Positions 1 through 64,000 of a stretch of DNA of 64,000 nt are shown in pieces. Made by a program: the position numbers and the translations under genes. Origin of the DNA: an uncultured delta proteobacterium (GTDB lineage Bacteria; Desulfobacterota; Desulfobaccia; Desulfobaccales; 0-14-0-80-60-11); assembly GCA_963705115.1 (NCBI GenBank), contig CAVPIX010000010.1, positions 1,165,461 through 1,229,460 on the forward strand, in the 5' to 3' direction. How positions within the stretch are numbered: the first letter of the stretch is position 1; each line of letters starts with the position of its first letter. The notes below the pieces were generated by a model that saw nothing but the letters and a program-made list of their open reading frames with translations, had not been told where the DNA came from and ran no database searches.

Positions 1-395
1 CGATACTCCCCTCCTTTGCGATCATTTCCACCGGCCTCTTTAAACTTGGCGGCAATAATCCCCTGATTTCTCTGTCCCTCTCGGTTGGCATCCTGGCGGG
101 CATCACCGGTTCGGCGTCCGGCGGCATGAGCATCGTCCTCCAGTCGGTGGGGGCCAAATTTGTTGAAATGGCCATGGCCACCGGTGTCTCCCTCGATCTC
201 ATGCACCGGGTCACCGCCCTGGCCGCCGGCGGTCTGGACTGCCTGCCCCACGGCGGCGCCGTCATTACCCTGCTCCAGATCTGCAACCTCAAACATGGCG
301 ATTCTTATCTCGATATTTTCGCGGTGTCCGTGGCCGGGCCGGTTGTCGCCTTGATCGCCGTAATTATTCTCGGCACCCTGTTCGGCTCCTTCTAA
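1..395 (+). CDS. C-terminal fragment of a GntP-family (gluconate/beta-hydroxybutyrate permease-like) membrane transporter; 5' end outside window
   Basis: Frame of the 126..395 ORF stays open to the window edge. Hydrophobic C-terminus with GGLDCLPHGGAVITLL resembles COG2610/GntP permeases. Lies next to PHA genes. Confidence 0.45.
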   Translation, partial: ILPSFAIISTGLFKLGGNNPLISLSLSVGILAGITGSASGGMSIVLQSVGAKFVEMAMATGVSLDLMHRVTALAAGGLDCLPHGGAVITLLQICNLKHGDSYLDIFAVSVAGPVVALIAVIILGTLFGSF

Positions 396-451
396 GTAAG
401 ACGCAGTTCAGCCAGATTGAAAATTAGTTGACACAGAGTTCTCTATTTCTC

Positions 452-919
452 TCAGCCTTTGTGCTCATCATTTTCAGGAGTTTTTTTAGGGACAAAATCT
501 ATCCAGGACGGCGAGGGCGTAATATTGGCCATGGCCTTCTTGGTAAGGGTGGAAAGGTCTTGGCCCAACTCCAGCCACGTCCGGAATTGTGAATCCATGG
601 AGCTTTTGTAAGCCAGATAATTCTTTAGAGTCTGTTCCAGATAATTGTCAAAGAATTCACTTAAGATGCTGTCCCCATGGCGAATGATGAGGTATAGGAG
701 GGAAACCGGGAGCAGCAAGGTTTTCTTTTTCGCTTCCTCTAAAACAATCTGGGTGAGGATGAAAGCGGTGACGTCCTCTCCGGTTTTGTCGTCGCTGATC
801 TCTATTTCCCGCCCTTGTTTCACCAATTCGGCAATCTGAGCCAGACTCACGAAGGCGCGTTTTTCCGTATCGTAGAGCCGCCGGTTGGCGTATTTTTTGA
901 GCACCACTTTTTCAGGCAT
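452..919 (-). CDS. phaR: polyhydroxyalkanoate synthesis repressor PhaR
   Basis: N-terminal KKYANRRLYDTEKRAFVSLAQIAELV is the diagnostic PhaR N-terminal motif. Divergent from the phasin genes. Confidence 0.85.
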   Translation of the reverse strand: MPEKVVLKKYANRRLYDTEKRAFVSLAQIAELVKQGREIEISDDKTGEDVTAFILTQIVLEEAKKKTLLLPVSLLYLIIRHGDSILSEFFDNYLEQTLKNYLAYKSSMDSQFRTWLELGQDLSTLTKKAMANITPSPSWIDFVPKKTPENDEHKG

Positions 920-1065
920 GCTCTTCTCCTTTTAGAAGTCAGTGTACAATAAACTTTTGCGATTCACAATTTTTTTGTGTTTTATTGATTCAATTACGGC
1001 CATATTATATTATAATATATTAATATTATTATCTAATTTTATTTTATTTTTAATATTTTATAATT

Positions 1066-1080
1066 TTTTGCATTGCAAAA
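1066..1080. promoter_or_regulatory. 15-nt palindrome TTTTGCA-T-TGCAAAA, candidate PhaR operator
   Basis: Perfect inverted repeat just upstream of the phasin promoter in the phaR-phasin divergent region. TGC-containing repeats are known PhaR targets in other bacteria. Confidence 0.35.
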
Positions 1081-1087
1081 TATTTCC

Positions 1088-1116
1088 TTGACAAAGCTCT
1101 CGGCGGAGTTTATATT
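1088..1116 (+). promoter_or_regulatory. sigma70-like promoter for phasin genes
   Basis: TTGACA (1088-1093), 17-nt spacer, TATATT (1111-1116), about 45 nt upstream of the phasin start. Confidence 0.55.
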
Positions 1117-1159
1117 AAGAGAAAATTCAGGCTGAAGCAGCCGCTTTAGGAGAGCAGAG

Positions 1160-1417
1160 ATGATGGATTCGAAAAAGATGGGCAAGCAGATGATCGACCT
1201 TTACAAAACCACCTTCGACAATTCCTTTAACACCATGGTGATGCTCCAAGAACAGATGGAGCGCCTGGGCTCCATGTACTGGGGACAGATGGTCAATCTC
1301 CCGGAAGAGGCCAAAAAAGGGCTGACCGAGTGGACTAAATCCCACAAGAAGAACTGCGAAGACTTCAAAAAGTTAGTGGACGACGGTTTCCAAAAGCTGG
1401 AATCGTTCTCCGCTTAA
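1160..1417 (+). CDS. phasin-like PHA granule protein, copy 1
   Basis: Small helical Lys/Glu-rich protein between phaR and phaC. GGAG RBS. Tandem paralog of the next gene. Confidence 0.6.
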   Translation: MMDSKKMGKQMIDLYKTTFDNSFNTMVMLQEQMERLGSMYWGQMVNLPEEAKKGLTEWTKSHKKNCEDFKKLVDDGFQKLESFSA

Positions 1418-1458
1418 TCTAAAAAGTTCAGGCTGAGGTAGCCGCAAGGAGAAAAGAG

Positions 1459-1749
1459 ATGATGGATCCAAAAAAGATGGGCAAGCAAATGCTGGACTTT
1501 TACAAGACCTCCTTTGACAATTCCTATAGCGCCATGATAATGCTCCAGGAACAGATGGAGCGCATGGGCGCCATGTACTGGGGACAGATGGTCAATCTCC
1601 CGGAAGAGGCCAAAAAGGGTCTGACCGAGTGGACCAAATCCTACAAGAAGAACTGCGAAGATTTCAAAAAGGTGATGGACGACAGTTTTAAAAAACTGGA
1701 ATCCTTTTTGGCCGAAGCTGAAAAGGCCGAAAAAACCAAGACTGCCTGA
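1459..1749 (+). CDS. phasin-like PHA granule protein, copy 2
   Basis: About 80% identical to copy 1 over 85 aa by manual count. Carries an extra AEAEKAEKTKTA tail. The leader and RBS are also duplicated. Confidence 0.6.
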   Translation: MMDPKKMGKQMLDFYKTSFDNSYSAMIMLQEQMERMGAMYWGQMVNLPEEAKKGLTEWTKSYKKNCEDFKKVMDDSFKKLESFLAEAEKAEKTKTA

Positions 1750-1756
1750 AGGATTA

Positions 1757-1797
1757 GCGGGATGCTGACGACCAGCATCCCGCCGTTCATTGTGTTT
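1757..1797 (+). terminator. hairpin, possible terminator or attenuator after the phasin genes
   Basis: GCGGGATGCTG-acgac-CAGCATCCCGC followed by a weak T-rich stretch. Confidence 0.4.
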
Positions 1798-1873
1798 AAA
1801 ACGGCCGTTACGGTAATTCCCGCATGGCCTTCCTAAAACCGGACCGGACTCACCGGCATCCCAGGAGTTAAAT

Positions 1874-2098
1874 ATGTCTGAGTCAAAAGATGTGACTCAC
1901 AATTTGATTGAGCAGGCCCCAGGCCAATTGGATATGACCCCGGAGATGGCCTTAAAAACTCAAGCCAAGGTTATCTCGGCCAGCATTGATCAGGCCCGCA
2001 TGCTGCAGACCTACTGGATCGGCCTGAGCCGCTATATCCTGGACTTCTATGGCGCCGGCTTTCTCCGCCCTGGAATCTTTCCGCGGCGTGGAAAGTGA
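1874..2098 (+). CDS. small hypothetical protein translationally coupled to phaC
   Basis: 74-aa ORF whose TGA overlaps the GTG start of phaC (GTGA at 2095-2098). No recognisable motif. Confidence 0.35.
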   Translation: MSESKDVTHNLIEQAPGQLDMTPEMALKTQAKVISASIDQARMLQTYWIGLSRYILDFYGAGFLRPGIFPRRGK

Positions 2099-3636
2099 TA
2101 AACTCGAGGACATATTCCCCCGAGGAAAATATCAGGGATTATGCGGGTCTGTTGGAATTCAACCTGCGGTTGGCAGAAAAAGGCATGACTCACGGGATGA
2201 AAGCCATCAACGATTTCCACGCTCACCAGTTGGAGCAGGGTTACAAAGCCTGGCAAAATACGCTGTACCATCAGAAGGGCGAAGATATTGCCGCCTTCAT
2301 GGCCAAACAGGCCCGGTTGATGGAGTTGGTGGTCCACGAATATCCCCAGGCCATCAGGGCCATTGAGCCGGAGTACGGCTTCCACTTTGATGACGGTCAT
2401 TACGTCAAGACTGCCGAAACAGACCGCTTCTGCCTCTACCAGGTGCTGCCCCTGGATAAGTCGGTGAAAGTCCGGAAAAAAGGCAAACCCATTCTGATTA
2501 TCCCCCCCTATGTGCTGGGGGCCAACATATTGTCCTTTCTGCCGGGGGAAGGCAAGAGTTTCGTGCACTGCTTCGCCAACCAGGGCATTCCCACGTATAT
2601 CCGCATTGTCAAGGATATCTACGCCAACCCGGCGGTACAGGAAATGACCGGGGAAGAAGACTGCCTGGACACAAAATTTTTCCTGGAGCAGATAAAGGCC
2701 GCCCACGATCGGCCGGTAACTCTGTGCGGTTACTGCCAGGGCGGGTTCACCGTGGCAGTCAATTACCTATCGGGGGAACTGGATGGTTTGGTGGACGCAC
2801 TCATCACCAGCGTCGCCCCCATGGACGGCACCAGGAGTAAAAGCTTGGCGGATTTTCTGGCACAGATTCCCAAACGGTTTGAGGATATCAGCTTTGCCAT
2901 CAAGACCCTCCCCAACGGCAACCGGGTAGTGAACGGCAAGCTCATGAGCTGGGTCTACAAGCTTAAAAGTATGGAGAAAGATAATCCCATTATCGCTTTC
3001 ATCCGGGATCTGAAGCTTTTTGAACGGAATCTGAAGATCAACAAGACGGCGGCGGCCATCAACTACTGGCTGCTGTATGATCAAACCGATCTGCCCCTCG
3101 AGATCTGTAAGATGAGCTTCGATTCCTACACCATCCCGGTTGCCAAAGACGGGACCCTCCCGGTTAGACTTTTCGGGCGCCCCTTGAATTTCAAGCGGGT
3201 TAAGGAACAAGGCATTAAGTGGTTCATCTGTATTGCCGAAAAAGATGATCTGGTGGAGAAGGAATCGGCCCTGGCACCCCTGGACTGGGTAGAGGCGGAA
3301 GTAGCCGTTTTCCCCAAGGGGCATGTAGCCATCGCCACCAGTTGGTCTCTGCCCACCACCGAGTGTTCCCTGGACCGGTGCTTCCTGGATTACCGCGGCC
3401 CGGTGCGCTTCCAGCTGGATTTGGAGGCCGAAGGTGACAAAACCCAGGCGGCTGCTCCTCAGAAAGAGCCAGGGAAAAAAACCCGGTCCGCAGCGGCCTT
3501 GAAAACACTGGCGAGTAAGGCTGAAACTGAGGCGGCGTTGAAGGCGCCAGAGGATAAGACCCAGTCTGCCCCTGCCCAGACAGCGGAAAAGGACAAGGCC
3601 CTGCCTGCCGCGGCCCCGAAGCAGGAGCCCAAATGA
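2095..3636 (+). CDS. phaC: poly(R)-hydroxyalkanoate synthase PhaC (alpha/beta hydrolase) with Ala/Lys/Pro-rich C-terminal tail
   Basis: Lipase-box-like GYCQGG with the catalytic Cys. Context is phaR plus phasins. The last ~70 aa are low complexity. Confidence 0.8.
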   Translation: MINSRTYSPEENIRDYAGLLEFNLRLAEKGMTHGMKAINDFHAHQLEQGYKAWQNTLYHQKGEDIAAFMAKQARLMELVVHEYPQAIRAIEPEYGFHFDDGHYVKTAETDRFCLYQVLPLDKSVKVRKKGKPILIIPPYVLGANILSFLPGEGKSFVHCFANQGIPTYIRIVKDIYANPAVQEMTGEEDCLDTKFFLEQIKAAHDRPVTLCGYCQGGFTVAVNYLSGELDGLVDALITSVAPMDGTRSKSLADFLAQIPKRFEDISFAIKTLPNGNRVVNGKLMSWVYKLKSMEKDNPIIAFIRDLKLFERNLKINKTAAAINYWLLYDQTDLPLEICKMSFDSYTIPVAKDGTLPVRLFGRPLNFKRVKEQGIKWFICIAEKDDLVEKESALAPLDWVEAEVAVFPKGHVAIATSWSLPTTECSLDRCFLDYRGPVRFQLDLEAEGDKTQAAAPQKEPGKKTRSAAALKTLASKAETEAALKAPEDKTQSAPAQTAEKDKALPAAAPKQEPK

Positions 3637-4118
3637 ACCGGCACTTTTTGGAGTTCTGGGGGAAGGCCCTCCTCCAGGCCGCCCACAGTCAGAAGCAGTT
3701 GGAAGATTTAGCCAAATGGTGCCAGCGTGGCATCTTCAGTTTCCAAGATTACACCCAGCTTTTTAAAACTGCTTACGGCCTGGATCAGGTGGGGGAAGAC
3801 AGCCCAGATGAACTCTCCACATGGGAAAAAGCCGAAGAGAACTTTCGGGAGTCTTTCAAGGAGTATTTAAATATCTTTGGAGTGGTCCCCCGGGAGGAGT
3901 ATGCAGCTCTGGTGCGGCAATATGACGAGTTAAGAGCAAAAGTGGCCGAACAGGAAGAAACCATTAAACAACTGCGCTTGTTGCTTGAAGAAAAGGGACT
4001 GGGGCTGGCGGCGACGTCCCTGGAATTCCAGAGACTCATCGAGAAACAAGGAGAGCAGTTTCAGAAACTTATTCAAGGCCTGGGGGAAGCGGTAAAATCC
4101 GAAGACCCTCAAGTCTGA
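3633..4118 (+). CDS. coiled-coil PHA-associated protein, possibly a short PhaE-like synthase subunit
   Basis: ATGA overlap with the phaC stop. Predicted coiled-coil C-terminal half. Assignment rests on context only. Confidence 0.4.
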   Translation: MNRHFLEFWGKALLQAAHSQKQLEDLAKWCQRGIFSFQDYTQLFKTAYGLDQVGEDSPDELSTWEKAEENFRESFKEYLNIFGVVPREEYAALVRQYDELRAKVAEQEETIKQLRLLLEEKGLGLAATSLEFQRLIEKQGEQFQKLIQGLGEAVKSEDPQV

Positions 4119-4194
4119 GGACAGCCAGGGCCGGATGCTGGCACCGAAAACTTCAATCTGACCAATATCTCATCTCGGGAAGGGGAATAGCATA

Positions 4195-4989
4195 ATGTTG
4201 GTAATAAAAGACGCGGTGGCAGTCATTACCGGTGGCGCCGGAGGCATCGGCGAAGAGCTGGCGAAATATTGGGTGCGTCAGGGCGGTAAAGTGGTGCTGG
4301 CGGATATCAGCGCCGATGGTTTGAGCCGAGTGGAGGCTGAGATCAAGGCCATGGGCGGCCAAGTGGCCACCCTGGTCTGTGACACCACCAAAGAGGACGA
4401 TTGCGCCAGGCTGGCGGACCTGGCCATTGAAAAGTTCGGCTGCCTCAACCTGGTAGCCCCCTGTGCCGGTATCATCCGGGACGGCCTGCTGGTAGCCCCT
4501 GACCGGGAAACCGGCAAGGTGGCTAAAAAAATGTCACTGGCGAACTTTCAGGCCGTCATCGACATCAACCTCACCGGGGTCTTTCTCACGGTCCGGGAGT
4601 GCTCGGCGCGGATGATCGACCATGGCTGCCAGGGCCTGATCTGCTTGTTTTCCTCCACCGGTTCCCTGGGAACCGCCGGGCAGATCAATTACTCCTCCAC
4701 CAAGGCGGCCATGAGTGTCATGCCCAAAGTGATCACCGCCGAGTTTTTCCGCCGGGGCCTGGGGGGCAAGATCCGCTGCGTGGCCATCGCCCCGGGGTAT
4801 GTGGGCACCCCCATGGTGAAAGGCATGGACCAGAAGGCCCTGGGGAAGATTTTAGAACAGGTTCCCATCGGCCGCCTGGTGGAACCTGCAGAAGTGGCCT
4901 CCCTTATCGGTGAACTTTATCGCAACGAAGCCCTGGCCGGGGATACCTTTTTCATCCACGGGGGCCTGCGCCTGGGATCTAAAGGATAG
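4195..4989 (+). CDS. short-chain dehydrogenase/reductase (PhaB/FabG-like 3-oxoacyl reductase)
   Basis: TGGAGGIG dinucleotide-binding motif and YSSTKAA (YxxxK) catalytic motif. Confidence 0.8.
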   Translation: MLVIKDAVAVITGGAGGIGEELAKYWVRQGGKVVLADISADGLSRVEAEIKAMGGQVATLVCDTTKEDDCARLADLAIEKFGCLNLVAPCAGIIRDGLLVAPDRETGKVAKKMSLANFQAVIDINLTGVFLTVRECSARMIDHGCQGLICLFSSTGSLGTAGQINYSSTKAAMSVMPKVITAEFFRRGLGGKIRCVAIAPGYVGTPMVKGMDQKALGKILEQVPIGRLVEPAEVASLIGELYRNEALAGDTFFIHGGLRLGSKG

Positions 4990-5031
4990 GAGACCCATAA
5001 TCAGAATACCCAAGCACCATCTCATAAAATT

Positions 5032-5069
5032 GACCCCAGTTGGTGAAGCAACTGGGGTCTTTCATTTTT
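5032..5069 (+). terminator. rho-independent terminator after the SDR gene
   Basis: GACCCCAGTTG-gtgaag-CAACTGGGGTC followed by TTTCATTTTT. Confidence 0.75.
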
Positions 5070-5451
5070 CAATCAAAGAGATCATTGGTTCATATAAAAA
5101 ACGAAGAAAACGTCTAGGATTTTTACGTATACCTGCTCTTCCTAGAAACTTATCAACCTCTGGAAAATTCAACCTATTCAGTCCATAACGACACATCAGG
5201 CTCAACATCCGAGAACCCAGCCTGAGAAGGTCCGGGTGGCATATTCTTGGGTCAGCCCCTCCCAGTTCTGATATTCAGATCAAACCTGGATTTTTTCTGG
5301 GTGATGGGATAATTGTCGAAGCTGGCAAGTAAGCTGGAAAAATTGCATTTTATGTGGTATTGCTCAGACCATTAAGTTGGATGGCCCATAGCCCAAAGGC
5401 TTTCTGACACCGCTAAGGCACAGAGTCGGGCTCCAAAAAGGAGAAACGACA

Positions 5452-6138
5452 ATGGACAATACATCCGCCCGGAATCGACTCGTCGCTGTAATCCGCACAC
5501 TCGCCGCAGAGAAGCATATTGAACTGGAACGGCTTAAAAAGGAACATAGCGGCCTCGCTCGTTCAGACTTCATCTGGCACTACCTCTTGGTAAGCTTCTC
5601 AACAATGGGGCGGGCGTCTGGGTGGCATGGGCTGATCGGCAACAAGAACAACTACCAACGTGTTACCTACAATGTTCTCGCCGCTCTGTCTCCGGAAGCT
5701 CGCAGATCACAGGTAAGACAGGTGTGCAAAGTTGCGGGGATTCGCATGCCGGATAAGAAAGCGGATTACATTCTCGGCTGTTTTGATTATATCAAGCAGC
5801 TCGGTGGGCCGGAGACCACAAAGGCTAAGCTGCTTGCTCAACCGGGCCGAGACGCCAAGATTCGCTTCCTCCAAACTTTCCCCGGTATTGGGCCAAAATA
5901 TGCCCGAAACATAATGATGGACGTTTATCACGAGGACTTTCGGAATAGTATCGCCCTCGATGTTCGTATCAAGGCCATCTCTGACGCCCTCGGTCTGTCG
6001 TTTTCATCTTATGCCGAGCACGAGCAGTTCTACCTCAACGTAGCTCGCAATGCCGGGATCAACGGTTGGGAGTTAGACCGACTGTTGTTCAATTTTCGCG
6101 CTGAGGTGGAGGCGAGCCTTGGGGTTAGAAGAGTATGA
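5452..6138 (+). CDS. HhH-GPD-like (Ogg2/EndoIII-like) DNA glycosylase family protein
   Basis: FPGIGPKYARNIMMDV helix-hairpin-helix followed by IALDVRI (Asp in the position of the catalytic Asp of HhH-GPD enzymes). GGAG RBS. Confidence 0.5.
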   Translation: MDNTSARNRLVAVIRTLAAEKHIELERLKKEHSGLARSDFIWHYLLVSFSTMGRASGWHGLIGNKNNYQRVTYNVLAALSPEARRSQVRQVCKVAGIRMPDKKADYILGCFDYIKQLGGPETTKAKLLAQPGRDAKIRFLQTFPGIGPKYARNIMMDVYHEDFRNSIALDVRIKAISDALGLSFSSYAEHEQFYLNVARNAGINGWELDRLLFNFRAEVEASLGVRRV

Positions 6139-6217
6139 ATGGCCTTAGTGCGTGAAAGAACACAAACATCGATTTTAGACAAGCTCAGCCAGGACCGATG
6201 TATAATTTTGGTTAACA

Positions 6218-7810
6218 ATGAAAAATGGCAAAGACATGAAGAGCCTAATAAATAAATATATTTCTTTGGCCAAAGAAAGCCTCATTCAGCGGGAAGATAC
6301 CTCGACCAACAGAATATCTCTTTTAAAAAGCTGGAAAGATCGATTGCTTGAGAAAGTCGAATACATAGAGTCACATCAAATTTTTGAAGATTTGATTTTT
6401 AGAACTATAGAAGTTTATAGAGATAATTTCTTTAAAGATAATTATCGGGATATTCGGGGTGGGCATATTGAAGATATAACTGCCGAAGATCGTTTACTTG
6501 AAAATGTCGAATATATAGAGTCACATCAAATTGTTACAGATATGATTTCCGGAACTATAGAACTTTATCGGGAAATCCGCGGTGGGCATGTGGAGGATGT
6601 AACCGCCGATTGGGAGATCCTGGTGAAAACTTTTTTTCGTCGTTCCGGATTCTATATTAAGCTTTCCAAGGATGAACCAATTGATATTGATTTGGTTTGT
6701 CATCAATATGATGAAGCATTTACAGCCAAGGAGGTGCCGGTTAGATATTTGGCACCTTTAGAATTTGTTAACTTTTATGATGTTGACAGGCTTAATTTTC
6801 CTTCTTTTTCAATCAGGAGATTTTCTCCACAGGAATTATCAGAGGTAATTAATAATACTGTTAATGAAGTATTTTATCCTGATGCAATTTGGGATTTTGA
6901 TAAATTATCGATGTTCTGGTTTATTGATGTCGTAATTCCTAAAGTAAATACGAACAAATTACTACAGACTAATGATTATTTCGCATACTTCGGAAATTAC
7001 AGGCATGAATCTGACAATTTAGACCCGATTAAAGATGTATTAAAGATATTATCTTTGTTTGATTGGAATTCGATACATAACGATGGCAATTGTCAAGGGT
7101 TTAATGTCCCGTTTGTCAGCCAAGTAGATGAATATTTTCTGGCCTATCCTGATTCATTTCCAATTGGAAAAAAATTAGAAATGGCAAATAGTTACGAGGA
7201 TTTTGACGATGATAATATGCACTACTACCATCATAAAATAATTGGTCGAGAACCTCTTATTTTATGCCAATTAGACGAAAAAAATGTTAACCGATTTATT
7301 GAATTTGTTAGTGTCGTGGACAATCAATTTTCTGACATATGTAAGAAGTGGCCCTTTTATAATAATGCTTTAGAATTTATACTAAAAGCTTTTTTTCATG
7401 ACGACTTCTACAGGCCGATTGACCAATTATTATGGAATATTGTTGCAATAGAAGCTCTATTGGGTGATAAAGGGGAAGGGCTAACTAATAGGTTAGCAGC
7501 TCGGTTGAGTAGAATATTAGCCAAATCTGATGATGTTCGAGATTATATTAAAAAAGAATTTAAGATAATTTATAATTTAAGATGTAACCTTATTCACGGT
7601 AGCTCGTGGGATGAGAAATTAGATAGGAAATATCTTTTTTTAAGTAGGAACTTGGCAAGAAAGGCCAGTATGAAGTTCTTCTATTTATTTGCTTACATTT
7701 CTACATCAGGTCAATTTAATCCAAAAAAACACTCCAGGAAAGAAATATTGTCCTTTATTGATAGTGATCTGATATTCGACGAGAATGGACTGGAAAATAT
7801 ACTTCGTTAA
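6218..7810 (+). CDS. hypothetical protein with C-terminal HEPN-like (Rx4H) domain
   Basis: Strongly AT-rich ORF. C-terminus has LLWNIVAIEALLG...IIYNLRCNLIHGS, an Rx4H motif in a helical context as in Apea/Abi-type HEPN RNases. N-terminus holds a 50-aa tandem repeat. Confidence 0.55.
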   Translation: MKNGKDMKSLINKYISLAKESLIQREDTSTNRISLLKSWKDRLLEKVEYIESHQIFEDLIFRTIEVYRDNFFKDNYRDIRGGHIEDITAEDRLLENVEYIESHQIVTDMISGTIELYREIRGGHVEDVTADWEILVKTFFRRSGFYIKLSKDEPIDIDLVCHQYDEAFTAKEVPVRYLAPLEFVNFYDVDRLNFPSFSIRRFSPQELSEVINNTVNEVFYPDAIWDFDKLSMFWFIDVVIPKVNTNKLLQTNDYFAYFGNYRHESDNLDPIKDVLKILSLFDWNSIHNDGNCQGFNVPFVSQVDEYFLAYPDSFPIGKKLEMANSYEDFDDDNMHYYHHKIIGREPLILCQLDEKNVNRFIEFVSVVDNQFSDICKKWPFYNNALEFILKAFFHDDFYRPIDQLLWNIVAIEALLGDKGEGLTNRLAARLSRILAKSDDVRDYIKKEFKIIYNLRCNLIHGSSWDEKLDRKYLFLSRNLARKASMKFFYLFAYISTSGQFNPKKHSRKEILSFIDSDLIFDENGLENILR

Positions 7811-8280
7811 ATTAGGGCCATAGAGCGGGAAAGAGGTGATAATCGCGGTATTAGCATTACTCGTTTTAACTCATGCCCAAGCTGAGCTTCAGAATGAGAA
7901 AATTCAAAAATCGGATCACTGCTCTATCTCCGCAATGCGCCACCCAGCAGTTGGTGTTCTGATATCCTCACAATATCCAGCAAAATATATCTCGGGGGAG
8001 TAGGAGCCGCCCTCGCTTTGACTCGAAAAGGACCGGCCGCCGGGACGGCGTCAAAAGAAAACAAGATTATAGATTTTGTTTCCTTTTCTCCGGGCCTGAA
8101 AAACCCTCTATAATTTATGAAGGACCCTAATATTCAGCCGCCCTTGGGTGACTTGGGGTCCTGTTTTGCGGGGACGCAATACCTTGCCCCTATCAACAAT
8201 AGAAAAAAACTAATTAATATAGCAGAGTTATCTAAACAGCAGGCTTTTATTTAGGCATTTCATTTGTTTGGCGAGCGCCC

Positions 8281-8682
8281 CTAATCTTCATCGCCGGTGA
8301 GATCGCCGCTTGGCCCCATCCCCGGCCCCATACCCTCTCCCATCTCCCCGCTTGCCATGGCTTCCTCGATCATCTGGTCGATATCCCCGACATCGTCCTC
8401 CCCCATGGCTTCCTTGAGGTGGGGACCCATCTGGCGCATCATGCGGGCCATGCTGGCGGGGTCGTTTTCGTCCAGGTCGGCCAGGCCGCCCCAGCGGTGG
8501 GGGTCGGCCAGGCGCTCCATCCTGGTTTCTTCCGAGAGGCGGACTCGCACTCTGGAGAGCAGCCGCTCCATCTCCGTGCCGCCGCACCGGGGACACACCG
8601 GGGTAAAGGGCGCACTCAGACTCAGGATGAGAAACTCAGACACTTTCCGGCAGGAGGCACAGCGATATTCGTAGATGGGCAT
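8281..8682 (-). CDS. FmdB-family zinc-ribbon protein
   Basis: MPIYEYRCxxC...CPRCG (CxxC-CxxC) N-terminus with an acidic tail. Confidence 0.8.
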   Translation of the reverse strand: MPIYEYRCASCRKVSEFLILSLSAPFTPVCPRCGGTEMERLLSRVRVRLSEETRMERLADPHRWGGLADLDENDPASMARMMRQMGPHLKEAMGEDDVGDIDQMIEEAMASGEMGEGMGPGMGPSGDLTGDED

Positions 8683-8685
8683 AGG

Positions 8686-10098
8686 TCAGTTGGCCACCTT
8701 CACCTTCATTTTTTCCAGGCGGGCTATCTGGGCCTGCACCCGGCTGTAGTGGGGGTCGGTGAGGGGCATGTTGGCCAGGGCCTTCCGGAAGTGAAACAGG
8801 GCCGTGGGGTAGGCCCGGGCCGTCAGGCTGTGCAGCCCCAAGAAATAGTGGGCCGGCCCCAGTCGTCCCTTCTCCCCGTAAAGGGTGCCCAAATTGAGAT
8901 ACACCTCCACCAGGGCCGGGTTCAGGGAATACACCCGTTCCATGGCTGCCAGGGCCAGATCAGTATGTTTCTGTTCCTGGTAGATTCGCCCCAGGTAAAA
9001 AAGGATCACTTCATCCTGAGGGTGGCTCTGACTCAGGCGCATGAGCAGCGGCAGGGCCTCCTGGTAACGGTTCCGATCGAAGTAATTGACTGCCTTTTCC
9101 CGTTGCAGCAGGTAGTTCCCCGGGTCCAGGCTCAAGGCCTGGTTCAGGGCCACCTCCGCTTCTTCGGTGCGGTCCAGGCGGGTTAAAGCCAGGGCTTTGC
9201 CGTATAAATACACCGGGTTTTTCGGCTCACTCTGGGAGGCCTGGGCCATGCGCCGGAAAAGCTGGTGGGGGTTGCCGGAGGTGGCCTCCACCTTTAAGGC
9301 GAAGTAGCTAAAATCAGTAATATTTTCGCCAGCCACAATTTTATTTTCGTGGAGACTGTACTGGTTGGCCAACTCCACCAGCCGTTCATCAGTGTGGGGG
9401 TGAGTGCTCAAGTATTGAGGAATGTCTCCCCCCTGAAACCAGCGTTGTTTGTTCAACTTCTTAAAAACACTGATCATATCCCGGGGGTTGTACCCGGTCT
9501 TGGTCATCAATTTGAAGCCCAAATTGTCCGCTTCATGTTCGTAGTCCCGGCTGTACTTCAGCATGGCGGATACCCCGGCGGCTTGGGCGCCCACCAGCAG
9601 GGCCGCAGCCGCAGGGCCTCCCAGGAGCAAGGCCGCCAGGCTCCCCACCATGGTGGCGATGTTGACGTTCCGGGTTTCTTCCATCTGCCGGGCTATGTGC
9701 CGGGCGGAGATGTGGGAGATTTCGTGGGCCAGCACGCCCACCAACTCCCCTTCCCGGTCCATGGCCCGGATGAACCCGGAGTTGATGAAGATATACCCTC
9801 CCGGCACGGCGAAGGCGTTGAAACTGGGGTCATCTATTACGTAAAAGCGGTATTTATAGGCATGGGCGCCAAGATTGGACTCTATCTTGCGGCCCAGGCG
9901 GTTTATATAGGAGGAAACAAAGGGATCTGTGGAGATGGAGTAATAGTTCTGTATTTCCAGGAAAAACTCTTCCCCGATCTGTCGTTCCTTTTCGATGCTC
10001 AGGGTGTCAAATAACCTGGCGGCGGCCGGGTTGGCGCCCCATGCGAGGCTTGCTGCCAAGAGCCAGACCATCAGCCGCCACCTGGCAAGGTTTTTCAT
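8686..10098 (-). CDS. M48-family Zn metalloprotease with TPR repeats (BepA-like)
   Basis: HEISH (HExxH) motif, signal peptide, C-terminal TPR-like repeats. Start chosen at the ATG preceded by AGGAG; an alternative ATG lies at 10116. Confidence 0.8.
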   Translation of the reverse strand: MKNLARWRLMVWLLAASLAWGANPAAARLFDTLSIEKERQIGEEFFLEIQNYYSISTDPFVSSYINRLGRKIESNLGAHAYKYRFYVIDDPSFNAFAVPGGYIFINSGFIRAMDREGELVGVLAHEISHISARHIARQMEETRNVNIATMVGSLAALLLGGPAAAALLVGAQAAGVSAMLKYSRDYEHEADNLGFKLMTKTGYNPRDMISVFKKLNKQRWFQGGDIPQYLSTHPHTDERLVELANQYSLHENKIVAGENITDFSYFALKVEATSGNPHQLFRRMAQASQSEPKNPVYLYGKALALTRLDRTEEAEVALNQALSLDPGNYLLQREKAVNYFDRNRYQEALPLLMRLSQSHPQDEVILFYLGRIYQEQKHTDLALAAMERVYSLNPALVEVYLNLGTLYGEKGRLGPAHYFLGLHSLTARAYPTALFHFRKALANMPLTDPHYSRVQAQIARLEKMKVKVAN

Positions 10099-10115
10099 AA
10101 GAGGTGCTCCTGGCA

Positions 10116-10529
10116 TCAGGGGCGGGGCTGCTCCTGATGCCGGTTATTGGTAAATTCGGGTAATGGCAGGCGATTGGCCTCCACCCACAAGCCCTCAAGG
10201 TCGTAAAACTCTCGCAGCGGGGTAATAAAGAGGTGAATGACCAGATCGACGTAATCCAGGAGAACCCATTGGCCGTCCTCCAGACCTTCCACGCCCAGGG
10301 GTTTGACGCCGGCCTGCCCCAGGGCTTCCTGCAGATGCTGGGCCAGGGCCTGGACGTGGCGCTTGGAGGTTCCGGAACAGATGATAAAGTAGTCTCCCAG
10401 ACTGGAAAGACCCCTGACGTCAAGAATCACCGGCTCAAGGCCTTTTTGATTCACCAGGGTGCGGGCCGCCATTGCCACCAGCTCTTCGGCGGTTAGGGAT
10501 GTCTTTTGAGGTTTGCTGACCGTTCTCAC
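10116..10529 (-). CDS. rsfS: ribosome silencing factor RsfS
   Basis: DYFIICSGTSKRHVQA...DYVDLVIHLF is an iojap/RsfS signature. GTG start immediately after the nadD stop. Confidence 0.8.
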   Translation of the reverse strand: MRTVSKPQKTSLTAEELVAMAARTLVNQKGLEPVILDVRGLSSLGDYFIICSGTSKRHVQALAQHLQEALGQAGVKPLGVEGLEDGQWVLLDYVDLVIHLFITPLREFYDLEGLWVEANRLPLPEFTNNRHQEQPRP

Positions 10530-10530
10530 C

Positions 10531-11189
10531 TTATGCTTTATATAAATTATTTTTAAGTATAAATCGGCGCACATTCTCCGGCAAGAGATATCGGATGGAT
10601 CTCCCCTCTGCCGCCAGCTTGCGGATGCGAGTGGCGGAGATGTCCAGGAGAGTGGTGGCCAAAAGCAGCACCCGGCAGCCCGTTGGATGCTGAAAGCCCC
10701 CTCCCCCGGCCAGGGGTTGAAACCCCGGGTGGACCTCCTGTTTGAGAACCTTGGCTAAATGCGCCGGGTCATAGCCGGGGCGGTCCAACACCACAAAATG
10801 GCTGAGGGTGAACAGTTCCCGGTAATCTTTCCAGGAGGCGATTTCCAAAATCGCGTCCAGGCCGACGATGAAAAAAAGTTCCTGTTCCGGGCCGAACTCT
10901 TCCCGCAGATAGCGCAAGGTTTCAATGGAATAGGATTTGCCGGGCCGCCGTCCCTCCAGATCCGAGACCGCAAAGCGGGGGTGCCGGCCCACCGCCAGCC
11001 GGGTCATGGCCAGCCGCACCTCAAAGGGAGTAACCTGGGCCGGGGCTTTGTGGGGGGGAGCGCGGCGGGCATAAACCAGATCTTATCAAGGTTCAGGGCC
11101 TCGGCCACTTCCTCCGCGGACCGCAAGTGCCCATAATGAATGGGATTGAAGGTCCCGCCGAACAACCCCAGGCGCTTTGGCTTTTTCAT
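10531..11189 (-). pseudogene. nadD: nicotinate-nucleotide adenylyltransferase NadD, interrupted by a -1 frameshift in a homopolymer
   Basis: [12 protein letters not shown] at the N-terminus. The expected PPHK motif is reached only after shifting frame at the G7 run (11052-11058, C7 on the coding strand). The two ORFs 11004..11189 and 10531..11019 join into one NadD. Confidence 0.8.
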
Positions 11190-11207
11190 TCTTGGATTGG
11201 GTTTGGT

Positions 11208-11395
11208 GGGGGGAGGGCCAGGGAGCGGTGGCTCCCTGCCCTCCCCCCATACCCCCCTCCCAACCCTTTAGTGGGCCTGAAAATTTAGGACCATGGGTCC
11301 CGAATTTCCAGGCAGATAAATACCCCCATCAAGGGATTGGGGGAGGGGGCGTGGGGGAGGGGGTAAGGGGCCACCGCCCCTTAGCCCCCTCCCCC
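11208..11395. repeat. two long G/C-run hairpin elements in the nadD-proA spacer
   Basis: GGGGGGAGGGCCAGGGAGC..GCTCCCTGCCCTCCCCCC (11208-11248) and GGGGGAGGGGG..CCCCCTCCCCC (11339-11395). Confidence 0.6.
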
Positions 11396-11402
11396 AAAAA
11401 CC

Positions 11403-12660
11403 TTAAGTTCTAATTTGCCCTGAACCATAAACTATGAACTTGGTGGTGGTCAGTTCTTCCAGGCTCATGGGTCCGAAGGCGTGGAGTTTGCTGGTGGAAA
11501 TGCCGATCTCGGCGCCCAGCCCCAGCTCGCCGCCGTCGTTGAAGCGGGTGGAGGCGTTCACCAGGACCACCGAGGAGTCCACCTCCCGAAGGAAGCGCTG
11601 GGCCCGGTCGTAGTCCCGGGTCAGGATGGCCTCGGTGTGGTTGGAGCTGTACTGGGCGATGTGGCCCAGGGCCGCGTCCAGGTCGGGGACCACCTTGACG
11701 GCCAGGATCAAATCCAGAAACTCATAGCCCCAGTCCTCCTCCTGGGCCGGCTTCACCTGGGGGTCGATCTTCTGGGTGGCCGGGCAACCCCGGAGTTCCA
11801 CCTCGGCCTCCCGGAAGCGGGCGTGCATGCGTGGGATGAAAGTCGGCGCGATTTTCTCATGGACCAGCATGGTCTCCATGGCGTTGCACACCCCGGGGCG
11901 CTGCACCTTGGCGTTGAAGCACACCGTTTCCGCCAGGTCCGGGTCGGCGCCCTCGTCCACGAAGATGTGGCACACCCCCTTGTAGTGCTTGAGGACCGGG
12001 ATGCGGGAGTTTTCCGCCACAAAGCGGATGAGGCCCTCGCCCCCCCGGGGGATGATGAGGTCCACCAGTTCGTCCTGCTTCAGCAGCTCCAAGGTGGCCT
12101 CCCGGGCGACGCTGGGGATGACCTGCACCGCGCCCGCGGGGATGTTGAACTCACTCAAGGCGTCCTGCATGAGCTTGGCCAGGGCCAGGTTCGAGTGCAG
12201 GGCCTCCTTCCCCCCTTTGAGGATAACGCTGTTGCCGCTTTTGAGGCAAAGCGACGGCCGCGTCCACCGTGACGTTGGGCCGGGACTCGTAAATAAAGCC
12301 GATGACCCCCAGGGGGATGCGCACCCGCCCCACGAGCAAACCGTTGGGCCGCCGCCACATCTTCACCACTTCCCCCACCGGGTCGGGGAGAGCCGCCACT
12401 TCCTCCAGGGCCTTGACCATGGAGGCCATGACCTTGTCGGACAGGGTCAGCCGGTCGATGAACGCGGCCGGGTGCCCCTCGGCCTTGGCCTTCTCCACAT
12501 CCTTGGCGTTCTCCGCCTGGATCTCGGCCTGCCGTTCCTTGAGGAGCGCCGCCATGCGCAGGAGCACCTGGTCCTTGACGCCCCGGGACAGATTCCCCAG
12601 GGGCCGGGCCGCCGCTTTGGCCTCAAGGGCAAAATTTGTTACGACTTCGGCTACATTCAT
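11403..12660 (-). pseudogene. proA: gamma-glutamyl phosphate reductase ProA, interrupted by a frameshift
   Basis: ORF 12151..12660 ends ...[12 protein letters not shown]. The continuation [22 protein letters not shown]... is in another frame and leads into ORF 11403..12170. An extra base lies near 12254-12258. Confidence 0.8.
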
Positions 12661-12683
12661 TTCGTCTCCAAGAATACTTGTAA

Positions 12684-14372
12684 TTATGACATTCCGAGCC
12701 TATACGGATCTCTAATCCACTGAGCGATATTTTTTATGAAATCCCAGACATCGCCTTGCCCTGGCTTAACATAATTCCCAGAATCTGGGTCACTTCCCAT
12801 TTTCTCAAAAATATCGACTAGCCATTCAGGCCCATGTCCTTTGGCGTTAAGGCTTTTCAACCATGCCTCGAGCTCTCCATTTGGAACTACAAAAATACCA
12901 TATTTTGCTAAGCTGGATAAAAGACTTAAAACTATCTCATTTTCTTTGGCATCTAATTTATTGATTCCCTCTTTCTTTGGATTTAGACCTTTCTTCTCAA
13001 AGAGCTTATAGCTCTCTCCTCGGAGAGTACCCCATGTATTTATGAGTTCTTGTGGAACATTACAATTTTTAAGCAAATTCTTAAGCTCATCACCCTTTTT
13101 AATTATATCAAGGTCAACTATTGCAGCGGCAGATATTCCCATTTCTCTTAGTGGTCCAACGATATTTTTTATCGTCTGTTTATTTTGGGCATTTAAAAAA
13201 ATACAATTATCTAAACCACCTTTTTGGAAAGAAAGTAGTCTCCCATTAATTTCTTGGTAGAAGACTCTATCAGTATCAGCCTCGCAAATTATGGCGCTTT
13301 CATGAAATAAGGCGCTCAGTACGCCACTAGAACGCATCAATGGGTCTCTCATTATCAATTGAAGTTTTTCTGACGAAAGAAGGCGAGCAGTTGCAATTCC
13401 ACCGGAGTATGTCAATCTAATAATATTGACGGGCTTCCCTGATTGAACACATCCCATTAAAAAATCTGAACTGTGAGTTGCTGCAAATACATTAGCCTTC
13501 CTCTCAGTAGCAATTCTGGCAAGATAATTTCCCAGTTTCCTAATTAAAGGTGGGTGTAAAAATGCTTCTGGCTCATCAATCAAAATAATTTTAAAATCAG
13601 AACTCAATAGAGCAGATATTATTCCTGTGTAAGCTTTTATCCCGTCACTCAATTCAGCAATCTCAAAAGCATTCGCATGAAAAGCTCGTGCTCTCTCATC
13701 TAATGCTTGTTCTTCAAGTGAATCTGACGGTTCCTGCAGTGACATTCTTATACGAAATTTGTTCATTCCTGTTGGATCTATTGTAAAATATAATCCAAAG
13801 GCATCCGCTGTAATATTACGAATAGTTATTCTTGATTCTTCATCTTTAAATAAAGACATCAAGTGACTGGTAGATTCTCTTTGTAAATCACCAGATGGCC
13901 TATCATCAGTAAGCGAAAACCGTGTTCTGCCATCAAGTCTTATTGTAAATAAATTAATGAGATTACTACATATGACTCCTAATAAATTGCTATTAAGATT
14001 TTTATTATATTCTTCTACAAGACGTAACAAATCATTTAAAGGAATCTCATGTCTATCAATCCTACCTTCTATTAACTGTATTTTGCCAATTAAGATATTT
14101 CCTTCCCTAATATTTTCATTAGGCAATGGCAGAAGAGATTTTGATAAAAGTATTTCTCTGACTTTATCCTTATTTGGCAAAATATAATCAATATTATCAA
14201 TTATCTTTCTATTTTCTACGGGACCCATTCTTGAAAAGGTCTCGATTTCTCGTAAAATAAGACTTTTCCCTGAATTATTAGGACCAACAAAAACTGTTAC
14301 TCCTCCAGGTTTAAACGCAAGAGGTTGGGAACTTAATTGCTGGCCAAATTTTAATTTAATCTCGTCAATCAT
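12684..14372 (-). CDS. ABC-type ATPase fused to a Toprim/DUF4435-like nuclease domain (OLD-family / GajA / fused AriA-AriB-like)
   Basis: Walker A GPNNSGKS, signature-like LSDGIK, Walker B ILIDEPEAFLHP, ATHS. C-terminal part has CEADTD, IVDLDII (DxD) and VVPNGELEAWL. Strongly AT-rich versus its flanks. Confidence 0.6.
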   Translation of the reverse strand: MIDEIKLKFGQQLSSQPLAFKPGGVTVFVGPNNSGKSLILREIETFSRMGPVENRKIIDNIDYILPNKDKVREILLSKSLLPLPNENIREGNILIGKIQLIEGRIDRHEIPLNDLLRLVEEYNKNLNSNLLGVICSNLINLFTIRLDGRTRFSLTDDRPSGDLQRESTSHLMSLFKDEESRITIRNITADAFGLYFTIDPTGMNKFRIRMSLQEPSDSLEEQALDERARAFHANAFEIAELSDGIKAYTGIISALLSSDFKIILIDEPEAFLHPPLIRKLGNYLARIATERKANVFAATHSSDFLMGCVQSGKPVNIIRLTYSGGIATARLLSSEKLQLIMRDPLMRSSGVLSALFHESAIICEADTDRVFYQEINGRLLSFQKGGLDNCIFLNAQNKQTIKNIVGPLREMGISAAAIVDLDIIKKGDELKNLLKNCNVPQELINTWGTLRGESYKLFEKKGLNPKKEGINKLDAKENEIVLSLLSSLAKYGIFVVPNGELEAWLKSLNAKGHGPEWLVDIFEKMGSDPDSGNYVKPGQGDVWDFIKNIAQWIRDPYRLGMS

Positions 14373-15520
14373 CCGTTGCCGAATTCCGGAAAGATCACCA
14401 GGTTGTCCCGGTGGATGACTTCGTCCGCGTCGGTGTGGCCCAAAGCCTGGGCGATCTCCTGGGTCTGTTTGCCCTTGATGCGGTTGATGTCCCGGGAGGA
14501 ATAGTTGCTCAGGCCCACCGCAAAAGTTTGGCCTTCCGGGTCCATGAGGCTCACCGGCGCGCCCTTGCGGAAGCCGCCGAAAACTTCGAGGATGCCCGCC
14601 GGCAGCAGGCTTTTCCCCATGCGCACCAGGGCCTCCCGGGCGCCGAGGTCCACCAGGATGGCGCCTTTGGGGGCCACGTTGTAGGCCAGCCAGTATTGGC
14701 GGCTGGAGAGTTTTTGGGTTTGGGGCAGAAAGAACGTACCCACTTCTTGGCCGCCAAAAATCTCCCCCAGAATGCCGGGGCGCCGGCCGTTGGCGATGAG
14801 GCTGGGAACCCCGGCCGCGGCCGCCTTCTTCACGGCCTGAAGCTTGCTGACCATGCCCCCGGTGCCCAGCTCATTGGGGCGCTCTCCGGCTGCGGTGGCC
14901 AGCCGCGGATCACTGGTTTCCAGAAAGGTCAGCAGGGGCGCGTCCGGGTCCTCCCGGGGGTCCCGGGCATAGAGGCCCTCGGTGTTGGTGAGCAGAATCA
15001 ATAAATCCGCCTCCACCAGGTTGGAGATGAGCGCGGCCAGGTGGTCGTTGTCCCCGAATTTCAGTTCGTCGGTGGCCACCGTGTCGTTTTCGTTGATGAT
15101 GGGGACCACGCCCCACTGGAGGAGGGTGAACAGGGTGTTTTTGGCGTTGACGAAGCGGCCCCGGGCGGCCAGGTCGTCGTGGCTCAGGAGGATTTGGGCC
15201 ACCTTGAGGTCATGGGCGGCAAAGGCCTCTTCATAGGTCTGTATCAGGGTGCTCTGCCCCACCGCAGCCACGGCCTGCACCTGGGGCATGCTGGCCGGGC
15301 GCAGACAGATGCCCAGTTTTCTCAAGCCGGCGGACACCGCGCCCGAGGATACCATGACAAACTGGTGCTCGGTTTGCCGCAACCCGGCGATTTCTTTCAC
15401 CAGGCGCTGGATGAGGGGCAGGTTCAAGCCATCGGCGGCGGTGAGTACTGAGCTTCCCAGCTTCAGGACCACCCGCCGGGCTTTTTGCAGATATTGTTGG
15501 CGAGGACTACCGGCGTGCAC
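14369..15520 (-). CDS. proB: glutamate 5-kinase ProB (with PUA domain)
   Basis: RVVLKLGSSVLT N-terminus, amino-acid kinase fold motifs, C-terminal PUA-like region. Confidence 0.9.
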   Translation of the reverse strand: MHAGSPRQQYLQKARRVVLKLGSSVLTAADGLNLPLIQRLVKEIAGLRQTEHQFVMVSSGAVSAGLRKLGICLRPASMPQVQAVAAVGQSTLIQTYEEAFAAHDLKVAQILLSHDDLAARGRFVNAKNTLFTLLQWGVVPIINENDTVATDELKFGDNDHLAALISNLVEADLLILLTNTEGLYARDPREDPDAPLLTFLETSDPRLATAAGERPNELGTGGMVSKLQAVKKAAAAGVPSLIANGRRPGILGEIFGGQEVGTFFLPQTQKLSSRQYWLAYNVAPKGAILVDLGAREALVRMGKSLLPAGILEVFGGFRKGAPVSLMDPEGQTFAVGLSNYSSRDINRIKGKQTQEIAQALGHTDADEVIHRDNLVIFPEFGNG

Positions 15521-15639
15521 GTGTCATTACCCGAAATATGCAAAGATGTGAAGACATTATACCGGATAATGTGGGTGTCGGGGGGATTAAATTTTCACAA
15601 AAAACAAGTTTGGCAATCTCTGAGGAAGCAGGGGACGCT

Positions 15640-16695
15640 TCAGGGCCGGGAGAAGGGGGCGTCATCCTCCCTTTCGGCTGCGGCATCTTCCGGGTGACGG
15701 GCCGCCACTTCGGCCAGGACTTGCCGCAACTCCGGCAGGCCTTCGCCGGTGTGGGCCGAAATCACCAGGGGGTCTTCCCCGGCCTGCCGGTAGGCGGCCA
15801 CCACCTGGTCCAGGGGGAAATCCGGCGGCACAAGGTCCTTTTTATTCAAAACCACCCAGCGGGGTCTTTTGAGCAACTCGGGATCAAAGGCCTGCATCTC
15901 CCGCTCCAAAGCTTTTAAGGGGGCCAGAGGGTTTTTCGGGTCCACCTGGGTCACGTCCAGGAGCACCAGCAAAAGCCGGGTGCGACGCAAATGACGCAGG
16001 AACCGGTGCCCCAGGCCTTTGCCTTTGTGGGCGTCGGCGATCAACCCGGGGATTTCCGCCACCACCAGGGGCTCCCGGTCTTCAAGATAGACCACCCCCA
16101 ACTGGGGGCTGAGCGTGGTAAAAGGAAAATCGCCCACCCGGGCCTGGGACGCGGTGAGGGCTCTCAAGAGGGTGGTCTTGCCGGCATTGGGCGCGCCCAT
16201 GAAGCCCACATCGGCCAAAATCTGGAGTTCCAGGCGCAGGCGCCGGCTCTCCCCCTGTTCCCCCGGCTGGGAAAAGCGGGGCGAGCGCATTCGGGACGAG
16301 GTGAAATGGGCGTTGCCCTTGCCGCCGCGGCCCCCTTTGGCCGCGACCAGGCGCTCTCCGGGCTTCAGCAACTCGGCCAGGAGTTTGCCGGATTCCAGGT
16401 CATACACCAGGGTGCCCAGGGGTACGCGCACCGGGAGAGTGGGACCGCTTTTGCCCAGGCGGTCCTGACCATGCCCGGCCTGACCGTTATCGGCCTGGAA
16501 CAAACGCCGCCGCTTAAAATAAGCCAGGGTGCGTTCGTGAGAAGAGGCCTCTAAGATGACATCCCCGCCCGAGCCCCCGTTGCCGCCGTCGGGGCGGCCC
16601 CGGGGTTGAAAGCGGGCCCGACGGAAGCTTACGCAGCCTGCGCCGCCGGCGCCCCCTTGGACAGTGATCTCCGCCTCATCGGGGAAGGATTTCAA
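15640..16695 (-). CDS. obg: GTPase Obg/CgtA
   Basis: Gly-rich Obg fold ([13 protein letters not shown]...[10 protein letters not shown]) and G1 motif [11 protein letters not shown]. Confidence 0.9.
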
Positions 16696-16949
16696 GCGAT
16701 GGGGTGAACGCTGACCCTTTTGCGGTCTTTGCCGAAAGCCTCAAAGGCCACCACGCCGTCGATCTTGGCGAACAAGGTGAAGTCTCGGCCCAAGCCCACA
16801 TTGAGCCCTGGGTGGATGCGGGTGCCCACCTGGCGTACCAGGATGTTGCCGGCTTTTACCTGCTGGCCGGCATAGCGTTTGACGCCCCGGCGCTTCCCGG
16901 CACTATCCCTGCCGTTGCGGGAACTCCCGCCTGCTTTTTTGTGTGCCAC
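16692..16949 (-). CDS. rpmA: 50S ribosomal protein L27
   Basis: [16 protein letters not shown]... is the canonical L27 N-terminus. Confidence 0.95.
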
Positions 16950-17009
16950 GGTTATATCTCCCGTTCAAGTGTTGCTCAAAAGGGCAAGTCTTGCCGCCCT
17001 CTCTGGCGC

Positions 17010-17321
17010 TCACACCTGAATATCTTTAATCTCTAAGGCGGTGTAAAGTTGGCGGTGGCCCTGCTTGCGACGGTACTTTTTCCGGCGCTTTTTCTTGAAG
17101 ACAATGATCTTCTTGCCTTTGCCCTGCCGCACAATCTCACTCAACACCCGGGCCCCGGCCACCAGGGGTTGGCCCACCTGGATGGCTTCAGCGTCGGCTA
17201 CCAGGAGCACCTGCTCCAGCAGCACTTCATCGCCCCGCTCTCCGGGGAGGCGTTCCACCCGGAGAATGTCTCCCGGGGAGACCCGGTATTGTTTCCCGCC
17301 AGTTTGAACAATGGCGAACAA
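17010..17321 (-). CDS. rplU: 50S ribosomal protein L21
   Basis: FAIVQTGGKQYRV signature. Start set at the TTG preceded by GGAGG, so shorter than the 112-aa track ORF. Confidence 0.9.
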   Translation of the reverse strand: MFAIVQTGGKQYRVSPGDILRVERLPGERGDEVLLEQVLLVADAEAIQVGQPLVAGARVLSEIVRQGKGKKIIVFKKKRRKKYRRKQGHRQLYTALEIKDIQV

Positions 17322-17351
17322 GGTAACCTCCAGAGAAAATCTAACCAAAAA

Positions 17352-17379
17352 ATATTACAATTTTTAAAATTTTTGTCAA
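17352..17379 (-). promoter_or_regulatory. sigma70-like promoter of rplU-rpmA-obg
   Basis: On the minus strand: TTGACA, 16-nt spacer, TAATAT, about 30 nt upstream of the rplU start. Confidence 0.55.
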
Positions 17380-17512
17380 CCTTCTTTTGATAACCGCTCT
17401 ATAAATCACTCTGTCTCCAAGTCCTAAACAGCAAGGGCGGCCTGGATGTAGTCCTTACCCTTTTACGTTATAATTGCTGAAAAATACATGGCTTAAGACA
17501 AGGAGTCGGAGT

Positions 17513-17842
17513 TTGGAAATCGCCAAGTCTCTTTTTTATTTCCTGGTTGCCGGACTGTGCGAAATAGGCGGAGGGTATTTAGTCTGGCTCTGGCTGCGGG
17601 AAGGCCACAAATTCTGGGTTGCCCTCTTGGGAGCTGTTGTCCTTATCATGTATGGAGTCGTGCCCACCCTTCAACCTGCCCACTTTGGCCGGGTCTATGC
17701 TGCTTACGGCGGCGTTTTCATCGTTCTCTCCATTCTCTGGGGGTGGCAGGTTGACAAGATAATGCCGGATAGATTTGACCTCATGGGAGGGGCTCTCGCT
17801 TTGGCTGGTGTCTTTGTTATTATGTACTGGCCAAGGGTATAA
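17513..17842 (+). CDS. ynfA: YnfA-family (UPF0060) small membrane protein
   Basis: [17 protein letters not shown]...[12 protein letters not shown] matches the YnfA family. TTG start after AGGAG. Confidence 0.75.
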
Positions 17843-17995
17843 CCCTCCGGCCCATTCCATCTTTTCCCTTTCCGACCCTCTTTACCCGTTTCAATTCAGG
17901 TTGTTGACAGGGCCTACGGGGCGGATTAAGATGCATCTGACCGAAAAAAAACCTGTCCACCTAAAGTTTAAGAATTCAGAGCCCTCCTGACAGAT

Positions 17996-20512
17996 ATGAT
18001 ATCGCCAACCAAAGAAAAAGCCGTGGGCTATGTGGTCATCCATGGCCATTTTTACCAGCCCCCCCGGGAAAATCCCTGGATTGAGAAGATCGAAGAGGAG
18101 GTCAGCGCCCGCCCCTTTCATGACTGGAACAGCCGGATAACCGCGGAGTGCTATAATCCCAACAGTTGCGCCCGCATCTATGACGGCGACCGCCGCATCC
18201 TGGATATTGTCAATAATTACGAAAAAATCAGTTTCAACTTCGGGCCCACCCTGCTCGCCTGGCTGGAGGTGCACGCCCCCGCCACCTACCAGCGCCTGCT
18301 GGCCGCGGACCGCCAGAGCCTGGCCCGCCTAAGGCACGGCAATGCCATCGCCCAGGTCTACAACCACATCATCCTGCCCCTGGCCAACGCCCGGGACCGG
18401 GAAACCGAGGTGATTTGGGGGCTCAAGGATTTTCAGCACCGCTTCGGCCGGGAGCCCGAGGCCATGTGGCTGCCGGAAACTGCGGTGGATTATCCCACCC
18501 TGGCCACCCTGGCGGACCACGGCATGAAGTATGTCATCCTGTCCCCCTACCAGGCCCGCCGGGTGCGTCCCCTGGAGGGCGGCGCCTGGGAAAACGTCCA
18601 GGCCCGCACCCTGGACACCACCCAGGCCTACCGCTGTTTTCTGCCCACTAGTTCCGGCGCCCCGGACGATAGCCGGTACATCGACGTGTTCTTTTACGAC
18701 GGCGAGGTGGCCTCAGACATGAGCTTCGGGAATCTCCTGAAGGACAGCAAAGACATCGTGGGCCGCCTGGAGGCCGGCTTCCGGCCTGACCTGTCCCGGC
18801 CTCAGCTCCTGAACGTAGCCACTGATGGTGAAAATTACGGGCATCATCACATGTGGGGGGAATTGGCCCTGGCCTATGCCCTGGAAAAGGTTTTTCCCCA
18901 GCGTGGCTTTGTCCTGACCAACTATGCCGCTTTTCTGGAAGCCGCGCCCCCCCGGATTCGGGTGGAATTGGAGATGGGCCCCAAAAAGGAAGGCAGCGCT
19001 TGGAGTTGCGCCCATGGGGTGGGACGCTGGAAAGAGGACTGCGGTTGCTCCACGGGCGGCCTCCCCAACTGGAACCAACGGTGGCGAACCCCTCTCCGGG
19101 AAGCCTTTGATTTCCTGAATGACCGCCTGGCCCATATTTATGAGGAGGAAAGCGCCCGCTACCTCAAAGACCCCTGGGCCGCCCGCAACGACTATATTGA
19201 GGTCATCCTGGACCGCCGGGAGGAAACCATTGAGCAGTTTTTTTCCCGGCACGCGGTCAATGATTTGGCTCCCCAGGCCTGGTTGCACCCGCTGCGGCTG
19301 TTGGAGATGCAGCGCCATACCCTGTTGATGTACACGAGCTGCGGCTGGTTTTTTACGGATCTCTCGGGTCTGGAAACCATCCAGATCATGAAATACGCGG
19401 CCAGGGCCCTGCAACTGGGCACCTATCTCACCCATGAGCCCCTGGAGGAGCCCTTTCTCAAGATTCTGGAGCAGGCCCAGAGCAACATCCCCGAAGAAGG
19501 CAACGGCCGGGATATTTTTGTGCGCCGGGTCAAGCCCGCGGTGGTGGACTTCCACAAGGTGGCCAACCAATGGGCCATTTCCTGGCTCAAGGACCGGGAG
19601 CATAAGTGCCCCCACCACATTTATCACTTTCGGGTGAAGCCCCTGGATCTGGAGGTGCAAACCCAGGGGACCCTGGACCTGGCCAGCGGCCGCCTGCAAG
19701 TGACCTCGGGCGTCACCTGGCGGCAAGAGATCCTGAGCTTTTTCACGGTTCATCTAGGAAGTTACCTCTACCGTACCCAAATTGTCCAGAACCAGGACTC
19801 CGAAGACTTCCTGGCGCTGAACCGGGAATTATTCCGTGTCCTTAACCAGACCCCGGAAAATCTTATCCCTTCTTTAGCCGGCCGCCTGGGTGAACGCTAT
19901 TACACGGTGCACGATATTTTCCAGGAAGAAAAAGAGCAGATTTTTCAGGACCTGCTGGCGGAGAATCGGGAAGATGCCCTGGCCGATCTGGCGCACCATT
20001 TCAGCAATGCGGCCCCTGTCTTGCGGGCTATGGCAACGGAAGGCCTCCCCCTTCCCCGTCTTTATGAAGTCCTCGGGGAGATTACCTTAAACCGCCGCCT
20101 GGTGACCATCCTGCGCAGCCTGGAGCCTCAGCCGGAGCTGTTGCCCGACTCGGAGGAGATGCAGGAGCTGCTCCAGGAAGCAATGCTGTTCAAATTCAAG
20201 CTGGAGTCCCACGAAGGCGCGCATATTCTGCGCCGGATTTTAGACCACCTGCTCATGGACCTGGCCTCGGAGTTTAACCAGGGGACCGCGGACACCCTGA
20301 TGGAATTCCTCACCGTGCAGCAGGGCATCCCCATCACCCTGGATACCACCGAAGCCCAGAACTTTTTCTTCGGTTTCATGAAGGAACATTTTCCTGCCCA
20401 GGCGGCCCGGGCTGCCAGGGACCCCCAGGTCCGGCGCCTGGCGGACGCCCTGGTCCGGATTGCTGAAGCCCTGAAATTCAGCCCTGAGCCTTATCAGCGC
20501 CTGTTGGTTTGA
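17996..20512 (+). CDS. glycoside hydrolase family 57 protein with DUF3536-like C-terminal domain
   Basis: HGHFYQPPRENPW N-terminal GH57 signature. Length of 838 aa. Confidence 0.8.
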   Translation: MISPTKEKAVGYVVIHGHFYQPPRENPWIEKIEEEVSARPFHDWNSRITAECYNPNSCARIYDGDRRILDIVNNYEKISFNFGPTLLAWLEVHAPATYQRLLAADRQSLARLRHGNAIAQVYNHIILPLANARDRETEVIWGLKDFQHRFGREPEAMWLPETAVDYPTLATLADHGMKYVILSPYQARRVRPLEGGAWENVQARTLDTTQAYRCFLPTSSGAPDDSRYIDVFFYDGEVASDMSFGNLLKDSKDIVGRLEAGFRPDLSRPQLLNVATDGENYGHHHMWGELALAYALEKVFPQRGFVLTNYAAFLEAAPPRIRVELEMGPKKEGSAWSCAHGVGRWKEDCGCSTGGLPNWNQRWRTPLREAFDFLNDRLAHIYEEESARYLKDPWAARNDYIEVILDRREETIEQFFSRHAVNDLAPQAWLHPLRLLEMQRHTLLMYTSCGWFFTDLSGLETIQIMKYAARALQLGTYLTHEPLEEPFLKILEQAQSNIPEEGNGRDIFVRRVKPAVVDFHKVANQWAISWLKDREHKCPHHIYHFRVKPLDLEVQTQGTLDLASGRLQVTSGVTWRQEILSFFTVHLGSYLYRTQIVQNQDSEDFLALNRELFRVLNQTPENLIPSLAGRLGERYYTVHDIFQEEKEQIFQDLLAENREDALADLAHHFSNAAPVLRAMATEGLPLPRLYEVLGEITLNRRLVTILRSLEPQPELLPDSEEMQELLQEAMLFKFKLESHEGAHILRRILDHLLMDLASEFNQGTADTLMEFLTVQQGIPITLDTTEAQNFFFGFMKEHFPAQAARAARDPQVRRLADALVRIAEALKFSPEPYQRLLV

Positions 20513-20674
20513 GAAGCCAAGGGAAGCGGCCGATGGGTTGGGTGTCCCCGCCCGCCAACTGTGGATTTTCTTGTTGCAGAACCAGAGCAGGGAATGTAGG
20601 GCGGGCACTGCCCGCCGTGAAGATGCCCAGGGCACGCGACATCATCTTGAAACCTTGAACTTTCCGGAGCTCCC

Positions 20675-21268
20675 ATGTCCCTGACTGCAAGACTGGCTGA
20701 GGCCGTGGCGGAAGCCAATGACCTGAAAAACCGGGTGGTGGCGGAGCAGGCCGACAAGGTGGCCGCGGCCGCGAGGCTCCTGGCCGGCGTCCTCCAAGGG
20801 GGAGGGAAAATCCTTCTCTTTGGCAACGGGGGCAGCGCCGCGGACGCCCAGCACCTGGCCGCGGAGTTTGTCAACCGCTTCCAAATCGAACGCCCGCCCC
20901 TGGCCGCGGTGGCCCTCACCACGGACACCTCCATCCTTACCAGTATCGCCAATGACTATGATTTCCTGGAAGTGTTCGCCAAGCAGGTCAAGGCCCTGGG
21001 ACGGCCGGGGGACGCGGCTGTGGGCTTCAGTACCAGCGGCAACTCCGGCAATGTGGTGCAGGGCCTGGAAGCCGCCCGGCAACTGGGCCTTAAAACCCTG
21101 GCCTTGAGCGGCGGCCAGGGCGGTCCCGTGGCCGCCGCGGCCGACCTGGCCATCGTGGTGCCCTCGGCCAACACCCCCCGTATCCAGGAGGTGCACATCA
21201 CCATCGGGCATGTGCTCTGCGACCTGGTGGATTTCCTGCTGTTTCCGGAGAAATTCCGGGGAGATTAA
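20675..21268 (+). CDS. gmhA: SIS-domain phosphoheptose isomerase (GmhA-like)
   Basis: FGNGGSAADAQHLAAEFVNRF and STSGNS motifs. Confidence 0.8.
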   Translation: MSLTARLAEAVAEANDLKNRVVAEQADKVAAAARLLAGVLQGGGKILLFGNGGSAADAQHLAAEFVNRFQIERPPLAAVALTTDTSILTSIANDYDFLEVFAKQVKALGRPGDAAVGFSTSGNSGNVVQGLEAARQLGLKTLALSGGQGGPVAAAADLAIVVPSANTPRIQEVHITIGHVLCDLVDFLLFPEKFRGD

Positions 21269-21401
21269 AATACTCCCAAGTGGTCAGTTTCAGAAAAACG
21301 GTAGCGTCTTGATGATGTTTTGAAGACAGACATAACAAGTTTTTCAGTAACATAATTATCCTGATCAACCCGTCCTTCTCAAGCAAGAGAGCCGGAGCGC
21401 C

Positions 21402-22349
21402 ATGACCCCCATCGACCCCCTTTCTCTGGAAGGCCTGACCACCTATAGCTTAAAAGACCGCCCCTCCAAGGTGAGCCATGGAGACTTTGCCCGACCCTGG
21501 GTCAGGGGGGGGAAGTTTACGGACTTCCTGGAGGGCCTGCCGAATATCCTGGCGGGCCAGGGTCTAAGGGACCTAGCTGCGGCCTGGGTCCTGGCCCGCC
21601 GGGCCGAGCGGCCGGTCCTCTTGGGCATGGGGGCCCATCCCCTGAAGGTGGGCCTGGGTCCCATCCTCATCGATCTAATCAAGCGGGGCCTCATCACCGG
21701 CCTGGCGGTGAACGGTGCGGTCATCATCCACGACGCCGAAATCGCCATGGTGGGGCGCACCTCCGAGGATGTGGACCAGGTCTTGGGCACCGGACAGTTC
21801 GGCATGGCCCGGGAGACCGCCGAATTTTTGAATGAAGCCACTGCCTGGGGCGCGCAGGAGGGCCTGGGCCTGGGGCAGGCGGTGGCCCGCCGCCTGCATC
21901 AAAGCGATTTCCCTTATAAGCACCTGAGTCTCCTGGCCGCAGCCGCGGCCCAGGATCTCCCCGCCACCGTCCATGTGGCCGTGGGCACGGACATCATTCA
22001 CCTGCATCCCTCCCTGAACCCCGGGGCCCTGGGGGAAACCACCCACAGGGACTTCCGGTTTTTTGCGGCCCAGGTGAGCCGATTGGCCGGAGGGATGTAT
22101 ATCAATCTCGGGTCCGCCGTGATTCTCCCGGAAGTGTTCCTTAAGGCCTTGACCCTGGCCCGCAACCTGGGCCACCGGGTGGAGCCCCTGACCACCGTCA
22201 ACCTGGACTTTGTCCAGCACTACCGCCCCCTCACCAACGTGGTGCGGCGGCCCACAGCCGGGGCAGGCCAGGGCTATGCCCTCACCGGCCACCATGAGAT
22301 TCTGGTGCCCCTGCTGGCTGCCTGTGTCATTGAAGGAATGGAGGTTTGA
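21402..22349 (+). CDS. deoxyhypusine-synthase-like family protein (uncertain)
   Basis: LGMGAHPLKVGLGPILIDLIKRGLITGLAVNGAVIIHDAE resembles bacterial DHS-like proteins. Recognised only by eye. Confidence 0.35.
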   Translation: MTPIDPLSLEGLTTYSLKDRPSKVSHGDFARPWVRGGKFTDFLEGLPNILAGQGLRDLAAAWVLARRAERPVLLGMGAHPLKVGLGPILIDLIKRGLITGLAVNGAVIIHDAEIAMVGRTSEDVDQVLGTGQFGMARETAEFLNEATAWGAQEGLGLGQAVARRLHQSDFPYKHLSLLAAAAAQDLPATVHVAVGTDIIHLHPSLNPGALGETTHRDFRFFAAQVSRLAGGMYINLGSAVILPEVFLKALTLARNLGHRVEPLTTVNLDFVQHYRPLTNVVRRPTAGAGQGYALTGHHEILVPLLAACVIEGMEV

Positions 22350-22350
22350 G

Positions 22351-22728
22351 ATGCCCACCGACATCGTCATTATTGCCGGAGATCTGCGGGTGGAGGGCCA
22401 GTTGACAGACACCCCAACGGCCCAGGCCCTGGCCGCGGCCCTCCCCATTGAAGGCAAGGCCCAACTCTGGGGGGATGAAATTTATTTTCCCGTGCCCCAG
22501 GTGGTGCAGGAACTGGACGACACCGCCGCGGTGGTGGTCCAGGTGGGGGATATCGGCTACTGGCCCCCGGGCCGGGCCCTCTGTCTTTTTTTCGGGATGA
22601 CCCCGTCAAGTGTACCTGGAGAAATTCGCCCGGCCAGCGCCGTCAACCTGGTGGGGCGGATCGGCGGCGATCCCTGCTGCCTGAAAATGGTGCCGGAAGG
22701 GGCCCCGGTGCGGGTGGAGCGGCAATAA
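22351..22728 (+). CDS. cyclophilin-like fold protein (PF04126-like)
   Basis: Internal ATG after GGAGG. Motifs WGDEIYF...GDIGYWPPGRALCLFFG. Confidence 0.55.
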   Translation: MPTDIVIIAGDLRVEGQLTDTPTAQALAAALPIEGKAQLWGDEIYFPVPQVVQELDDTAAVVVQVGDIGYWPPGRALCLFFGMTPSSVPGEIRPASAVNLVGRIGGDPCCLKMVPEGAPVRVERQ

Positions 22729-22937
22729 TAAGGCGGTCCCACTTTTTTCCGGTCGCTCTCAAAGTGTTTCGAAAAAAAGGTTTCCCTGGTTCCCCTAAGC
22801 TCAGTATTCGCCAGGCCTTCCCTGGCAGGGTTCTCAGGGCTAGATGAGAAGAATTATTGGGGATGGGGTGCGTTTCGAAAATTATATATTATATTAATAA
22901 GTAGGCCTTCAGAGCCGGCAATACCAAAGAGGGAGCC

Positions 22938-22964
22938 AGAGCGCCAAAATACCGCTCTTTTTTT
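22938..22964 (+). terminator. short hairpin plus T6, possible terminator
   Basis: AGAGCG-ccaaaatac-CGCTCT-TTTTTT. Confidence 0.4.
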
Positions 22965-23028
22965 GTCTGCGCGGCGAGTCGGTCATTGCCCAAACGCGGT
23001 TCCCATGCGGTTCCCATAAGGAGTTTCC

Positions 23029-23250
23029 ATGCCAATTTTTGAGTTTCTTTGCCAGAATTGCGGCAAAGAATTTGAACGTCTGGTCTTTAAGAGCGATGAA
23101 GTGGTGGAGTGCCCGGAGTGCGGCCAGCAGAGCGTCAACAAACTCATGAGCGCCTGCTCCGCCAAGGTGGGGTATAAATTCACCTCCGGTTCCAAGCCGG
23201 CCAGCTCCTGCACCGGCTGTTCGGCCACCTCCTGCAGCACCTGCGGTTAG
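23029..23250 (+). CDS. FmdB-family zinc-ribbon protein
   Basis: MPIFEFLCQNCG...CPECG; Cys-rich C-terminus. Confidence 0.75.
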   Translation: MPIFEFLCQNCGKEFERLVFKSDEVVECPECGQQSVNKLMSACSAKVGYKFTSGSKPASSCTGCSATSCSTCG

Positions 23251-23259
23251 GGGGAGTCG

Positions 23260-24192
23260 TTGCCGCGACCCGTCCGCATCGGCACCCGGGGCAGCCCCCT
23301 GGCCCTGACCCAGACCCGCTGGGTGGAAGCCCGGCTTCTGGAGCAGCATCCGGGTCTCGTCACTGAGCTGGTCATCATCAAAACCACCGGCGACCAGCTC
23401 AAAGATGTGCCCCTGGCCCAGGTGGGGGGCAAGGGCCTGTTTATCAAGGAGATCGAAGAGGCCCTCTTGGCCGGGGAAGTTGATCTGGCCATCCACAGCT
23501 TAAAGGATATGCCCGCGGAAATGCCTCCGGGGTGCGTCCTGGGGGCCGTGCCGCCGAGGGAGGATTGCCGGGATGCCTTCATTTCCCAGCGCTACGCCTC
23601 CCTTATGGAAATCCCCGCCGGGGGCCGGGTGGGCACCGGCAGCCTGAGGCGCAAAGTCCAGGTTCTCCACCGCCGTCCGGACCTGGAAGTGGTGCATCTT
23701 AGGGGCAACGTGGACACGCGCCTGCGCAAACTCGAAACCGAGGGGCTGGATGCCATTATTCTGGCCGCGGCCGGGCTCAAGCGCCTGGGGCTTGGCCATA
23801 TTCCCCGGGGGTATCTGGCCGCCACCGAGATGCTCCCCGCCATCGGCCAGGGAGCCCTCGGATTGGAGGTGCGGGCTGGGGACCAGGAGATGCTGGATCT
23901 CTTGGCTCCCCTGAATCATGTGCCCACCCAGGTGGCTGTCACCGCGGAACGGGCCTTTCTGGCCCGCCTGGAAGGGGGCTGCCTGGTGCCGGTGGCCGCT
24001 CTGGGGAGCTTGGCGGATGGCGTCCTCAGCCTGGAGGCCCTGATCAGCGACCTGGAAGGCAAGCAGGTTCTCCAGGATCGCTTGACTGGTCCCCCCAAAG
24101 AGGCCGCCAGCATGGGGCGCCTCCTGGCGGAGATGCTCCTGGACCGGGGCGGTCGGGAAATCCTCCAGGCAATTTACGGCAGGTCTCTTTAG
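23260..24192 (+). CDS. hemC: hydroxymethylbilane synthase (porphobilinogen deaminase)
   Basis: RIGTRGSPLALTQT N-terminus and GGCLVPVAA near the cofactor Cys. Confidence 0.9.
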   Translation: MPRPVRIGTRGSPLALTQTRWVEARLLEQHPGLVTELVIIKTTGDQLKDVPLAQVGGKGLFIKEIEEALLAGEVDLAIHSLKDMPAEMPPGCVLGAVPPREDCRDAFISQRYASLMEIPAGGRVGTGSLRRKVQVLHRRPDLEVVHLRGNVDTRLRKLETEGLDAIILAAAGLKRLGLGHIPRGYLAATEMLPAIGQGALGLEVRAGDQEMLDLLAPLNHVPTQVAVTAERAFLARLEGGCLVPVAALGSLADGVLSLEALISDLEGKQVLQDRLTGPPKEAASMGRLLAEMLLDRGGREILQAIYGRSL

Positions 24193-24263
24193 CGAAAAGT
24201 TTACCTTGACTTTTTGGGAAAAATCGTTTAACTTAAACGCACTTCTTCCAAGGGGGATAAACG

Positions 24264-24875
24264 GTGCTGGGTCAAAGGGGGAAGACCTGGCTGGGTGCCA
24301 TTTTCTGGTTTCTCATCATGGCAACGGCCATCTGCCCGGCTGCAGCGGATGCTGCAGTAATGGGTACTTATGTGTCTCGGGGTTGGCCGGCGCCGTTTAT
24401 GGTGGTCACCGCGCCCAGCTCCCTGGAAGCCCAGCTCTTCGGAGACCGTCCTGCCTCGACCCTGCCTTTGACGCCGCAATCTCATCTTCAGGACCTGTGC
24501 TCCGGCCTGGAAGGGAGCCAGGGCGAAAGCACTCTCCGTCTTCCCAAGAATTTTCGCATTTCTTTCCGGTATAACAGCGACAATACGGGGAGCAGCCCCG
24601 AACGTTTCAACCAGTCGCCTCTCCTGTTCAAGTATTCCATGGATTACTGCTTTTCCTCCAAGCTGAAGGTCGGCTTGAGTGGATTTTTATACCAGCCGCC
24701 GGCCGACAACCTTTCCTTTTTGCGCCAGAGAAACGATTTGGTCATGGGCTGGGGCCCGAGCCTGAAGTATGACCTCGGGCGTTGGGGTTTCACCTTCCAG
24801 GGCCAGGTGGACAAGTTCCGGTCCGAGGAAGAAAAGGACCTCAAGGGCTGGTTCAGGGTCTGGTACGCCTTTTAA
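24264..24875 (+). CDS. putative small outer-membrane beta-barrel protein
   Basis: Signal-peptide-like N-terminus, alternating beta-strand pattern, terminal ...VWYAF aromatic signature. Confidence 0.35.
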   Translation: MLGQRGKTWLGAIFWFLIMATAICPAAADAAVMGTYVSRGWPAPFMVVTAPSSLEAQLFGDRPASTLPLTPQSHLQDLCSGLEGSQGESTLRLPKNFRISFRYNSDNTGSSPERFNQSPLLFKYSMDYCFSSKLKVGLSGFLYQPPADNLSFLRQRNDLVMGWGPSLKYDLGRWGFTFQGQVDKFRSEEEKDLKGWFRVWYAF

Positions 24876-24893
24876 TCCTGCCTCGCTTCGTCT

Positions 24894-25604
24894 TTGCTCC
24901 CGCCGGTGCATTTTGCAGCCCCCCTCATTCCCGGCTTTTTCCTGAGGCGTGAAAAGCGCTTTTTAGTCGAGGTGGAACTCCGCGACCGCCGCCGCCTCTG
25001 GGCTCATGTCCCCAACACCGGCGCCCTCACCGGCTGCCTGGTTCCCGGTCAGGAAATACTGCTCACCGACGATTCCCGCCCCGGCCGCAAGACTTCCCAT
25101 ACCTGGCGCTTCTGTAAAGCCCAGGAGCATTGGGTGTGTGTGGATACCCTGGTTCCCAACCGCCTTGTGGCGGAGGCCCTGGCCGGGCCAGGCCTGCCGG
25201 GGCTGCCCCGTTTGATGAGCCACCGGGCCGAGGTGACCTTGCCCCGGGGCTGCCGCCTGGATTTTGTGGCCGACCTGGGGGAGCGGCTGCTGTTTATGGA
25301 GGTGAAAAGTGTCACCTGGGTGGAAGACGGCATGGCTTTGTTTCCCGACGGGGTGACTGCCCGGGGGCGGCGGCACCTGGAAGAGTTGGCCAAACTTGCG
25401 GCCCAGGGCCATGCGGCCTGGCAGGTTTTTGTGGTGCAGCGGCCCGACGCGGTGCGCTTTCGCCCGGCAGCCGCGGTGGACCCGGCTTATGCCGAGGAAT
25501 TGAGCCGGGCGGCCGCGGCGGGGGTGAACATTCTGGTCCTGCAAGAAAATGTCAACCCCCCGGAAATTACCCTTGCCGATCCCCTGCCTTTTGATTTATA
25601 TTAA
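24894..25604 (+). CDS. sfsA: sugar fermentation stimulation protein SfsA
   Basis: RREKRFLVEVEL...AHVPNTGAL is the family pattern. Confidence 0.8.
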   Translation: MLPPVHFAAPLIPGFFLRREKRFLVEVELRDRRRLWAHVPNTGALTGCLVPGQEILLTDDSRPGRKTSHTWRFCKAQEHWVCVDTLVPNRLVAEALAGPGLPGLPRLMSHRAEVTLPRGCRLDFVADLGERLLFMEVKSVTWVEDGMALFPDGVTARGRRHLEELAKLAAQGHAAWQVFVVQRPDAVRFRPAAAVDPAYAEELSRAAAAGVNILVLQENVNPPEITLADPLPFDLY

Positions 25605-25668
25605 CCTCTCGTCAACCCTGTGCTTATAGCCAGCTAATAAATCTCCCGTTAATAAGAAGCTTCCGGCC

Positions 25669-26622
25669 ATGCACAACAATGTCCCCCGGATATTTACCGG
25701 CAATGCTAACCCGGGGCTGGCCCAAAAAATCTGCGCCCAACTCGATGTTTCCCTGGGTCAGGCTTTGGTCGCTGCCTTCAGTGACGGCGAAATCCGGGTG
25801 GAAATCGGCGAAAATGTGCGGGGCCGCGACGTATTTCTCATCCAGCCCACCTGCCCCCCCACCAACCACAACCTGATGGAGCTTTTAATTATGATTGACG
25901 CGGTGAAACGGGCCAGCGCCCGGCGCATCACCGCAGTCATTCCCTATTTCGGCTACGCCCGTCAGGACCGCAAGGTGGCCCCCCGGGTGCCCATCACCGC
26001 CAAGCTGGTGGCCGATCTGCTCACCACCGCGGGAGCCGACCGCATCCTCACCATGGATCTGCACGCCGGCCAGCTCCAGGGCTTTTTCGACATTCCGGTG
26101 GACAACCTCTATGCCTCTCCCTTGATGATTCCTTATATCATCAAGAACTTTAACCACGACCTGGCCATTGTTTCCCCGGATGCCGGCGGCGTGCCCCGGG
26201 CCCGGGCCTACGCCAAGCGTCTGGGGGCCTCCCTGGGCCTCATCGATAAAAGGCGGGACGCGCCGGGTAAAGCCAAGGCCATGAACCTCATCGGGGACGT
26301 CATGGGCAAAGAAGTGGTTATCCTGGATGACATCATCGACACCGCGGGCACCCTGTCCGAAGCGGCCCAGGTCATCATCCAGAACGGCGCCCGTAAAATC
26401 TACGCCTGCTGCACCCATGCCGTCCTTTCCGGCCCGGCGGTGGAGCGCATCCGCAACTCGGAGTTGAATCAACTGGTGGTCACCGACACCATCCCCTTAA
26501 GCGAAGCCGCGCAGAATTGCCCGAAAATCGTGCAACTGTCGGTTGCCGACCTCCTGGCCCGGGCCATATTGGGCATCCATCAGGAAGACTCCATCAGTTC
26601 TCTGTTTGAGATTCATTTTTAA
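25669..26622 (+). CDS. prs: ribose-phosphate pyrophosphokinase
   Basis: Full-length Prs pattern ([41 protein letters not shown]). Confidence 0.95.
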
Positions 26623-26658
26623 TAGTCCAATGGAGCAGCGAGGCTAAGCCTGGCGTCA

Positions 26659-26693
26659 GCACAGGTTGAAAACCTGTGCCACCAGTTTTTTTT
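26659..26693 (+). terminator. rho-independent terminator after prs (built from a GCACAGG..CCTGTGC repeat module)
   Basis: GCACAGGTT-gaa-AACCTGTGC, then caccag, then T8. Confidence 0.65.
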
Positions 26694-26853
26694 CTTATTC
26701 TGCTTCCATAACGCGGGGAAACTATGGTGGCACAGGTGTCCTCACCTGTGCCCGCGTGAGGATAACAACTGCGCCTCCAACTTCCCCCGCCGGTTCACCT
26801 ATTTCATTGACAATGGGCCTATTCTCCGTTTACATTTAGTATTTTAAAACATT

Positions 26854-28185
26854 ATGGCTATAATTCGCGCCATTCGCGGCATGAAAGATATTTTGCCACC
26901 CGAAACTTCGCGGTGGCAGTGGGTGGAGACCAAGGCCCGCCAGACCTTTGAGCGCTACGGGTATGGAGAGGTGCGTCTGCCCCTGCTGGAAAAAACTGAG
27001 CTTTTCGCCCGCAGCATAGGCAGTGACACGGATATTGTGGCCAAGGAGATGTACACCTTCACCGACCGTCGGGGCGACTCCCTGACCCTGCGGCCGGAGG
27101 CCACCGCCCAGGTGGTGCGGGCCTGCCTGGAAAACGGCCTGATGAAGGCCCCGGGGGTGAAAAAGCTTTATCTCATGGGGCCTATGTTCCGCTATGAGCG
27201 GCCCCAGAAAGGGCGCTACCGCCAGTTTCACCAGATCAACTGCGAGGCCCTGGGGAGCGACGCCCCGGAACTGGACGCGGAAGTCATCCTCATGCTGGTG
27301 GACCTCCTGGGGCAATTGGGGATCAAGGACCTGCGCCTGCTCATCAATTCTCTGGGGTGCCCCGAGTGCACGGTGGACTTCAAGGCCCAGCTCAAACTTT
27401 TTCTGGCCGCCCAGGAGGGCTGGTGTGACGACTGCCGGCGTCGTCTGGACACCAACCCCCTGCGGGTCCTGGACTGCAAGTCCCAACACTGCCAATCCTT
27501 GCTGGTGGGTTCCCCCACCATGGAGGACAGCCTCTGCGAGGACTGTTCCCGGCACTATAAACGGGTGCAGTTTCTTCTGGATGGAGTTGGGGTGGCTTAC
27601 GAGAAAAAGCCGCACCTGGTGCGGGGCCTGGATTACTACACCCGCACGGCCTTTGAAGTGACCGCGGCGGGTCTCGGGGCCCAGGACTCGGTGGCCGGCG
27701 GCGGACGGTATAACGGCTTGGTAAAAGATTTAGGTGGTCCCGACATCCCAGGGATCGGTTTTGGTATCGGGGAAGAAAGGATAATTGAGTTATTACAATC
27801 AGATTACAATAAAGAATCTCAACTAAAGGTTTTCTTAGCCGCCATAGGTAACAGAGCTCAAGAGGAGGCTTTTTCTATTCTTCAAGATTTAAGAAAGGCA
27901 GGCATTTCGGCAGTAATGGATTTTGAGAACAAGTCACTAAAATCACAACTAAAAATAGCGGATAAATTAGAGGCAAAGGTTGCAATAATATTGGGTGATC
28001 AAGAACTAGAGAAAAGAGTAGTGGGAATTAGACCTTTGAGAGACTTTGTTTTAATTCAAGAGGGTGGGAAATACAATTTGGTAGAAATCAAAGAAAAACA
28101 ATTTGTTGGACAAGTCTTTCAACAAGAAGAAATTGGTCTTGAGAGCTTAATCGATCATCTGTCTATAACCTATTTCAAGACCTAA
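26854..28185 (+). CDS. hisS: histidine--tRNA ligase (3' ~465 nt of sharply lower GC)
   Basis: AIRGMKDILP, class II motifs, GGGRYNGL. The anticodon-binding domain is encoded by AT-rich DNA. Confidence 0.9.
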   Translation: MAIIRAIRGMKDILPPETSRWQWVETKARQTFERYGYGEVRLPLLEKTELFARSIGSDTDIVAKEMYTFTDRRGDSLTLRPEATAQVVRACLENGLMKAPGVKKLYLMGPMFRYERPQKGRYRQFHQINCEALGSDAPELDAEVILMLVDLLGQLGIKDLRLLINSLGCPECTVDFKAQLKLFLAAQEGWCDDCRRRLDTNPLRVLDCKSQHCQSLLVGSPTMEDSLCEDCSRHYKRVQFLLDGVGVAYEKKPHLVRGLDYYTRTAFEVTAAGLGAQDSVAGGGRYNGLVKDLGGPDIPGIGFGIGEERIIELLQSDYNKESQLKVFLAAIGNRAQEEAFSILQDLRKAGISAVMDFENKSLKSQLKIADKLEAKVAIILGDQELEKRVVGIRPLRDFVLIQEGGKYNLVEIKEKQFVGQVFQQEEIGLESLIDHLSITYFKT

Positions 28186-28240
28186 GCTATGCCTTAAGTA
28201 TGTCATCAACCCATAAGAACTTATGGTGGGAGGTTTTAAG

Positions 28241-28321
28241 TCCCCCTTTTCTAAAGGGGGATTTAGGGGGATTATTGAACGCATATTTAATCCCCCCCTA
28301 CCCCCCTTTAGAAAAGGGGGG
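28241..28321 (+). repeat. 81-nt multi-hairpin intergenic element (CCCCCTTTTCTAAAGGGGG...CCCCCCTTTAGAAAAGGGGGG), copy 1
   Basis: Near-identical copy at 30311-30395 in the same orientation. Confidence 0.8.
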
Positions 28322-28428
28322 ATGATTCCTTTCCTCCTTAATCTCGGTTGTTGGATTGAAGGTGAAGCTGGAAACAATTCTGATAATGACTTTTAGTTAG
28401 TAAGTGCTCCATAAGGAAGGAAATTAAC

Positions 28429-30211
28429 GTGTTCGACTCACTTGAGGGGCTCAGCCGCACCCATTCCTGCGGGGTCCTTAGGGCCGCCGATGAGGGCCGG
28501 GAAGTGGTGCTCATGGGTTGGGTGCAACGCCGTCGGGACCACGGGGGGCTGGTCTTTTTGGACCTGCGGGACCGGGAAGGCATCACCCAGGTGGTTTTCA
28601 ACCCGGAAATCAACCCGGACGTGCACAACAAGGCCGGCGTCCTGCGGGATGAGTTTGTCCTGGCGGTGCGGGGCGTGGTGAATCTGCGGCCCCCCGACAT
28701 GATCAATCCCCAGTTGGGCACCGGGGAGATCGAGGTTATCGGCGAGGAACTGCGCATTCTCAATTCTTCCAAGACGCCGCCCTTCGAACTGGAAGACTTC
28801 CGGGTGGACATTTCCGAGGCCCTGCGTCTCAAATACCGCTATCTTGATCTCAGGCGCCCCAGCATCATGAAGCCCATCCTGTTCCGGCACCGGGTGGCCC
28901 AGGCCGCTCGGCGGTTCCTGAACGACCAGGGCTTCATCGAGGTGGAGACCCCCATCCTCACCAAGAGCACCCCGGAAGGGGCCCGGGACTATCTGGTCCC
29001 CAGCCGGGTGCAGCAGGGCTTTTTTTACGCGCTGCCCCAGTCGCCCCAGCTTTTCAAGCAGCTCCTGATGATGTCGGGTCTGGACCGCTATTATCAGCTC
29101 TGCCGCTGTTTCCGGGATGAGGATCTCAGGGCCGACCGCCAGCCGGAATTTACCCAGATCGATATGGAGATGGCCTTCATCTCCGAAGAAGATATTTACG
29201 AGGTGGTGGAAGGCCTCATCACCAGGCTGCTGGATGAGACCGCCGGGGTCAAGGTGGAAAGGCCTTATCCCCGCCTCACCTACCAGGAATGCATGGACCG
29301 CTTCGGCCTGGACCGGCCGGATACTGCGCTTCGGCCTGGAGCTGCGGGAAGTCACCCCCATCGTCCAGGACAGCGATTTCCGCACCTTCAAAGAGGTGGT
29401 GGCCCAGGGGGGCATGGTCAAGGCCCTGTGCGCCCCGGGTTTGGCCCGCCTGTCCCGCAAGGAGTTGGATGACCTGACGAATTTCGCCGGCGTTTACGGT
29501 GCCAAGGGGCTGGCCTGGGTGAAGCTGGTGAGCACCGGCTGGCAGTCGCCCCTGGCCAAGTTCTTCCCCGATGGCGTCAAAACCGCCATCACCGACCACC
29601 TGGGCGCCAGGGAAGGGGATATTTTCTTCTTTGTGGCGGATGTGCCCCAGGTAGTAAACACGGCCCTGGGGCAACTGCGCCTCCATTTGGGCCAGCAGGA
29701 GAATCTCATCCCCGAAAACACCTTCAACCTGGTGTGGGTCACGGACTTTCCCTTGCTTGAGTATGACTTGCAGGAAGGGCGCTATGCCGCCATGCACCAC
29801 CCCTTTACCGCGCCCAGGGAAGATGATATTTCTTTATTGAAGACCGATCCAGGCCGGGTGCGGGCCCGGGCCTACGACCTGGTGCTGAACGGCCAGGAGA
29901 TCGGCGGCGGCAGCATCAGGAACTTCCGGCGGGATGTGCAGGAACAGGTCTTCCGGGTCCTGGGTATCGGCCCTGAGGAAGCGGAGGAGAAATTCGGCTT
30001 CCTCCTGGAGGCCCTGGATTTCGGCGCGCCGCCCCACGGCGGGGTGGCCTTCGGTTTTGACCGCCTGGTGGCCATCCTCTGCGGGGTCAAGTCCATCCGG
30101 GAAGTCATCGCCTTCCCCAAAACCCAGAAGGCGGGCTGCCCCATGACCAAGGCCCCCTCCCGGGTGGAGGCGGAACAGCTTCTGGAGTTGGGATTACGGG
30201 TGGAGAAATAG
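28429..30211 (+). pseudogene. aspS: aspartate--tRNA ligase, interrupted by a +1 frameshift
   Basis: ORF 28429..29472 reads ...[10 protein letters not shown] and then goes out of frame. The expected [10 protein letters not shown]... continues in ORF 29117..30211. The extra base is at about 29323 (GAT-a-CTG). Confidence 0.85.
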
Positions 30212-30310
30212 CAAAGTTCTCGGTTTTCGGTAAAAAAATCGACTCACGAGCTTGCTTCCAACATTTTTGGGTTTAAATTCAAACGTAGCCCTCACCAGGA
30301 AAGCCCAAAA

Positions 30311-30395
30311 GTCCTCCTTTTCTAAAGGGGGATTTAGGGGGATTTGCCCGGGGATTATTCAAATCCCCCCTGGCCCCCCTTTAAAAAAGGGGGGA
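30311..30395 (+). repeat. multi-hairpin intergenic element, copy 2
   Basis: Matches 28241-28321. Confidence 0.8.
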
Positions 30396-30476
30396 ACAAG
30401 AACCCGCAGGTAAATTCCTAAATAACCATGGGGCGTCCCATAACTTTTCCGGGTCGCACTAAAATAAAGAGAATGG

Positions 30477-32315
30477 ATGCACATTATGGCACGGTGGAAC
30501 CCTGAACGGCGGCTATTGGATCACGAGCACTCAAAATTCTGGAAGTATCGGCTGATGGAGGTGGAAGAACCCAACCTGATGCGGGATATTTTCCCTTATA
30601 ACGAGTTAGCCCGTATTGATTTCGACCACAAATTCGTCATGCCCAGTCCGGCTGAGGAGATGCTCATCACGGATACCACTTTCCGGGATGGCCAGCAGGC
30701 CCGGCCGCCCTATACGGTGCGGCAGATAGTGGAGATCTTCGACATGCTCCACAAACTTTCGGGGCCCAAGGGGATCATCCGCCAGACCGAATTTTTCCTG
30801 TACAGCGCCAAGGACAAAGAGGCGGTGGAACGGTGCCGGGAGCGGGGGTATCTCTTTCCGGAGGTCACCGGCTGGATCAGGGCCCACGCCGCCGACCTGA
30901 AGCTGGTCAAAGAAATGGGCCTGACGGAAACCGGGATTCTCACCTCGGTGTCCGACTACCATGTGTTCATGAAATTGAAGTGGAACCGGCGCCAGGCCAT
31001 GGAGGATTATCTGGCCATCGTCAAGGCCGCCCTGGAGTTGGGCATTGTCCCCCGGTGCCACTTCGAGGACATCACCCGGGCGGACATCTACGGCTTTTGC
31101 GTGCCCTTCGCCATTGAACTCATGAAGCTGCGGGAAGAAAGCGGCATCGATATCAAGATGCGCCTGTGCGACACCATGGGCTACGGCGTGCCCTATCCCG
31201 GCGCGGCCCTGCCCCGGAGCGTCCCTAGGCTCGTGCGGGCCATGATCGAGGATGCCGGCGTCCCCGGCCACCTCATGGAATGGCACGGCCACAACGACTT
31301 TCACAAGGTCTTTGTCAACGGCGTCACCGCCTGGCTCTTCGGCTGCGGCGCGGTGAACGGCACCCTGCTGGGCTTTGGCGAACGCACCGGCAACTCCCCC
31401 ATTGAAGCGCTGCTTATGGAATACATCAGCCTCAGGGGCACCACTGACGGTATCGATACCACGGTGATCACGGACATGGCCCAGTATTTCGAGCGGGAAT
31501 TGCACTATAAAATTCCCCCCAATTTCCCCTTCGTGGGCGCCAGCTTCAATGCCACCAGCGCCGGCATCCATGCCGACGGCATGCAGAAGTTCGAGGAGAT
31601 CTACAACCCCTTCGACACCACCAAGATCCTGAAGCGCCCTCCCACCATTTCCATTACGGACAAATCGGGGAAGGCCGGCATCGTCCATTGGCTCAATACC
31701 CGCCTGGGGCTGACGGGGCCCACCCAGGTGGACAAGGTGCACCCCGGGGTCGGGAAAATCAACAAGCGCATCATGGAGATGTACGATGACGGGCGGGTGA
31801 CCTCTATCGCCAATGAAGAAATGGAGACCCTGGCCCGCAAGTATCTGCCCGAGCTCTTCATTTCCGAGTTCGACCGCTTGAAGCATAAGGCCCGGGAACT
31901 GGCGGCCCAACTGGCCCAGGACCTGGCCGACAACGAAAAAATCCGGACCATGCAGCCGGAGCTCCAGGAGCCGGTCCTGATGAAGGCCCTGGAAAAAAAT
32001 CCCTTTATCCAGTTCATGTACATCACCAACCTGGAAGGCCGGAAGATCACGCGCAACATCACCCATATTGTGCACCGGGCCAAATTCGAGACCGCGGGCC
32101 TGGATGAGAACCTGTCCAACCGGGATTGGTTCATAGAACCCCTGAAAACCGGCAGGATTTACGTGTCGGATTTTTACACCTCCCGGTTCACCGGGGCCCT
32201 GTGCATCACGGTGAGCGCGCCCATCCGGGACGAAAATGAAGAAATCCAGGGGGTTTTGGGTCTGGATATTCGCTTCGAAGACATGGCCAAGATGGAGCAG
32301 AACGGCGAGATATAG
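30477..32315 (+). CDS. HMGL-family (homocitrate/isopropylmalate/Re-citrate synthase-like) enzyme fused to a C-terminal Cache/PAS-like domain
   Basis: ITDTTFRDGQQ, HxH (EWHGHNDF), GERTGN motifs. The last ~110 aa (FIQFMYITNLEGRK...WFIEPLKTGRIYVSDFYTS...VLGLDI) look like a Cache sensor fold. Confidence 0.7.
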   Translation: MHIMARWNPERRLLDHEHSKFWKYRLMEVEEPNLMRDIFPYNELARIDFDHKFVMPSPAEEMLITDTTFRDGQQARPPYTVRQIVEIFDMLHKLSGPKGIIRQTEFFLYSAKDKEAVERCRERGYLFPEVTGWIRAHAADLKLVKEMGLTETGILTSVSDYHVFMKLKWNRRQAMEDYLAIVKAALELGIVPRCHFEDITRADIYGFCVPFAIELMKLREESGIDIKMRLCDTMGYGVPYPGAALPRSVPRLVRAMIEDAGVPGHLMEWHGHNDFHKVFVNGVTAWLFGCGAVNGTLLGFGERTGNSPIEALLMEYISLRGTTDGIDTTVITDMAQYFERELHYKIPPNFPFVGASFNATSAGIHADGMQKFEEIYNPFDTTKILKRPPTISITDKSGKAGIVHWLNTRLGLTGPTQVDKVHPGVGKINKRIMEMYDDGRVTSIANEEMETLARKYLPELFISEFDRLKHKARELAAQLAQDLADNEKIRTMQPELQEPVLMKALEKNPFIQFMYITNLEGRKITRNITHIVHRAKFETAGLDENLSNRDWFIEPLKTGRIYVSDFYTSRFTGALCITVSAPIRDENEEIQGVLGLDIRFEDMAKMEQNGEI

Positions 32316-32378
32316 TCTGGCCGGCAACACCGGGGAGAAACCCCTCTCCCCCCTCATATCACCGCACGAGGTAGCCAC

Positions 32379-34046
32379 ATGGATGATCTGCAGAAATTGC
32401 AAGATGCTAAGGCCAAGTATGATGCCCAAGTGGACAAGGTGCTGAAAAAGATACCGGAGCGCAAGGCGGAGTTCCTCAACACCTCCGGCATCCCCGTCAA
32501 CCGGGTCTATACCCCCTTGGATATGAAAGATTTCGATTATCTCAAGCAGTTGGGCATGCCGGGTCAGTATCCCTTTACCCGGGCGGTGCAGCCCACCGCC
32601 TACCGGGGCCGCTACTGGACCATGCGCCAGTACGCCGGCTTCGGCACCGCGGAGGAGACCAACGAGCGCTACCACTTCCTCCTGAAATCCGGCCAGACCG
32701 GCCTGTCGGTGGCCTTTGACCTCCCCACCCAGATCGGCTACGACTCCGATCACGAGTTGGCCCAGGGCGAGGTGGGCAAGGTGGGGGTGGCCATCGACTC
32801 CCTCTGGGACATGGAACGCCTCTTTCAGGGCATCCCCCTGGACCAGGTGTCCACCTCCATGACCATCAACTCCCCCTGCGCCGTCATCCTGGCCATGTAC
32901 CTGGCGGTGGCCCAAAAGCAGGGGGTGAGCTTCGACAAACTCAGGGGCACGGTCCAGAACGACATCCTCAAAGAGTACCCGGCCCGGGGCACCTATATCT
33001 TCGGCCCCCGCAAATCCATGCGCCTGATTACCGACATTTTCGCCTACTGCACCGACCACGTGCCCCAGTGGAACACCATCAGCATCAGCGGCTACCACAT
33101 CCGGGAGGCCGGCTCCACCGCGGTGCAGGAAGTGGCCTTCACCCTGGCCAACGGCATTGCCTATGTAGACGCGGCCATTGCCGCGGGGCTCAAGGTGGAC
33201 GAGTTCGGGCCCCGGCTTTCTTTCTTCTTTAACTCCCATCTGGATTTCCTGGAAGAAATCGCCAAATTCCGGGCGGCAAGGCGGCTGTGGGCCAAGATCA
33301 TGGTTGACCGCTTTAAGGCCGAGGACCCCCGCTCTCAGATGCTGCGCTTCCACACCCAGACCGCGGGCTGCTCTCTCACGGCCCAGCAGCCCTTAAACAA
33401 CATCACGCGCACCGCGTTTGAGGCCATGGCCGCGGTCCTGGGCGGCACCCAGTCCCTGCACACCAATTCCTTCGACGAGGCCCTGGCCCTGCCGTCGGAG
33501 TTGGCGGTGCAGGTGGCCCTCAAGACCCAGCAGGTCATTGCCTACGAAACCGCGGTGTCTGACACGGTGGACCCCCTGGCCGGCGCCTATTACGTGGAAT
33601 ACCTCACCGACCAGATCGAAGCCCGGGCTCAGGATTACATCGACCAGATCGACAAAATGGGCGGCGCGGTGGCGGCCATCGAAAAGGGCTTCATCCAAAA
33701 AGAGATCGGCGACAGCGCTTACCGCTATCAGCGGGAAATCGAGAAAAACGAGCGCATCGTGGTGGGTCTCAACAAATTCCAGGTCAAGGAAGAAGAAAAG
33801 CCCAAGGACCTTCTCAAGGTGGACCCCCAGGTAGGCGACAAGCAGTTGGCCCGCCTCAAGGAACTGAAGAGCACCCGGGACAACGGCGCCGTCAAGCAGG
33901 CCCTGGCCGAACTCAAGAGCGCCGCGGAGGGCACCGGCAAACTCATGCCCCCCATTTTAAAGGCGGTGACGGCCCTGGCCACCCTGGGCGAAATCTGCGA
34001 CACCCTGCGGTCCGTCTGGGGCGAATACGAGATGACGGTGATGTAA
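32379..34046 (+). CDS. B12-dependent acyl-CoA (methylmalonyl-CoA family) mutase, large catalytic subunit
   Basis: [36 protein letters not shown]...[11 protein letters not shown]. Confidence 0.9.
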
Positions 34047-34047
34047 G

Positions 34048-34333
34048 AGCTTTAAGCTGTAGGCCATAGGCTGTAAGCTTTAGGCTTTAAGCGTCCTCTT
34101 ACAAAATGTAGCCACGGGCGAGAGCCTCTCGCCTGCACAGGCTGGAAAGCCTGTGCCACCGGGTGTTGATTTAATATCGCTCATGAAAAATCGTTTGTTT
34201 TCTTTTTTTTTACCGTGAAAATCCCCCGTAGGGGCGACGCATGCGTCGCCCCTACAACAGATTTTCGTCTTCGGGGGGCCCAACTCGGGTCATAAAGGTT
34301 TAGCTTAAAGCTTATGGCTTAAAGCTTATAGCT
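34048..34333. mobile_element. MITE-like composite repeat between the mutase subunit genes
   Basis: AGCTTTAAGC-type terminal arms (34048-34092 and 34298-34333, inverted) flank GCACAGG..CCTGTGC and GTAGGGGCGACGCATGCGTCGCCCCTAC hairpin modules. Confidence 0.6.
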
Positions 34334-34341
34334 AAAGGAGA

Positions 34342-34752
34342 TTGATCATGCAGGAAACACGCAAAATCAGGGTATTGGCCGCCAAACCGGGCCTGGACGG
34401 TCATGACCGGGGCATCAAGGTCATCTGCGCGGCCCTTAGGGACGCGGGCATGGAAGTGATCTACACGGGCCTCCGACAGACTCCGGAACAAATCGTCAGC
34501 GCCGCGGTCCAGGAAGACGTGGACGTCATTGCCATGAGCTGCCTCTCCGGGGCTCACGGCTATCTTTTCCCCAAGGTCATGGAAATCCTCAAGGGCAAGG
34601 GCATCAGCGACATCCTGGTCCTGGGGGGCGGCATCATCCCCGAGGAAGACGTCCCCGGTCTCAAGACCGCCGGCATTGCCGAGATTTTCACCCCCGGCAC
34701 CGACACCAACGACATCGCCAAGTATATCCGGGGAAATATCCGCAGGAACTAA
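34342..34752 (+). CDS. acyl-CoA mutase small subunit (B12-binding domain)
   Basis: [15 protein letters not shown] cobalamin-binding DxHxxG motif. Confidence 0.9.
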
Positions 34753-34766
34753 CGTTGCAATTCAAA

Positions 34767-34792
34767 GGGGGTGGAGATTTTTCTCCACCCCC
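34767..34792. terminator. strong GC hairpin between convergent genes, possibly a bidirectional terminator
   Basis: GGGGGTGGAG-attttt-CTCCACCCCC. T-tracts on both sides are weak. Confidence 0.4.
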
Positions 34793-34975
34793 ATGACTTC
34801 ATTAAAATTGTCAGTTCCTGTGCCTTCCTGCGTTTGTCCTTCGGACTCCTTTTGCCCTGACAGCAGGTTTTACCTCGTTCCCAAGTTGAACTTGGGAACG
34901 AACATGGATTTCAAGCTCAGCTTGGCTCCTAGTAGCATTTCCAAGCCAAGCTTGGGAATAAGAAGAAAGTATGTG

Positions 34976-37633
34976 TTACGACGCCGCTTTTTCTCCGTAA
35001 GTCCTCTTGACCAATTCCATCTCCTCCCGCTTGCTCTGGATTACCTCGTTGAGCCTGGCTTCATGCAGCATGGTGAGAATATCCCTGATTTGCGGCCCGG
35101 GCTGAAAACCCAGGGCAATGAGGTCCCGCCCCTTGAGTTCCGGTTTCAAATGCTTGAGGTGGGTGAAGTACAGGGAGATGAGCCGCTTTGAGTGTCCCTG
35201 ACGGGACTTGGCCATCATATAGAGCAAAAACTCCGTGGGTATGGGGGAGAGCAAGCGGTAAATCTGACTGCGGCTGGGCTCCCCCTGGCGGAAGAGTTTC
35301 AGGAGGGCCTGGTCCGCAGTTTCTTTGCCCTCCAGGATGGCTGCGGCCAGCCTGGGCGGGGTTTTGAAACGGTCCAGCAGTTCCCGAAGTTCCTCAGGGG
35401 TGAGGGGCTCCACCAGCCCCAGGAAATAGACCAGCCAGCGCTCGAATTTTTCCTCCAGATAGGAAAGGTCCATCCAGGCAAGCACCGCCTGGACCCGCTC
35501 CAGCATTTTTCTGGTGCCCTCATCGAACCATAACCGGGGATGAATGGCCTTGAGAAGGTCCAACTCCGCCAGACGGGCAATGGCCGGAATGGGGCTTCCC
35601 TCGTGCAGGATAAGTTCCAGCTCGTGGAAAAGGCGCGCCCCCGAGAGGCGGTCAAAAAAGTTGTTCTTGACCGCATTGTTGATCAGGTTGATGGTGAGCT
35701 TGCTGATGCGGAAGCCGAAACGCTGCTCGAAGCGGATGGCCCGGAAGACCCGGGTGGGATCCTCCACAAAGCTCAGGTTGTGGAGCACGCTGATGCGCCG
35801 TTCCTTCAGGTCCCGGTGGGCCCCGAAAAAGTCCAACAGGGTGCCGAATTCTTCGGGGTTGAGCTTCAAGGCCAGGGTGTTGATGGTGAAGTCCCGGCGG
35901 AACAGATCCATTTTGATGGAGCTGTATTCCACCACCGGCAGGGCCCCCGGCGCGTCGTAATACTCGGTGCGGGCCGTGGCCACGTCCACCTTGAAGTCAT
36001 CCGGAAAAATGATCACCGCGGTCTTGAACTTCTGAAAGACTCGGGCCCGGGCCCCATACCGGGCCGCGAAGGTCTTGGCGAAAACAATGCCGTCCCCTTC
36101 GACCACGAGATCAATGTCCAGGTTTTCTTGCTTGATGAACAGGTCCCGGACAAAGCCTCCCACCACATAAGCGTGGTAGCCCAGCTCCTTGGCCACCTCC
36201 CCCGCCTGGGCCAGAATGGTGAGGATCTTTTTGGGCAGCCGCTCCCGCATGAGGCTGTTGATATTTTTTTTGCGCAAGGGTTGGGACCACTGGGTCTCTT
36301 CGGTCTCCTCGCTGATGTCGATGAGGAGGTTCAGGAGGTCGGTGCGGCTGATGACGCCCACGACCTCTTCCTCCTGGAGCACCGGCAGCAAACGCTGTTT
36401 GTGGACCACCAGTTTGTCACGAATCTCCGCCAGGGTATCTTCGGGGCCCACCGTGGCCACCGGTGTGCTCATGTAGTCCTTGACCGGGTGGTCCTTGAGC
36501 CCGTGGAAAATGCCTTTTTCCACAGTTTGCCGGGATATCAACCCTAACAGCCTGGCATCCTCCACCACCGGCAGGGCGTTGATGCTGTAACGGTTGAGGA
36601 CGAGTTCAGCGCCTTCCAGGGAGACTTCCGGAGACACCGATTTCACCGGGAAGCTCATGAGGTCCTTGGCCCGGCGCAGGGGCCGCACCCGCCGGTTGAT
36701 GATCTGCTTGAGATTTTCCTCCACCTGGGCCAGGGGCTTGTCCTTGATAGCCGCGGAGGCTGCGAATTCATGGCCGCCGCCCCCCATTTCCGCCAGGATC
36801 TCCCCCACATTGACCTCAGGGAGGCGGCTGCGGCCCACAATAAAAACCCGGTCCTCCATCTGGGCCAGGGCGAAAAGGACCTCAAGATTTTCCATGTCCA
36901 TGAACTTGTGGGCCAGAACGGCGAAATCAGCCACATACTGAGAGGCCATGGTCCGGGCCAGGACCACCTCGATGCCGTCCACCGTGAAGCGGTTGGCATT
37001 GGCGATGAGATCGTTCAGCAGGGCCACCTGCTCCACGGTGAGTTCCCGGGTGACCATCTGGGCCACCACGTTGAGGTCGGCCCCGTGGCGCAGCAAATAC
37101 GCGGCCGCCTCAAAGTCCTCTGGTGTGGTGGAGGAGAAGGTGAAGGAGCCGGTGTCCTCGAAGAGGCCCAGGGCCATGATGGTGGCCTCCTGGGGGGTGG
37201 GGTCCAACTCCTTCTCCCGCAAAATTCTGGTGAGGATGGCGGTGGTGGAGCCCAGGGGCTCTACGAGTTCCACGCTGCCGTGGAGGTCCTCCGGGGAGTC
37301 GGGGTGGTGGTCGTAAATGTGGATATCCACTTCGCCGGAGGCGGCGGCTTCGGCGAATTTGCCGATGCGGGAAACCTGGCGGGTGTCCACCAGGATGAGG
37401 CGCTTGATTTCATCTGGGTCCACATTTTTGGCCCGGGCAAAATCCAGGAAATAAAAGCTGGAGCGGATGAAAAAGTCCCGAAGATTTCCCTCCTGAGCCC
37501 CGGGAAACACCAGCAGGGCCTCAGGGTAGAGCTTTTTGGCGGCCACCATGGAGGCCAGGGCGTCGAAATCCGCGTTGAGGTGCGTGGTGATCACCTCCAG
37601 GGTGCGGCGGGCGGGGGGCTGGTTTTTGCTCAT
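34976..37633 (-). CDS. multidomain DHH/DHHA1 - CBS pair - tRNA nucleotidyltransferase/poly(A) polymerase family protein
   Basis: N-terminal DHH motifs ([15 protein letters not shown]), tandem CBS, then [10 protein letters not shown]...DIDLVVEGD polymerase-beta head domain. Confidence 0.8.
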
Positions 37634-38905
37634 GACCGGGGATGGGCCTTTTTGTGGGCCGATTTCAGGCGTTCGGCGTCAAGATGGGTGTAAATCTGGG
37701 TGGTGGCCAAATCCGCGTGCCCCAACAAAAGCTGCAGCACCCGGAGATTGGCGCCGCGCCCCAGAAGATGCGTGGCAAAGGAATGGCGCAGGGTATGGGG
37801 GGAGATGCGCCCCAGTCCGGCCACCCGGGCATGGCGCTGCAAGATCTTCCAAAACCCCTGGCGGCTCAAGCCGCTGCCCCGTTGATTGACGAACAAGATA
37901 GGGGCTGTTTTTCCCCTTGAGGAGTTGGGGCCGGCCCTCTTTGAGATATAGTTTGAGCTTTTCCACGGCTTGGGGCACCATGGGGACCAGGCGCTCCTTG
38001 TGCCCTTTCCCCAGGGGCCGCACCACCCCCCGGCGCAGGTCCACCTGTTTTAAGGTCAGGCCCACGAGCTCCGAGACCCGGAGACCGGTGGCATAAAGCA
38101 CTTCCAACAGGGCCGCGTCCCGCTGGCCTTGGGGGGTGGAGGGGTCCACCGCACCCAGCAGCGCCGCCACTTCCTGTTCGTTCAGCACCTGGGGGAGCTT
38201 CAGGGGGAGCCGCGGGGAGTCCAAAAGCTCCACCGGGTTGGTGGGAAGGCGCTCTTCCCGCTGCAAAAAGCGGAAAAACTGGCGCAGGGCCGACAGGCGC
38301 CGGGCCCGGCTGCGGGCCGACAGACCCCGGGATTGGAGAGCAGTCAGATAGTTCTGAAAATCCTCCAGGCTCGCCTCTTCCCAGGCCTCCTTCTTGAGGG
38401 AGCGCAGAAATTCCCGGAAATCCTGCAAATCGTGGGCATAGGACTCGAGAGTCAAAGGCGCCAGACCCCGCTCCGCGCCCAGGTGGTGGTAAAACTGCTC
38501 CAGGAGCTCGTCCATGTAGTCGGGGCCGGCGGCCTTAAGCCCGGACAACAGGGCCTGGAGTTCGGTCTGGCTCAACACCTGGGAGGGGGCCGGATCCTGG
38601 TCCGGCCAAGGGAGCGCGGCCAGGGGATTTTCCGTAATTATCCCTTGCTCCCCGAGAAACCCGAAAAACCGCTGGAGCGCCAGCCGTTGCTGCTCCAGAT
38701 GCCGCAGGGAGAAGTCCTGGCGGGTGAGATCCTCGAAATAGGCCCGGCAATCGTTAGGCGTCACTTCCGGCCAGCGGCTCCGGCCTTTTTCCTGGACAAA
38801 GGAGGAGAAATGCTGCAGATCCTGCTCCCAGGCCTCAAGGTAGGAAGCGGGCAGATCGGGGTCGTTCTGAACCTGCTGAAAAAATTGGCGAAGGATGCTG
38901 TCCAT
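37630..38905 (-). pseudogene. XerD/XerC-like tyrosine recombinase with an extra N-terminal core-binding-like domain, interrupted by a +1 frameshift
   Basis: ORF 37679..38905 ends in-frame sense at ...KGKNSPYL. The catalytic end [12 protein letters not shown]...[12 protein letters not shown]...[14 protein letters not shown] is in ORF 37630..37896. The extra base is near 37897. Confidence 0.75.
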
Positions 38906-39024
38906 AGCCTGGAGTCTTTCTTATTTTCCGTTTTCATTATACCCTTAAATCACCGGATTGGCATAGTGACGGATATAGAAAGAGACCTCTCCAATATGCC
39001 GTTTGGGGGGGGAGGGTCAAGGAC

Positions 39025-39053
39025 GTAGGGGCGGGTTTAAAACCCGCCCCTAC
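39025..39053. repeat. 29-nt perfect palindrome GTAGGGGCGGGTTTAAAACCCGCCCCTAC
   Basis: Read directly. Member of the GTAGGG...CCCTAC family. Confidence 0.85.
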
Positions 39054-39347
39054 CTACCCCCTTCCCGAAAACCTTCTCCCCACCTGTATAATATTCCGGT
39101 AGCCCGGGCATCTTGCCCGAGGCGGCACGGGCTGGAAGCCCGTACTACCGCTCTATGTGATGGGCAGCTATGGTGCGAAAGATGCACCCTATGTTAATAT
39201 TTTCATGGTGTTTGGTGGCCGCCAGGACCATGAATGGCTTCCCAAGGGGAAGTTTGGAAACCGGAGGAGGTCGGTAGGTCGGGCCTCCGTGCCCGCCTCG
39301 AGAAGCCGCTCAGAATAAGATAGGGCGGGCGCTCTCCGGCAAATAAT

Positions 39348-39368
39348 GGTGGGCAGTGCCCACCCTAC
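39348..39368. repeat. GGTGGGCAGTGCCCACC-CTAC palindromic module
   Basis: Read directly. Related copies at 49303-49323 and 20595-20620. Confidence 0.8.
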
Positions 39369-39442
39369 GTTACTCAATACTCGCAGATTTTCAAGACAGT
39401 TATTCATGAGCCTTTGGCTCACCCCTAAACCATAGGAAAGTC

Positions 39443-39512
39443 GTGGGGCGGGCGTCCCCGCCCGCCATCCTGGTGCGCAGTGCGCACCCTACATCTTCTT
39501 TGAACCTTGAAC
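39443..39512 (+). repeat. 70-nt composite repeat (two palindromes plus a GAACYTTGAAC tail)
   Basis: Its reverse complement matches 46429-46498 with 4 mismatches by manual comparison. Confidence 0.85.
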
Positions 39513-39542
39513 TATGAACTTTGAACTTTTCGGAACAGCATC

Positions 39543-40307
39543 ATGACCACTCTAATCTACGGTAGGCAGCCGGTTTTGGCGGCCCTGCGTCGGGTTGACG
39601 CCCCCCTGGAGGAGGTCCTGGTGGCCGAAGGTCTGGGAGGGCGAACCTTCGCCGAAGTGCGTGACCTGGCCCGGGCCGCCGGGGTGCGCCTGAAGCAGGT
39701 GCCCCGGTCCGCGTTGGACCGCCTGTGCCGCACCGCCAACCACCAGGGGCTGGCGGCCCGGCGGGCGGAATTTGTCTATCAGGACCTGGAGGAGTTGCTG
39801 TCAGGGCTTGGCGACCGGCAGGAACCTGCCCTCCTGGTGGTGGCCGATTCTCTCATGGATCCCATGAACCTGGGCAACCTCTGCCGCAGCGCGGTGGCCG
39901 CCGGGGCCCACGGCCTCATCATTCCCAAGGACCGGGCCGCCGGAGTGACCCCGGCCGTCATCAAGGCCGCGGCCGGGGCCCTGGAGGTTCTGCCGGTCTG
40001 CCGGGTCACCAACCTGGCCGAGACCCTCAAGCGCCTGAAGGAGGCTGAACTTTGGGTGGCGGGGGCCGAGGCCGGGGCCGCGCAAAGTATTTATGAGGCT
40101 GACCTCACCGGACCTCTGGCCTTGGTCATCGGCGGCGAAGACACCGGCATCCGCCCCCGGGTGCGCCAGCAATGCGACCTCCTGGTCTCCATCCCCTTAG
40201 CTTCCGAAGCCGTAAGTTCCCTCAACGCCGCCGCGGCCGGAGCCGTGGTTCTCTTCGAAATCCGGCGCCAGCGCCTGGAGAAACTGGGGGGAGGGCCAGG
40301 GACCTGA
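39543..40307 (+). CDS. rlmB: TrmH-family 23S rRNA 2'-O-methyltransferase (RlmB-like)
   Basis: IYGRQPVLAAL N-terminus and SpoU methylase motifs (NLGNLCRSA, LVIGGEDTGI, SLNAAAAGAV). Confidence 0.85.
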   Translation: MTTLIYGRQPVLAALRRVDAPLEEVLVAEGLGGRTFAEVRDLARAAGVRLKQVPRSALDRLCRTANHQGLAARRAEFVYQDLEELLSGLGDRQEPALLVVADSLMDPMNLGNLCRSAVAAGAHGLIIPKDRAAGVTPAVIKAAAGALEVLPVCRVTNLAETLKRLKEAELWVAGAEAGAAQSIYEADLTGPLALVIGGEDTGIRPRVRQQCDLLVSIPLASEAVSSLNAAAAGAVVLFEIRRQRLEKLGGGPGT

Positions 40308-40849
40308 GGTCTCTGCTCTCCCCCCAGGCCTCCCCTCCCAACCCGCAGAGTGGGCTGGCAAGTCGGGGCTCGAAGCCCCGAATACCAGCCTTTCTTTTTG
40401 CCCTTGAGGGGTTGATGGAGAGGATTCGGAAGAGGGGTCAGAGGACTGCGACCCGGTATTGAGGGGTGGGCCCTGGCCACCATGAATTATTAAACGGAAA
40501 GGCTGGCTTATATCCAGATATCTTTTAGTTAGCAACTATTCTTGCTTCGCTCCCGCTAAAATTATGGTAATCTATCGGTCAACCAGAGGGTTAGAGGCGG
40601 AGTTTCTTCCTATGTTCGGGGGCGGTTTGGTTTTGTGGCCTCCACTTTTTATCTGGTGAAACACCGCCGGACAATGTTAGGATTGAGGGTAAGACTTGAA
40701 TTAAGGTAGGATCTTTTTATTTCCAAGTATTATTGTTACGGAGCATCGATGTAAAAAATACTAATTTATTATTTACCTAATGTTGGAGAGCCATTTTATA
40801 ATCAGCTGTCCGATATAATTTGAAAAAATTAATATTGTGGAGGGATAAA

Positions 40850-42697
40850 GTGGAAAAAATGCAAATTAAAGGGGCAAGAACTAATAATGAGTCGCTGCTC
40901 AACTGGATTAAGACGACAGTTGAGTTATGTAAACCGGATCATGTCTATATTTGTGACGGTTCCCAGGAGGAATACGACAAACTTTGCAATCAAATGGTCG
41001 AAAGCGGAACCTTTTTTCGCCTGAATGAGGCAAAGCGTCCGAACAGTTTTCTCAGCTGCTCAGACCCAAAAGATGTGGCACGGGTGGAAAGCCGCACCTA
41101 TATTTGCTCCCTTAATAAATCCGATGCAGGACCCACGAACAATTGGATGAATCCTGCGGAAATGAAAGAAAAATTGCAGGTTCTGTTTAACGGCTGTATG
41201 CGCGGGCGAACCATGTACGTCATTCCTTTCAGCATGGGACCCTTGGGTTCTCCTATTGCCCATATTGGCATAGAGATTACGGATTCCCCTTATGTGGCGG
41301 TAAATATGCGGATTATGACACGGATGGGGCAGGCTGTGCTTGATGTTCTGGGCGAAAAGGGAGCCTTTGTACGATGTCTGCACTCGGTGGGAGCCCCATT
41401 GGAGCCAGCCCAAAAGGATGTGCCCTGGCCGTGCAATCCTGATAACACCTATATCACCCATTTTCCAGAAGAACGGGCCGTTTATTCTTTTGGGAGCGGT
41501 TATGGGGGTAATGCTCTTTTAAGTAAGAAGTGTTTTGCGCTCAGGATTGCTTCGGTCATGGCCCGGGATGAAGCCTGGATGGCTGAACATATGTTGGTTT
41601 TGGGAGTTGAGACTCCTGAAGGCGAAAGAACCTATGTGGCAGGGGCTTTCCCCAGCGCTTGCGGGAAAACCAACTTTGCTATGCTGGTTCCTCCCAAGGG
41701 ATTTGAAGATTGGAAGATCTTCACCGTGGGTGACGACATTGCGTGGATTAAACCCGATCAGGATGGAACTCTTAGAGCCATCAATCCTGAGGCAGGATTT
41801 TTTGGAGTTGCTCCGGGTACTTCAATGAAATCAAACCCCAATGCCATGTTGGCTTTGGCCAAGAATTGCATCTTTACCAATGTAGCCCTCACGGATGACG
41901 GTGATGTGTGGTGGGAAGGTATGACTGATGAACCCCCGGCTCATTTGATTGACTGGAGGGGACAGGATTGGACTCCGGATTGCGGTCGGTTGGCAGCTCA
42001 CCCGAATGCGCGGTTTACTGCGCCAATCACTCAGTGTCCAACGTTCGATCCTGAATGGGATAACCCCAAAGGTGTGCCCATTAAGGCATTCATTTTCGGC
42101 GCCCGGATGAGTAAACATGTTCCCCTGGTATTTGAAGCCTTCAACTGGTCTCATGGGGTGTATCTGGCTGCGACAATGGCTTCTGAGGCTACGGCCGCGG
42201 CGGAAGAAGGTCTGACCATGAGGAGGGATCCCATGGCGATGCTGCCGTTTTGTGGCTACAACATGGCCGACTATTGGAACAACTGGTTAAATATTGGGCG
42301 ACTTTTGGCCAATCCGCCGCGGATTTTCCGGGTGAATTGGTTTAGAAGGGATGAGCACGGCAAGTTTATCTGGCCGGGATTTGGCGAAAACATGCGGGTG
42401 CTGAAATGGATTGCTGATCGAGTGCGTGGTAAGGGCTATGGCGTAGAAAGCCCTCTGGGGTTTATGCCACGCCATCAAGACATCCACTGGGAAGGGTTGG
42501 CATTCGATCCGGATAAGTTCTACGAACTTATGGCGGTAGACCGGGAAAATTCAGCGAAAGAAGCAAGATCCCATGAGGAGCTGTTCGATAAGTTTTTTGA
42601 TCGTCTCCCCAAAGAGTTTGTTTACCATCGAGAACTGTTTAAATCGCGAGTATGGCGCTCGCCCGAGATATGGGAGTTAGCAAGGGTAATCTTCTAA
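40850..42697 (+). CDS. pckG: GTP-dependent phosphoenolpyruvate carboxykinase
   Basis: FPSACGKTN kinase-1a motif and full-length PEPCK-GTP pattern. GTG after GGAGGG (alternative ATG at 40859). Lower GC than surroundings. Confidence 0.9.
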
Positions 42698-42779
42698 AGG
42701 GGATGATCACCTTATGGCGCTCCACTTTTTCCCGGAAGAGGCGGGCGTAAACCTCCGCCGGTAAAGTCATTTTAATCTG

Positions 42780-43187
42780 CCCGAAGAGGTTGCGGGCGAA
42801 GAAGTTCTGCCAGGCCTGGGTGGTGATTACCCGGATGGGAATACGGTGTACGGGGTCGGCCCCGGCGTAACAGTCTTGGATGAACAGCTCCCGCCCCTGG
42901 AGGAAAGCCAGCAGCCGGACGTGCAGGATGTCGAACTTTTCCGGAGCCATGGAGCAGTTCTGTTCTCCCCAGGCGATGTGGTGGGCGCTGGTGGGCTCAT
43001 AGACGATAAACTTGTCCTTGGGGGAGCGCCCGGTGTAGGCGCCGGTGCGCACTACTACCGGCCCCAGATGGGCAATGAGGCCCTCCTGCCGGTAAACGAT
43101 CTTTTCGTACAGGGCTGAGGTGGTGAGGTTCCAGAGCACTGCCGCCACGTTTTTGATGCCATGCTGCTCTATGTTATGAGATGACAT
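42780..43187 (-). pseudogene. pckA: N-terminal remnant (~135 aa) of ATP-dependent PEP carboxykinase PckA
   Basis: LGPVVVRTGAYTGRSPKDKFIV...LFIQDCYAGADPVHRIPIRVITTQAWQNFFARNLF aligns to the PckA N-terminus. All nucleotide-binding and catalytic parts are absent. The ORF then runs into antisense pckG. Confidence 0.75.
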
Positions 43188-43313
43188 GCTGAATTCCCTC
43201 GGGCGTGAAATCAAGATAACCTATGGATATCGCAAAAGAGATTGTGAAATTGTACTATAACGGCCACTAGGTCAGAGCATATTTCCCCGGTTTTAGGGGA
43301 GCTTGAGACCGTT

Positions 43314-44441
43314 GTGACAAAAATGATGACTGCCATATTCCAGCAAACAATCATGGGGATGTCCCTCGGGACTTTAGCCCAGTCCCTCCGGCGCAACCAG
43401 GGGCGGGTGTACTGGCGCTACCTCCCTCGCCTGGCCTTCCTGGCGGCCCTGGCTGGGTTCAACTCCTATGTGAGACTCTTTGAAAAGGCCATGAACGGCG
43501 ACAACATCGCCAGGGCCGAGTTGGCGGGGCCCCCCGTCTTTATCCTGGGATACTGGCGCAGCGGCACCACCCATCTGCATAATCTTTTGAGCCTGGATCC
43601 GGCCTTCACCTGTCCCACCGCTTACCAGGTGATGTTTCCCCATCACTTTGTCTACAGCCAGCCCTGGGGCGTGAAACTGTTCAATTATCTGTCCCCCGGC
43701 AAAAGGCCCATGGACAACGTGGCCTTTTACGGCAACACCCCCCATGAAGAAGAGATGGCCCTGGCCGCGCTCACCGGCGTCTCCCCCTATATGCGGGTTC
43801 TTTTCCCGGAGACGGCCAGCGGCGGCTACTCCGCGGTGGACCCGGGCCAACTGCCCCCCGGGGCGCTGGCGGAGTGGCAGGACGCCTTCCGGCTGTTCAT
43901 GAAAAAACTGAGCTTTTCCAAGGGGAAGCGCATTGTGCTGAAATCGCCCCCGCATTTAGGGCGCATATCCCTATTGCTGGACATGTTTCCCGGTGCCAAG
44001 TTCGTCCACATCACCCGCAACCCCTACGAGGTCTATCAATCTTTTCAGAAAAACTGGCGCCGCGGCCACGCCCTCTCCCATCTCCAGAAGCCCGATCCCC
44101 AGGTTATTGATGAGGTCATCCTGTCCTGGTATAAGCAACTGTTTGCCCTGTATGAGCGCGATCGGCGGCAGATCCCGCCGGGGCGCCTGTGCGAACTGCG
44201 CTTTGAGGACCTGGAGAAAAAACCTCGGGAATGCCTGGAAAAAATTTATCAGGAGTTGAGGCTGCCGGGCTTTGAGGGTTTTTGGGCCAAGGCCTCGGTT
44301 TACCTGGAGGGCCTGGCGGATTATCGAAAAAACACCTACACCCTGACGGCAGAGGTCCGGGACAAGGTGAACCGGCACTGGGGCTTTAACTTCGAGCGCT
44401 ACGGTTATCCCCTGCTGCCGCCTGGGACCCCTGGGCAGTAA
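43314..44441 (+). CDS. PAPS-dependent sulfotransferase family protein, copy 1
   Basis: YWRSGTTHLHNLL (5'-PSB loop) and KSPPHLGRI...RNPYEVYQS. True start may be the internal Met at 43359. Confidence 0.75.
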   Translation: MTKMMTAIFQQTIMGMSLGTLAQSLRRNQGRVYWRYLPRLAFLAALAGFNSYVRLFEKAMNGDNIARAELAGPPVFILGYWRSGTTHLHNLLSLDPAFTCPTAYQVMFPHHFVYSQPWGVKLFNYLSPGKRPMDNVAFYGNTPHEEEMALAALTGVSPYMRVLFPETASGGYSAVDPGQLPPGALAEWQDAFRLFMKKLSFSKGKRIVLKSPPHLGRISLLLDMFPGAKFVHITRNPYEVYQSFQKNWRRGHALSHLQKPDPQVIDEVILSWYKQLFALYERDRRQIPPGRLCELRFEDLEKKPRECLEKIYQELRLPGFEGFWAKASVYLEGLADYRKNTYTLTAEVRDKVNRHWGFNFERYGYPLLPPGTPGQ

Positions 44442-44444
44442 AAT

Positions 44445-44505
44445 GGTGGCACAGGCTTTCCAGCCTGTGCAGACGCAGGCTTAGCCTCGCGGCTACAAAA
44501 AATAG
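44445..44505. repeat. GCACAGGCT-ttcc-AGCCTGTGC hairpin plus AGGCTTAGCCT and GCGGCTACAAAAAAT modules
   Basis: The same modules recur at 26640-26690, 34125-34160, 61915-61950 and 62055-62125. Confidence 0.7.
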
Positions 44506-44573
44506 CTCTGAGAACGCAAATCGTTTGGAATGGTGCGCATCAGGCACGAATAGGCGACTTTCGGCGAGAATTC

Positions 44574-45710
44574 ATGCAGTTGCAGTCTTTATCACTCCAG
44601 GCCGTCACCGGCATGAACTTCAGCACCTTGATGCGGGTGCTCCGGCGCAACCGGCTCCGGGTCCATTGGCGCTATTTCCCCCGGCTGGCGTATCTGCTGG
44701 TGTTGGGCTGCCTGAATTCGTATATCTCTCGCCTGGAAAAGGCCGCGGACGGGGCGGACATCGCCGCGACCGAGCTGGTGGACGCTCCCATTTTCATCCT
44801 GGGTTACTGGCGCAGCGGCACCACCCATCTGCACAATCTGTTGAGCTGCGACCCGAGCTTCACCTGCCCCACCTCATACCAAGCCATGACGCCCCACCAT
44901 TTTGTTTACAGTCAACCCTGGGGCTCCAAGATTTTTAATGCCCTGACCCCCGGCAAGCGCCCCATGGACAATGTGGCCATTAAAAGCGCCACGCCCCATG
45001 AGGAGGAGATGGGACTGGCCGGTCTGTGCGCCGTGTCCCCGTATATGCGGGCCCTTTTTCCCACCACCGGGGACAAGGCCTACTCCGCGGTGGACCCCGC
45101 CAAGCTCCCTGCCGGGGCCCTGGCCGATTGGCGGGCGGCCTTCCAGCTTTTCCTGAAAAAACTGACGTTTTCCAAGGGAAAGCGCATTGTGCTGAAATCG
45201 CCGCCGCACCTGGGGCGCATTCCCATCCTGCTGGAGATGTTTCCCCGGGCCAAGTTCATCCACATCGTGCGCAACCCCTACGCGGTCTATCTGTCTTCGC
45301 AAAAACTCTGGCGCCGGGGTTTGTCCCCTTCCCATCTGCAGGAAGCTGATCCCCAGGTCCTGGATGAGGTTATCCTCTCCTGGTACACGGAACTCTATGA
45401 GCTGTTCGAACGGGACAAAAGCCTGATTCCGCCCGGCTCCCTGGTTGAGCTGCGCTATGAGGACCTGGACAGCTCCCCCCGGCAGTGTCTGGAAAAGCTC
45501 TACACGGAACTGGGCCTGCCGGGTTTTGCGCGCTGTTGGGCGAGGGTGGGGGAGTATCTTAAGGGGTTGGGGGGCTACAAAAAGAACCGGCACCGGCTGA
45601 CGGAAGAAGACCGGGAGAAGGTGAGCCGGCGCTGGCGCTTCACCTTTGCCCGTTATGGCTACCCCCTGATCCCGCCTCTGGGCCGGGGGGAAGAGGTGCG
45701 CTTCAGCTAA
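44574..45710 (+). CDS. PAPS-dependent sulfotransferase family protein, copy 2 (tandem paralog)
   Basis: Same motifs as copy 1 and alignable end to end. True start may be at 44613. Confidence 0.75.
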   Translation: MQLQSLSLQAVTGMNFSTLMRVLRRNRLRVHWRYFPRLAYLLVLGCLNSYISRLEKAADGADIAATELVDAPIFILGYWRSGTTHLHNLLSCDPSFTCPTSYQAMTPHHFVYSQPWGSKIFNALTPGKRPMDNVAIKSATPHEEEMGLAGLCAVSPYMRALFPTTGDKAYSAVDPAKLPAGALADWRAAFQLFLKKLTFSKGKRIVLKSPPHLGRIPILLEMFPRAKFIHIVRNPYAVYLSSQKLWRRGLSPSHLQEADPQVLDEVILSWYTELYELFERDKSLIPPGSLVELRYEDLDSSPRQCLEKLYTELGLPGFARCWARVGEYLKGLGGYKKNRHRLTEEDREKVSRRWRFTFARYGYPLIPPLGRGEEVRFS

Positions 45711-46302
45711 CCGGGCTGATCTCCCGCCCCCGAGCCTCCTGGGTTTGGGGAGTCTCCCGCCTCTCAAGAATCAGTTCTTTATTTTCCAAAAAATCTAAAA
45801 TCTTAGCCAGGCTGGCCTCAATATCTTCCTGTTCGGTGAACACCAATACTTCCGGCGCTTCAGGTTCCTCATAGGGATCGGACACGCCGGTAAAATTGGT
45901 AATTTTACCGCTGCGGGCCTTGGCATAGAGACCGCGGCTGTCCCGGGATTCGGCCACCTCCACCGGACAGGAGCAGAAGACTTCGATATAATTGGCGATT
46001 TTCTCCCGGTTGTGTTCCCGGGTTTCCGCATAAGGGGTGATGGCCGCCACAATGCAGATCATCCCCTTGTCGTTTATGCTCTGGGCCAGGGAGCCCAGCC
46101 TGCGCCCATGGAGGTCCCGGTCCTCCTTACTGAAACTCAAGGGGCGGGGCAGTTGGGCCCGGATGGCGTCCCCATCCATGAGATGCACCTGCTGAGGATG
46201 GCCTTCTTTGAGATAATTGTAGAGACGGCGGGATAGCGTGGTTTTGCCTGAGCACGGCAAGCCGGTAAACCAGACGGTAAAACTCATGCGTGTCTTTCTC
46301 AC
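45703..46302 (-). CDS. cysC: adenylylsulfate (APS) kinase
   Basis: FTVWFTGLPCSGKTTL P-loop, DGDAIR, and C-terminal extension. Confidence 0.85.
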   Translation of the reverse strand: MRKTRMSFTVWFTGLPCSGKTTLSRRLYNYLKEGHPQQVHLMDGDAIRAQLPRPLSFSKEDRDLHGRRLGSLAQSINDKGMICIVAAITPYAETREHNREKIANYIEVFCSCPVEVAESRDSRGLYAKARSGKITNFTGVSDPYEEPEAPEVLVFTEQEDIEASLAKILDFLENKELILERRETPQTQEARGREISPVS

Positions 46303-46428
46303 CTTTCTTCTGGCCGAAATTCCCAGCCGGTTTGTTAACGTTTAAGGCTACCATATTGGGGGCCTGGTTGACAAGCCCGGGGTGTCAAAAGCCTGGAAAT
46401 CTGCCAATAAAGACATCTGTCCTGAAAA

Positions 46429-46498
46429 GTTCAAGGTTCAAAGAAGGTGTAGGGTGCGCACTGCGCACCAGGATGGCGGGCGGGGAGCCCCGCCCTAC
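46429..46498 (-). repeat. inverted copy of the 39443-39512 composite repeat
   Basis: See 39443-39512. Confidence 0.85.
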
Positions 46499-46815
46499 CG
46501 GCTTTTCATGCTTTTGCGGGTGGGCGTGGCCCAGAGGCCCATGAGGAACTGTTACGAAAAGTTCAATCGCCTCTATTTCCCCCAACCATACCTGGGACCG
46601 GCAGGACGGGCTTCCTGTCATACCAAGGGAGCACAGGCGTCCCGCCTGTGGCACAGGCAAGATGCCTGTGCTCCCGAGACATGGGGGTCGGTACGGTAGG
46701 ACGGGCTTCCAGGCCGTCCAGGCACAGGTTGAAAACTTTTGCCTCGTTTGACTTCAAACCGAAATTAGACGGCAACCTGGTGGGAGGCGGGAATATGGAG
46801 ATGGGGTTAACGCCA

Positions 46816-46850
46816 TAAAAAAACCGGGGAAGACGCACGGTCTTCCCCGG
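46816..46850 (-). terminator. rho-independent terminator after the tadG-like gene
   Basis: Minus strand: CCGGGGAAGAC-cgtgc-GTCTTCCCCGG-TTTTTTT. Confidence 0.85.
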
Positions 46851-46866
46851 TCGCGAGAGGAGAGGA

Positions 46867-48353
46867 TTATCTCACCAGTTTGGCAGCCTTGGCAAAAGAG
46901 CCCTTGCCTGCAGAAGCGCTGGGGTTGATATGCTGGTTGTCGGGGCCGCCAGAGGTGGTCCCGGGGTTCGACACCGTGCTGCCCGTGGGAATTTCTATGG
47001 TGACGAAGTTCTGGTTACGGCAGCTTTCACCATTGTTCACCATACAGTCCACGGTGCTGCTGTAAGTCTGGCCGTTAAAAGCTTGCACTCCCGCAACACT
47101 GCCGTTCCTATCTTCGCACGGATCACATTTGGCGGGAAAGTCAGAAATATTTGTGGCCACGGCTTCGTAATTCACATTGGTCACATTGACGCTGGTGATC
47201 CCATCCACGTAAATGGGGACGTTGCCGCCGGGATACGTCTGGTTAGTGAAATAGAAGCAGGCATGGGCCGGCGTGGGGCCGAAGGAAACCAAACCGGCCA
47301 TGAATTTCAAGCCCTTTTCCAGACGGGAGGCCGTGGGGTTGCTGGTGGAGTATACCGGAACGACCACCTTCCACTTGCCGTTGCTGTCCTTATTGCCAGG
47401 AGCATTATAGGCATCTTTAAAGTTCTTGAAGATGGTGCTGATGTTTGAGGCCCACTGGTACTCGCTGATGGGGTAGAGACGGTCGCCCCGTTTCATGGCC
47501 CGCACCGGCGTACCGCTGCTGGGAGTTTTTTGTCTGATCAGGTTGTTGTTGATGGTGCCCGGCATGGGATCGGTGGTGTTGAGACCGACCAGATAGGCCT
47601 TCTGGGTGTCGAACAGGGGCTTGCCGAGATTGTTGGAGTAGAAAGTGTTGCTGCCCAGGTCCTTGAAGGTCATGGGGGGGGCAACCGCCGCCACCGCCTC
47701 CTTGTGCCCCAGCACCTTGGCCCACCAGGACTTCTTATCCGGGTTGGCAGCCGTGATGACTGCGTCCGGGACAGCCAGGGGCACGTCCACCGCACCGGTG
47801 GAGGCGCTGCTGACAAAGCCCAGGTACGCGGTGGCCGTGGCTGCCACGTTGGAGGTTGAGGCGCCGAAAATGCCGGCCAAGAAGTTGGTCACCGGACCGA
47901 AGGCCACTCCTTCACCCCGCCGCATCGAGACGCGCACGGCGTTGGCATTGGAGTAAGGCCCGGCGGTGGGACCGAGATCGGTCCAGGCCGTTTCGGGATT
48001 GCCTGCATAGATGTTCCAATTCCCGAAAGTCACCGTCAGGTCGTTGCGCGCTCCGCGTCCACCGGGGCCAACCCCGAGAGCACGGACTGGCGCTGGGCTA
48101 CGTCCATGACGGCCTGGGACGCGGCTGCAGAATCTCGCACCGCCTCTCCGCTGAGCTCGGTGATGAGTTTGTTGGCGCCGGCCAGGGCGGCGGCATCGGC
48201 GACATTTTGGAGGTCATTGCGAACCACATAGAGGTGACCCATATCAATGGCCAGGCTGGCAAAGCCTATGAAGGCCACGAGGCCCAGGCCGGTCAGAACC
48301 ATGATGGTCCCCTCTGTTCCCTTGACAAACTTCCGAATCGTTCTCACAAACAT
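46867..48353 (-). pseudogene. TadG-like pilus/pseudopilin assembly protein, split by a frameshift
   Basis: ORF 48036..48353 holds the Tad_N-type N-terminus (TM helix plus IDMGHLYVVRNDLQNVADAAALAGA). The body continues (..NDLTVTFGNWNIY..) in another frame as ORF 46867..48033. The shift lies in GCGCGC near 48040-48050. Confidence 0.65.
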
Positions 48354-48452
48354 TTCTCCTTCCCTCCGTGATCAGGTTTGGGGTCCTCCCCCGCCGCGCT
48401 GGCGGCCCCCCTGACCTCGTTATCCTTCTGGGTACGGGACTATCCCGCCCCT

Positions 48453-48920
48453 CTATTCACATTGCATGACGGTGGTGGCGGCCACGGTTATCTGATTGCC
48501 CAGAGTGGGAATAAAATTGTCCAGCACAAACCAGGTCTTGTTGGCGGCCACCCTCACTTCCAGGGGAGTGCCGGCGGTGCCCGTGGCGAATCCGGCTCCG
48601 GTCACCGTTACCTGGGGATTGGCGTCGGGGGGCATATAGGTTTGACTAAGATAATTATTGAGTATGTGGGCTTGGATCGACGGGGAATAGCTGCTCGGGG
48701 GCAGGCGTTGACCGGCAGCGTTGGTCTGGTATACGACGCCGTAACGGGCCCCCTCCCGGCTGGCGTTGGTGACCACTTGCCGCATGTAAAAAGCATGCCC
48801 CAGGTCCATGATCCCGGCGATGATCAGGCAAAAGACTAGGACTACGATCGCAAATTCCACCATCACAGCGCCTTTGGTTTCCCGGTAGCAATGACGTAAA
48901 ATGTGCAATATTTTCCTCAT
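48453..48920 (-). CDS. TadE-like protein
   Basis: GAVMVEFAIVVLVFCLIIAGI N-terminal TadE motif. Confidence 0.7.
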   Translation of the reverse strand: MRKILHILRHCYRETKGAVMVEFAIVVLVFCLIIAGIMDLGHAFYMRQVVTNASREGARYGVVYQTNAAGQRLPPSSYSPSIQAHILNNYLSQTYMPPDANPQVTVTGAGFATGTAGTPLEVRVAANKTWFVLDNFIPTLGNQITVAATTVMQCE

Positions 48921-49215
48921 GATAGTAATGCTCCCCTTCCTGTTTCGATTTCCTAAGTGATTAAAGACTACTACAAGATTTATGCCAAAATAATGAATTT
49001 TAGGGAAAATAATAACATACTGATATTGTTATAAATATAAAGTGAAGCCCTGATCTTTGTCTGGTAAAATCAAGACAATTTTCTTAAAGGGAAAGAAATT
49101 TTATTAAATACAGAGAAAGTTTCTTTAAAGATGAGGGAAGGGCAGGGCAAGACAGGCGGAAAATCTTCCGGGGCCGCATAATACCAATTTGATGTCAAAC
49201 ATAGAGTTAAAAATA

Positions 49216-49286
49216 GTCATTCTGAGGGAGCCGCAGGCGACTGAAGAATCTCTAAATACGAGATGCTTCGCTCCGCTCAGCATGAC
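49216..49286. repeat. GTCATTCTGAGGGAGC...GCTCCGCTCAGCATGAC inverted-repeat hairpin element
   Basis: Read directly. A related half-site GTCATGCTGAGCGAGG lies at about 56424. Confidence 0.7.
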
Positions 49287-49517
49287 AAGAAGACGTTAAA
49301 GTGTAGGGTGGGCACTGCCCACCAATTCCCTAGAAAAGATTCAGGTTCTGTAGGGTGGCCCAGGGAAATGCCAGGGGAAGCGCAGGTGACGCGTCCGGCT
49401 GTTTATTAAGCTTGTTCCAGGCCCCTCTCCGGTCTATGATAAGGGCTGGGTTGCAACGACGGAGGGCCTGCCCTCCTCACCCCGCAGGTTATCAGAAGAA
49501 CAGTGAGGGGTCCTGAC

Positions 49518-50924
49518 ATGAACATCACCTTTAACGGCGCAGTCCAGACCGTCACCGGTTCGCAGCATTTGCTCACCTTGAACGGCCAAAAAATATTGCT
49601 GGAATGCGGTCTCTATCAGGGGAAACGGGAAGAGTCCAGAATCAGGAACCAGGATTTCTCCTATGATCCCAAAGAGATCGATGTCCTGGTTCTGTCCCAT
49701 GCCCACATCGATCATTCCGGCAATATCCCGAACCTGGTGCGCCAGGGTTTTCAGGGCAGGATTGTCTGCACCTCAGCCACCGTGGACCTCTGCAGGGCCA
49801 TGCTCCTTGACAGCGGCCACATTCAGGAAATGGACGTGATGTACGTCAATAAAAAACGGCTCCAGCGGGGCGAACCCCCGGTGAAGCCCATTTACACCCA
49901 GGAAGATGCGGCCCGGTCCCTCAAGCATTTCCAGGGTATCGAATATGACGAGCCTTATTTGTTAGGGCCGGGGATCACTCTCACCCTGTACGATGCCGGC
50001 CACTTGCTGGGTTCGGCCATTGTGGCCCTGGATTTCGCCGAAGGCAACGGGCGGCCCAGCAAGCGCCTGGTTTTCTCCGGTGACCTGGGGCGGATGGAGG
50101 TGCCCATCCTGCGAGACCCCACCTTCCTGGAAGAGGCTGATATTCTCCTCATCGAGAGCACCTATGGCAGCCGGCTGCACCCCCCCATCGAAGACTCGGC
50201 CAGGGAGCTGGAGAAAGTCATCAGGCGCACCTATGAGCGTGGCGGCAAAGTCATCATTCCGTCCTTTGCCGTGGAGCGCACTCAGCTTCTGGTCTATCTC
50301 CTGAACGAGCTCTACAACCAGGGGAGCCTCCCGGACATGCCGGTGTTTGTGGACAGCCCCCTGGCGGTGAACGTCACCGAGATCTTCCGCCGCTACCCGG
50401 AATACTTCGATGAGCAAACCCGGGACCTGATTCGCACCGACCCGGACGGCGACGTCTTTAATTTTAAAAGGCTCACTTATGTGCGGGACGTGGAGGAGTC
50501 CAAGGCGTTGAATTATCGGCGGGATCCTTGCATTATTATCAGCGCTTCGGGCATGGCCGAAGCCGGACGCATCCAGCACCACCTCAAGAACAATATCGGC
50601 GACCCCCGCAACACCGTGCTCATCGTGGGCTGGCAGGCCCCCAATACCCTGGGCCGCCGCATTGTGGAGCGGGCGCCGGTGGTCAGGATCTTCGGCCTGG
50701 AATATCCCTTGGAAGCCGAGGTGGTGACCTTAAACGGCTTCAGCGGCCATGCCGATCAGGCGGGGCTGTTGCAGTGGGTGCGGGCTTTTAAGAAGCGGCC
50801 CCAGCAGATCTTTGTGGTGCACGGCGACCCGGACGCGGCTTCGGTGTTTGCCGCCAAACTCCGGGATGAGCTGGGCTATTCCCGGGTAATGATGCCCAGC
50901 CTGCACCAGTCCTTTAATATCTAA
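49518..50924 (+). CDS. MBL-fold beta-CASP family ribonuclease/hydrolase
   Basis: HAHIDHSG motif, later DAGHLLGS, and C-terminal beta-CASP/RMMBL-like region (GFSGHAD). ATG after GAGGGG. Confidence 0.8.
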   Translation: MNITFNGAVQTVTGSQHLLTLNGQKILLECGLYQGKREESRIRNQDFSYDPKEIDVLVLSHAHIDHSGNIPNLVRQGFQGRIVCTSATVDLCRAMLLDSGHIQEMDVMYVNKKRLQRGEPPVKPIYTQEDAARSLKHFQGIEYDEPYLLGPGITLTLYDAGHLLGSAIVALDFAEGNGRPSKRLVFSGDLGRMEVPILRDPTFLEEADILLIESTYGSRLHPPIEDSARELEKVIRRTYERGGKVIIPSFAVERTQLLVYLLNELYNQGSLPDMPVFVDSPLAVNVTEIFRRYPEYFDEQTRDLIRTDPDGDVFNFKRLTYVRDVEESKALNYRRDPCIIISASGMAEAGRIQHHLKNNIGDPRNTVLIVGWQAPNTLGRRIVERAPVVRIFGLEYPLEAEVVTLNGFSGHADQAGLLQWVRAFKKRPQQIFVVHGDPDAASVFAAKLRDELGYSRVMMPSLHQSFNI

Positions 50925-51037
50925 CGAAAGTTTGGTGGGGCGGGCTTGCGCGCCCGCCACCTCCCGGCCCCGAGAGCAGACCGCAGCAAAACAAAAAAGG
51001 GGTTGCGGCCTTAAACCGTAACCCCTGTCTTCTTCCC

Positions 51038-51112
51038 TGGTAGGCACGCGGGGATTTGAACCCCGGACCCCCACCGCGTCAAGGTGGTGCTCTCCCCCTG
51101 AGCTACGTGCCT
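51038..51112 (-). tRNA. tRNA-Val (anticodon GAC)
   Basis: Manual fold. Acceptor AGGCACG/CGTGCCT, D-arm GCTC..GAGC, anticodon stem CCACC/GGTGG with loop TTGACGC, T-arm CGGGG-TTCAAAT-CCCCG, encoded ACCA end. Confidence 0.85.
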
Positions 51113-51243
51113 GTATAGTATTCATTTACCCTTTCAGCCGAAGGCCGTCAAGGTTTTAATGTAACTTATAGGAAACTTGACAATATCAAGGGGGGCTGGT
51201 ATCGTTTGCTGATATTTTGGCAATTCCCCCAAGGAGTTGAGGC

Positions 51244-52113
51244 ATGTATTTTCAGGACGTGTTGATGACCCTGGAGCATTTTTTTGCGAAGCGGGGCTGT
51301 ATCGTGGTCCAGCCCTACGACCTGGAGGTGGGGGCCGGCACCTTCAATCCCCACACCCTGCTCAGGGCCCTGGGGCCGGAGCCCTGGAACGTGGCCTACG
51401 TGGAGCCCTCCAGGCGGCCCGCCGACGGGCGCTACGGCGAAAATCCCAACCGCCTGCAGCACTACTACCAGTACCAGGTAATCATGAAGCCCTCCCCCAA
51501 GGATATCCAGGAGATCTACCTGGACAGCCTCAGGGCCCTGGGGCTTGATCCCCTGGACCATGACGTGCGCTTCGTGGAGGACGACTGGGAATCGCCCACG
51601 TTGGGGGCCTGGGGCCTGGGCTGGGAGGTCTGGCTGGACGGCATGGAAATCACCCAGTTCACCTATTTTCAGCAATGCGGCGGCATCGACCTCGACCCCA
51701 TCAGCGTGGAACTCACCTACGGCCCCGAGCGCATCGCCATGTACCTCCAGGGGGTGGAGAGCGTCTACGACCTCAAATGGACCAAGGACATCACCTACGG
51801 CGACGTTCATCACCGGGGGGAAGTGGAGCACTCCATTTATAATTTCGAGCAGTCGGATGTGGACATGCTCTTTACCTTATTCAATATGTACGAGAAGGAA
51901 AGCCTGCGCGTCATCGAGCATGGCCTGGTGCTGCCGGCCTATGATTATTGCCTGAAGTGCTCCCACGCCTTTAACCTGCTGAACGCCCGGGGAGCCATCA
52001 GCGTGGCCGAGCGGGCCAGCATCATCGGCCGGGTGCGCAACCTGGCCCGCCTGTGCGCCGAAGCCTACCTCAAGCAACGGGAAGACATGGGCTTTCCGTT
52101 GTTGAAAAGATAG
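51244..52113 (+). CDS. glyQ: glycine--tRNA ligase alpha subunit
   Basis: [19 protein letters not shown]...GAGTFNP...[15 protein letters not shown]. Confidence 0.95.
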
Positions 52114-52261
52114 CTTTAAGCTTCAAGCTTTAAGCTTTAGGCTTTAAGTTTTAAGCAAGAGAAGGAAGACAGCGGACAAGAAGTAATGACAGCATCATTG
52201 AATAGAAATGGTTTGATAAAAAAGCCTAAAGCTTACAGCCTATAGCTTACAGCTTATAGCC
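52112..52261. mobile_element. MITE-like repeat inserted between glyQ and glyS
   Basis: AGCTTTAAGC-type arms at 52112-52156 and 52224-52261 in inverted orientation. Same arm family as 34048-34333. Confidence 0.6.
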
Positions 52262-52279
52262 TTTTAAACGAGGACAACC

Positions 52280-54364
52280 ATGGGCAGTGAGTTTTTGTTG
52301 GAGATTGGCACCGAGGAAATTCCGGCTCGCTTTATTCCGCCGGTGTTGGAAGAGATGGCCGCGGCCTTCCGGAAGAAGTTGGAGCAGGAACGCATCGGGG
52401 TGGGAGAAATCGTCACCTGGGGCACCCCCCGGCGTTTGGCCCTGGTGGCCAAGGACATGGCCGGCTCCCAGACTGAGGTGGCCCAGGAGGTGGTGGGGCC
52501 CCCGAAAGCCGTGGCTTATGCGGACGGCAAGCCCACCCCGGCCTTGTTGGGCTTTGCCAAGGCCCAGGGTGTTGCGGTGTCTGAGCTCACCGAGGTGGAA
52601 ACCCCCCGGGGCGTCTATCTGGCGGTGAAGCGCCGCACCCCGGGCCAGCCAACCACGGAACGCCTCAAGGATTTTTTGCCGTCTTTCATCCTGGGTCTAA
52701 ACTTCCCCAAGTCCATGCGCTGGGGTTCCCTCAAGGAAACCTTCGCCCGGCCGATTCACTGGATTCTGGTCCGTTTTGGCGGCGAGGTGGTGTCATTCCC
52801 CCTGGCAGACGTGGTGAGCGGCGGGGTGACCTACGGCCACCGCTTTCTGGGGCCGGAACCCGTGGAAGTGACCGACGCCGACTCCTATGTCAAGGCCCTC
52901 AAGGCGGCCCATGTCATGGTGGACCCGGCGGCGCGCCAGGCCCTTCTGGAGAAGGAGTTGAACGAGGCCGCGGCCAAGGTGGGGGGCGAAGTGGTGCCCA
53001 ACCCGGGGCTGGTGGAAGAAAACACCTTTCTGGTGGAATTTCCCTCCGTGGTCTGCGGCCACTTTGAGGACAAGTTCCTGGCCCTGCCCGATGAGGTGCT
53101 CATCACCTCCATGCGGGAGCACCAGCGGTATTTTTCCCTCAGGGGCAAAGACGGCAAGCTCCTGCCCCATTTCATCGCGGTGAACAACACCCTGACCAGG
53201 AACCCCGACGTGGTCCGCCAGGGCCATGAGCGGGTGCTCCGGGCCCGCCTCTCCGACGCCATGTACTTTTACCAGGTGGACAGCAAGGTCCCCCTGGGAG
53301 ATCGGGTGGCGGACCTCAAAGGGGTGGTCTTCCATTCCCTTTTGGGCACCTCGTATGGCAAAATGGAACGCTTCCGGACCCTGGCTGAGTATCTCTTGAA
53401 GAATACCGTGGCCGAAGACGACAAATTCTTTAAGGTCGACCCGGAGGTGGTGAAGCGGGCCGCCACCCTGTGCAAGGCCGATATCGTCACCGAGGTGGTG
53501 GGGGAATTCCCCAGCCTTCAGGGGGCCATGGGCCGCCAGTATGCCAAGCTGGGCAAAGAAGACCCCCAGGTGGCGGAGGCCATCTTTTCCCATTATCTGC
53601 CCCGGCACGCCGACGATCTTCTCCCGGAAGATGCGGCGGGGGTTCTGGTGGGCCTGGCCGACCGTTTTGACACCATCTGCGGCATCTTCGGGGTGGGCAT
53701 AAGCCCCACCGGCACCGCCGACCCTTACGGCTTGCGCCGCCACGCTCTGGCCGTTATCCGCATCCTGCGGCAGCACCGCCTGCACCTGGACCTCCCCGGC
53801 GCGGTCCTGGCCAGCCTGGATCTCCAGAAAGAGGCCATCACCCGCACTCCGGAGGACACGGCCTTGGAAGTTCTGGACTTTTTCCAGACCCGTCTGCAGC
53901 ATCTCCTCCTGGCCGAAGGCAATGAACACGAAACCGTGGCCGCGGTGCTGGCCAGCGGCGGCCGGGACGTGGTGGAAGCCGCCGACAAAGTGAAGGCCCT
54001 GGAAGAAATCCGCCAGAGTCCCGATTTTCCGACCCTGGCCGTGGCCTTCAAACGGGTCATCAATATTTCGACGGGGGCCGAGACGGGAGAAGTGACGGAA
54101 GGCCTCTTTGAGCACCCGGAGGAGAAGGTGCTCTTTGAGGCGGCCGTGCTCATGGAAAGCGAAGTGGACGCGGCCCTGGCCCGCCGGGATTACCCCGGGG
54201 CCTGCCGGGCCCTGGCCAAACTCAAAGGCCCGGTGGACGCCTTCTTCGACAAGGTGCTGGTCATGGCCGAAGACCCGCGCCTCAAGCAGAACCGCCTGGC
54301 CCTTCTGGCCCGCATCAGCCGGACCTTTCTCCAGATGGCGGATTTTTCCAAAATCACCACGTGA
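52280..54364 (+). CDS. glyS: glycine--tRNA ligase beta subunit
   Basis: FLLEIGTEEIPARF N-terminus; 694 aa. Confidence 0.95.
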   Translation: MGSEFLLEIGTEEIPARFIPPVLEEMAAAFRKKLEQERIGVGEIVTWGTPRRLALVAKDMAGSQTEVAQEVVGPPKAVAYADGKPTPALLGFAKAQGVAVSELTEVETPRGVYLAVKRRTPGQPTTERLKDFLPSFILGLNFPKSMRWGSLKETFARPIHWILVRFGGEVVSFPLADVVSGGVTYGHRFLGPEPVEVTDADSYVKALKAAHVMVDPAARQALLEKELNEAAAKVGGEVVPNPGLVEENTFLVEFPSVVCGHFEDKFLALPDEVLITSMREHQRYFSLRGKDGKLLPHFIAVNNTLTRNPDVVRQGHERVLRARLSDAMYFYQVDSKVPLGDRVADLKGVVFHSLLGTSYGKMERFRTLAEYLLKNTVAEDDKFFKVDPEVVKRAATLCKADIVTEVVGEFPSLQGAMGRQYAKLGKEDPQVAEAIFSHYLPRHADDLLPEDAAGVLVGLADRFDTICGIFGVGISPTGTADPYGLRRHALAVIRILRQHRLHLDLPGAVLASLDLQKEAITRTPEDTALEVLDFFQTRLQHLLLAEGNEHETVAAVLASGGRDVVEAADKVKALEEIRQSPDFPTLAVAFKRVINISTGAETGEVTEGLFEHPEEKVLFEAAVLMESEVDAALARRDYPGACRALAKLKGPVDAFFDKVLVMAEDPRLKQNRLALLARISRTFLQMADFSKITT

Positions 54365-54628
54365 GGCCGGATAGCGTCTGAAGCGGTTCTTCTGCTGCAT
54401 GATTTCCGAAAAATTAATTTCACCAGTTCCATGCCGTTCACGAATACGTTGCTGGTTTTATGAACCATTTTACTGAGTAGCCGCTGGCTTCAGACCGGAT
54501 ATTCTCCGAAGCTTTGCGGCTACAGTTGTTTCCACGGGCTATCTACGCGATTATGATGGAATCAATCATAAAGCTTAAGTTTAATATCGAGTAGCGTTCT
54601 CAAAGCGGTTTTTTGTAGCCGCAGGTTT

Positions 54629-54702
54629 TACCGTGAAAATCCCCCGTAGGGGCGACGCATGCGTCGCCCCTACAACAGGTTTTCGTCTTTAGGGTGGCCC
54701 AA
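54629..54702 (+). repeat. ~75-nt element centred on GTAGGGGCGACGCATGCGTCGCCCCTAC
   Basis: Near-identical copies at 34211-34283 (same orientation) and 61971-62048 (inverted). Confidence 0.85.
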
Positions 54703-54879
54703 ATCGGCCCATAAACGTTTAGCCTACGCTTGGGCAAGGCAAGCCTTGCCCCTATAATCATTTGTCGCTTGACAGCAATCTCATGTTAGACACATTTTAG
54801 CCTAGAAGGCAGTAGGCCTTGTTGCTAACGTATTAATAACTATAATTCTTTCATCCTATAACAGAAAACGGTATTTAAA

Positions 54880-56373
54880 ATGCGCCGCTGGTTCCGAAAG
54901 AAAGACCACATACCTGAAGACCTGGACAATGAAGCCGTAATCTCCCTGGAGGAGGAGGCCCAGGAGGCTTTTCCCCCAGCCATGGAGGACGCCTCCGCGG
55001 CTCAAGAAATCCGGGAGTCAGGCCCCGATACGCCACCTCCTGCCGAGTCAATATCCCCAGAAGCCGTTTCTCTGTTAGAGGACGAATCCGAAGCCGCCGC
55101 GCCTGAGGCTGAAGCCGAAGCCCCGTCGTCCCGCCCCGGTTTTTTCCACCGCATGTTCCGCAAGGAGGCTCTCCCGGAGGAGACCGAGGCCCCCGAAGAG
55201 GAAATGCAGACGGGGATGGAGGTCCAGCCGGCGCCCGCCGCAGAGACCCCGCCGGTCAGGGAAACTTCTCCGGCTCTGGAAACCCAGTCAGTCATCGAGT
55301 CCCCGCCAACTATGGAGGTCCCACCGGTTATAGAATCCCCGCCAGTTGTAGAATCCCAGCCGCTGACGGCCCCTATTCCCCCCGAGCCCATCCTGGAAGA
55401 AGATGAGGACATAATTGATCTCCTGGATGAGCTGCCGGAGGATGCGCCCGGGGCGGCCGAGGTCAAGAAACGCCGGTTCCGCCGCTTCCGGGAGCGCCTG
55501 GTGCGCACCCGCCAAAGCCTGGCCGGGGGCCTGGAACGCCTTTTTCTGGGCCGCCGGGAGGTGGACGCCGATGTCCTGGATGAGCTGGAGGAAATGCTCA
55601 TCACCGCGGATTTGGGGGTGGACACCACCCTGCGCCTGGTGGAGGTCATCCGGGAGAAGGTCAAGCGCCGGGAGTTGAGCGACGCGGACCGCCTCAAGGA
55701 GGCCCTGCGGGAGGAAATGGTGAATATCCTCAGCGGGCCGCCGCCGCCGCCCCGCACAGCCACGCCCTGGGTGATCCTCATGGTGGGGGTGAACGGCGTG
55801 GGCAAAACCACCACCATCGCCAAGCTGGCGTATCGGGAAAGGCGCCTGGGACGCAATCCCATGCTTATCGCGGCTGACACCTTTCGGGCCGCGGCGGTGG
55901 AACAACTGGAGATTTGGGGTGAGCGGGTGGGGGCCCAGGTGGTCAAGCAAAAAACCGGGGCCGACCCCGCCGCGGTGGTCTTTGACGGGCTGGAGGCCGC
56001 CCTGGCCCGGGGCGTGGACACGGTGTTCGTTGATACCGCCGGCCGCCTGCACACCAAGGTGAACCTCATGGAGGAGCTCAAAAAGATTCACCGCACTGCC
56101 ACGAAAAAAATGGCCGGGGCGCCCCACGAAATTTTGCTTATCCTGGACGCCACCACCGGCCAGAATGCCCTGAGCCAGGCCCGCCTGTTCCACGAGGCCG
56201 TGGGGGTGACGGGCATTGTCCTCACCAAGTTGGACGGCACCGCCAAAGGGGGCATGGCCCTGGCCGTGTCTCATGAAACGGGCCTCCCCATCCGATACGT
56301 GGGAGTGGGGGAGGGCATGACCGATCTCCAGCCTTTCGACCCCGAGGCCTTTGTGGCCGCTATCCTGGATTGA
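54880..56373 (+). CDS. ftsY: signal recognition particle receptor FtsY with long acidic Pro/Glu-rich N-terminal region
   Basis: [34 protein letters not shown]. Confidence 0.9.
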
Positions 56374-56682
56374 AGGCAGATTGACAGCAAGGGGGCAGGA
56401 AGAATATCCTTCCCTTATAAGTGTCATGCTGAGCGAGGTCTCAAGCCCTGAGGGTCCGGAGCAAAGGGAAGCCCATCAAGGGGGTGATTTATCCTTTAAT
56501 ATTAGGGCCATAGTGGTCGCAAAAGATTTCTCTTATCCCCCTCACCCTCACCCTCTCCCCCCGAGAGGGAATTTAAGGAAAAAATTTTGCAGACCCTATA
56601 TTCATTGGCATAACGCCACAAGGTGCCAAGTTCCTCTTAACATTTTGCTGTTCACTCTTGTCCAACGCGGAAAGGCTGGTTA

Positions 56683-57165
56683 TTGAAAACCCTCACTTAC
56701 TCCACCTTCTGGCGCTATTGGGTTCCGCCCCTCATCTGGGCGCTAGTGATTATGGGCCTCTCCGGCGACCTGGGTTCGGGCCCGAAATCTTTCAATATTG
56801 TCAATTGGATAGTCTCCTGCATAGTCACGTTGGACCCTGAGGCCCTTTCCCTCCTGCACTTCCGCATTCGCAAGATGATGCATGTCATTTTCTACGGCGT
56901 GCTGTCGGTCCTCTGGTTTCGGGCTTTGATGGCTTCCTATCCCAGGCGTCTTTATGCCAACATCGCCCTGGCCCTGGGTTTATGCCTGGCGGTGGCGGCG
57001 GCGGATGAAGGGTATCAGTTTCTGTTTGCCTTTGCTTCTCGAACCGGAACCCTGGGGGATGTGGCCCTGGACATGGCCGGCGGGGTCCTTTTTCTGTTCC
57101 CCGCGGCGTCCTACTGGAAAAGAAAAAACCTGATTCCCTCCGAGTTTAAAGCCCCATTACCCTGA
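56683..57165 (+). CDS. VanZ-family membrane protein
   Basis: Four predicted TM helices and an HVIFYGVLS-like VanZ pattern. TTG start. Confidence 0.45.
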   Translation: MKTLTYSTFWRYWVPPLIWALVIMGLSGDLGSGPKSFNIVNWIVSCIVTLDPEALSLLHFRIRKMMHVIFYGVLSVLWFRALMASYPRRLYANIALALGLCLAVAAADEGYQFLFAFASRTGTLGDVALDMAGGVLFLFPAASYWKRKNLIPSEFKAPLP

Positions 57166-57298
57166 GGCGCATCTCTCTGTCCGGGCTTCTTGCAATGTGG
57201 AAAAAAAGATTTATATTGGTTTAACAGATTTTGGCATTTTATAACGGGTTACAGTCACATGGACCGGAACCCGCCTCTAAATCACAACTTTTCGAGCG

Positions 57299-58720
57299 GT
57301 GATCATCGTGGCTTTTGTTCAAAACCAAGCGAACAAATCTTTTTCTGCCTTTTTGGTTCTTGTTGTCTGGATTTTTCTCCTCGCAGGGTCATCTCGGGTC
57401 AGTGGGGCCCAGGAGAGCGCCGGACCCTTTTCCCAGGTGGTGGAGCACAAGCTGAAAAACGGCATGCTGGTCCTGGTTCTCCGGGAACCCCGGGCGCCCC
57501 TCATCAGTCACCAGGTCTGGTACAAGGTGGGCTCCCGCAATGAAATGCTGGGGAAAACCGGCCTCTCCCATCTCACCGAACACCTCATGTTCAAGGGCAC
57601 GGACAAGCTTAAGCCCAAGGAATTCTCCCGCCTCATCCAAAAGGCCGGGGGCAATGACAACGCCTTTACCAGCAAGGATTATACCGCCTATTTCCAGAAC
57701 GGCCCCAAGACCGAGCTCAAGCGCTGGATGGAATTGGAGGCTGACCGCATGCGGGGCCTCAAGGTGGACGACAAGGCCTTTGACACGGAAAAGAAGGTGG
57801 TGCTGGAAGAGCGGCGCCTCCGCACTGAAGACGACCCCATCAGCTTCCTCATGGAAGACACGGTGGCCTCGGCGTACAAGGCCCACCCCTATCAATGGCC
57901 CATCGTCGGCTGGTATCATGATTTGGAGACCGCCAGCCGGGATGATTTCCTCAAATATTACAATACCTACTATCAGCCCAACAACGCCACCCTGGTGGTG
58001 GTGGGGGACGTCAACCCCAAGGAAGTCATAGCCTGGGCCGAAGATACTTACGGCCGCATACCGGCGGGGTCCCAACCCCCTGCCGTCACCGCCAAGGAAC
58101 CGCCGCAATACGGGGAACGCCGGGTGCAGGTGCAGCGGGAGGCCCAATTGCCCTACCTGGTCATGGCCTACCACGTGCCCAATTGGGACAACCCCGACGC
58201 CTTCGCCCTGGAGCTTCTGAGCTCCATCCTCTCCCAGGGACGCAGTTCCCGGCTCTACCACAAACTGGTGTACAAGGACCGCCTGGCCCTGGAGGCCGGG
58301 GCCGACTATAACCTGGATACGGCCAGCGACTCCATTCTGGTGTTCTACGGCCAACCCTTGCCGGGCAAGACGGTGGCCCAGGTGGAACGGGCCCTGGACT
58401 CGGAAATCAAGAGGCTGCAGACGGACCTGGTGGAGCCCCAGGAATTGGAAAAGGCCAAAAACCAGGTGGCCTCATCGTTTTATCTGGCCATGGACTCCCT
58501 GTTCTACCGGGGCATGCTCCTGGGCAAGCTGGCCACCGTGGCCCGCTGGAACCTGCTGAATGAATACATTCCCAAGATTCAGCAGGTGACCGCAGAGGAT
58601 ATCCGCCGGGTGGCCCGCCAGTATCTCGTTACCAACAACCGCACCCTGGGGGTCCTTCTTCCCATAAAAAGCGACCGGCCCACAGTCGGACGCTATCAAC
58701 CCGCCGGAACCGTGCACTAA
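57299..58720 (+). CDS. M16-family (pitrilysin) zinc peptidase, active subunit
   Basis: HLTEH (HxxEH) motif and signal peptide. Confidence 0.85.
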   Translation: MIIVAFVQNQANKSFSAFLVLVVWIFLLAGSSRVSGAQESAGPFSQVVEHKLKNGMLVLVLREPRAPLISHQVWYKVGSRNEMLGKTGLSHLTEHLMFKGTDKLKPKEFSRLIQKAGGNDNAFTSKDYTAYFQNGPKTELKRWMELEADRMRGLKVDDKAFDTEKKVVLEERRLRTEDDPISFLMEDTVASAYKAHPYQWPIVGWYHDLETASRDDFLKYYNTYYQPNNATLVVVGDVNPKEVIAWAEDTYGRIPAGSQPPAVTAKEPPQYGERRVQVQREAQLPYLVMAYHVPNWDNPDAFALELLSSILSQGRSSRLYHKLVYKDRLALEAGADYNLDTASDSILVFYGQPLPGKTVAQVERALDSEIKRLQTDLVEPQELEKAKNQVASSFYLAMDSLFYRGMLLGKLATVARWNLLNEYIPKIQQVTAEDIRRVARQYLVTNNRTLGVLLPIKSDRPTVGRYQPAGTVH

Positions 58721-58805
58721 CTGGTGTTATATTTATTAGCCGACCCGGGCAGAGAAGGGGACATGACGTGAATCTGCCCCTGGGTCAGGCTTTGGGCCTT
58801 GCCAC

Positions 58806-60189
58806 ATGAAAAAGAAGCTGTTCGCCATTGTTCTTGTTGCCCTTGTTCTGACGCCGGCCATCACAGTCGCCCAGGAGTCAGCCGCCCCGCAGGTCCTGGG
58901 GGTGCGTCAGGAGCTCCCCAACGGGCTGGTCTGGCTTTTTTCCGAACAACGCAGTCTGCCCCTGGTAAGCGTGAAGGTGGTGATAAAAGGCGGCGTCCTG
59001 CGAGATCCCCCGGGGAAGGCCGGACTGGCCAACCTCACCGCGGTGCTCCTCACCCAGGGGACCAAGCAGCGCAGCGCCACCCAGATCGCCCAGGAAGTGG
59101 ATTTCCTGGGGGCCAAGCTCGGGGCCAGCGGCAACGACGACTATACCTCGGTGGGTCTCACGGTCCTGAAGAAAAATCTGGAACCGGGACTGGACCTGTT
59201 AAAGGATGTCTTGCTCAATCCGGCCTTCTCTCCGGAAGAGGTGAAGCGCAAGGTCTCCCAGCTCAAGGCCAGTTTTCAGACCGATGAGGACGAACCGGGC
59301 GTGGTGGCCTCCCGGACCTTTGGCCGCCGCCTGTTCGGCAAAAACCCCTATGCCTACCCTCCCAAGGGAACCCCGGAAGGCTTAGAGGCCATTGAGAATA
59401 AAGACCTGGGGGCCTTTCACGACAAGAATTATCGACCCAACAACGCCATCGTCACCATTGTGGGCGACCTGTCCCCGGAGGAGGCCAAGGACTGGGTGGT
59501 CAAGTCTTTCGGCCAATGGCGGCCCGCCCCCATTCCCGAGAATAAAGTGCCTGCCGCGCCTGAACTGAAAAGTGCGGAAAAAATCCTCATTGACAAAGGC
59601 ATCACCCAGGCCAATATTATTTGGGGCCACTTGGGGGTGGCCCGCAGCAACCCGGATTTTTACGCGCTTGCAGGTGCTGAATTATATCTTGGGCGGCGGC
59701 GGTTTTTCTTCCCGGCTGCTCACCAATATCCGGGAGGAGCGGGGCCTGGCCTACTCGGTGGCCAGCGGCTTTGAGGCCGGCCTGGAACCGGGGGCTTTCG
59801 CGGTGAATCTGGAGACCAAAAACCAGAGCGCCGGGGAGGCCATCACCCAGGTCATCAAGGAAGTTGAAAAGATGCGCTCTCAAACCGTGAGCGCCGCGGA
59901 ATTGGATGAGGCCAAATCCTATCTCATCGGCAGCTTCCCGTCCAAGATGGATTCTGTGGCCAAGCGGGCCGCACTTCTGGCCTATGTGGAGTTTTACGGC
60001 CTGGGCTTGGATTATCCCTGGCGCTACCCTTCCCTGATTAAAAACCTAACCCCCGCCGACCTCAAGAAAACGGCGGAGAAGTACTTGCATCCAGAGAGAT
60101 ACCTCCTGGTGGTGGTGGGTAAGAAGAACGAGATGCCTGACGCCGCATCCTTCACCACCCTGCCGGGAGACAAGGAGACCAAAAAATGA
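58806..60189 (+). pseudogene. M16-family peptidase, second (non-HxxEH) subunit, interrupted by a +1 frameshift
   Basis: ORF 58806..59774 reads ...SNPDFYAL and then goes out of frame. QVLNYILGGGGFSSRLLTNIREERGLAYSV continues in ORF 59572..60189. The extra base is near 59668-59671. Confidence 0.75.
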
Positions 60190-61664
60190 CAGGAAGAAAC
60201 AAGTTGATCCTTACGGTTAGCTCAATTGCTGCAATTGTTTTGATGCTGACCCTCATGGGGGGAACGGCGCCCATGCCTCAGGCTGCCGCCGCCTCCCTGG
60301 CGCCGGATACCTTCGCCGACGTCGCCCAGAAATTTTCCGCGGCAGTCGTCAACATCAGCACCCAGAAAACCTTCAAGGGGAAGCCCCAATCCCGGCGGGA
60401 CTTTTTCGGTCCCGGCCCCGGTGGTCCCGGCGGCCCTGGTCCCATGCCCCATCCCGGGGATCCCTTTGGGGATTTCTTTGACAAATTTTTTCCGGACATG
60501 CCCCGAGACCGCACCCAGCGCTCCCTGGGCACCGGCTTTATTATTGACCCCAAAGGCTTGGTGATCACCAACGAGCACGTGGTCAAGAATGCTGACAAAA
60601 TTAAGGTGAAGATGGCGGGGCAGGGCGGCAAGGAATACACCGCCACGGTAAAGGGCCGCGACCCCCAGACAGACATTGCCCTTCTCCAGATCGACAGCAA
60701 TGAAACCTTTCCAGCCCTCTCCCTGGGCGATTCCGACAGCATCCGGGTCGGGGACTGGGTGGTGGCCATCGGCAATCCCTTCGGATTGGGACACACCGTC
60801 ACCCAGGGGATTATCAGCGCCAAGGGGCGGGTCATCGGGGCCGGCCGCTATGACAATTTTCTCCAGACCGACGCGGCCATCAACCCGGGAAACAGCGGCG
60901 GCCCTCTCCTCAATCTGACGGGCGAAGTGGTGGGCATTAACACCGCCATTGTGGCCACCGGCCAGGGCATCGGCTTTGCCATCCCCAGCAACCTGGTGAA
61001 GAGTATTATCGGGCAGTTGCAGGAGAAGGGCAAAGTGGTGCGGGGCATGCTGGGCGTGCAGGTGCAGGTGGTCACTCCCGAAATCGCCAAATCCTATGGG
61101 CTGGCTGAACCCAAAGGCGCCCTGGTGGCTGATGTCCATGCGGACACCCCCGCGGAGAAGGCCGGCATCAAGCGGGAAGATATCATTATCGAGTTCAACG
61201 GCCAGCCCATTAATGAAATGAATGAATTGCCCCGGCTGGTGGCGTCGTTGGCCCCGGGCGCCAAAGCCACGGTGAAAGTCCTCCGGGAAGGCAAGGAAAA
61301 GACTTTCAATATAACCGTCACCGAACTGAAAGAGGAGCGCTTTGCCGGCGGGGAACCCGGCGAAATGGATCAGGAAAGCTCCATCGGTCTGATGGTGGAG
61401 GACCTCAATCCCCAAATGGCCCGGCGCTTTGATCTGAAAGACGCCAAGGGCGTGGTGGTGATGGATGTGGCCCCCGGTTCTCCCGCCTCTGAATCCGGCT
61501 TCCGCCGGGGGGACGTCATCCTGGAGATCAACGGCAAAGCGGTTCCCGACGTTAAGGCCTTCCAGAAAATTATGGCTGAGCAGCCCAAGAAGTCCTTCGC
61601 CCGCTTCCTGGTGAAGCGCGAAGGCCGGACCCTCATCGTTGCGGTGGAAATGCCGGAAAAATAA
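60186..61664 (+). CDS. degP: HtrA/DegP/DegQ-family periplasmic serine protease with two PDZ domains
   Basis: TNEHVV, DIALLQ and GNSGGPLLN catalytic triad contexts. ATGA overlap with the upstream gene. Confidence 0.9.
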   Translation: MTGRNKLILTVSSIAAIVLMLTLMGGTAPMPQAAAASLAPDTFADVAQKFSAAVVNISTQKTFKGKPQSRRDFFGPGPGGPGGPGPMPHPGDPFGDFFDKFFPDMPRDRTQRSLGTGFIIDPKGLVITNEHVVKNADKIKVKMAGQGGKEYTATVKGRDPQTDIALLQIDSNETFPALSLGDSDSIRVGDWVVAIGNPFGLGHTVTQGIISAKGRVIGAGRYDNFLQTDAAINPGNSGGPLLNLTGEVVGINTAIVATGQGIGFAIPSNLVKSIIGQLQEKGKVVRGMLGVQVQVVTPEIAKSYGLAEPKGALVADVHADTPAEKAGIKREDIIIEFNGQPINEMNELPRLVASLAPGAKATVKVLREGKEKTFNITVTELKEERFAGGEPGEMDQESSIGLMVEDLNPQMARRFDLKDAKGVVVMDVAPGSPASESGFRRGDVILEINGKAVPDVKAFQKIMAEQPKKSFARFLVKREGRTLIVAVEMPEK

Positions 61665-61693
61665 GAAGCACGTAGGAAAGGCTTGATATAAGA

Positions 61694-61733
61694 CCTGGCC
61701 GGAGAGCAACTACCTCCGGTCAGATCTTTTTTA
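61694..61733 (+). terminator. rho-independent terminator after degP
   Basis: CCTGGCCGGAG-agcaactac-CTCCGGTCAG followed by ATCTTTTTT. Confidence 0.65.
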
Positions 61734-61970
61734 TTCGTCATTTGTATTAGGTTGCGCCATGAGTTGTTATGCCAAGTTTCAGTCAAATGGGTATTTTTTG
61801 TAGTGGCGCAATTTATTGCGCCTTCTTAAGGGCGTGATGAATCACGCCCCTACATTAGTTCGAATGATTGTCCTTCGATTGCGACTTGGTATTATACCGA
61901 GTTGCAGTCGAACGGTGGCACAGGCTTTCCAGCCTGTGCAGGTGCAGGCTTAAACTATCATGGCTCGATG

Positions 61971-62048
61971 TGGGCCACCCCCCCCCGAAGATGAAAATCT
62001 GTTGTAGGGGCGACGCATGCGTCGCCCCTACGGGGGAATTTCACGGTA
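61971..62048 (-). repeat. inverted copy of the ~75-nt GTAGGGGCGACGCATGCGTCGCCCCTAC element
   Basis: See 54629-54702. Confidence 0.85.
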
Positions 62049-62225
62049 TAGTGTGCGGCTACAAAAAATGCTGATTGAGTGCAACCTGGCATTACTAATA
62101 AAAAAATGCAGCCGCGAGGCTAAGCCGGGGTTCATTTACTTATGGACACAGGCAAAAGCTTACGGCTGCAAATAAGGACTCGGAGATCGTGCTGCGGATA
62201 TTAAAAGGTCTTAGCAGATCCCCAT

Positions 62226-62852
62226 TTAACGTTTCTTGATAAGCACGAGGGTTCTGCTGTCCACCATGGGGTAGATTTCGTCGATGTCCTTGTTAAGCAA
62301 GGATACACAACCCAGGGTCCAGTCCTGGCGCTGGTAGTTCATGGCCGGGTCATGGGTCCCGTGGATGCCGACATCGCCCCCGATTTTCGCTTCCTCGTGC
62401 AGTCGCCCCGTTTTCTTGGCTTCACTGAATTTCAGCCAATTTTGGTTGTTGGGATAATCCAACAGGATAAATTTATCCCAGCGAGGGTGGGGGTACTTGC
62501 ACACCACCCGGTAGACTCCCTCCGGAGTGCACTGGTCGCCCTGGCAAAGTTTATCGGGTCTGGGATTGCCCCCCAGGACGACGGGATAGGTTTTCACCGG
62601 TTTTACGCCCTGGTAAACCGTCAGTTTGCGGTCCTTTTTTTTCACTACCAGGACGGTGGAGCTGCTGCGGGAGCCGCCGTTGCCCTTTCTATCCAGCAAC
62701 TCCTTGACTTCCTGCTGTTCCGCGCTGAGCGGTGCTTCGATCTCCGGAACCGGCTGCGGCGGTTTGGCTATAATCTGCACCTTTCTTTTGCCGCAGCCGC
62801 CCACTCCCAAAACCAGGGCTAAAATAACAAAGCATAACAACAAGTTACGCAC
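62226..62852 (-). CDS. L,D-transpeptidase (YkuD-fold) lipoprotein
   Basis: Lipobox-like LVLGVGGC; GIHGTHDP...GCVSL catalytic His/Cys motif. Confidence 0.8.
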   Translation of the reverse strand: MRNLLLCFVILALVLGVGGCGKRKVQIIAKPPQPVPEIEAPLSAEQQEVKELLDRKGNGGSRSSSTVLVVKKKDRKLTVYQGVKPVKTYPVVLGGNPRPDKLCQGDQCTPEGVYRVVCKYPHPRWDKFILLDYPNNQNWLKFSEAKKTGRLHEEAKIGGDVGIHGTHDPAMNYQRQDWTLGCVSLLNKDIDEIYPMVDSRTLVLIKKR

Positions 62853-63133
62853 AATAGCCTCCTCCCCCGAAAAGTTATATATGTGGTAACTGCTCGAGAC
62901 TATAACAAAAGGCCCTTATCCAGTCAAGGCTTGATCGGATTTTTTCCTTTTAACATTAGCACCATTGTTATTATGATGCGCTATTCTTAAACCGATCTCA
63001 TTTTATTAAGTTATGCCGGCGCAGCCAAGCCATGCCATTGTGATCCATCCGCAAGACGATGTGGCTTTACTTTTGCAATGAATCCTTTATCCTTAAATAG
63101 AAATTATTGCATTCCTTTGCGCTATGCACCGAT

Positions 63134-63649
63134 ATGCCCCTGCATTTGATTATTGACGGCTACAATCTCATCCGCCAATCTCCCTGGTTCAGCCTCTTGG
63201 ACGCCCGGGACCTGGAAGCGGGCCGGGAATCCCTGTTGCATGCCTTGTCGGAGTATCGCCGGCGGCGCTCCCAACCCAAAATTACCGTGGTCTTCGACGG
63301 TTGGCAGGGAGGGGCTTTCCAGGAGAGCCGGGACCTGTTCCAGGGGGTGGGGATAATATATTCCCGGCGGGGGGAGCGGGCCGACGAAGTCATCAAGCGT
63401 TTGCTGAAACGGGAGGGCAACCGGGCCGTAGTGGTCAGTTCGGACCGGGAGCTGCAGGACAGTGCCGAGCGGGTAGGGGCGACCTGGGTGGCCGCGGCTG
63501 AGTTCGAGATGCTCTATTTGCGAAAGGCTCAAGGCGGTCAGGAATCAGAGGAAGAAAATCCGGCTTCCCGGGGCGCCGGCAAGAAAGGGCCGGCCCGGCG
63601 CCTCAAGAAAAATCTGCGCCAAAAAAAGGAGCGCTTGCGCAAGCTCTGA
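63134..63649 (+). CDS. YacP/Rae1-like NYN-domain RNase
   Basis: LIIDGYNLI...VVFDG...VVSSDRELQ pattern and basic C-terminal tail. Confidence 0.7.
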   Translation: MPLHLIIDGYNLIRQSPWFSLLDARDLEAGRESLLHALSEYRRRRSQPKITVVFDGWQGGAFQESRDLFQGVGIIYSRRGERADEVIKRLLKREGNRAVVVSSDRELQDSAERVGATWVAAAEFEMLYLRKAQGGQESEEENPASRGAGKKGPARRLKKNLRQKKERLRKL

Positions 63650-63750
63650 CCAGCGCCCCATTGCTCTTTGCCAGGGGATGATTATGTTTAGCTCAGCGGG
63701 CCAAAGAGCCCGCCGCCCCATTACACCTGAAGGCAAAAAGGAGAACAGCC

Positions 63751-63924
63751 ATGACCGCGACGGAAATGAAGGCCCACTGGAAATGCACCAAGTGCGGCTT
63801 TACCATGGAAGCGGCTCGGCCCCCCGAGACCTGCCCGCAATGCAAGGATTCCTGCGAATTTAAGGATGTCAGCTGTTATTTGCCGGAATGCGGCGGCGTG
63901 GGCAACATCGACCCTAGACTTTAA
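63751..63924 (+). CDS. small rubredoxin-like zinc-ribbon protein (57 aa, not in ORF track)
   Basis: ATG after AAGGAG. WKCTKCGF...CPQCKD (two CxxC pairs). Frame checked manually to the TAA at 63922. Confidence 0.5.
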   Translation: MTATEMKAHWKCTKCGFTMEAARPPETCPQCKDSCEFKDVSCYLPECGGVGNIDPRL

Positions 63925-64000
63925 CCTTTCAACCTCCCTGGTTTCAGAGGTTGGCCACCAAGCTCGGCAGGGGCGGGACCGGTATTTAACCGCCTGATCC

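Follow-up and report, generated by a model that had tools for sequence, protein, structure and literature searches.

Does the low-GC islet behind the SDR gene of this Desulfobaccales genome hold a dedicated two-gene system, or two genes that travel together without depending on each other? The islet lies within a stretch of 64,000 nucleotides (the window) and carries, on the same strand, a gene for a putative HhH-GPD-type DNA glycosylase and a large AT-rich gene whose product ends in an R-x4-H motif of the kind found in HEPN RNases. The original prediction raised the possibility that the two constitute a system, noting that the pairing was not a recognized one.

Composition and borders of the islet

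Both open reading frames are present on the forward strand as originally described, the glycosylase gene at 5452..6138 (228 aa) and the HEPN gene at 6218..7810 (530 aa), with a 79-nt intergenic spacer (6139..6217) between them; a gene caller places the start of the larger gene six codons downstream, which gives a product of 524 aa. The drop in GC after the SDR terminator hairpin (5032-5059) is likewise real, though it takes place in two steps. GC is ∼0.60 up to position 5000 and 0.43-0.48 at 5000-5400, moderately low in the glycosylase gene (0.52), very low in the HEPN gene (0.31-0.37) and 0.39-0.50 at 7600-8300, returning to ∼0.60 past 8300. GC3 follows the same order, with 0.75 in the SDR gene, 0.59 in the glycosylase gene and 0.30 in the HEPN gene. 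The difference between the two genes (52% versus 33% GC, with flanks at ∼60%) indicates that they have separate origins. The window contains a second low-GC islet, which encodes an OLD-family nuclease.

The pair was found again, together with its leader and tail (5262-7936), in three other contigs (L001, the contig of P0003, and L145), with different flanks each time. Order, strand and a short spacer are constant in all four contexts, the 79-nt spacer of the window being slightly shorter in L001 (76 nt) and longer in the P0003 contig (100 nt). Homology to L001 has sharp ends, starting at ∼5262-5266 and stopping at ∼7936, and the spacer lies inside an unbroken alignment to L001 at 84% identity. 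The leader (5262..5451, forward strand) aligns to L001 7082-7237 and, from 5382 on, also to L145; it probably supplies the glycosylase gene with its promoter and ribosome-binding site, and includes a 30-nt segment shared by the window and L145 that is missing from L001. At the other end, a block at ∼7866-7903 is common to the window, L001 and L145. The ∼470 nt downstream of the HEPN gene (7811-8280) are noncoding as predicted, having no credible open reading frame (only one of 55 codons) and no Rfam match. Their first ∼125 nt (7811..7936, forward strand) belong to the cassette as a 3' tail, because they are conserved in L001 and L145. The remainder (7937..8280) is unique to this genome, with no match in L001 or L145, and is bounded on its right by an FmdB-type zinc-ribbon gene (8281-8682, reverse strand).

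Synteny in relatives places the left border of the insertion. Four contigs with the same PHA-synthase/SDR operon (L152-L155, 87-91% nucleotide identity) lose their match to the window at 5082-5139, leaving a junction (5083..5261, GC 0.43-0.48) where operon homology is over and cassette homology has not yet begun. In these relatives the SDR gene is not followed by the cassette, and the DNA 3' of that gene differs from one relative to the next. No close relative of the FmdB-type protein is on record for an empty-site comparison from the right side. In agreement with the original prediction, the window showed no integrase, tRNA-type att site or flanking repeat, and scans of the islet for Rfam families, repeats, promoters and terminators returned no RNA gene, att-like repeat or target-site duplication; L145, however, does carry a tyrosine recombinase (249 aa) adjoining the pair.

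Synonymous divergence between the window and L001 is equal for the two genes (dS 0.42 and 0.48), and the pair therefore moves as one cassette. Purifying selection acts on both genes, with dN/dS of 0.12 for the glycosylase gene and 0.31 for the HEPN gene, which argues that both are functional. Low GC relative to the flanks is also seen in the wider families, in 28 of 34 loci for the HEPN gene and 50 of 54 for the glycosylase gene. We conclude that the islet is foreign DNA, a 2.7-kb cassette horizontally acquired 3' of the PHA-synthase/SDR operon.

An Ogg2-fold glycosylase family

The smaller protein was originally described as an Ogg2/EndoIII-type DNA glycosylase, and its AlphaFold2 model (pLDDT 92, pTM 0.85) bears this out. 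The model can be assigned confidently to the two-domain, all-helical Ogg2 fold of HhH-GPD glycosylases, with the helix-hairpin-helix motif FPGIGPKYARNIMMDV at residues 143-158 (5878-5925, forward strand). The best Foldseek matches, over the full length of the protein, are the Ogg2 enzymes Tm1821 (3n0u), MjOgg (3fhf/3knt) and SsOgg (3fhg), at probability 1.0 and TM scores of 0.61-0.75, followed by EndoIII, OGG1 and AGOG. G145, I146, G147, K149 and D170 are invariant among 46 relatives (61-94% identity), and the HhH motif, Lys and Asp occur in the order expected of Ogg2 enzymes. From this known motif order, K149 (codon 5896-5898, forward strand) and D170 (codon 5959-5961, forward strand) are the putative catalytic residues, and the predicted chemistry is that of a bifunctional glycosylase/AP lyase.

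Despite the shared fold, the protein is only 14-16% identical to the Ogg2 enzymes, and it differs from them in the patchy, mobile distribution of its family and in a Lys-to-Asp spacing of 21 residues. In EndoIII and MjOgg this spacing is usually ∼18 residues. Sequence searches detected little of the relationship. NF002305 (N-glycosylase/DNA lyase) gave a weak colinear match (E 0.022; 14.2 bits against an NCBIfam cut-off of 183), Pfam HhH-GPD did not match the protein, and no glycosylase appeared among its PDB sequence matches in either single-sequence or family-profile searches. Some family members are labeled "thermostable 8-oxoguanine DNA glycosylase" in JGI annotation, and the N- and C-terminal extensions of longer homologs contain no Pfam domain.

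A pattern-limited scan of 185,579 species genomes found 73 loci. The family is thus rare and patchy, and because its genes also have lower GC than their hosts (50 of 54 loci), its distribution is not that of a core repair gene. At the same time, it is conserved at 60-90% identity across phyla, which is unusual for a defense gene and just as compatible with a repair enzyme of fixed substrate. The closest relatives adjoin RE_NgoFVII, type III restriction-modification, BrnT and ParE toxin-antitoxin, Mrr or integrase genes.

By description, the protein resembles Dag1, Dag2 and the other members of the Dag1-Dag17 clusters, stand-alone defense glycosylases of the HhH superfamily whose substrates are 7-deazaguanines (bioRxiv 10.1101/2025.10.29.685425). 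Like these, it is a small, unannotated, single-gene glycosylase of HhH fold, with a putative catalytic Lys/Asp pair, predicted bifunctional chemistry and a probable location on mobile DNA; unlike them, it was not found in a Vibrio integron cassette, and no integron features were seen at the present locus. Brig1 offers a parallel in concept, being a single DNA glycosylase that targets modified bases and serves by itself as an effector against phages (PMC11078745), although it belongs to the UDG fold superfamily rather than to HhH-GPD. The mobility of the family and the restriction and toxin-antitoxin neighbors of its closest members suggest that the substrate may be a noncanonical, phage-type base, by analogy with the Dag glycosylases.

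A large family of HEPN-type proteins

Only the C-terminus of the larger protein was considered recognizable in the original prediction, and this proved too narrow. The whole ∼500-aa architecture is conserved over thousands of relatives, and the family, with at least 2,588 clusters at 50% identity (almost without exception full-length) and members of ∼500 aa, is missing from Pfam, NCBIfam and PADLOC. Judging by its sequence motifs, it appears to be a large, undescribed family of HEPN RNase type. The metagenome scan for this family used a 15-sequence alignment as query. Mean column identity is 26% in an alignment of 71 diverse relatives, which has just four invariant columns (Y146, R429, R455 and H460), E412 being almost invariant. 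E412 (codon 7451-7453, forward strand) falls within LLWNIVAIEALLG (residues 404-416) and the R455-x4-H460 motif (7580-7597, forward strand) within IIYNLRCNLIHGS (residues 450-462), which reads LY..R[CS].LVHG across the family.

AlphaFold2 divides the protein into a helical N-terminal region (residues 1-170), an alpha/beta middle domain (∼171-350) and a C-terminal HEPN-type domain (∼354-515; nucleotides 7277-7762, forward strand). Confidence in the last is mostly high, with pLDDT of 84-94 over residues 351-500 apart from three blocks at 64-79, and 66-70 over residues 501-520. The N-terminal helical region contains an in-frame tandem duplication of ∼41 codons (6336..6609, forward strand), visible as the repeats 6336-6423/6486-6573 (83%) and 6433-6486/6556-6609 (78%). 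P0003 lacks the extra copy and P0002 has only part of it, and pLDDT is below 35 in that region.

HEPN domains have a four-helix up-down core whose catalytic motif closes helix 3 and extends into the loop after it, with an acidic residue in helix 2 and frequently an insert between helices 2 and 3 (PMC3710099). The model has helices at 379-392, 400-415 (bearing E412), 422-434 (inserted), 438-459 and 470-497; R455 sits at the end of helix 438-459, H460 in the loop that follows and the acidic E412 two helices upstream. In a comparison of topology rather than a superposition, these predicted helices fit the published HEPN layout (PMC3710099). A profile of the family aligned to WP_047719672, a plasmid protein annotated in RefSeq as "HEPN domain-containing protein", at 97.3% probability in hhalign (E 1.6e-11). 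Pfam, NCBIfam and PADLOC yielded no above-cut-off match to either protein of the cassette, to the isolated C-terminal domains or to the 71 family members, and PDB sequence searches with single sequences and profiles gave no relevant match; the only recurrent weak library matches, to Pfam HEPN_Apea (2 of 71 members, E 0.015) and PADLOC CARF_HEPN (4 of 71, E 0.02), are both to HEPN models. We uphold the earlier assignment of the C-terminus as a HEPN-type domain, and RNase activity is predicted from its motif and modeled topology.

An alternative is that the C-terminus forms a helical bundle whose R-x4-H is fortuitous or noncatalytic, and that the protein has some other role, such as regulation or scaffolding. 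In its favor, Foldseek found no significant match to the full-length model in the PDB or BFVD, the HEPN structures 2hsb and 4nqf appearing at E values of 5-8 only, and no curated HEPN model matched above its cut-off. The residue after the motif Arg is Cys or Ser, where HEPN domains typically have Asn, Asp or His (PMC3710099). Against this stand the invariance of Arg and His, two of only four such columns in so diverse a family, the agreement of helix topology and upstream Glu with HEPN, and the significant profile match, which together make a noncatalytic bundle very improbable.

The closest parallel among known systems is ApeA, reportedly a single-protein anti-phage system of HEPN type (Gao et al. 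2020). Its structures and mechanism reveal an N-helical/Mid/HEPN layout and activation by 5'-phosphorylated deoxydinucleotides (bioRxiv 10.64898/2026.01.26.701840). The present protein likewise appears to be a stand-alone protein of ∼500-600 aa whose model shows the succession of N-helical region, alpha/beta Mid domain and C-terminal HEPN domain, and like ApeA it lacks a partner gene, its family having no conserved neighbor in 64 loci. Its IY..R.NLIH corresponds to IYRTRNLIVH of Ec2ApeA, with R455 falling on the catalytic R502, and there is a comparable QLL...AIE.L helix upstream; the Glu-to-Arg spacing, however, is 43 residues as against ∼131 in ApeA, which has large insertions. Membership of the ApeA family is not demonstrable, as hhalign against a 28-sequence ApeA alignment gave a probability of 1.8% with only the R-x4-H stretch aligned, and against Ec1ApeA and Ec2ApeA singly (both from Escherichia coli genomes) less than 1%. 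PADLOC ApeA did not match the family, and no profile link between WP_047719672 and ApeA was found. HEPN-MNT toxin-antitoxin modules and the HEPN anticodon nucleases PrrC/RloC employ metal-independent RNases with an R-x4-6-H motif in conflict systems, often near restriction genes (PMC3710099), and are comparable in this to the predicted RNase of the cassette, but the present protein is much larger, has N-terminal domains of its own and belongs to a family without MNT, ABC-ATPase or any other conserved partner or fusion. A HEPN-MNT toxin-antitoxin pair was rejected because there is no adjacent nucleotidyltransferase antitoxin, the upstream gene being the glycosylase.

Joint inheritance and the question of coupling

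No named system in PADLOC matches the pair, as the original prediction had supposed. Its further suggestion that the pairing constitutes a system found no support, the pair occurring only in one narrow clade, the four contigs above. Elsewhere the HEPN gene was found at 0 of 73 glycosylase loci and the glycosylase gene at 0 of 64 HEPN loci, and neither family has a recurrent neighbor. Pairing is limited to glycosylases at least 86% identical to the one in the window; P0015, at the same 86%, has no HEPN gene beside it, and the more distant HEPN relatives P0005 and P0006 stand solo. Since both families normally occur apart, a dedicated two-gene system is not supported. Individual HEPN loci adjoin LmuB, AbiEii, MADS, type IIG restriction-modification, Mokosh, RES or retron-type HNH genes, and most neighbors of both families, for the glycosylase as surveyed in 73 genomes, are ordinary metabolic or housekeeping genes. 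Phage-plasmids carry relatives of the HEPN domain; a viral contig scan and a tblastn search of phages found no member of either family.

We consider it an even chance that the cassette joins two stand-alone defense-type genes, a Dag-like glycosylase and an ApeA-style RNase, which are co-inherited in a narrow clade and form no obligatory two-component machine. By analogy with its superfamily, the glycosylase would flip a base out of duplex DNA and cut the glycosidic bond; Lys149 would serve as nucleophile, forming a Schiff base before nicking by beta-lyase action, and Asp170 would have the activating role. The HEPN protein would most likely be an abortive-infection RNase that works as a single protein and is held in check by auto-inhibition. 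An infection cue would be sensed by its N-terminal and middle domains, upon which the HEPN domains would dimerize, and their composite R-x4-H site would cleave RNA (tRNA or mRNA) and halt growth.

Two other readings of the pair are each unlikely. An accessory repair glycosylase, acting for example on oxidized or deaminated bases and possibly offsetting damage tied to neighboring methylation systems, could have come to lie beside an unrelated selfish HEPN toxin or addiction gene in a shared insertion hotspot. This unlikely reading draws on the 8-oxoguanine glycosylases as best fold match, on the very high cross-phylum conservation and low dN/dS of the glycosylase gene, on the predominance of housekeeping neighbors (in Acidobacteria the gene is inserted within a 2-oxoacid dehydrogenase operon) and on the variable region 3' of the SDR gene. 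It must contend with the rarity, patchiness and low GC of the family, with the restriction and toxin-antitoxin genes around its closest members, with a cassette that moved as one unit rather than as two independent insertions, and with a HEPN gene that has no antitoxin-like partner. Unlikely as well is a true two-component system, in which the glycosylase/AP lyase acts on modified or damaged invading DNA and its products (excised base, nicked DNA or small deoxynucleotide fragments) act via the N-terminal and middle domains to activate the HEPN RNase. The constant order, strand and spacer (76-100 nt) in four unrelated contexts, the conservation of leader, spacer and tail along with the pair, the equal dS values, which place the genes together since their common ancestor, and the ApeA precedent of an N-helical/Mid/HEPN protein switched on by DNA-breakdown products all argue for it. 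The narrow range of the pairing, the solo occurrence of both genes elsewhere and their separate origins argue against it, as does L145, where the HEPN gene carries six 1-nt deletions and the glycosylase gene is intact. Functional coupling of the pair is possible but unproven. We regard as quite doubtful a new two-step immune module in which glycosylase/AP-lyase products from modified or invading DNA, such as free base, unsaturated sugar-phosphate ends or short deoxynucleotides, would bind the N-terminal and middle domains and unleash the HEPN RNase. If true, it would link DNA-level sensing to an abortive RNA-level response and carry the ApeA principle over to a system that generates its signal itself.

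The lineage-restricted joining of the two genes in one cassette provides a cheap test case for asking if products of the glycosylase can set off a HEPN RNase. The analysis delimits a rare, very well conserved and horizontally moving family of Ogg2-like glycosylases, a candidate addition to the class of defense glycosylases that has been recognized of late. It also brings to light a large HEPN family outside all curated libraries, whose N-terminal and middle domains are still without an assigned fold; if the protein is an abortive-infection RNase, its sensor domain would represent a new input module for HEPN effectors.

Composition and borders of the two-gene stretch

Between the terminator hairpin of the SDR gene (5032-5059) and an FmdB-type zinc-ribbon gene on the opposite strand (8281-8682) lie two ORFs that share a strand (+) and are separated by 79 nt, encoding proteins of 228 aa (5452-6138) and 530 aa (6218-7810). 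GC content drops from ~0.60 to 0.43-0.48 at 5000-5400, stands at 0.52 in the first gene and 0.33 in the second, and regains ~0.60 beyond 8300, with GC3 values of 0.59 and 0.30, respectively, versus 0.75 for the SDR gene. Both the arrangement and the low-GC setting of the two genes agree with the original prediction, and the protein motifs quoted there are found where it placed them.

The window holds a second low-GC (~0.30-0.38) islet, consisting of a single minus-strand gene (12684-14372) for a 562-aa OLD-family protein with an AAA_21/ABC ATPase and an OLD-like TOPRIM nuclease. It separates a proA-like aldehyde dehydrogenase gene from proB and adds a further solo insertion of defence type to this genome. 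The ProB protein clusters at 90% identity or more with a Desulfobaccales protein, which places the host in that group. Upstream of the PHA synthase gene, also in a low-GC stretch, two adjacent segments of ~290 nt each (1120-1407 and 1423-1708) both match each of two neighbouring small genes of L152, a related contig with the PHA-synthase/SDR operon, and this double matching indicates a probable tandem pair of small paralogous genes (1120-1708).

Identity of the two proteins

The 228-aa protein has no curated model at threshold in Pfam, NCBIfam or PADLOC scans. Weak HhH matches and a colinear match to the Ogg2-type NF002305 (‘N-glycosylase/DNA lyase’) provide hints, the latter reaching only 14 bits, and the protein falls outside the curated Ogg2 sequence family. 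A k-mer-seeded search recovered 626 relatives (60-94% identical) in Planctomycetota, Verrucomicrobiota, Acidobacteriota, Gammaproteobacteria, Bacteroidota and one Methanothrix genome, some bearing the JGI names ‘thermostable 8-oxoguanine DNA glycosylase’ or ‘endonuclease III’. AlphaFold2 predicts the structure with confidence (pLDDT 92), and the top full-length PDB matches of the model in Foldseek are the Ogg2 enzymes Tm1821, MjOgg and SsOgg (TM 0.61-0.75, probability 1.0), with EndoIII, OGG1 and AGOG ranking next. G145-I-G147, K149 and D170 are invariant in 46 aligned relatives; a Lys followed by an Asp is the mark of bifunctional glycosylase/lyases in the HhH-GPD superfamily (EndoIII, OGG1, Ogg2). 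Based on the model, the structural matches and the invariant residues, we accept the protein as an HhH-GPD glycosylase with a predicted Ogg2-like fold, consistent with the HhH DNA glycosylase with downstream Asp (Ogg2/EndoIII type) originally proposed.

Word-indexed searching found only six relatives of the 530-aa protein, but an exhaustive HMMER search with a profile of those six returned at least 2,588 cluster representatives with E<=0.001, of which 323 reach E<=1e-30. Of the best 150 of the 2,588 matches, almost all are ~480-510 aa and align end to end; the family is large, and its full-length architecture is conserved. It has no model in Pfam, NCBIfam or PADLOC. The only invariant columns in a 71-sequence alignment (26% mean column identity) are Y146, R429, R455 and H460, with E412, G416, G461, R477 and R481 near-invariant, and the family consensus reads EQLLWHIT..EALLGE ... 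LY..R[SC].LVHG.

AlphaFold2 models the 530-aa protein in three parts: the N-terminal region is helical, the middle domain alpha/beta, and the C-terminus a helical bundle. Overall pLDDT is 66; residues 351-500 score mostly 84-94, apart from three blocks at 64-79. In the bundle, the helix bearing E412 is followed by a short inserted helix, a helix ended by R455, a loop opened by H460 and a long helix, in agreement with the published HEPN layout, in which the motif lies at the end of helix 3, an acidic residue lies in helix 2 and an insert between these helices is frequent (PMC3710099). By tblastn against plasmids, the protein matches the C-terminus of a ~400-aa RefSeq ‘HEPN domain-containing protein’ on Klebsiella and Cronobacter phage-plasmids, and hhalign of the family profile with one of these gives 97.3% probability (E 1.6e-11) across the Glu...R-x4-H region. 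HEPN_Apea and CARF_HEPN are the only recurrent weak library matches of the family. A Foldseek search of the whole model against PDB and BFVD yielded no significant match, which counts against a HEPN assignment. From the invariant residues, the predicted helices and the profile match, we nevertheless conclude that the C-terminus is a putative HEPN domain with an intact catalytic motif, and the Rx4H motif first noticed there holds up. No relatives are detectable for the N-terminal and middle domains.

In the phage-plasmids (L149, 3257-4444; L150, 3077-4285) the HEPN-protein genes sit between a ParA/MipZ-type gene and tail-fibre genes, and their products share the homologous HEPN domain with a different N-terminus. 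Within the N-terminal helical region of the HEPN gene there is an in-frame tandem duplication of ~41 codons (6336-6609), which is not recent given that its copies are only 78-83% identical; the extra copy is missing from the relative on the P0003 contig and partial in a further relative, P0002.

Recurrence and movement of the cassette

The pair is found in three further contigs. The first, L001 (glycosylase 90% and HEPN protein 69% identical to those of the window), has it flanked by CNNM/CorC genes and a LarC-type gene; a D12 methylase and a SacI-type endonuclease are encoded two genes upstream. On the P0003 contig (88% and 65%) it directly follows an Mrr-type gene, and on L145 (glycosylase 86%) a 249-aa tyrosine recombinase (3122-3871) is encoded 430 nt upstream. 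The contig of a distant relative, P0004, also carries a 249-aa integrase. The L145 HEPN gene (5060-6570) has six single-base deletions relative to L001, which are either errors of long-read assembly or signs that the gene is decaying; the L145 glycosylase gene is intact.

DNA homology between the window and L001 extends from ~5262 to ~7936 with sharp ends and unrelated flanks, and a repeat scan found no terminal repeats. Between the two, dS is 0.42 for the glycosylase and 0.48 for the HEPN gene, and dN/dS 0.12 and 0.31, indicating that both genes are under purifying selection and diverged together. Relatives sharing the PHA-synthase/SDR operon (87-91% nucleotide identity) lose homology at 5082-5139 and have neither gene downstream, so the cassette is an insertion at a variable spot. 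What follows the SDR terminator is different in each of the relatives examined (L152-L155), with PAS-domain proteins in L152 and other genes in L153, which marks the spot as a recombination or insertion hotspot.

Across hosts, both families are lower in GC than their surroundings: the HEPN gene at 28 of 34 loci (median -4.9 points, Wilcoxon p 2.5e-6) and the glycosylase at 50 of 54 (median -4.2 points, p 6e-9). HEPN-gene neighbours include LmuB, AbiEii, MADS, type IIG restriction-modification, Mokosh and PD-T4-6 proteins as well as integrases and IS200-type transposases, and a member on a Pantoea conjugative plasmid has a RES-domain gene on one side and a retron-type HNH gene on the other. These neighbours are only suggestive of a defence context. 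Elsewhere, the glycosylase gene lies inside a 2-oxoacid dehydrogenase operon in one Rubrobacterales and three Acidobacteriota MAGs (L014, L055, L073, L078), between the E1 alpha and E1 beta genes in L055, L073 and L078 and with all three operon genes downstream in L014; in four Verrucomicrobiota (L028, L036, L038, L067) a conserved pair, a LysR-type regulator and a ~600-aa AAA-type ATPase, precedes it.

Probably independent families in a shared cassette

Despite its recurrence in three other contigs, the proposed pairing does not extend family-wide: the HEPN gene accompanies the glycosylase at 0 of 73 genome loci, and the glycosylase accompanies the HEPN gene at 0 of 64 metagenome loci (tblastn and profile search). 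The family-scale link between the two genes thus disappears. Neither family has a recurrent neighbour across these loci, and more distant HEPN-gene relatives are solo. P0015, a glycosylase 86% identical and lacking the HEPN gene, is preceded by an RE_NgoFVII-type endonuclease gene in an island that also holds a type III restriction-modification system and BrnT and ParE toxin-antitoxin pairs.

ApeA is a stand-alone defence protein composed of an N-terminal helical, a Mid and a HEPN domain; it cleaves tRNA anticodon loops and is activated by 5'-phosphorylated deoxydinucleotides (bioRxiv 10.64898/2026.01.26.701840). When Ec1ApeA and Ec2ApeA were taken from E. coli genomes and profiled with added homologues, only the catalytic stretch was alignable (R455 on Ec2ApeA R502; probability 1.8%), and the 530-aa protein is therefore ApeA-like in layout with membership not demonstrable. 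Its best reading would be an auto-inhibited HEPN RNase in the style of ApeA, equipped with a new sensor region. In light of ApeA, a functional coupling in which glycosylase products trigger the HEPN RNase is attractive, and the one observation in its favour is the conserved adjacency in four closely related cassettes; we consider it unlikely. In its general features the glycosylase resembles the newly described stand-alone HhH-superfamily defence glycosylases with a Lys/Asp pair (Dag1, Dag2 and relatives), which destroy 7-deazaguanine-modified phage DNA (bioRxiv 10.1101/2025.10.29.685425). A plain repair role is possible for it because it is unusually well conserved.

On balance, the evidence best fits a small cassette in which two mobile, defence-type genes, as a rule independent of each other, have been co-inherited in one clade. 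What was originally observed is confirmed, and its interpretation is supported in part. Within known kinds, each gene represents a family that is new or uncurated, and their pairing is a lineage-restricted variant.

Follow-up and report, generated by a model that had tools for sequence, protein, structure and literature searches.

Single-gene proteins that join an ATPase to a Toprim nuclease are by definition Class 1 OLD proteins, as in P2 Old, Ts OLD, and Vc OLD (PMC12392090, PMC10568477). Class 1 OLD genes typically stand alone amid non-defense genes (PMC10568477), and the anti-phage activity shown for Class 1 OLDs depends on Walker A, Walker B, and DxD (PMC12392090). The gene studied here lies in a 64,000-nucleotide stretch of DNA from an uncultured delta proteobacterium (assembly GCA_963705115.1, contig CAVPIX010000010.1), referred to as the window, where it is placed between the proline biosynthesis genes proB and proA. 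The first-pass annotation had suggested that it could be an undescribed single-gene defense or stress nuclease, with no helicase or second subunit nearby. The latter holds: the only neighbors of the gene are proB and proA, and next to it there is neither a helicase nor a reverse transcriptase nor a separately encoded Toprim protein. But a single ATPase-Toprim gene without such partners is what defines Class 1 OLD, so the architecture is not undescribed (PMC12392090, PMC10568477). We conclude that its product is an ABC-ATPase/Toprim nuclease of Class 1 (single-gene) of the OLD family, and we refer to the gene as OLD.

The gene, its junctions, and its neighbors are as follows, in the order of transcription.

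17352..17379, minus strand: best sigma-70-like site, TTGACA-16-TAATAT, a candidate operon promoter upstream of rplU (consensus match only)
14369..15520, minus strand: proB (glutamate 5-kinase), the upstream flank of the hotspot (ORF; cluster-mate name glutamate 5-kinase; orthologs with AA_kinase and PUA)
14369..14372, minus strand: ATGA overlap of the proB stop (TGA) and the OLD start (read in the sequence; same in L001)
12684..14372, minus strand: Class 1 OLD-family ATPase-Toprim nuclease gene (ORF; PADLOC Old, Pfam, AlphaFold, and Foldseek)
12661..12683, minus strand: 23-nt spacer TTACAAGTATTCTTGGAGACGAA, including GGAG, before the proA ATG (read in the sequence)
11403..12660, minus strand: proA (gamma-glutamyl phosphate reductase), the downstream flank of the hotspot (ORF; one extra base near 12245-12250 splits the frame)
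11353..11395, no strand assigned: G-rich, REP-like palindrome between proA and nadD (this element also flanks the cargo slot in relatives)

The 1.69-kb AT-rich ORF that had been described between proB and proA is present (GC 0.355), and it runs from an ATG start through 562 aa to a TAA stop, with the proA ATG 23 nt farther on at 12660. Both boundaries, the ATGA overlap and the 23-nt gap with GGAG, are as first described; in L001, a related genome carrying the same gene, the spacer before proA is 21 nt long and GGAG is present. With OLD as X, the gene order is rplU-rpmA-obg-proB-X-proA-nadD-rsfS, in agreement with the earlier reading, but proA and nadD each contain a single-base frame break in this assembly, the one in nadD being a C7 versus C8 difference. 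This casts doubt on either the quality of the sequence or the integrity of the operon, and the operon is preserved, as had also been claimed, only if these breaks are assembly errors. Because OLD has no room for a promoter or terminator of its own, the geometry indicates that its transcription would come from read-through along the rplU-rpmA-obg-proB-proA operon. Cotranscription with the proline genes, as proposed in the first pass, is very likely when judged from junction geometry alone, and by the same geometry the ATGA overlap suggests translational coupling of OLD to proB. A promoter and terminator scan gave no site counts clearly exceeding shuffled controls, and the matches within the AT-rich OLD gene are probably compositional. 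No Rfam family reached its gathering score in positions 8000-20000 of the window.

The motifs previously picked out by eye, GPNNSGKS, LSDGIK, ILIDEPEAFLHP, ATHS, CEADTD, IVDLDII, and VVPNGELEAWL, were all found in the protein. The first five and the last are placed as follows.

13323..14372, minus strand: ABC-type ATPase part at the N-terminus (aa 1-350), interrupted by a helical/beta insertion (AAA_21 and AAA_15 matches; Foldseek also matches SMC and Rad50 heads)
14262..14285, minus strand: Walker A GPNNSGKS (aa 30-37, K36), at least 90% conserved in 40 homologs
13635..13652, minus strand: ABC signature-like LSDGIK (aa 241-246), D243 and G244 invariant in 40 homologs
13551..13586, minus strand: Walker B and D-loop ILIDEPEAFLHP (aa 263-274; D266, E267), with D266, E267, P268, E269, A270, F271, and L272 invariant; aligns to Ts OLD 6p74
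13470..13481, minus strand: H-loop ATHS (aa 298-301), T299 and H300 invariant
13107..13310, minus strand: Toprim core (aa 355-422) with E364, D366, D368 (CEADTD), and D420-x-D422 (PF20469; acidic residues invariant)
12858..12890, minus strand: C-terminal acidic motif VVPNGELEAWL (aa 495-505; E502 invariant in the 40-homolog alignment)

CEADTD occupies aa 363-368 and IVDLDII aa 418-424, and the Toprim residues E364, D366, D368, D420, D422, and E502 are all invariant in the 40-sequence alignment. Pfam, the PADLOC Old profile, and Foldseek agree on the ABC-ATPase plus Toprim OLD-like architecture that had been proposed. Pfam detects AAA_21 (2e-19), AAA_15 (8e-13), and OLD-like_TOPRIM (PF20469), the last over model positions 1-67 of 67 with 24.5 bits versus a gathering score of 23.2, a margin of just 1.3 bits; all 40 homologs match OLD-like_TOPRIM, the best at 1.3e-8. 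The PADLOC Old profile matches the window protein at 1.3e-26. The nuclease half had been labeled Toprim/DUF4435, and of these two labels Toprim stands (PF20469) while DUF4435 does not. We rejected a DUF4435/PARIS reading because Pfam gave no DUF4435 match (E up to 1) and the Toprim fits PF20469.

The AlphaFold model has a pLDDT of 91.8 and a pTM of 0.89, and its full-length Foldseek matches include the retron-Eco8 effector 9lp9_B (2.4e-11), Ts OLD 6p74 (3.5e-10), and GajA (~5e-8). Foldseek assigns a probability of 1.00 to the matches with 9lp9_B, 6p74, and 8x5i over 580-680 aligned columns; the TM-scores are low (0.34-0.44), which presumably reflects how the domains are oriented relative to each other. 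In these alignments, identity to characterized OLDs is ~15%. A sequence search of the PDB reached 6p74 at 5.7e-4 with the single sequence and at 1.5e-7 with a profile, aligning the Walker A and Walker B regions only. In the BFVD fold search the best full-length matches were giant-virus 'ATP-dependent endonucleases', and P2 Old was not among the top 50.

The window protein belongs to a large, widespread, uncharacterized Class 1 subfamily that goes by the name 'ATP-dependent nuclease' in databases, and Class 1 OLD nucleases thus gain a taxonomically broad subfamily. Its two closest homologs (80% and 61% identity) occupy the same proB–proA slot in the Desulfobaccales-like metagenome genomes L001 and L002. 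Beside distant homologs we found no conserved partner gene, the neighbors being unrelated; a PIN/HicB pair adjoins one near relative. Relatives are encoded on 54 viral or prophage contigs in IMG/VR, and the phage GenBank collection gave just one weak partial match, to a Mycobacterium prophage (31% identity).

We compared proB–proA spacing across relatives, as the first-pass annotation had advised in looking for an empty site, and in outgroups the two genes are at most 92 bp apart. In 18 further related genomes the gap ranges from 209 to 3437 bp, and the slot is near-empty or holds HEPN+NTase, DUF4160+DUF2442, TIR, ParA+RelA/SpoT, Trypsin-TPR, RAYT, or DUF2007. Across 21 genomes there are at least 9 distinct cargo modules, all co-oriented with the operon, and OLD is at the slot in 3 of the roughly 21 sampled (the window, L001, and L002). 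From this comparison, we conclude that proB–proA is a lineage-specific, operon-internal hotspot of variable cargo in a Desulfobaccales-like clade, rather than the site of a one-off insertion into a core operon, as had been supposed. Several of the cargo ORFs have low GC and no family match. We searched the insert boundaries for repeats and saw no att-like direct ones; the sole boundary-spanning repeat, inverted and 14 nt long, lies within proA and proB and is probably a chance occurrence. There is no integrase at the slot, and RAYT genes and REP-like palindromes occur in some relatives. Our literature search returned no published account of a proB–proA hotspot; the keyword matches were unspecific, and we do not claim absence from the literature. 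This compact hotspot could be mined for new toxin and defense genes.

The composition of OLD differs markedly from that of its flanks. Its GC is 0.355 versus 0.639 for proB and 0.645 for proA, a deficit of 0.28-0.29, and sliding-window GC falls to 0.30-0.38 exactly across the ORF. GC3 is 0.26 versus 0.77-0.88 in flanking genes, a CAI-like score is 0.38 versus 0.68-0.80, and there are 73 rare codons in OLD versus 6 in proB. The first-pass annotation favored an acquired gene, and this AT-richness could be read as a sign of recent acquisition, in which a low-GC donor has lately supplied an AT-rich cassette whose composition is not yet host-like. The GC deficit, the poor codon fit to the host, and the absence of OLD from most relatives would all be expected of such an arrival. 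However, the ATGA junction is identical in L001, and comparing the window with L001 yields a dS for OLD (0.85) equal to the values for proB, obg, and proA (0.64-0.80). Furthermore, the three OLD copies are monophyletic, and their tree, ((window, L001), L002), mirrors the host clades. The implied equilibrium GC3 of OLD is itself low: polarized synonymous changes, which are noisy because the outgroup is saturated, put it at no more than 0.39 versus 0.74-0.83 for the flanks. Recent arrival is therefore largely refuted, and we give it the least credence of the readings weighed here; with orthologs in the same slot, a host-like tree, and dS equal to the flanks, AT-richness is no sign of recent acquisition. 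Nor is OLD an old component present at native GC in all relatives, as it occurs in 3 of about 21 genomes and never at native GC.

All three OLD orthologs have a GC3 of 0.23-0.29, and the AT-richness of OLD is a maintained gene-specific equilibrium and not a mark of recent transfer. This long-maintained AT-rich composition is the most unusual feature of the locus. Family-wide AT-richness was considered and rejected, as homolog GC ranges from 0.32 to 0.71 and is usually just 0.03-0.10 below that of a homolog's own flanks. An AT-rich gene as old as a host split corrects the shortcut that low GC means recent transfer.

OLD was already at the site when the lineages of the window and L001 diverged, and probably also when L002 branched off. 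The L002 junction is different, since a REP element lies upstream of the gene and DUF2007 follows it, and this could point instead to repeated independent capture, in which separate OLD alleles from an AT-rich mobile pool entered the same hotspot in three lineages. The patchiness of OLD on the host tree, its persistent AT-richness, and a slot that accepts many different cargos are also consistent with capture. Vertical descent carries a cost of its own: in L003, the closest relative of the window (95% identity in ProB), a different sequence directly follows proB, and OLD is missing from the closest relatives of L001, so that several independent losses or replacements are needed. Yet the three copies are mutual closest relatives among more than 3900 homologs, the next relatives are in unrelated contexts with a GC of 0.45-0.55, and the exact junction is common to the window and L001, whose dS for OLD equals that of the flanks, all of which makes repeated capture very unlikely. 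Our preferred reading of OLD as a long-resident gene includes purifying selection over that residence (dN/dS of 0.15 between the window and L001), together with loss or replacement in most relatives. An OLD-type gene can thus persist for a long time within a core biosynthetic operon.

Long retention at this dN/dS and expression hard-wired to a housekeeping operon might also be expected of a cellular, non-defense role, such as DNA repair, replication, the cell cycle, or a stress response tied to the proline operon. There is a precedent in Cran1, an archaeal OLD-family ATPase with a reported cell-cycle role (PMC12796447). We regard such a role as highly improbable, given that only 3 of about 21 related genomes have OLD, that the same slot elsewhere carries toxin-antitoxin, TIR, and other defense-type genes, and that relatives are found on viral contigs. 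Moreover, an in-frame TAG lies inside the Toprim of the L001 OLD, so at least one lineage can do without the gene.

Taken as a whole, the gene is in our judgment probably a Class 1 OLD of the stand-alone anti-phage type, expressed by read-through and long resident as one alternative cargo of the proB–proA hotspot. By analogy with characterized members, OLD would act as a stand-alone abortive-infection-type system. The ATPase head would bind and hydrolyze ATP via K36, D266/E267, and H300, serving as a regulatory or sensing module, and the Toprim cluster (E364, D366, D368, D420, D422, and E502) is predicted to bind divalent metal and nick or degrade DNA. Such damage may block replication of the phage genome, an effect demonstrated for both Vc OLD and P2 Old. 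To our knowledge, P2 Old, Vc OLD, and E. coli YbjD are so far the only Class 1 OLDs with phenotypes. Translation of OLD would be coupled to that of proB via the ATGA overlap, to judge from the geometry, and its very poor codon fit probably holds OLD levels low.

A bolder proposal is that proB–proA is an integrase-free 'operon-riding' defense slot, in which promoter-less co-directional cargo relies for its expression on read-through and start/stop coupling and the AT-rich, rare-codon composition is actively kept as a throttle on a toxic nuclease; or else that the locus is a natural experiment, in which two genes evolve toward opposite base compositions within one transcript and one replication context. 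We consider this unlikely as it stands. If the natural-experiment version were true, the high GC of core genes would be upheld by selection or biased gene conversion against AT-biased mutation pressure. OLD has kept a GC3 near 0.25 through synonymous saturation in an operon with a GC3 near 0.8. None of these findings overturns current understanding.

Like core-gene-flanked defense hotspots, the proB–proA slot has conserved flanks (proB and proA) and variable cargo rich in toxin-antitoxin and defense genes that differs between close relatives; unlike them, it is inside an operon, very small (1 to 4 genes), and integrase-free, with co-oriented cargo. Gabija GajA, a Class 2 OLD, shares the ATPase-Toprim architecture and fold (8x5i, 8u7i, and 8sm3), and PADLOC GajA profiles match the ATPase part of the window protein. 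However, they score 1e-9 to 1e-11, far weaker than Old at 1e-26, and no GajB (UvrD-like) helicase is beside the gene, the downstream neighbor being proA, 23 nt away; for these reasons we rejected a Gabija reading. The ATPase part likewise matches AriA profiles (2e-19) of PARIS AriA/AriB, a Class 4 OLD, but there is no DUF4435-type AriB Toprim, and the AriAB fused profile is matched only at 332-416 of 694, its ATPase segment. The retron-Eco8 effector, a Class 3 OLD, is the best Foldseek match (9lp9_B), with a weak partial NCBIfam retron_eff_Eco8 match of 27 bits versus a cut-off of 250, but the window locus is without a reverse transcriptase ORF or msr/msd RNA and the window protein is ~180 aa shorter. 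In comparison with the Class 1 OLDs P2 Old, Thermus scotoductus OLD (PDB 6P74), and Vibrio cholerae Vc OLD, the window protein is only ~15% identical to 6P74 (Foldseek) and belongs to an uncharacterized subfamily, and its gene lies within a biosynthetic operon, where its start overlaps the preceding stop codon, whereas P2 Old is on a prophage and Vc OLD on an integrase-bearing phage-defense element. In common with them, it is one polypeptide with an N-terminal ABC ATPase and a C-terminal Toprim acidic cluster, it matches the PADLOC Old profile and the 6P74 fold, and its gene stands without a partner, alone amid non-defense genes (PMC10568477).

The AT-rich gene between proB and proA is a confirmed open reading frame, and the coordinates and domain call of the first-pass annotation are right; the ORF, the junctions, and every motif it quoted (aa 30–37, 241–246, 263–274, 298–301, 363–368, 418–424, and 495–505) are found in the sequence. 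Homologues share a conserved N-terminus, MI(D/N/K)E(I/L)xLKFG, which confirms the start codon.

12684–14372, minus strand: OLD open reading frame, 562 aa
14372–14369: OLD ATG overlapping the proB TGA as ATGA
12660: proA ATG, reached from the OLD TAA across a 23-nt spacer with GGAG

The GC content of this gene is 0.355 versus 0.639 for proB and 0.645 for proA, its GC3 is 0.26 versus 0.77–0.88 for its neighbours in the window, and the GC trough along the window matches the extent of the ORF. An inverted pair of 14 nt (93% complementary) at 12620–12633, in the 5′ end of proA, and 14468–14481, in the 3′ region of proB, brackets the insert and is probably a chance match.

Pfam identifies AAA_21 (2e-19) and AAA_15 (8e-13) in the protein, and OLD-like_TOPRIM (PF20469) is covered over its whole model at 24.5 bits versus a gathering score of 23.2; the same scan gave no match to DUF4435. 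Among the PADLOC profiles, Old scores best (1.3e-26), by a wide margin over AriA, GajA, PtuA, and others, all of which match the ATPase part only. There are more than 3900 homologues, many of them full length at 46–61% identity; the full-length ones come from Vibrio, Teredinibacter, Longimicrobium, Gemmatimonadota, and cyanobacteria, and those with names are labelled "ATP-dependent nuclease/endonuclease" or "AAA family ATPase". In an alignment of 40 sequences, conservation of the Walker A region is 90% or higher, residues D243, G244, D266, E267, T299, H300, E364, D366, D368, D420, D422, and E502 are invariant, and PF20469 is matched by 40/40 homologues. The AlphaFold2 model built from this alignment is confident (pLDDT 91.8, pTM 0.89), and its full-length Foldseek matches in the PDB are the retron-Eco8 effector (2.4e-11), Thermus scotoductus OLD 6P74 (3.5e-10), and several GajA structures (~5e-8), while the ATPase half also matches SMC and Rad50 heads. 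The TM-scores are low (0.34–0.44), which we infer to reflect differences in inter-domain orientation.

The reading frames of proA and nadD, which both lie downstream of the OLD gene, are broken. One extra base in proA near 12245–12250 (12240–12255), relative to five relatives, splits it into ORFs of 169 aa and 255 aa, and nadD has a C7 run near 11060–11075 (11055–11080) versus C8 in all five relatives compared. The source metagenome contig is 1.55 Mb long. Because nadD is normally essential, both breaks are probably long-read assembly errors, and real pseudogenisation is the less likely reading.

The two nearest homologues, both on metagenome contigs of relatives, share the string rpmA-obg-proB-X-proA-nadD-rsfS. 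The host belongs to the Thermodesulfobacteriota and is Desulfobaccales-like. With a ProB-based scan of species-representative genomes, we compared 18 further loci of the clade (72–95% ProB identity) together with outgroups, and the OLD gene was present at 0/18 of these clade loci. The proB–proA gap spans 209–3437 bp across the 18, three more contigs stop directly past proB, and the gap is at most 92 bp in Desulfobulbaceae and other outgroups.

Cargo of the proB–proA slot in related loci (L numbers)
OLD homologue P0011, 80% identity: L001
OLD homologue P0002, 61% identity: L002
DUF4160 + DUF2442 pair, or DUF2442 alone: L004, L005 (DUF2442-like remnant only), L009 and L010 (DUF2442 without DUF4160), L011
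HEPN + nucleotidyltransferase pair: L009, L010, L011, L013 (nucleotidyltransferase only), L015, L016, L018
TIR-domain proteins, low GC: L017, L019
ParA-like ATPase + RelA/SpoT-domain protein, low GC: L020
Trypsin-TPR protease + low-GC ORF without family: L004, L009
IS200-like RAYT transposase: L007, L013, L015, L019
Small DUF2007 gene, mostly in clade B: L002, L010, L012, L013, L015, L016, L017, L018, L019

All annotated cargo genes share the strand of proB and proA. Counting roughly nine independent modules, we estimate the probability that all nine would be co-oriented by coin flip at ~0.002, and the shared orientation fits cargo that must not interrupt operon transcription. The spacer between proB and proA is a compact hotspot for toxin/defence cargo that lies inside the operon and is specific to this lineage.

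Some of this cargo is very AT-rich (GC 0.29–0.39: L004 9815–10462, L009 3844–4434, L017 8272–9318, L019 6609–7811, and L020 8244–10032). It includes two different TIR-domain proteins, the ParA-like ATPase with the RelA/SpoT-domain protein, and two ORFs of 196–215 aa without a family match that come after the Trypsin-TPR protease; these may represent toxin or defence modules that are still uncharacterised. The small DUF2007 gene sits directly upstream of proA in some clade-B relatives, and at L002 4727–6283 and L012 8250–8819 it is called or reads in frame with proA as an N-terminal extension.

In several relatives, the slot is flanked by REP-like G-rich palindromes, and one lies in the proA–nadD spacer of the window; they occupy operon intergenic spacers directly past proB or proA.

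Window 11353–11395: REP-like G-rich palindrome, GGGGGAGGGGG(C)TAAGGGGC...GCCCCTTAGCCCCCTCCCCC
Same palindrome in relatives: L001 ~5709; L002 ~2931; L004 ~8172 and ~11778; L005 ~8146; L006 ~9607; L008 ~6803; L014 ~4589; L017 ~8207 and ~11189

The RAYT genes in the slot carry Y1_Tnp, and a REP/RAYT system may contribute to turnover of the hotspot. A search of the window for att-like repeats and an integrase found none, and the simplest explanation for the turnover would be homologous recombination within the core genes on either side. The L003 contig ends 35 nt past proB in a perfect 11-bp hairpin (7242–7277, CGTTCCCAAGC-AGGA-GCTTGGGAACG), and the L008 and L014 contigs likewise stop just beyond proB, a pattern that points to assemblies breaking where the site varies between strains or is bordered by repeats.

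The low GC content had been read as a sign of recent acquisition, and this reading is not supported. In a tree of the closest 60 homologues, the slot-resident OLDs are monophyletic, ((window, L001), L002), and this topology mirrors the two host subclades in the ProB and Obg trees. The window and L001 have an identical ATGA junction and a 21–23-nt GGAG spacer in common, and between them OLD has a dN of 0.129, a dS of 0.85, and a dN/dS of 0.15, versus a flank dS of 0.71 for proB, 0.80 for obg, and 0.64 for proA; OLD dS against L002 is saturated (~2.3–2.6). Thus, the age of the gene equals that of the host split, and purifying selection acts on it.

Under vertical descent, the gene must have been lost or replaced several times, because L003, the sister of the window at 95% ProB identity, has other sequence past proB (TAA and a hairpin, without ATGA), and L004, L006, and L009, the nearest relatives of L001, hold different cargo or next to nothing. 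In L001 itself, the Toprim domain is interrupted after FYQEIN by an in-frame TAG (3861–3863, around codon 377), leaving a 376-aa ATPase-only product, and this stop codon is probably genuine because the cluster of the truncated protein has seven member sequences. The OLD gene can thus be dispensed with, and this speaks against a housekeeping role. According to a 2026 note, E. coli YbjD does not need its Toprim domain to produce its phenotypes (PMC13261556).

OLD GC3 is 0.26 in the window and 0.24/0.29 and 0.23 in the other two genomes, versus 0.73–0.88 in the flanks. When third-position changes were polarised on the window and L001 branches with L002 as outgroup, OLD had 0.090 AT→GC and 0.143 GC→AT changes per site (implied equilibrium GC3 0.39) versus 0.21–0.28 and 0.05–0.08 in the flanking genes (implied equilibrium 0.74–0.83), and this contrast is conservative because parsimony with a saturated outgroup pulls both estimates toward 0.5. 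Elsewhere, the subfamily ranges in GC from 0.32 to 0.71, usually only 0.03–0.10 under its flanks, and is not intrinsically AT-rich. The deficit of ~0.28 at proB–proA is extreme and maintained, with no drift to host composition over a divergence in which synonymous sites have been substantially or fully turned over. The hotspot and this undrifted composition are of more interest than the identity of the gene.

Two explanations are candidates. Underlying mutation may be AT-biased, with the high GC of core genes upheld by selection or biased gene conversion, neither of which would affect an accessory gene with patchy presence and weak expression. Alternatively, AT-rich rare codons may themselves be selected, keeping a toxic nuclease at low levels; OLD has a CAI-like score of 0.38 versus 0.68–0.80 and 73 rare codons versus 6 in proB.

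A second low-GC island (GC 0.31–0.43) lies ~5 kb from the OLD gene at 5452–7810 and could likewise be an inserted accessory or defence-like segment; Pfam and PADLOC gave no match for either ORF.

5452–6138, plus strand: ORF, 228 aa
6218–7810, plus strand: ORF, 530 aa

The ATPase and Toprim catalytic signatures of the OLD protein are both intact, and its gene is operon-internal and co-oriented, with a start/stop overlap. From this geometry, the gene would be transcribed from the operon promoter, where the best sigma-70-like site is at 17379–17352, upstream of rplU, and its translation would be coupled to that of ProB; rare codons may hold its abundance low. By analogy with characterised Class 1 OLDs, the protein would nick DNA or act as an exonuclease in a regulated, ATP-dependent way, and this activity could block phage genome replication and give abortive-infection-like protection of the population (PMC12392090; PMC10568477).

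OLD classes are set by gene neighbourhood: Class 1 is a single gene, Class 2 (Gabija) occurs with a UvrD-like helicase, Class 3 (retron) with a reverse transcriptase and an ncRNA, and Class 4 (PARIS) as split or fused AriA/AriB (PMC12392090; PMC10568477). The direct neighbours of the OLD gene are proB and proA, an Rfam scan of window positions 8000–20000 returned no family, and a search beside distant subfamily members found unrelated neighbours and no recurring partner gene; therefore, the gene is a Class 1 OLD. A review describes Class 1 members as typically solitary, with neighbours that have no part in defence (PMC10568477). Thus, finding a single OLD gene amid housekeeping genes is the expected pattern rather than an exception, and the suggestion that it is an undescribed stand-alone variant is not supported. 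The gene is an addition, from an uncharacterised subfamily, to the known Class 1 OLD nucleases.

Follow-up and report, generated by a model that had tools for sequence, protein, structure and literature searches.

In the genome studied here (G000, 97% complete), that of a Desulfobacca-like sulfate reducer, the resident gene for an ATP-dependent PEP carboxykinase (PEPCK), pckA, has very probably been replaced in situ by pckG, a gene for the GTP-dependent enzyme. The locus lies within the window, i.e., the whole stretch of 64,000 nucleotides that was analyzed. An intact pckG (40850 to 42697, plus strand) faces a convergent chimeric ORF of 182 amino acids (aa; 42639 to 43187, minus strand) that still contains two pieces of pckA. 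The congener G002, whose locus L028 is collinear with positions 30559-40282 and 42770-46313 of the window, carries a full 530-aa pckA exactly where the window has pckG and the remnants. Whole-genome searches of G000 recovered one pckG and one pckA fragment; a second pckA or pckG was not found in them. Thus, the proposal of non-orthologous replacement made in an earlier note on this DNA stands, and both the locus in relatives and the search for another pckA, which the note had named as checks, agree with it. The opposite outcome considered there, relatives that share the arrangement and lack any pckA history, is contradicted by the sister species G003, which has pckA without pckG.

The product of pckG is by its domains, motifs, and full-length similarity a GTP-dependent PEPCK (PckG, EC 4.1.1.32), an activity predicted from the sequence. 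Both Pfam domains are present at full length (PEPCK_N, E 2e-106, profile positions 1-218 of 218; PEPCK_GTP, E 1e-160, positions 1-354 of 357). The protein can be aligned over its full length with GTP-PEPCKs of known structure, among them 9e32 (E 2.4e-260, query residues 10-590), the 4wie/4rcg series, 2zci, and the cytosolic enzymes of rat and human. The PEPCK-specific motif (aa 218), the kinase-1a P-loop FPSACGKTN (aa 267), and the kinase-2 motif GDDIAW (aa 294) align with their counterparts in 9e32. Translation likely starts at GTG 40850 rather than at TTG 40820, because this start yields 615 aa as in homologs, GGAGGG is located 5 nt upstream (40839-40844), and an independent gene call also gave 615 aa. 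The stop codon is TAA 42695-42697, and the complete GTP-type PEPCK ending at 42697 that the note had described is confirmed.

The convergent ORF, for which the gene callers' start gives 182 aa, is composed of three parts. Remnant 1 (42770 to 43187, minus strand) comprises pckA codons 1-139 and encodes the N-terminal domain including YTGRSPKDKF. It matches positions 2-123 of 465 in the PEPCK_ATP profile (E 1e-38) and is 86% identical to the G002 and G003 orthologs at the nucleotide level and 91% at the amino acid level over 139 aa, in agreement with the note, which had assigned about 135 residues to PckA. Beyond this point the ORF was thought to lose all homology and to run antisense into pckG. 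The antisense part exists, but a second remnant had been missed: the 20 codons MTLPAEVYARLFREKVERHK (42710 to 42769, minus strand) correspond in frame to residues 399-418 of G002 PckA and show 92% nucleotide identity to L028 positions 9355-9406. Only the tail (42639 to 42709, minus strand; 23 codons plus stop) is devoid of PckA homology; it traverses the 3′ flank of the cassette and the terminal 59 nt of pckG in antisense direction. Compared with the G002 ortholog, codons 140-398 and 419-530, which represent the nucleotide-binding core and the C-terminal domain, are absent. Two lesions account for the loss of pckA: its 3′ end was replaced, and a distinct 777-bp deletion of exactly 259 codons joined the remnants in frame and removed the P-loop GLSGTGKT together with GGTSYGGE and DDEHGW. 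Hence, the idea that the cassette itself deleted most of pckA holds for the 3′ end but not for these 259 codons. Judged by what it encodes, the ORF is a gene remnant and not a PckA (EC 4.1.1.49). Its inactivation appears to be recent: on the branch to G000, 18 synonymous and 5 nonsynonymous codon changes accumulated in the fragment of pckA, much as in G003 (22 and 4), where the gene is intact; this points to little time spent without function.

The surroundings of the exchanged segment are conserved. The left flank is a gene for a SpoU/RlmB-like rRNA 2′-O-methyltransferase (39543 to 40307, plus strand; Pfam SpoU_methylase and SpoU_sub_bind), which is collinear in G002, G004, G006, and G001. 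The right flank consists of two tandem sulfotransferase genes (43314 to 45710, plus strand; Pfam Sulfotransfer_3), collinear in the same four genomes and in G003 and G007. In the latter two, pckA adjoins these sulfotransferases, and the G003 copy is intact. Depending on the congener, the slot between the SpoU gene and the sulfotransferases is filled by pckA, a SAM methyltransferase gene, or a radical-SAM/SPASM gene, and the location of pckG differs between G000, G004, and G006, with three loci in all. A XerD-like gene near the slot is syntenic in all congeners.

In the RpoB tree, G000 is the sister of G003 (100/98). The three nearest species lack pckG: G003, G007, and G002 possess pckA only, with the G003 genome, in which pckG was not found, being 92% complete. 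Across 41 relatives, pckA alone occurs in 24 genomes, pckG alone in nine, both in three, and neither in five, so that the two genes are nearly mutually exclusive (Fisher p = 0.0008, phylogeny ignored). A pckG next to a pckA remnant was found neither in these relatives nor on three metagenome contigs with short PckA ORFs. On these contigs pckA is in pieces at the same locus, which probably reflects indel errors.

At the left end, the homology to G002 breaks off from position 40283, where a copy of a REP-like palindromic repeat (40283 to 40480) overlaps the last eight codons of the SpoU gene and is followed by a hairpin with a T-run (approximately 40363-40400). The element is repeated genome-wide: in G000, blastn gave more than 225 hits with the whole copy and 113 with its 66-nt core. 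Another copy occupies the G002 spacer in opposite orientation. The SpoU-pckA spacer at first seemed to be inverted in G000 relative to G002, but this reading was dismissed, because the signal comes from this multicopy element in differing orientations. An Rfam search of positions 39000-44000 returned only sub-threshold miRNA-like hairpin matches on the REP palindromes; neither a riboswitch nor a leader RNA was detected in front of pckG. Next to the repeat is the AT-rich leader and putative promoter region of pckG (40481 to 40849, plus strand), which would have arrived with the gene. Its first part (40481-40767) is unique, with no similarity to any compared locus or elsewhere in the genome, and from 40768 onward it is common to the region upstream of pckG in G004. 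At the other end, only 12 nt of probably donor-derived 3′ flank, AGGGGATGATCA (42698 to 42709, plus strand), follow the pckG stop codon; they are partly common to the sequence after the G004 pckG stop and contain no terminator. The cassette ends at 42709/42710, directly in pckA and in unique sequence. Promoter and terminator consensus scans did not exceed shuffled expectation. Neither a mobile-element signature (transposon, IS, or integron cassette) nor useful microhomology at the junctions was detected, no transposase ORF exists between 40283 and 42770, and the search for terminal inverted repeats and target-site duplications around the cassette gave only short matches at chance level.

These features suggest the following event, which would have taken place on the lineage to G000, a Desulfobaccaceae-like species, after its split from G003. 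A segment of approximately 2.2 kb, consisting of pckG, its own AT-rich leader, and merely 12 nt of 3′ flank, would have entered the locus of the resident pckA through illegitimate recombination rather than transposition, taking the place of the last ~112 pckA codons and of the spacer toward the SpoU gene. The separate in-frame deletion would have eliminated the catalytic core of PckA, which may have become dispensable once pckG was present, and left the dead chimeric ORF. The landing site would be the slot whose content varies among the congeners. The OAA-to-PEP step would have shifted from ATP to GTP dependence, because pckG is now the sole PEPCK gene.

A misjoined assembly, in which a low-GC pckG piece of another organism was attached at the REP-like repeat, might be suspected because the assembly is indel-prone (rpoB is frameshifted) and the left junction coincides with a multicopy repeat. 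However, the right junction is in unique sequence, and the genome would be left with no PEPCK if pckG were foreign to it. In addition, two contigs from other assemblies, reached via the protein cluster of the chimeric ORF, have the same structure and differ from the window by SNPs. One of them (L147; window positions 39861-43299, 99.4% identical) spans both junctions, and its most polymorphic part is the AT-rich leader; the other (L146; positions 41204-43579, 99.8% identical) spans the right junction. As the same junctions occur in two independent assemblies, the probability of an artefact is negligible. It is also very improbable that the chimeric ORF encodes a functional small protein retaining the PckA N-terminal domain, or that it is the source of a regulatory antisense RNA against pckG. 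Its frame is open, the internal deletion is exactly in frame, the ORF is 99% conserved in the two other assemblies, and it overlaps the 3′ end of pckG in antisense. Yet all nucleotide- and metal-binding motifs are lost, an in-frame deletion has a one-in-three chance, the conservation merely reflects strains that are 99.4-99.8% identical, and a comparable truncated family was not seen, other short PckA hits being contig-end or frameshift pieces. A more serious objection is that the two events could be unlinked: pckA may have been decaying for unrelated reasons when pckG landed in a dead gene at a hotspot slot, and would then not be the cause of the pckA loss. This would fit the different cargo of the slot among congeners, the position of the second deletion away from the insert, and the five relatives without any PEPCK, which imply that an interval without this enzyme is viable. 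We nevertheless regard this scenario as unlikely, since the pattern of purifying selection in the pckA fragment on the G000 branch equals that of the intact G003 gene and leaves little pseudogene time, the end of the cassette directly abuts pckA codon 418, and the near mutual exclusivity of pckA and pckG argues for functional coupling.

The origin of pckG is less clear than its arrival at this site. The base composition noted earlier was reproduced: pckG has a GC content of 0.499 compared to 0.582 for the genome, the stretch upstream (40345-40858) has 0.44, and the GC3 of 0.52 contrasts with a median of 0.73 for long ORFs and with 0.87 for rpoB. By composition pckG ranks among the lowest 2.6-3.5% of the long ORFs in G000 (GC3, lowest 3.5%). 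However, in every member of the family pckG has a lower GC3 than rpoB, and AT-rich pckG leaders are common there; both traits are only more extreme in G000, whose pckG has the most deviant GC3 of all family copies. The composition is therefore weak evidence of a recent arrival and does not date it. The comparison with the species tree, also proposed in the note, is similarly divided. The copies of G004, G006, and G001 cluster as G004+(G006,G001) with the G000 copy outside, although the AU test of genus monophyly is borderline (p = 0.046), and the divergence between G000 and G004 in pckG (84.7% nucleotide and 88% amino acid identity) is about that of the genomes (rpoB, 88.7% nucleotide identity; flanking genes, 71-86%) and compatible with vertical descent. 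Since the gene belongs to a clade specific to its bacterial family, a donor would not be distant. Among 5.8 billion proteins the closest match to the product is 88%, and no closer donor was found. A plasmid vector was considered and rejected, because the best plasmid hits, pckG genes on Azospirillum chromids, reach 67% identity and cover the coding region only. Acquisition of the cassette, as proposed in the note, is thus no more than likely, and the cassette shows no features of mobile elements. Alternatively, an ancestor of the genus had both pckA and pckG, and the resident pckG was lost in G003, G007, G002, and G005 and moved into the pckA locus in G000, without any transfer. This is possible, though rather unlikely. 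The divergence from G004, which is similar to that of the genomes, the G004+(G006,G001) grouping that mirrors the species tree, the family-wide low GC3, and the co-occurrence of both genes in present-day family members (G015, G022, and probably G001) all agree with it. But it requires at least three to four independent losses of pckG in the nearest relatives plus a chance relocation into pckA, no remnant of pckG was found elsewhere in G000, and both the tree position of the G000 copy and its GC3 set it apart from the other copies. We therefore moderately favor a horizontal derivation of pckG from a related, unsampled lineage over the relocation of a long-resident copy.

The concept of non-orthologous gene displacement reportedly goes back to Koonin, Mushegian and Bork in 1996, and the term "gene displacement in situ" is said to stem from Omelchenko et al. 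in 2003 (Genome Biol 4:R55). Passages of PMC1779527 and PMC4455057 cite this term and the latter paper. As in such displacements, an isofunctional, non-orthologous gene is found within a conserved neighborhood at the position of the replaced one, and just one of the two genes is left. Classical cases were deduced from operons that are conserved but show no physical traces of the replaced gene, and they mostly concern genes within operons, whereas at this locus the two break points and two remnants are preserved, the genes are convergent, and the incoming gene has its own leader. ATP-PEPCK (PckA, EC 4.1.1.49) and GTP-PEPCK (PckG) are patchily distributed among bacteria. They catalyze the same interconversion of OAA and PEP, and one stands in for the other in different lineages; in the present case, the near exclusivity exists within one family, and unlike this general patchiness the switch can be assigned to one species-level branch and is resolved to the nucleotide. 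Oliveira et al. in 2017 (Nat Commun) reportedly described variable slots between conserved core genes as integration hotspots. The slot resembles these in that the cargo between the same two core genes differs among congeners, but it is small (one or two genes) and is not defined by an integrase, a tRNA, or a mobile element. Integration accompanied by a deletion of resident DNA, without transposase or site-specific signatures, is also said to characterize the homology-facilitated illegitimate recombination of de Vries and Wackernagel (2002). A possible homologous anchor is the multicopy REP-like repeat at the left junction, although anchor homology is untraceable without the donor. REP-mediated recombination as a general mechanism of the slot was rejected, because the slots of G004, G006, and G001 do not contain the repeat. 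Literature linking Desulfobacca to PEPCK displacement was searched for and not found. The exchange of pckA for pckG adds one more instance to a known phenomenon rather than revealing a new kind of system.

A wider and more speculative reading, which we consider doubtful, is that the SpoU-sulfotransferase interval is a hotspot for repeated single-gene exchange in the Desulfobaccaceae and that the exclusivity of pckA and pckG results from recurrent like-for-like swaps among related lineages. If so, G000 would represent a recent swap with its two break points still visible. The promoter of pckA, which was retained, may then drive antisense transcription into pckG, and pckG, having no terminator, may be read through into the sulfotransferase/APS-kinase module, which would couple gluconeogenic and sulfation gene expression. 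Displacement is usually inferred long after the event, when the displaced gene is gone. Here, pckA can still be recognized at nucleotide resolution, a congener provides an intact syntenic reference, and the timing of the event is bounded by the sister species. The locus thus offers a natural example of how isofunctional genes replace each other, with regard to the break points, the absence of help from mobile elements, and the regulatory DNA that travels along, and of why the PEPCK types are patchily distributed and how fast a redundant gene is dismantled. For the metabolic annotation of G000, the PEPCK step would change from ATP-dependent to GTP-dependent.

On its plus strand the window encodes a GTP-PEPCK gene, pckG (40850-42697), whose completeness and end at 42697 had been read from the sequence in the earlier note and agree with the ORF listing and the Pfam matches of its product (PEPCK_N, E 2e-106; PEPCK_GTP, E 1e-160). 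Solved GTP-PEPCKs align end to end with the protein (9e32, E 2.4e-260), which carries GDDIAW and further motif residues (27 letters, not shown). We place the start at GTG 40850, because the resulting 615 aa are the length of almost all homologs, the homologs' ATG falls on this codon in a family alignment of start regions, GGAGGG lies 5 nt upstream (40839-40844), and an independent gene call in another assembly also gives 615 aa. No terminator was found after pckG. Convergent with it lies a 182-aa minus-strand ORF (42639-43187, from its ATG) that matches positions 2-123 of the 465 in the PEPCK_ATP profile (Pfam, E 1e-38) and thus indeed begins as an ATP-type PckA N-terminus. Codon-level mapping assigns 42770-43187 to codons 1-139 of pckA and 42710-42769 to codons 399-418. 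The two pieces directly adjoin, the 259 codons between them having been cleanly deleted, no more and no fewer, and with these codons GGTSYGGE, the P-loop GLSGTGKT and DDEHGW were all lost. The pckA homology ends after codon 418 and is followed by 12 nt (42698-42709) resembling the sequence just past the pckG stop in the congener G004, and then by the pckG stop codon itself; the 3' end of pckA (codons 419-530) is missing from the window, as is the former spacer.

What stood here before is indicated by the congener G002. Its locus L028 is collinear with window positions 30559-40282 and 42770-46313 and contains, at the exact site of pckG and the remnants, a complete pckA (530 aa) in convergent orientation to the SpoU/RlmB-like methylase gene. 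pckA also adjoins the same sulfotransferase genes in the sister species G003 and in G007. The proposed non-orthologous replacement in place is supported by this collinearity, and a physical replacement of pckA by pckG in situ is very probable. Whole-genome searches found one pckA piece and one pckG, both at this locus, and a relaxed tblastn with full PckA detected no other PckA-like sequence in the assembly (4.0 Mb, 20 contigs, 97% complete). This assembly appears indel-prone, since its rpoB (L116, C16:213510-214904) is open for 637 aa only, with out-of-frame sequence at both ends, versus 1380-1467 aa in relatives; the single-base frameshifts reported for its XerD-like and TadG-like genes may thus be erroneous. 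For the locus itself, a chimeric assembly is effectively excluded by two other assemblies, reached from the protein cluster to which the chimeric ORF belongs: an ENA MEGAHIT contig covers 39861-43299 with both junctions (99.4% identity), and a Logan contig (run ERR11561443) covers 41204-43579 (99.8%). Their SNPs mark them as separate population variants of identical structure. Of the 27 differences from the ENA contig, 12 lie within 40606-40830, a 225-nt stretch of the AT-rich pckG leader, and only four within the coding region (1848 nt), which makes the leader the part of the cassette that changes fastest in the population.

The conserved SpoU and first sulfotransferase genes enclose a small slot of variable content. 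It holds pckG and the pckA remnant here, pckA in G002, G003 and G007, a class I SAM methyltransferase gene in G006 and G001, and a radical-SAM/SPASM gene in G004. The flanks are kept in these last three, and their slots (L143 4495-5676, L145 1275-2546, L144 4151-5380) contain no detectable PckA trace. Related metagenome contigs with the same neighbourhood (L148, L149 and L150; JGI samples 3300076001 and 3300076801) have the radical-SAM/SPASM gene and pckA together in the slot; around it lie two sulfotransferase genes, SpoU, a DHH-CBS-PolyA_pol gene and the gene of an intact 435-aa XerD-like protein, which supports the long form of this recombinase. In these contigs pckA is called in two to three pieces and the sulfotransferase genes are split too, because of indel errors in long reads or because the genes have really decayed; the L148 slot also has DDE transposases. 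Turnover of the slot may explain where pckG landed, and the destruction of pckA was tolerated because pckG was present. In G003 (L033 5690-7773) the pckA 3' flank adjoins homologs of genes that the window has some 12 kb farther to the right (54854-57261), so G003 is rearranged relative to both G002 and the genome of the window; one copy of a 70-nt inverted repeat (39443-39512/46429-46498) lies at the end of this contig.

On the left, homology to G002 ends at 40282, just before the SpoU gene does and inside its final codons. There follows a G/C-rich palindromic REP-like repeat (40283 to about 40450, also delimited as 40283-40385; core 40285-40350), which overlaps the end of the SpoU gene and rewrites its last eight codons. 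The 66-nt core has 113 matches in the genome in both orientations, 94 of at least 55 nt, and a longer query has more than 225; copies occur in G002, G004 and G005 too. The AT-rich stretch 40481-40767 matches no sequence available for comparison, and from 40768 onward the DNA is common to the region upstream of pckG in G004. The cassette bears no signature of a mobile element, having neither terminal inverted repeats nor target duplication nor transposase, and transposition was not the mechanism. Illegitimate recombination, possibly anchored in the REP-like repeat, would instead have joined pckG into the pckA locus. On this genome's branch the pckA fragment has accumulated 18 synonymous and five nonsynonymous codon changes, much like the intact G003 gene on its own branch (22 and four), which indicates that purifying selection acted on it through most of the period after the split and points to a recent inactivation.

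Among 41 relatives, 24 carry pckA only, nine pckG only, three both and five neither (Fisher p = 0.0008, kinship of the genomes not corrected for). In the RpoB nucleotide tree the genus is monophyletic and the genome is sister to G003 (100/98), with G007, G002, G004, (G001,G006) and G005 farther out; G003, G007 and G002 have pckA without pckG. The family's pckG copies form a supported clade (95-99), in which G004 groups with (G006,G001) as the species tree predicts and the window's copy falls outside. This fits an acquired gene, yet a tree constrained to genus monophyly is worse by 7.5 log-likelihood units, with a borderline AU p = 0.046. The closest pckG loci are labelled Desulfobacca/Desulfobacterota, and none of 5.8 billion proteins exceeds 88% identity to PckG. 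pckA itself has a duplication or transfer history in the genus: G002 has two full-length copies, of which one is syntenic and the other, divergent, matches it at only about 71% of nucleotides, plus a decayed N-terminal third (loci L028, L029 and L030 9420-9998, the last on G002:C28), and G005 carries only this divergent type.

The low GC that the earlier note took as a sign of acquisition is real: pckG has GC 0.499 and GC3 0.52, versus a GC of 0.582 for the genome, a median GC3 of 0.73 for long ORFs and 0.87 for rpoB, which places it among the lowest 2.6-3.5% of long ORFs. However, in every family member the GC3 of pckG is below that of rpoB (0.55-0.79 versus 0.80-0.87), and the 260 nt upstream are AT-rich in most, so composition is weak proof of recent arrival. 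A second marked GC dip (0.38-0.43) lies at 48800-49400, upstream of TadE/TadG-like genes. If pckG was an old resident that moved into pckA, this would accord with its divergence from the G004 copy (84.7% nucleotide identity), which is in line with that between the genomes (88.7% for rpoB, 71-86% for flanking genes). We consider such a relocation less likely and lean towards a horizontal arrival, after the G003 split, from a lineage that is related but unsampled, given presence/absence parsimony, the tree position, the different loci in congeners (three unrelated ones in G004, G006 and G000, the genome of the window) and a composition that deviates more than that of any other copy. Gene displacement in situ is a known phenomenon, of which the locus offers a clear case with both break points preserved.
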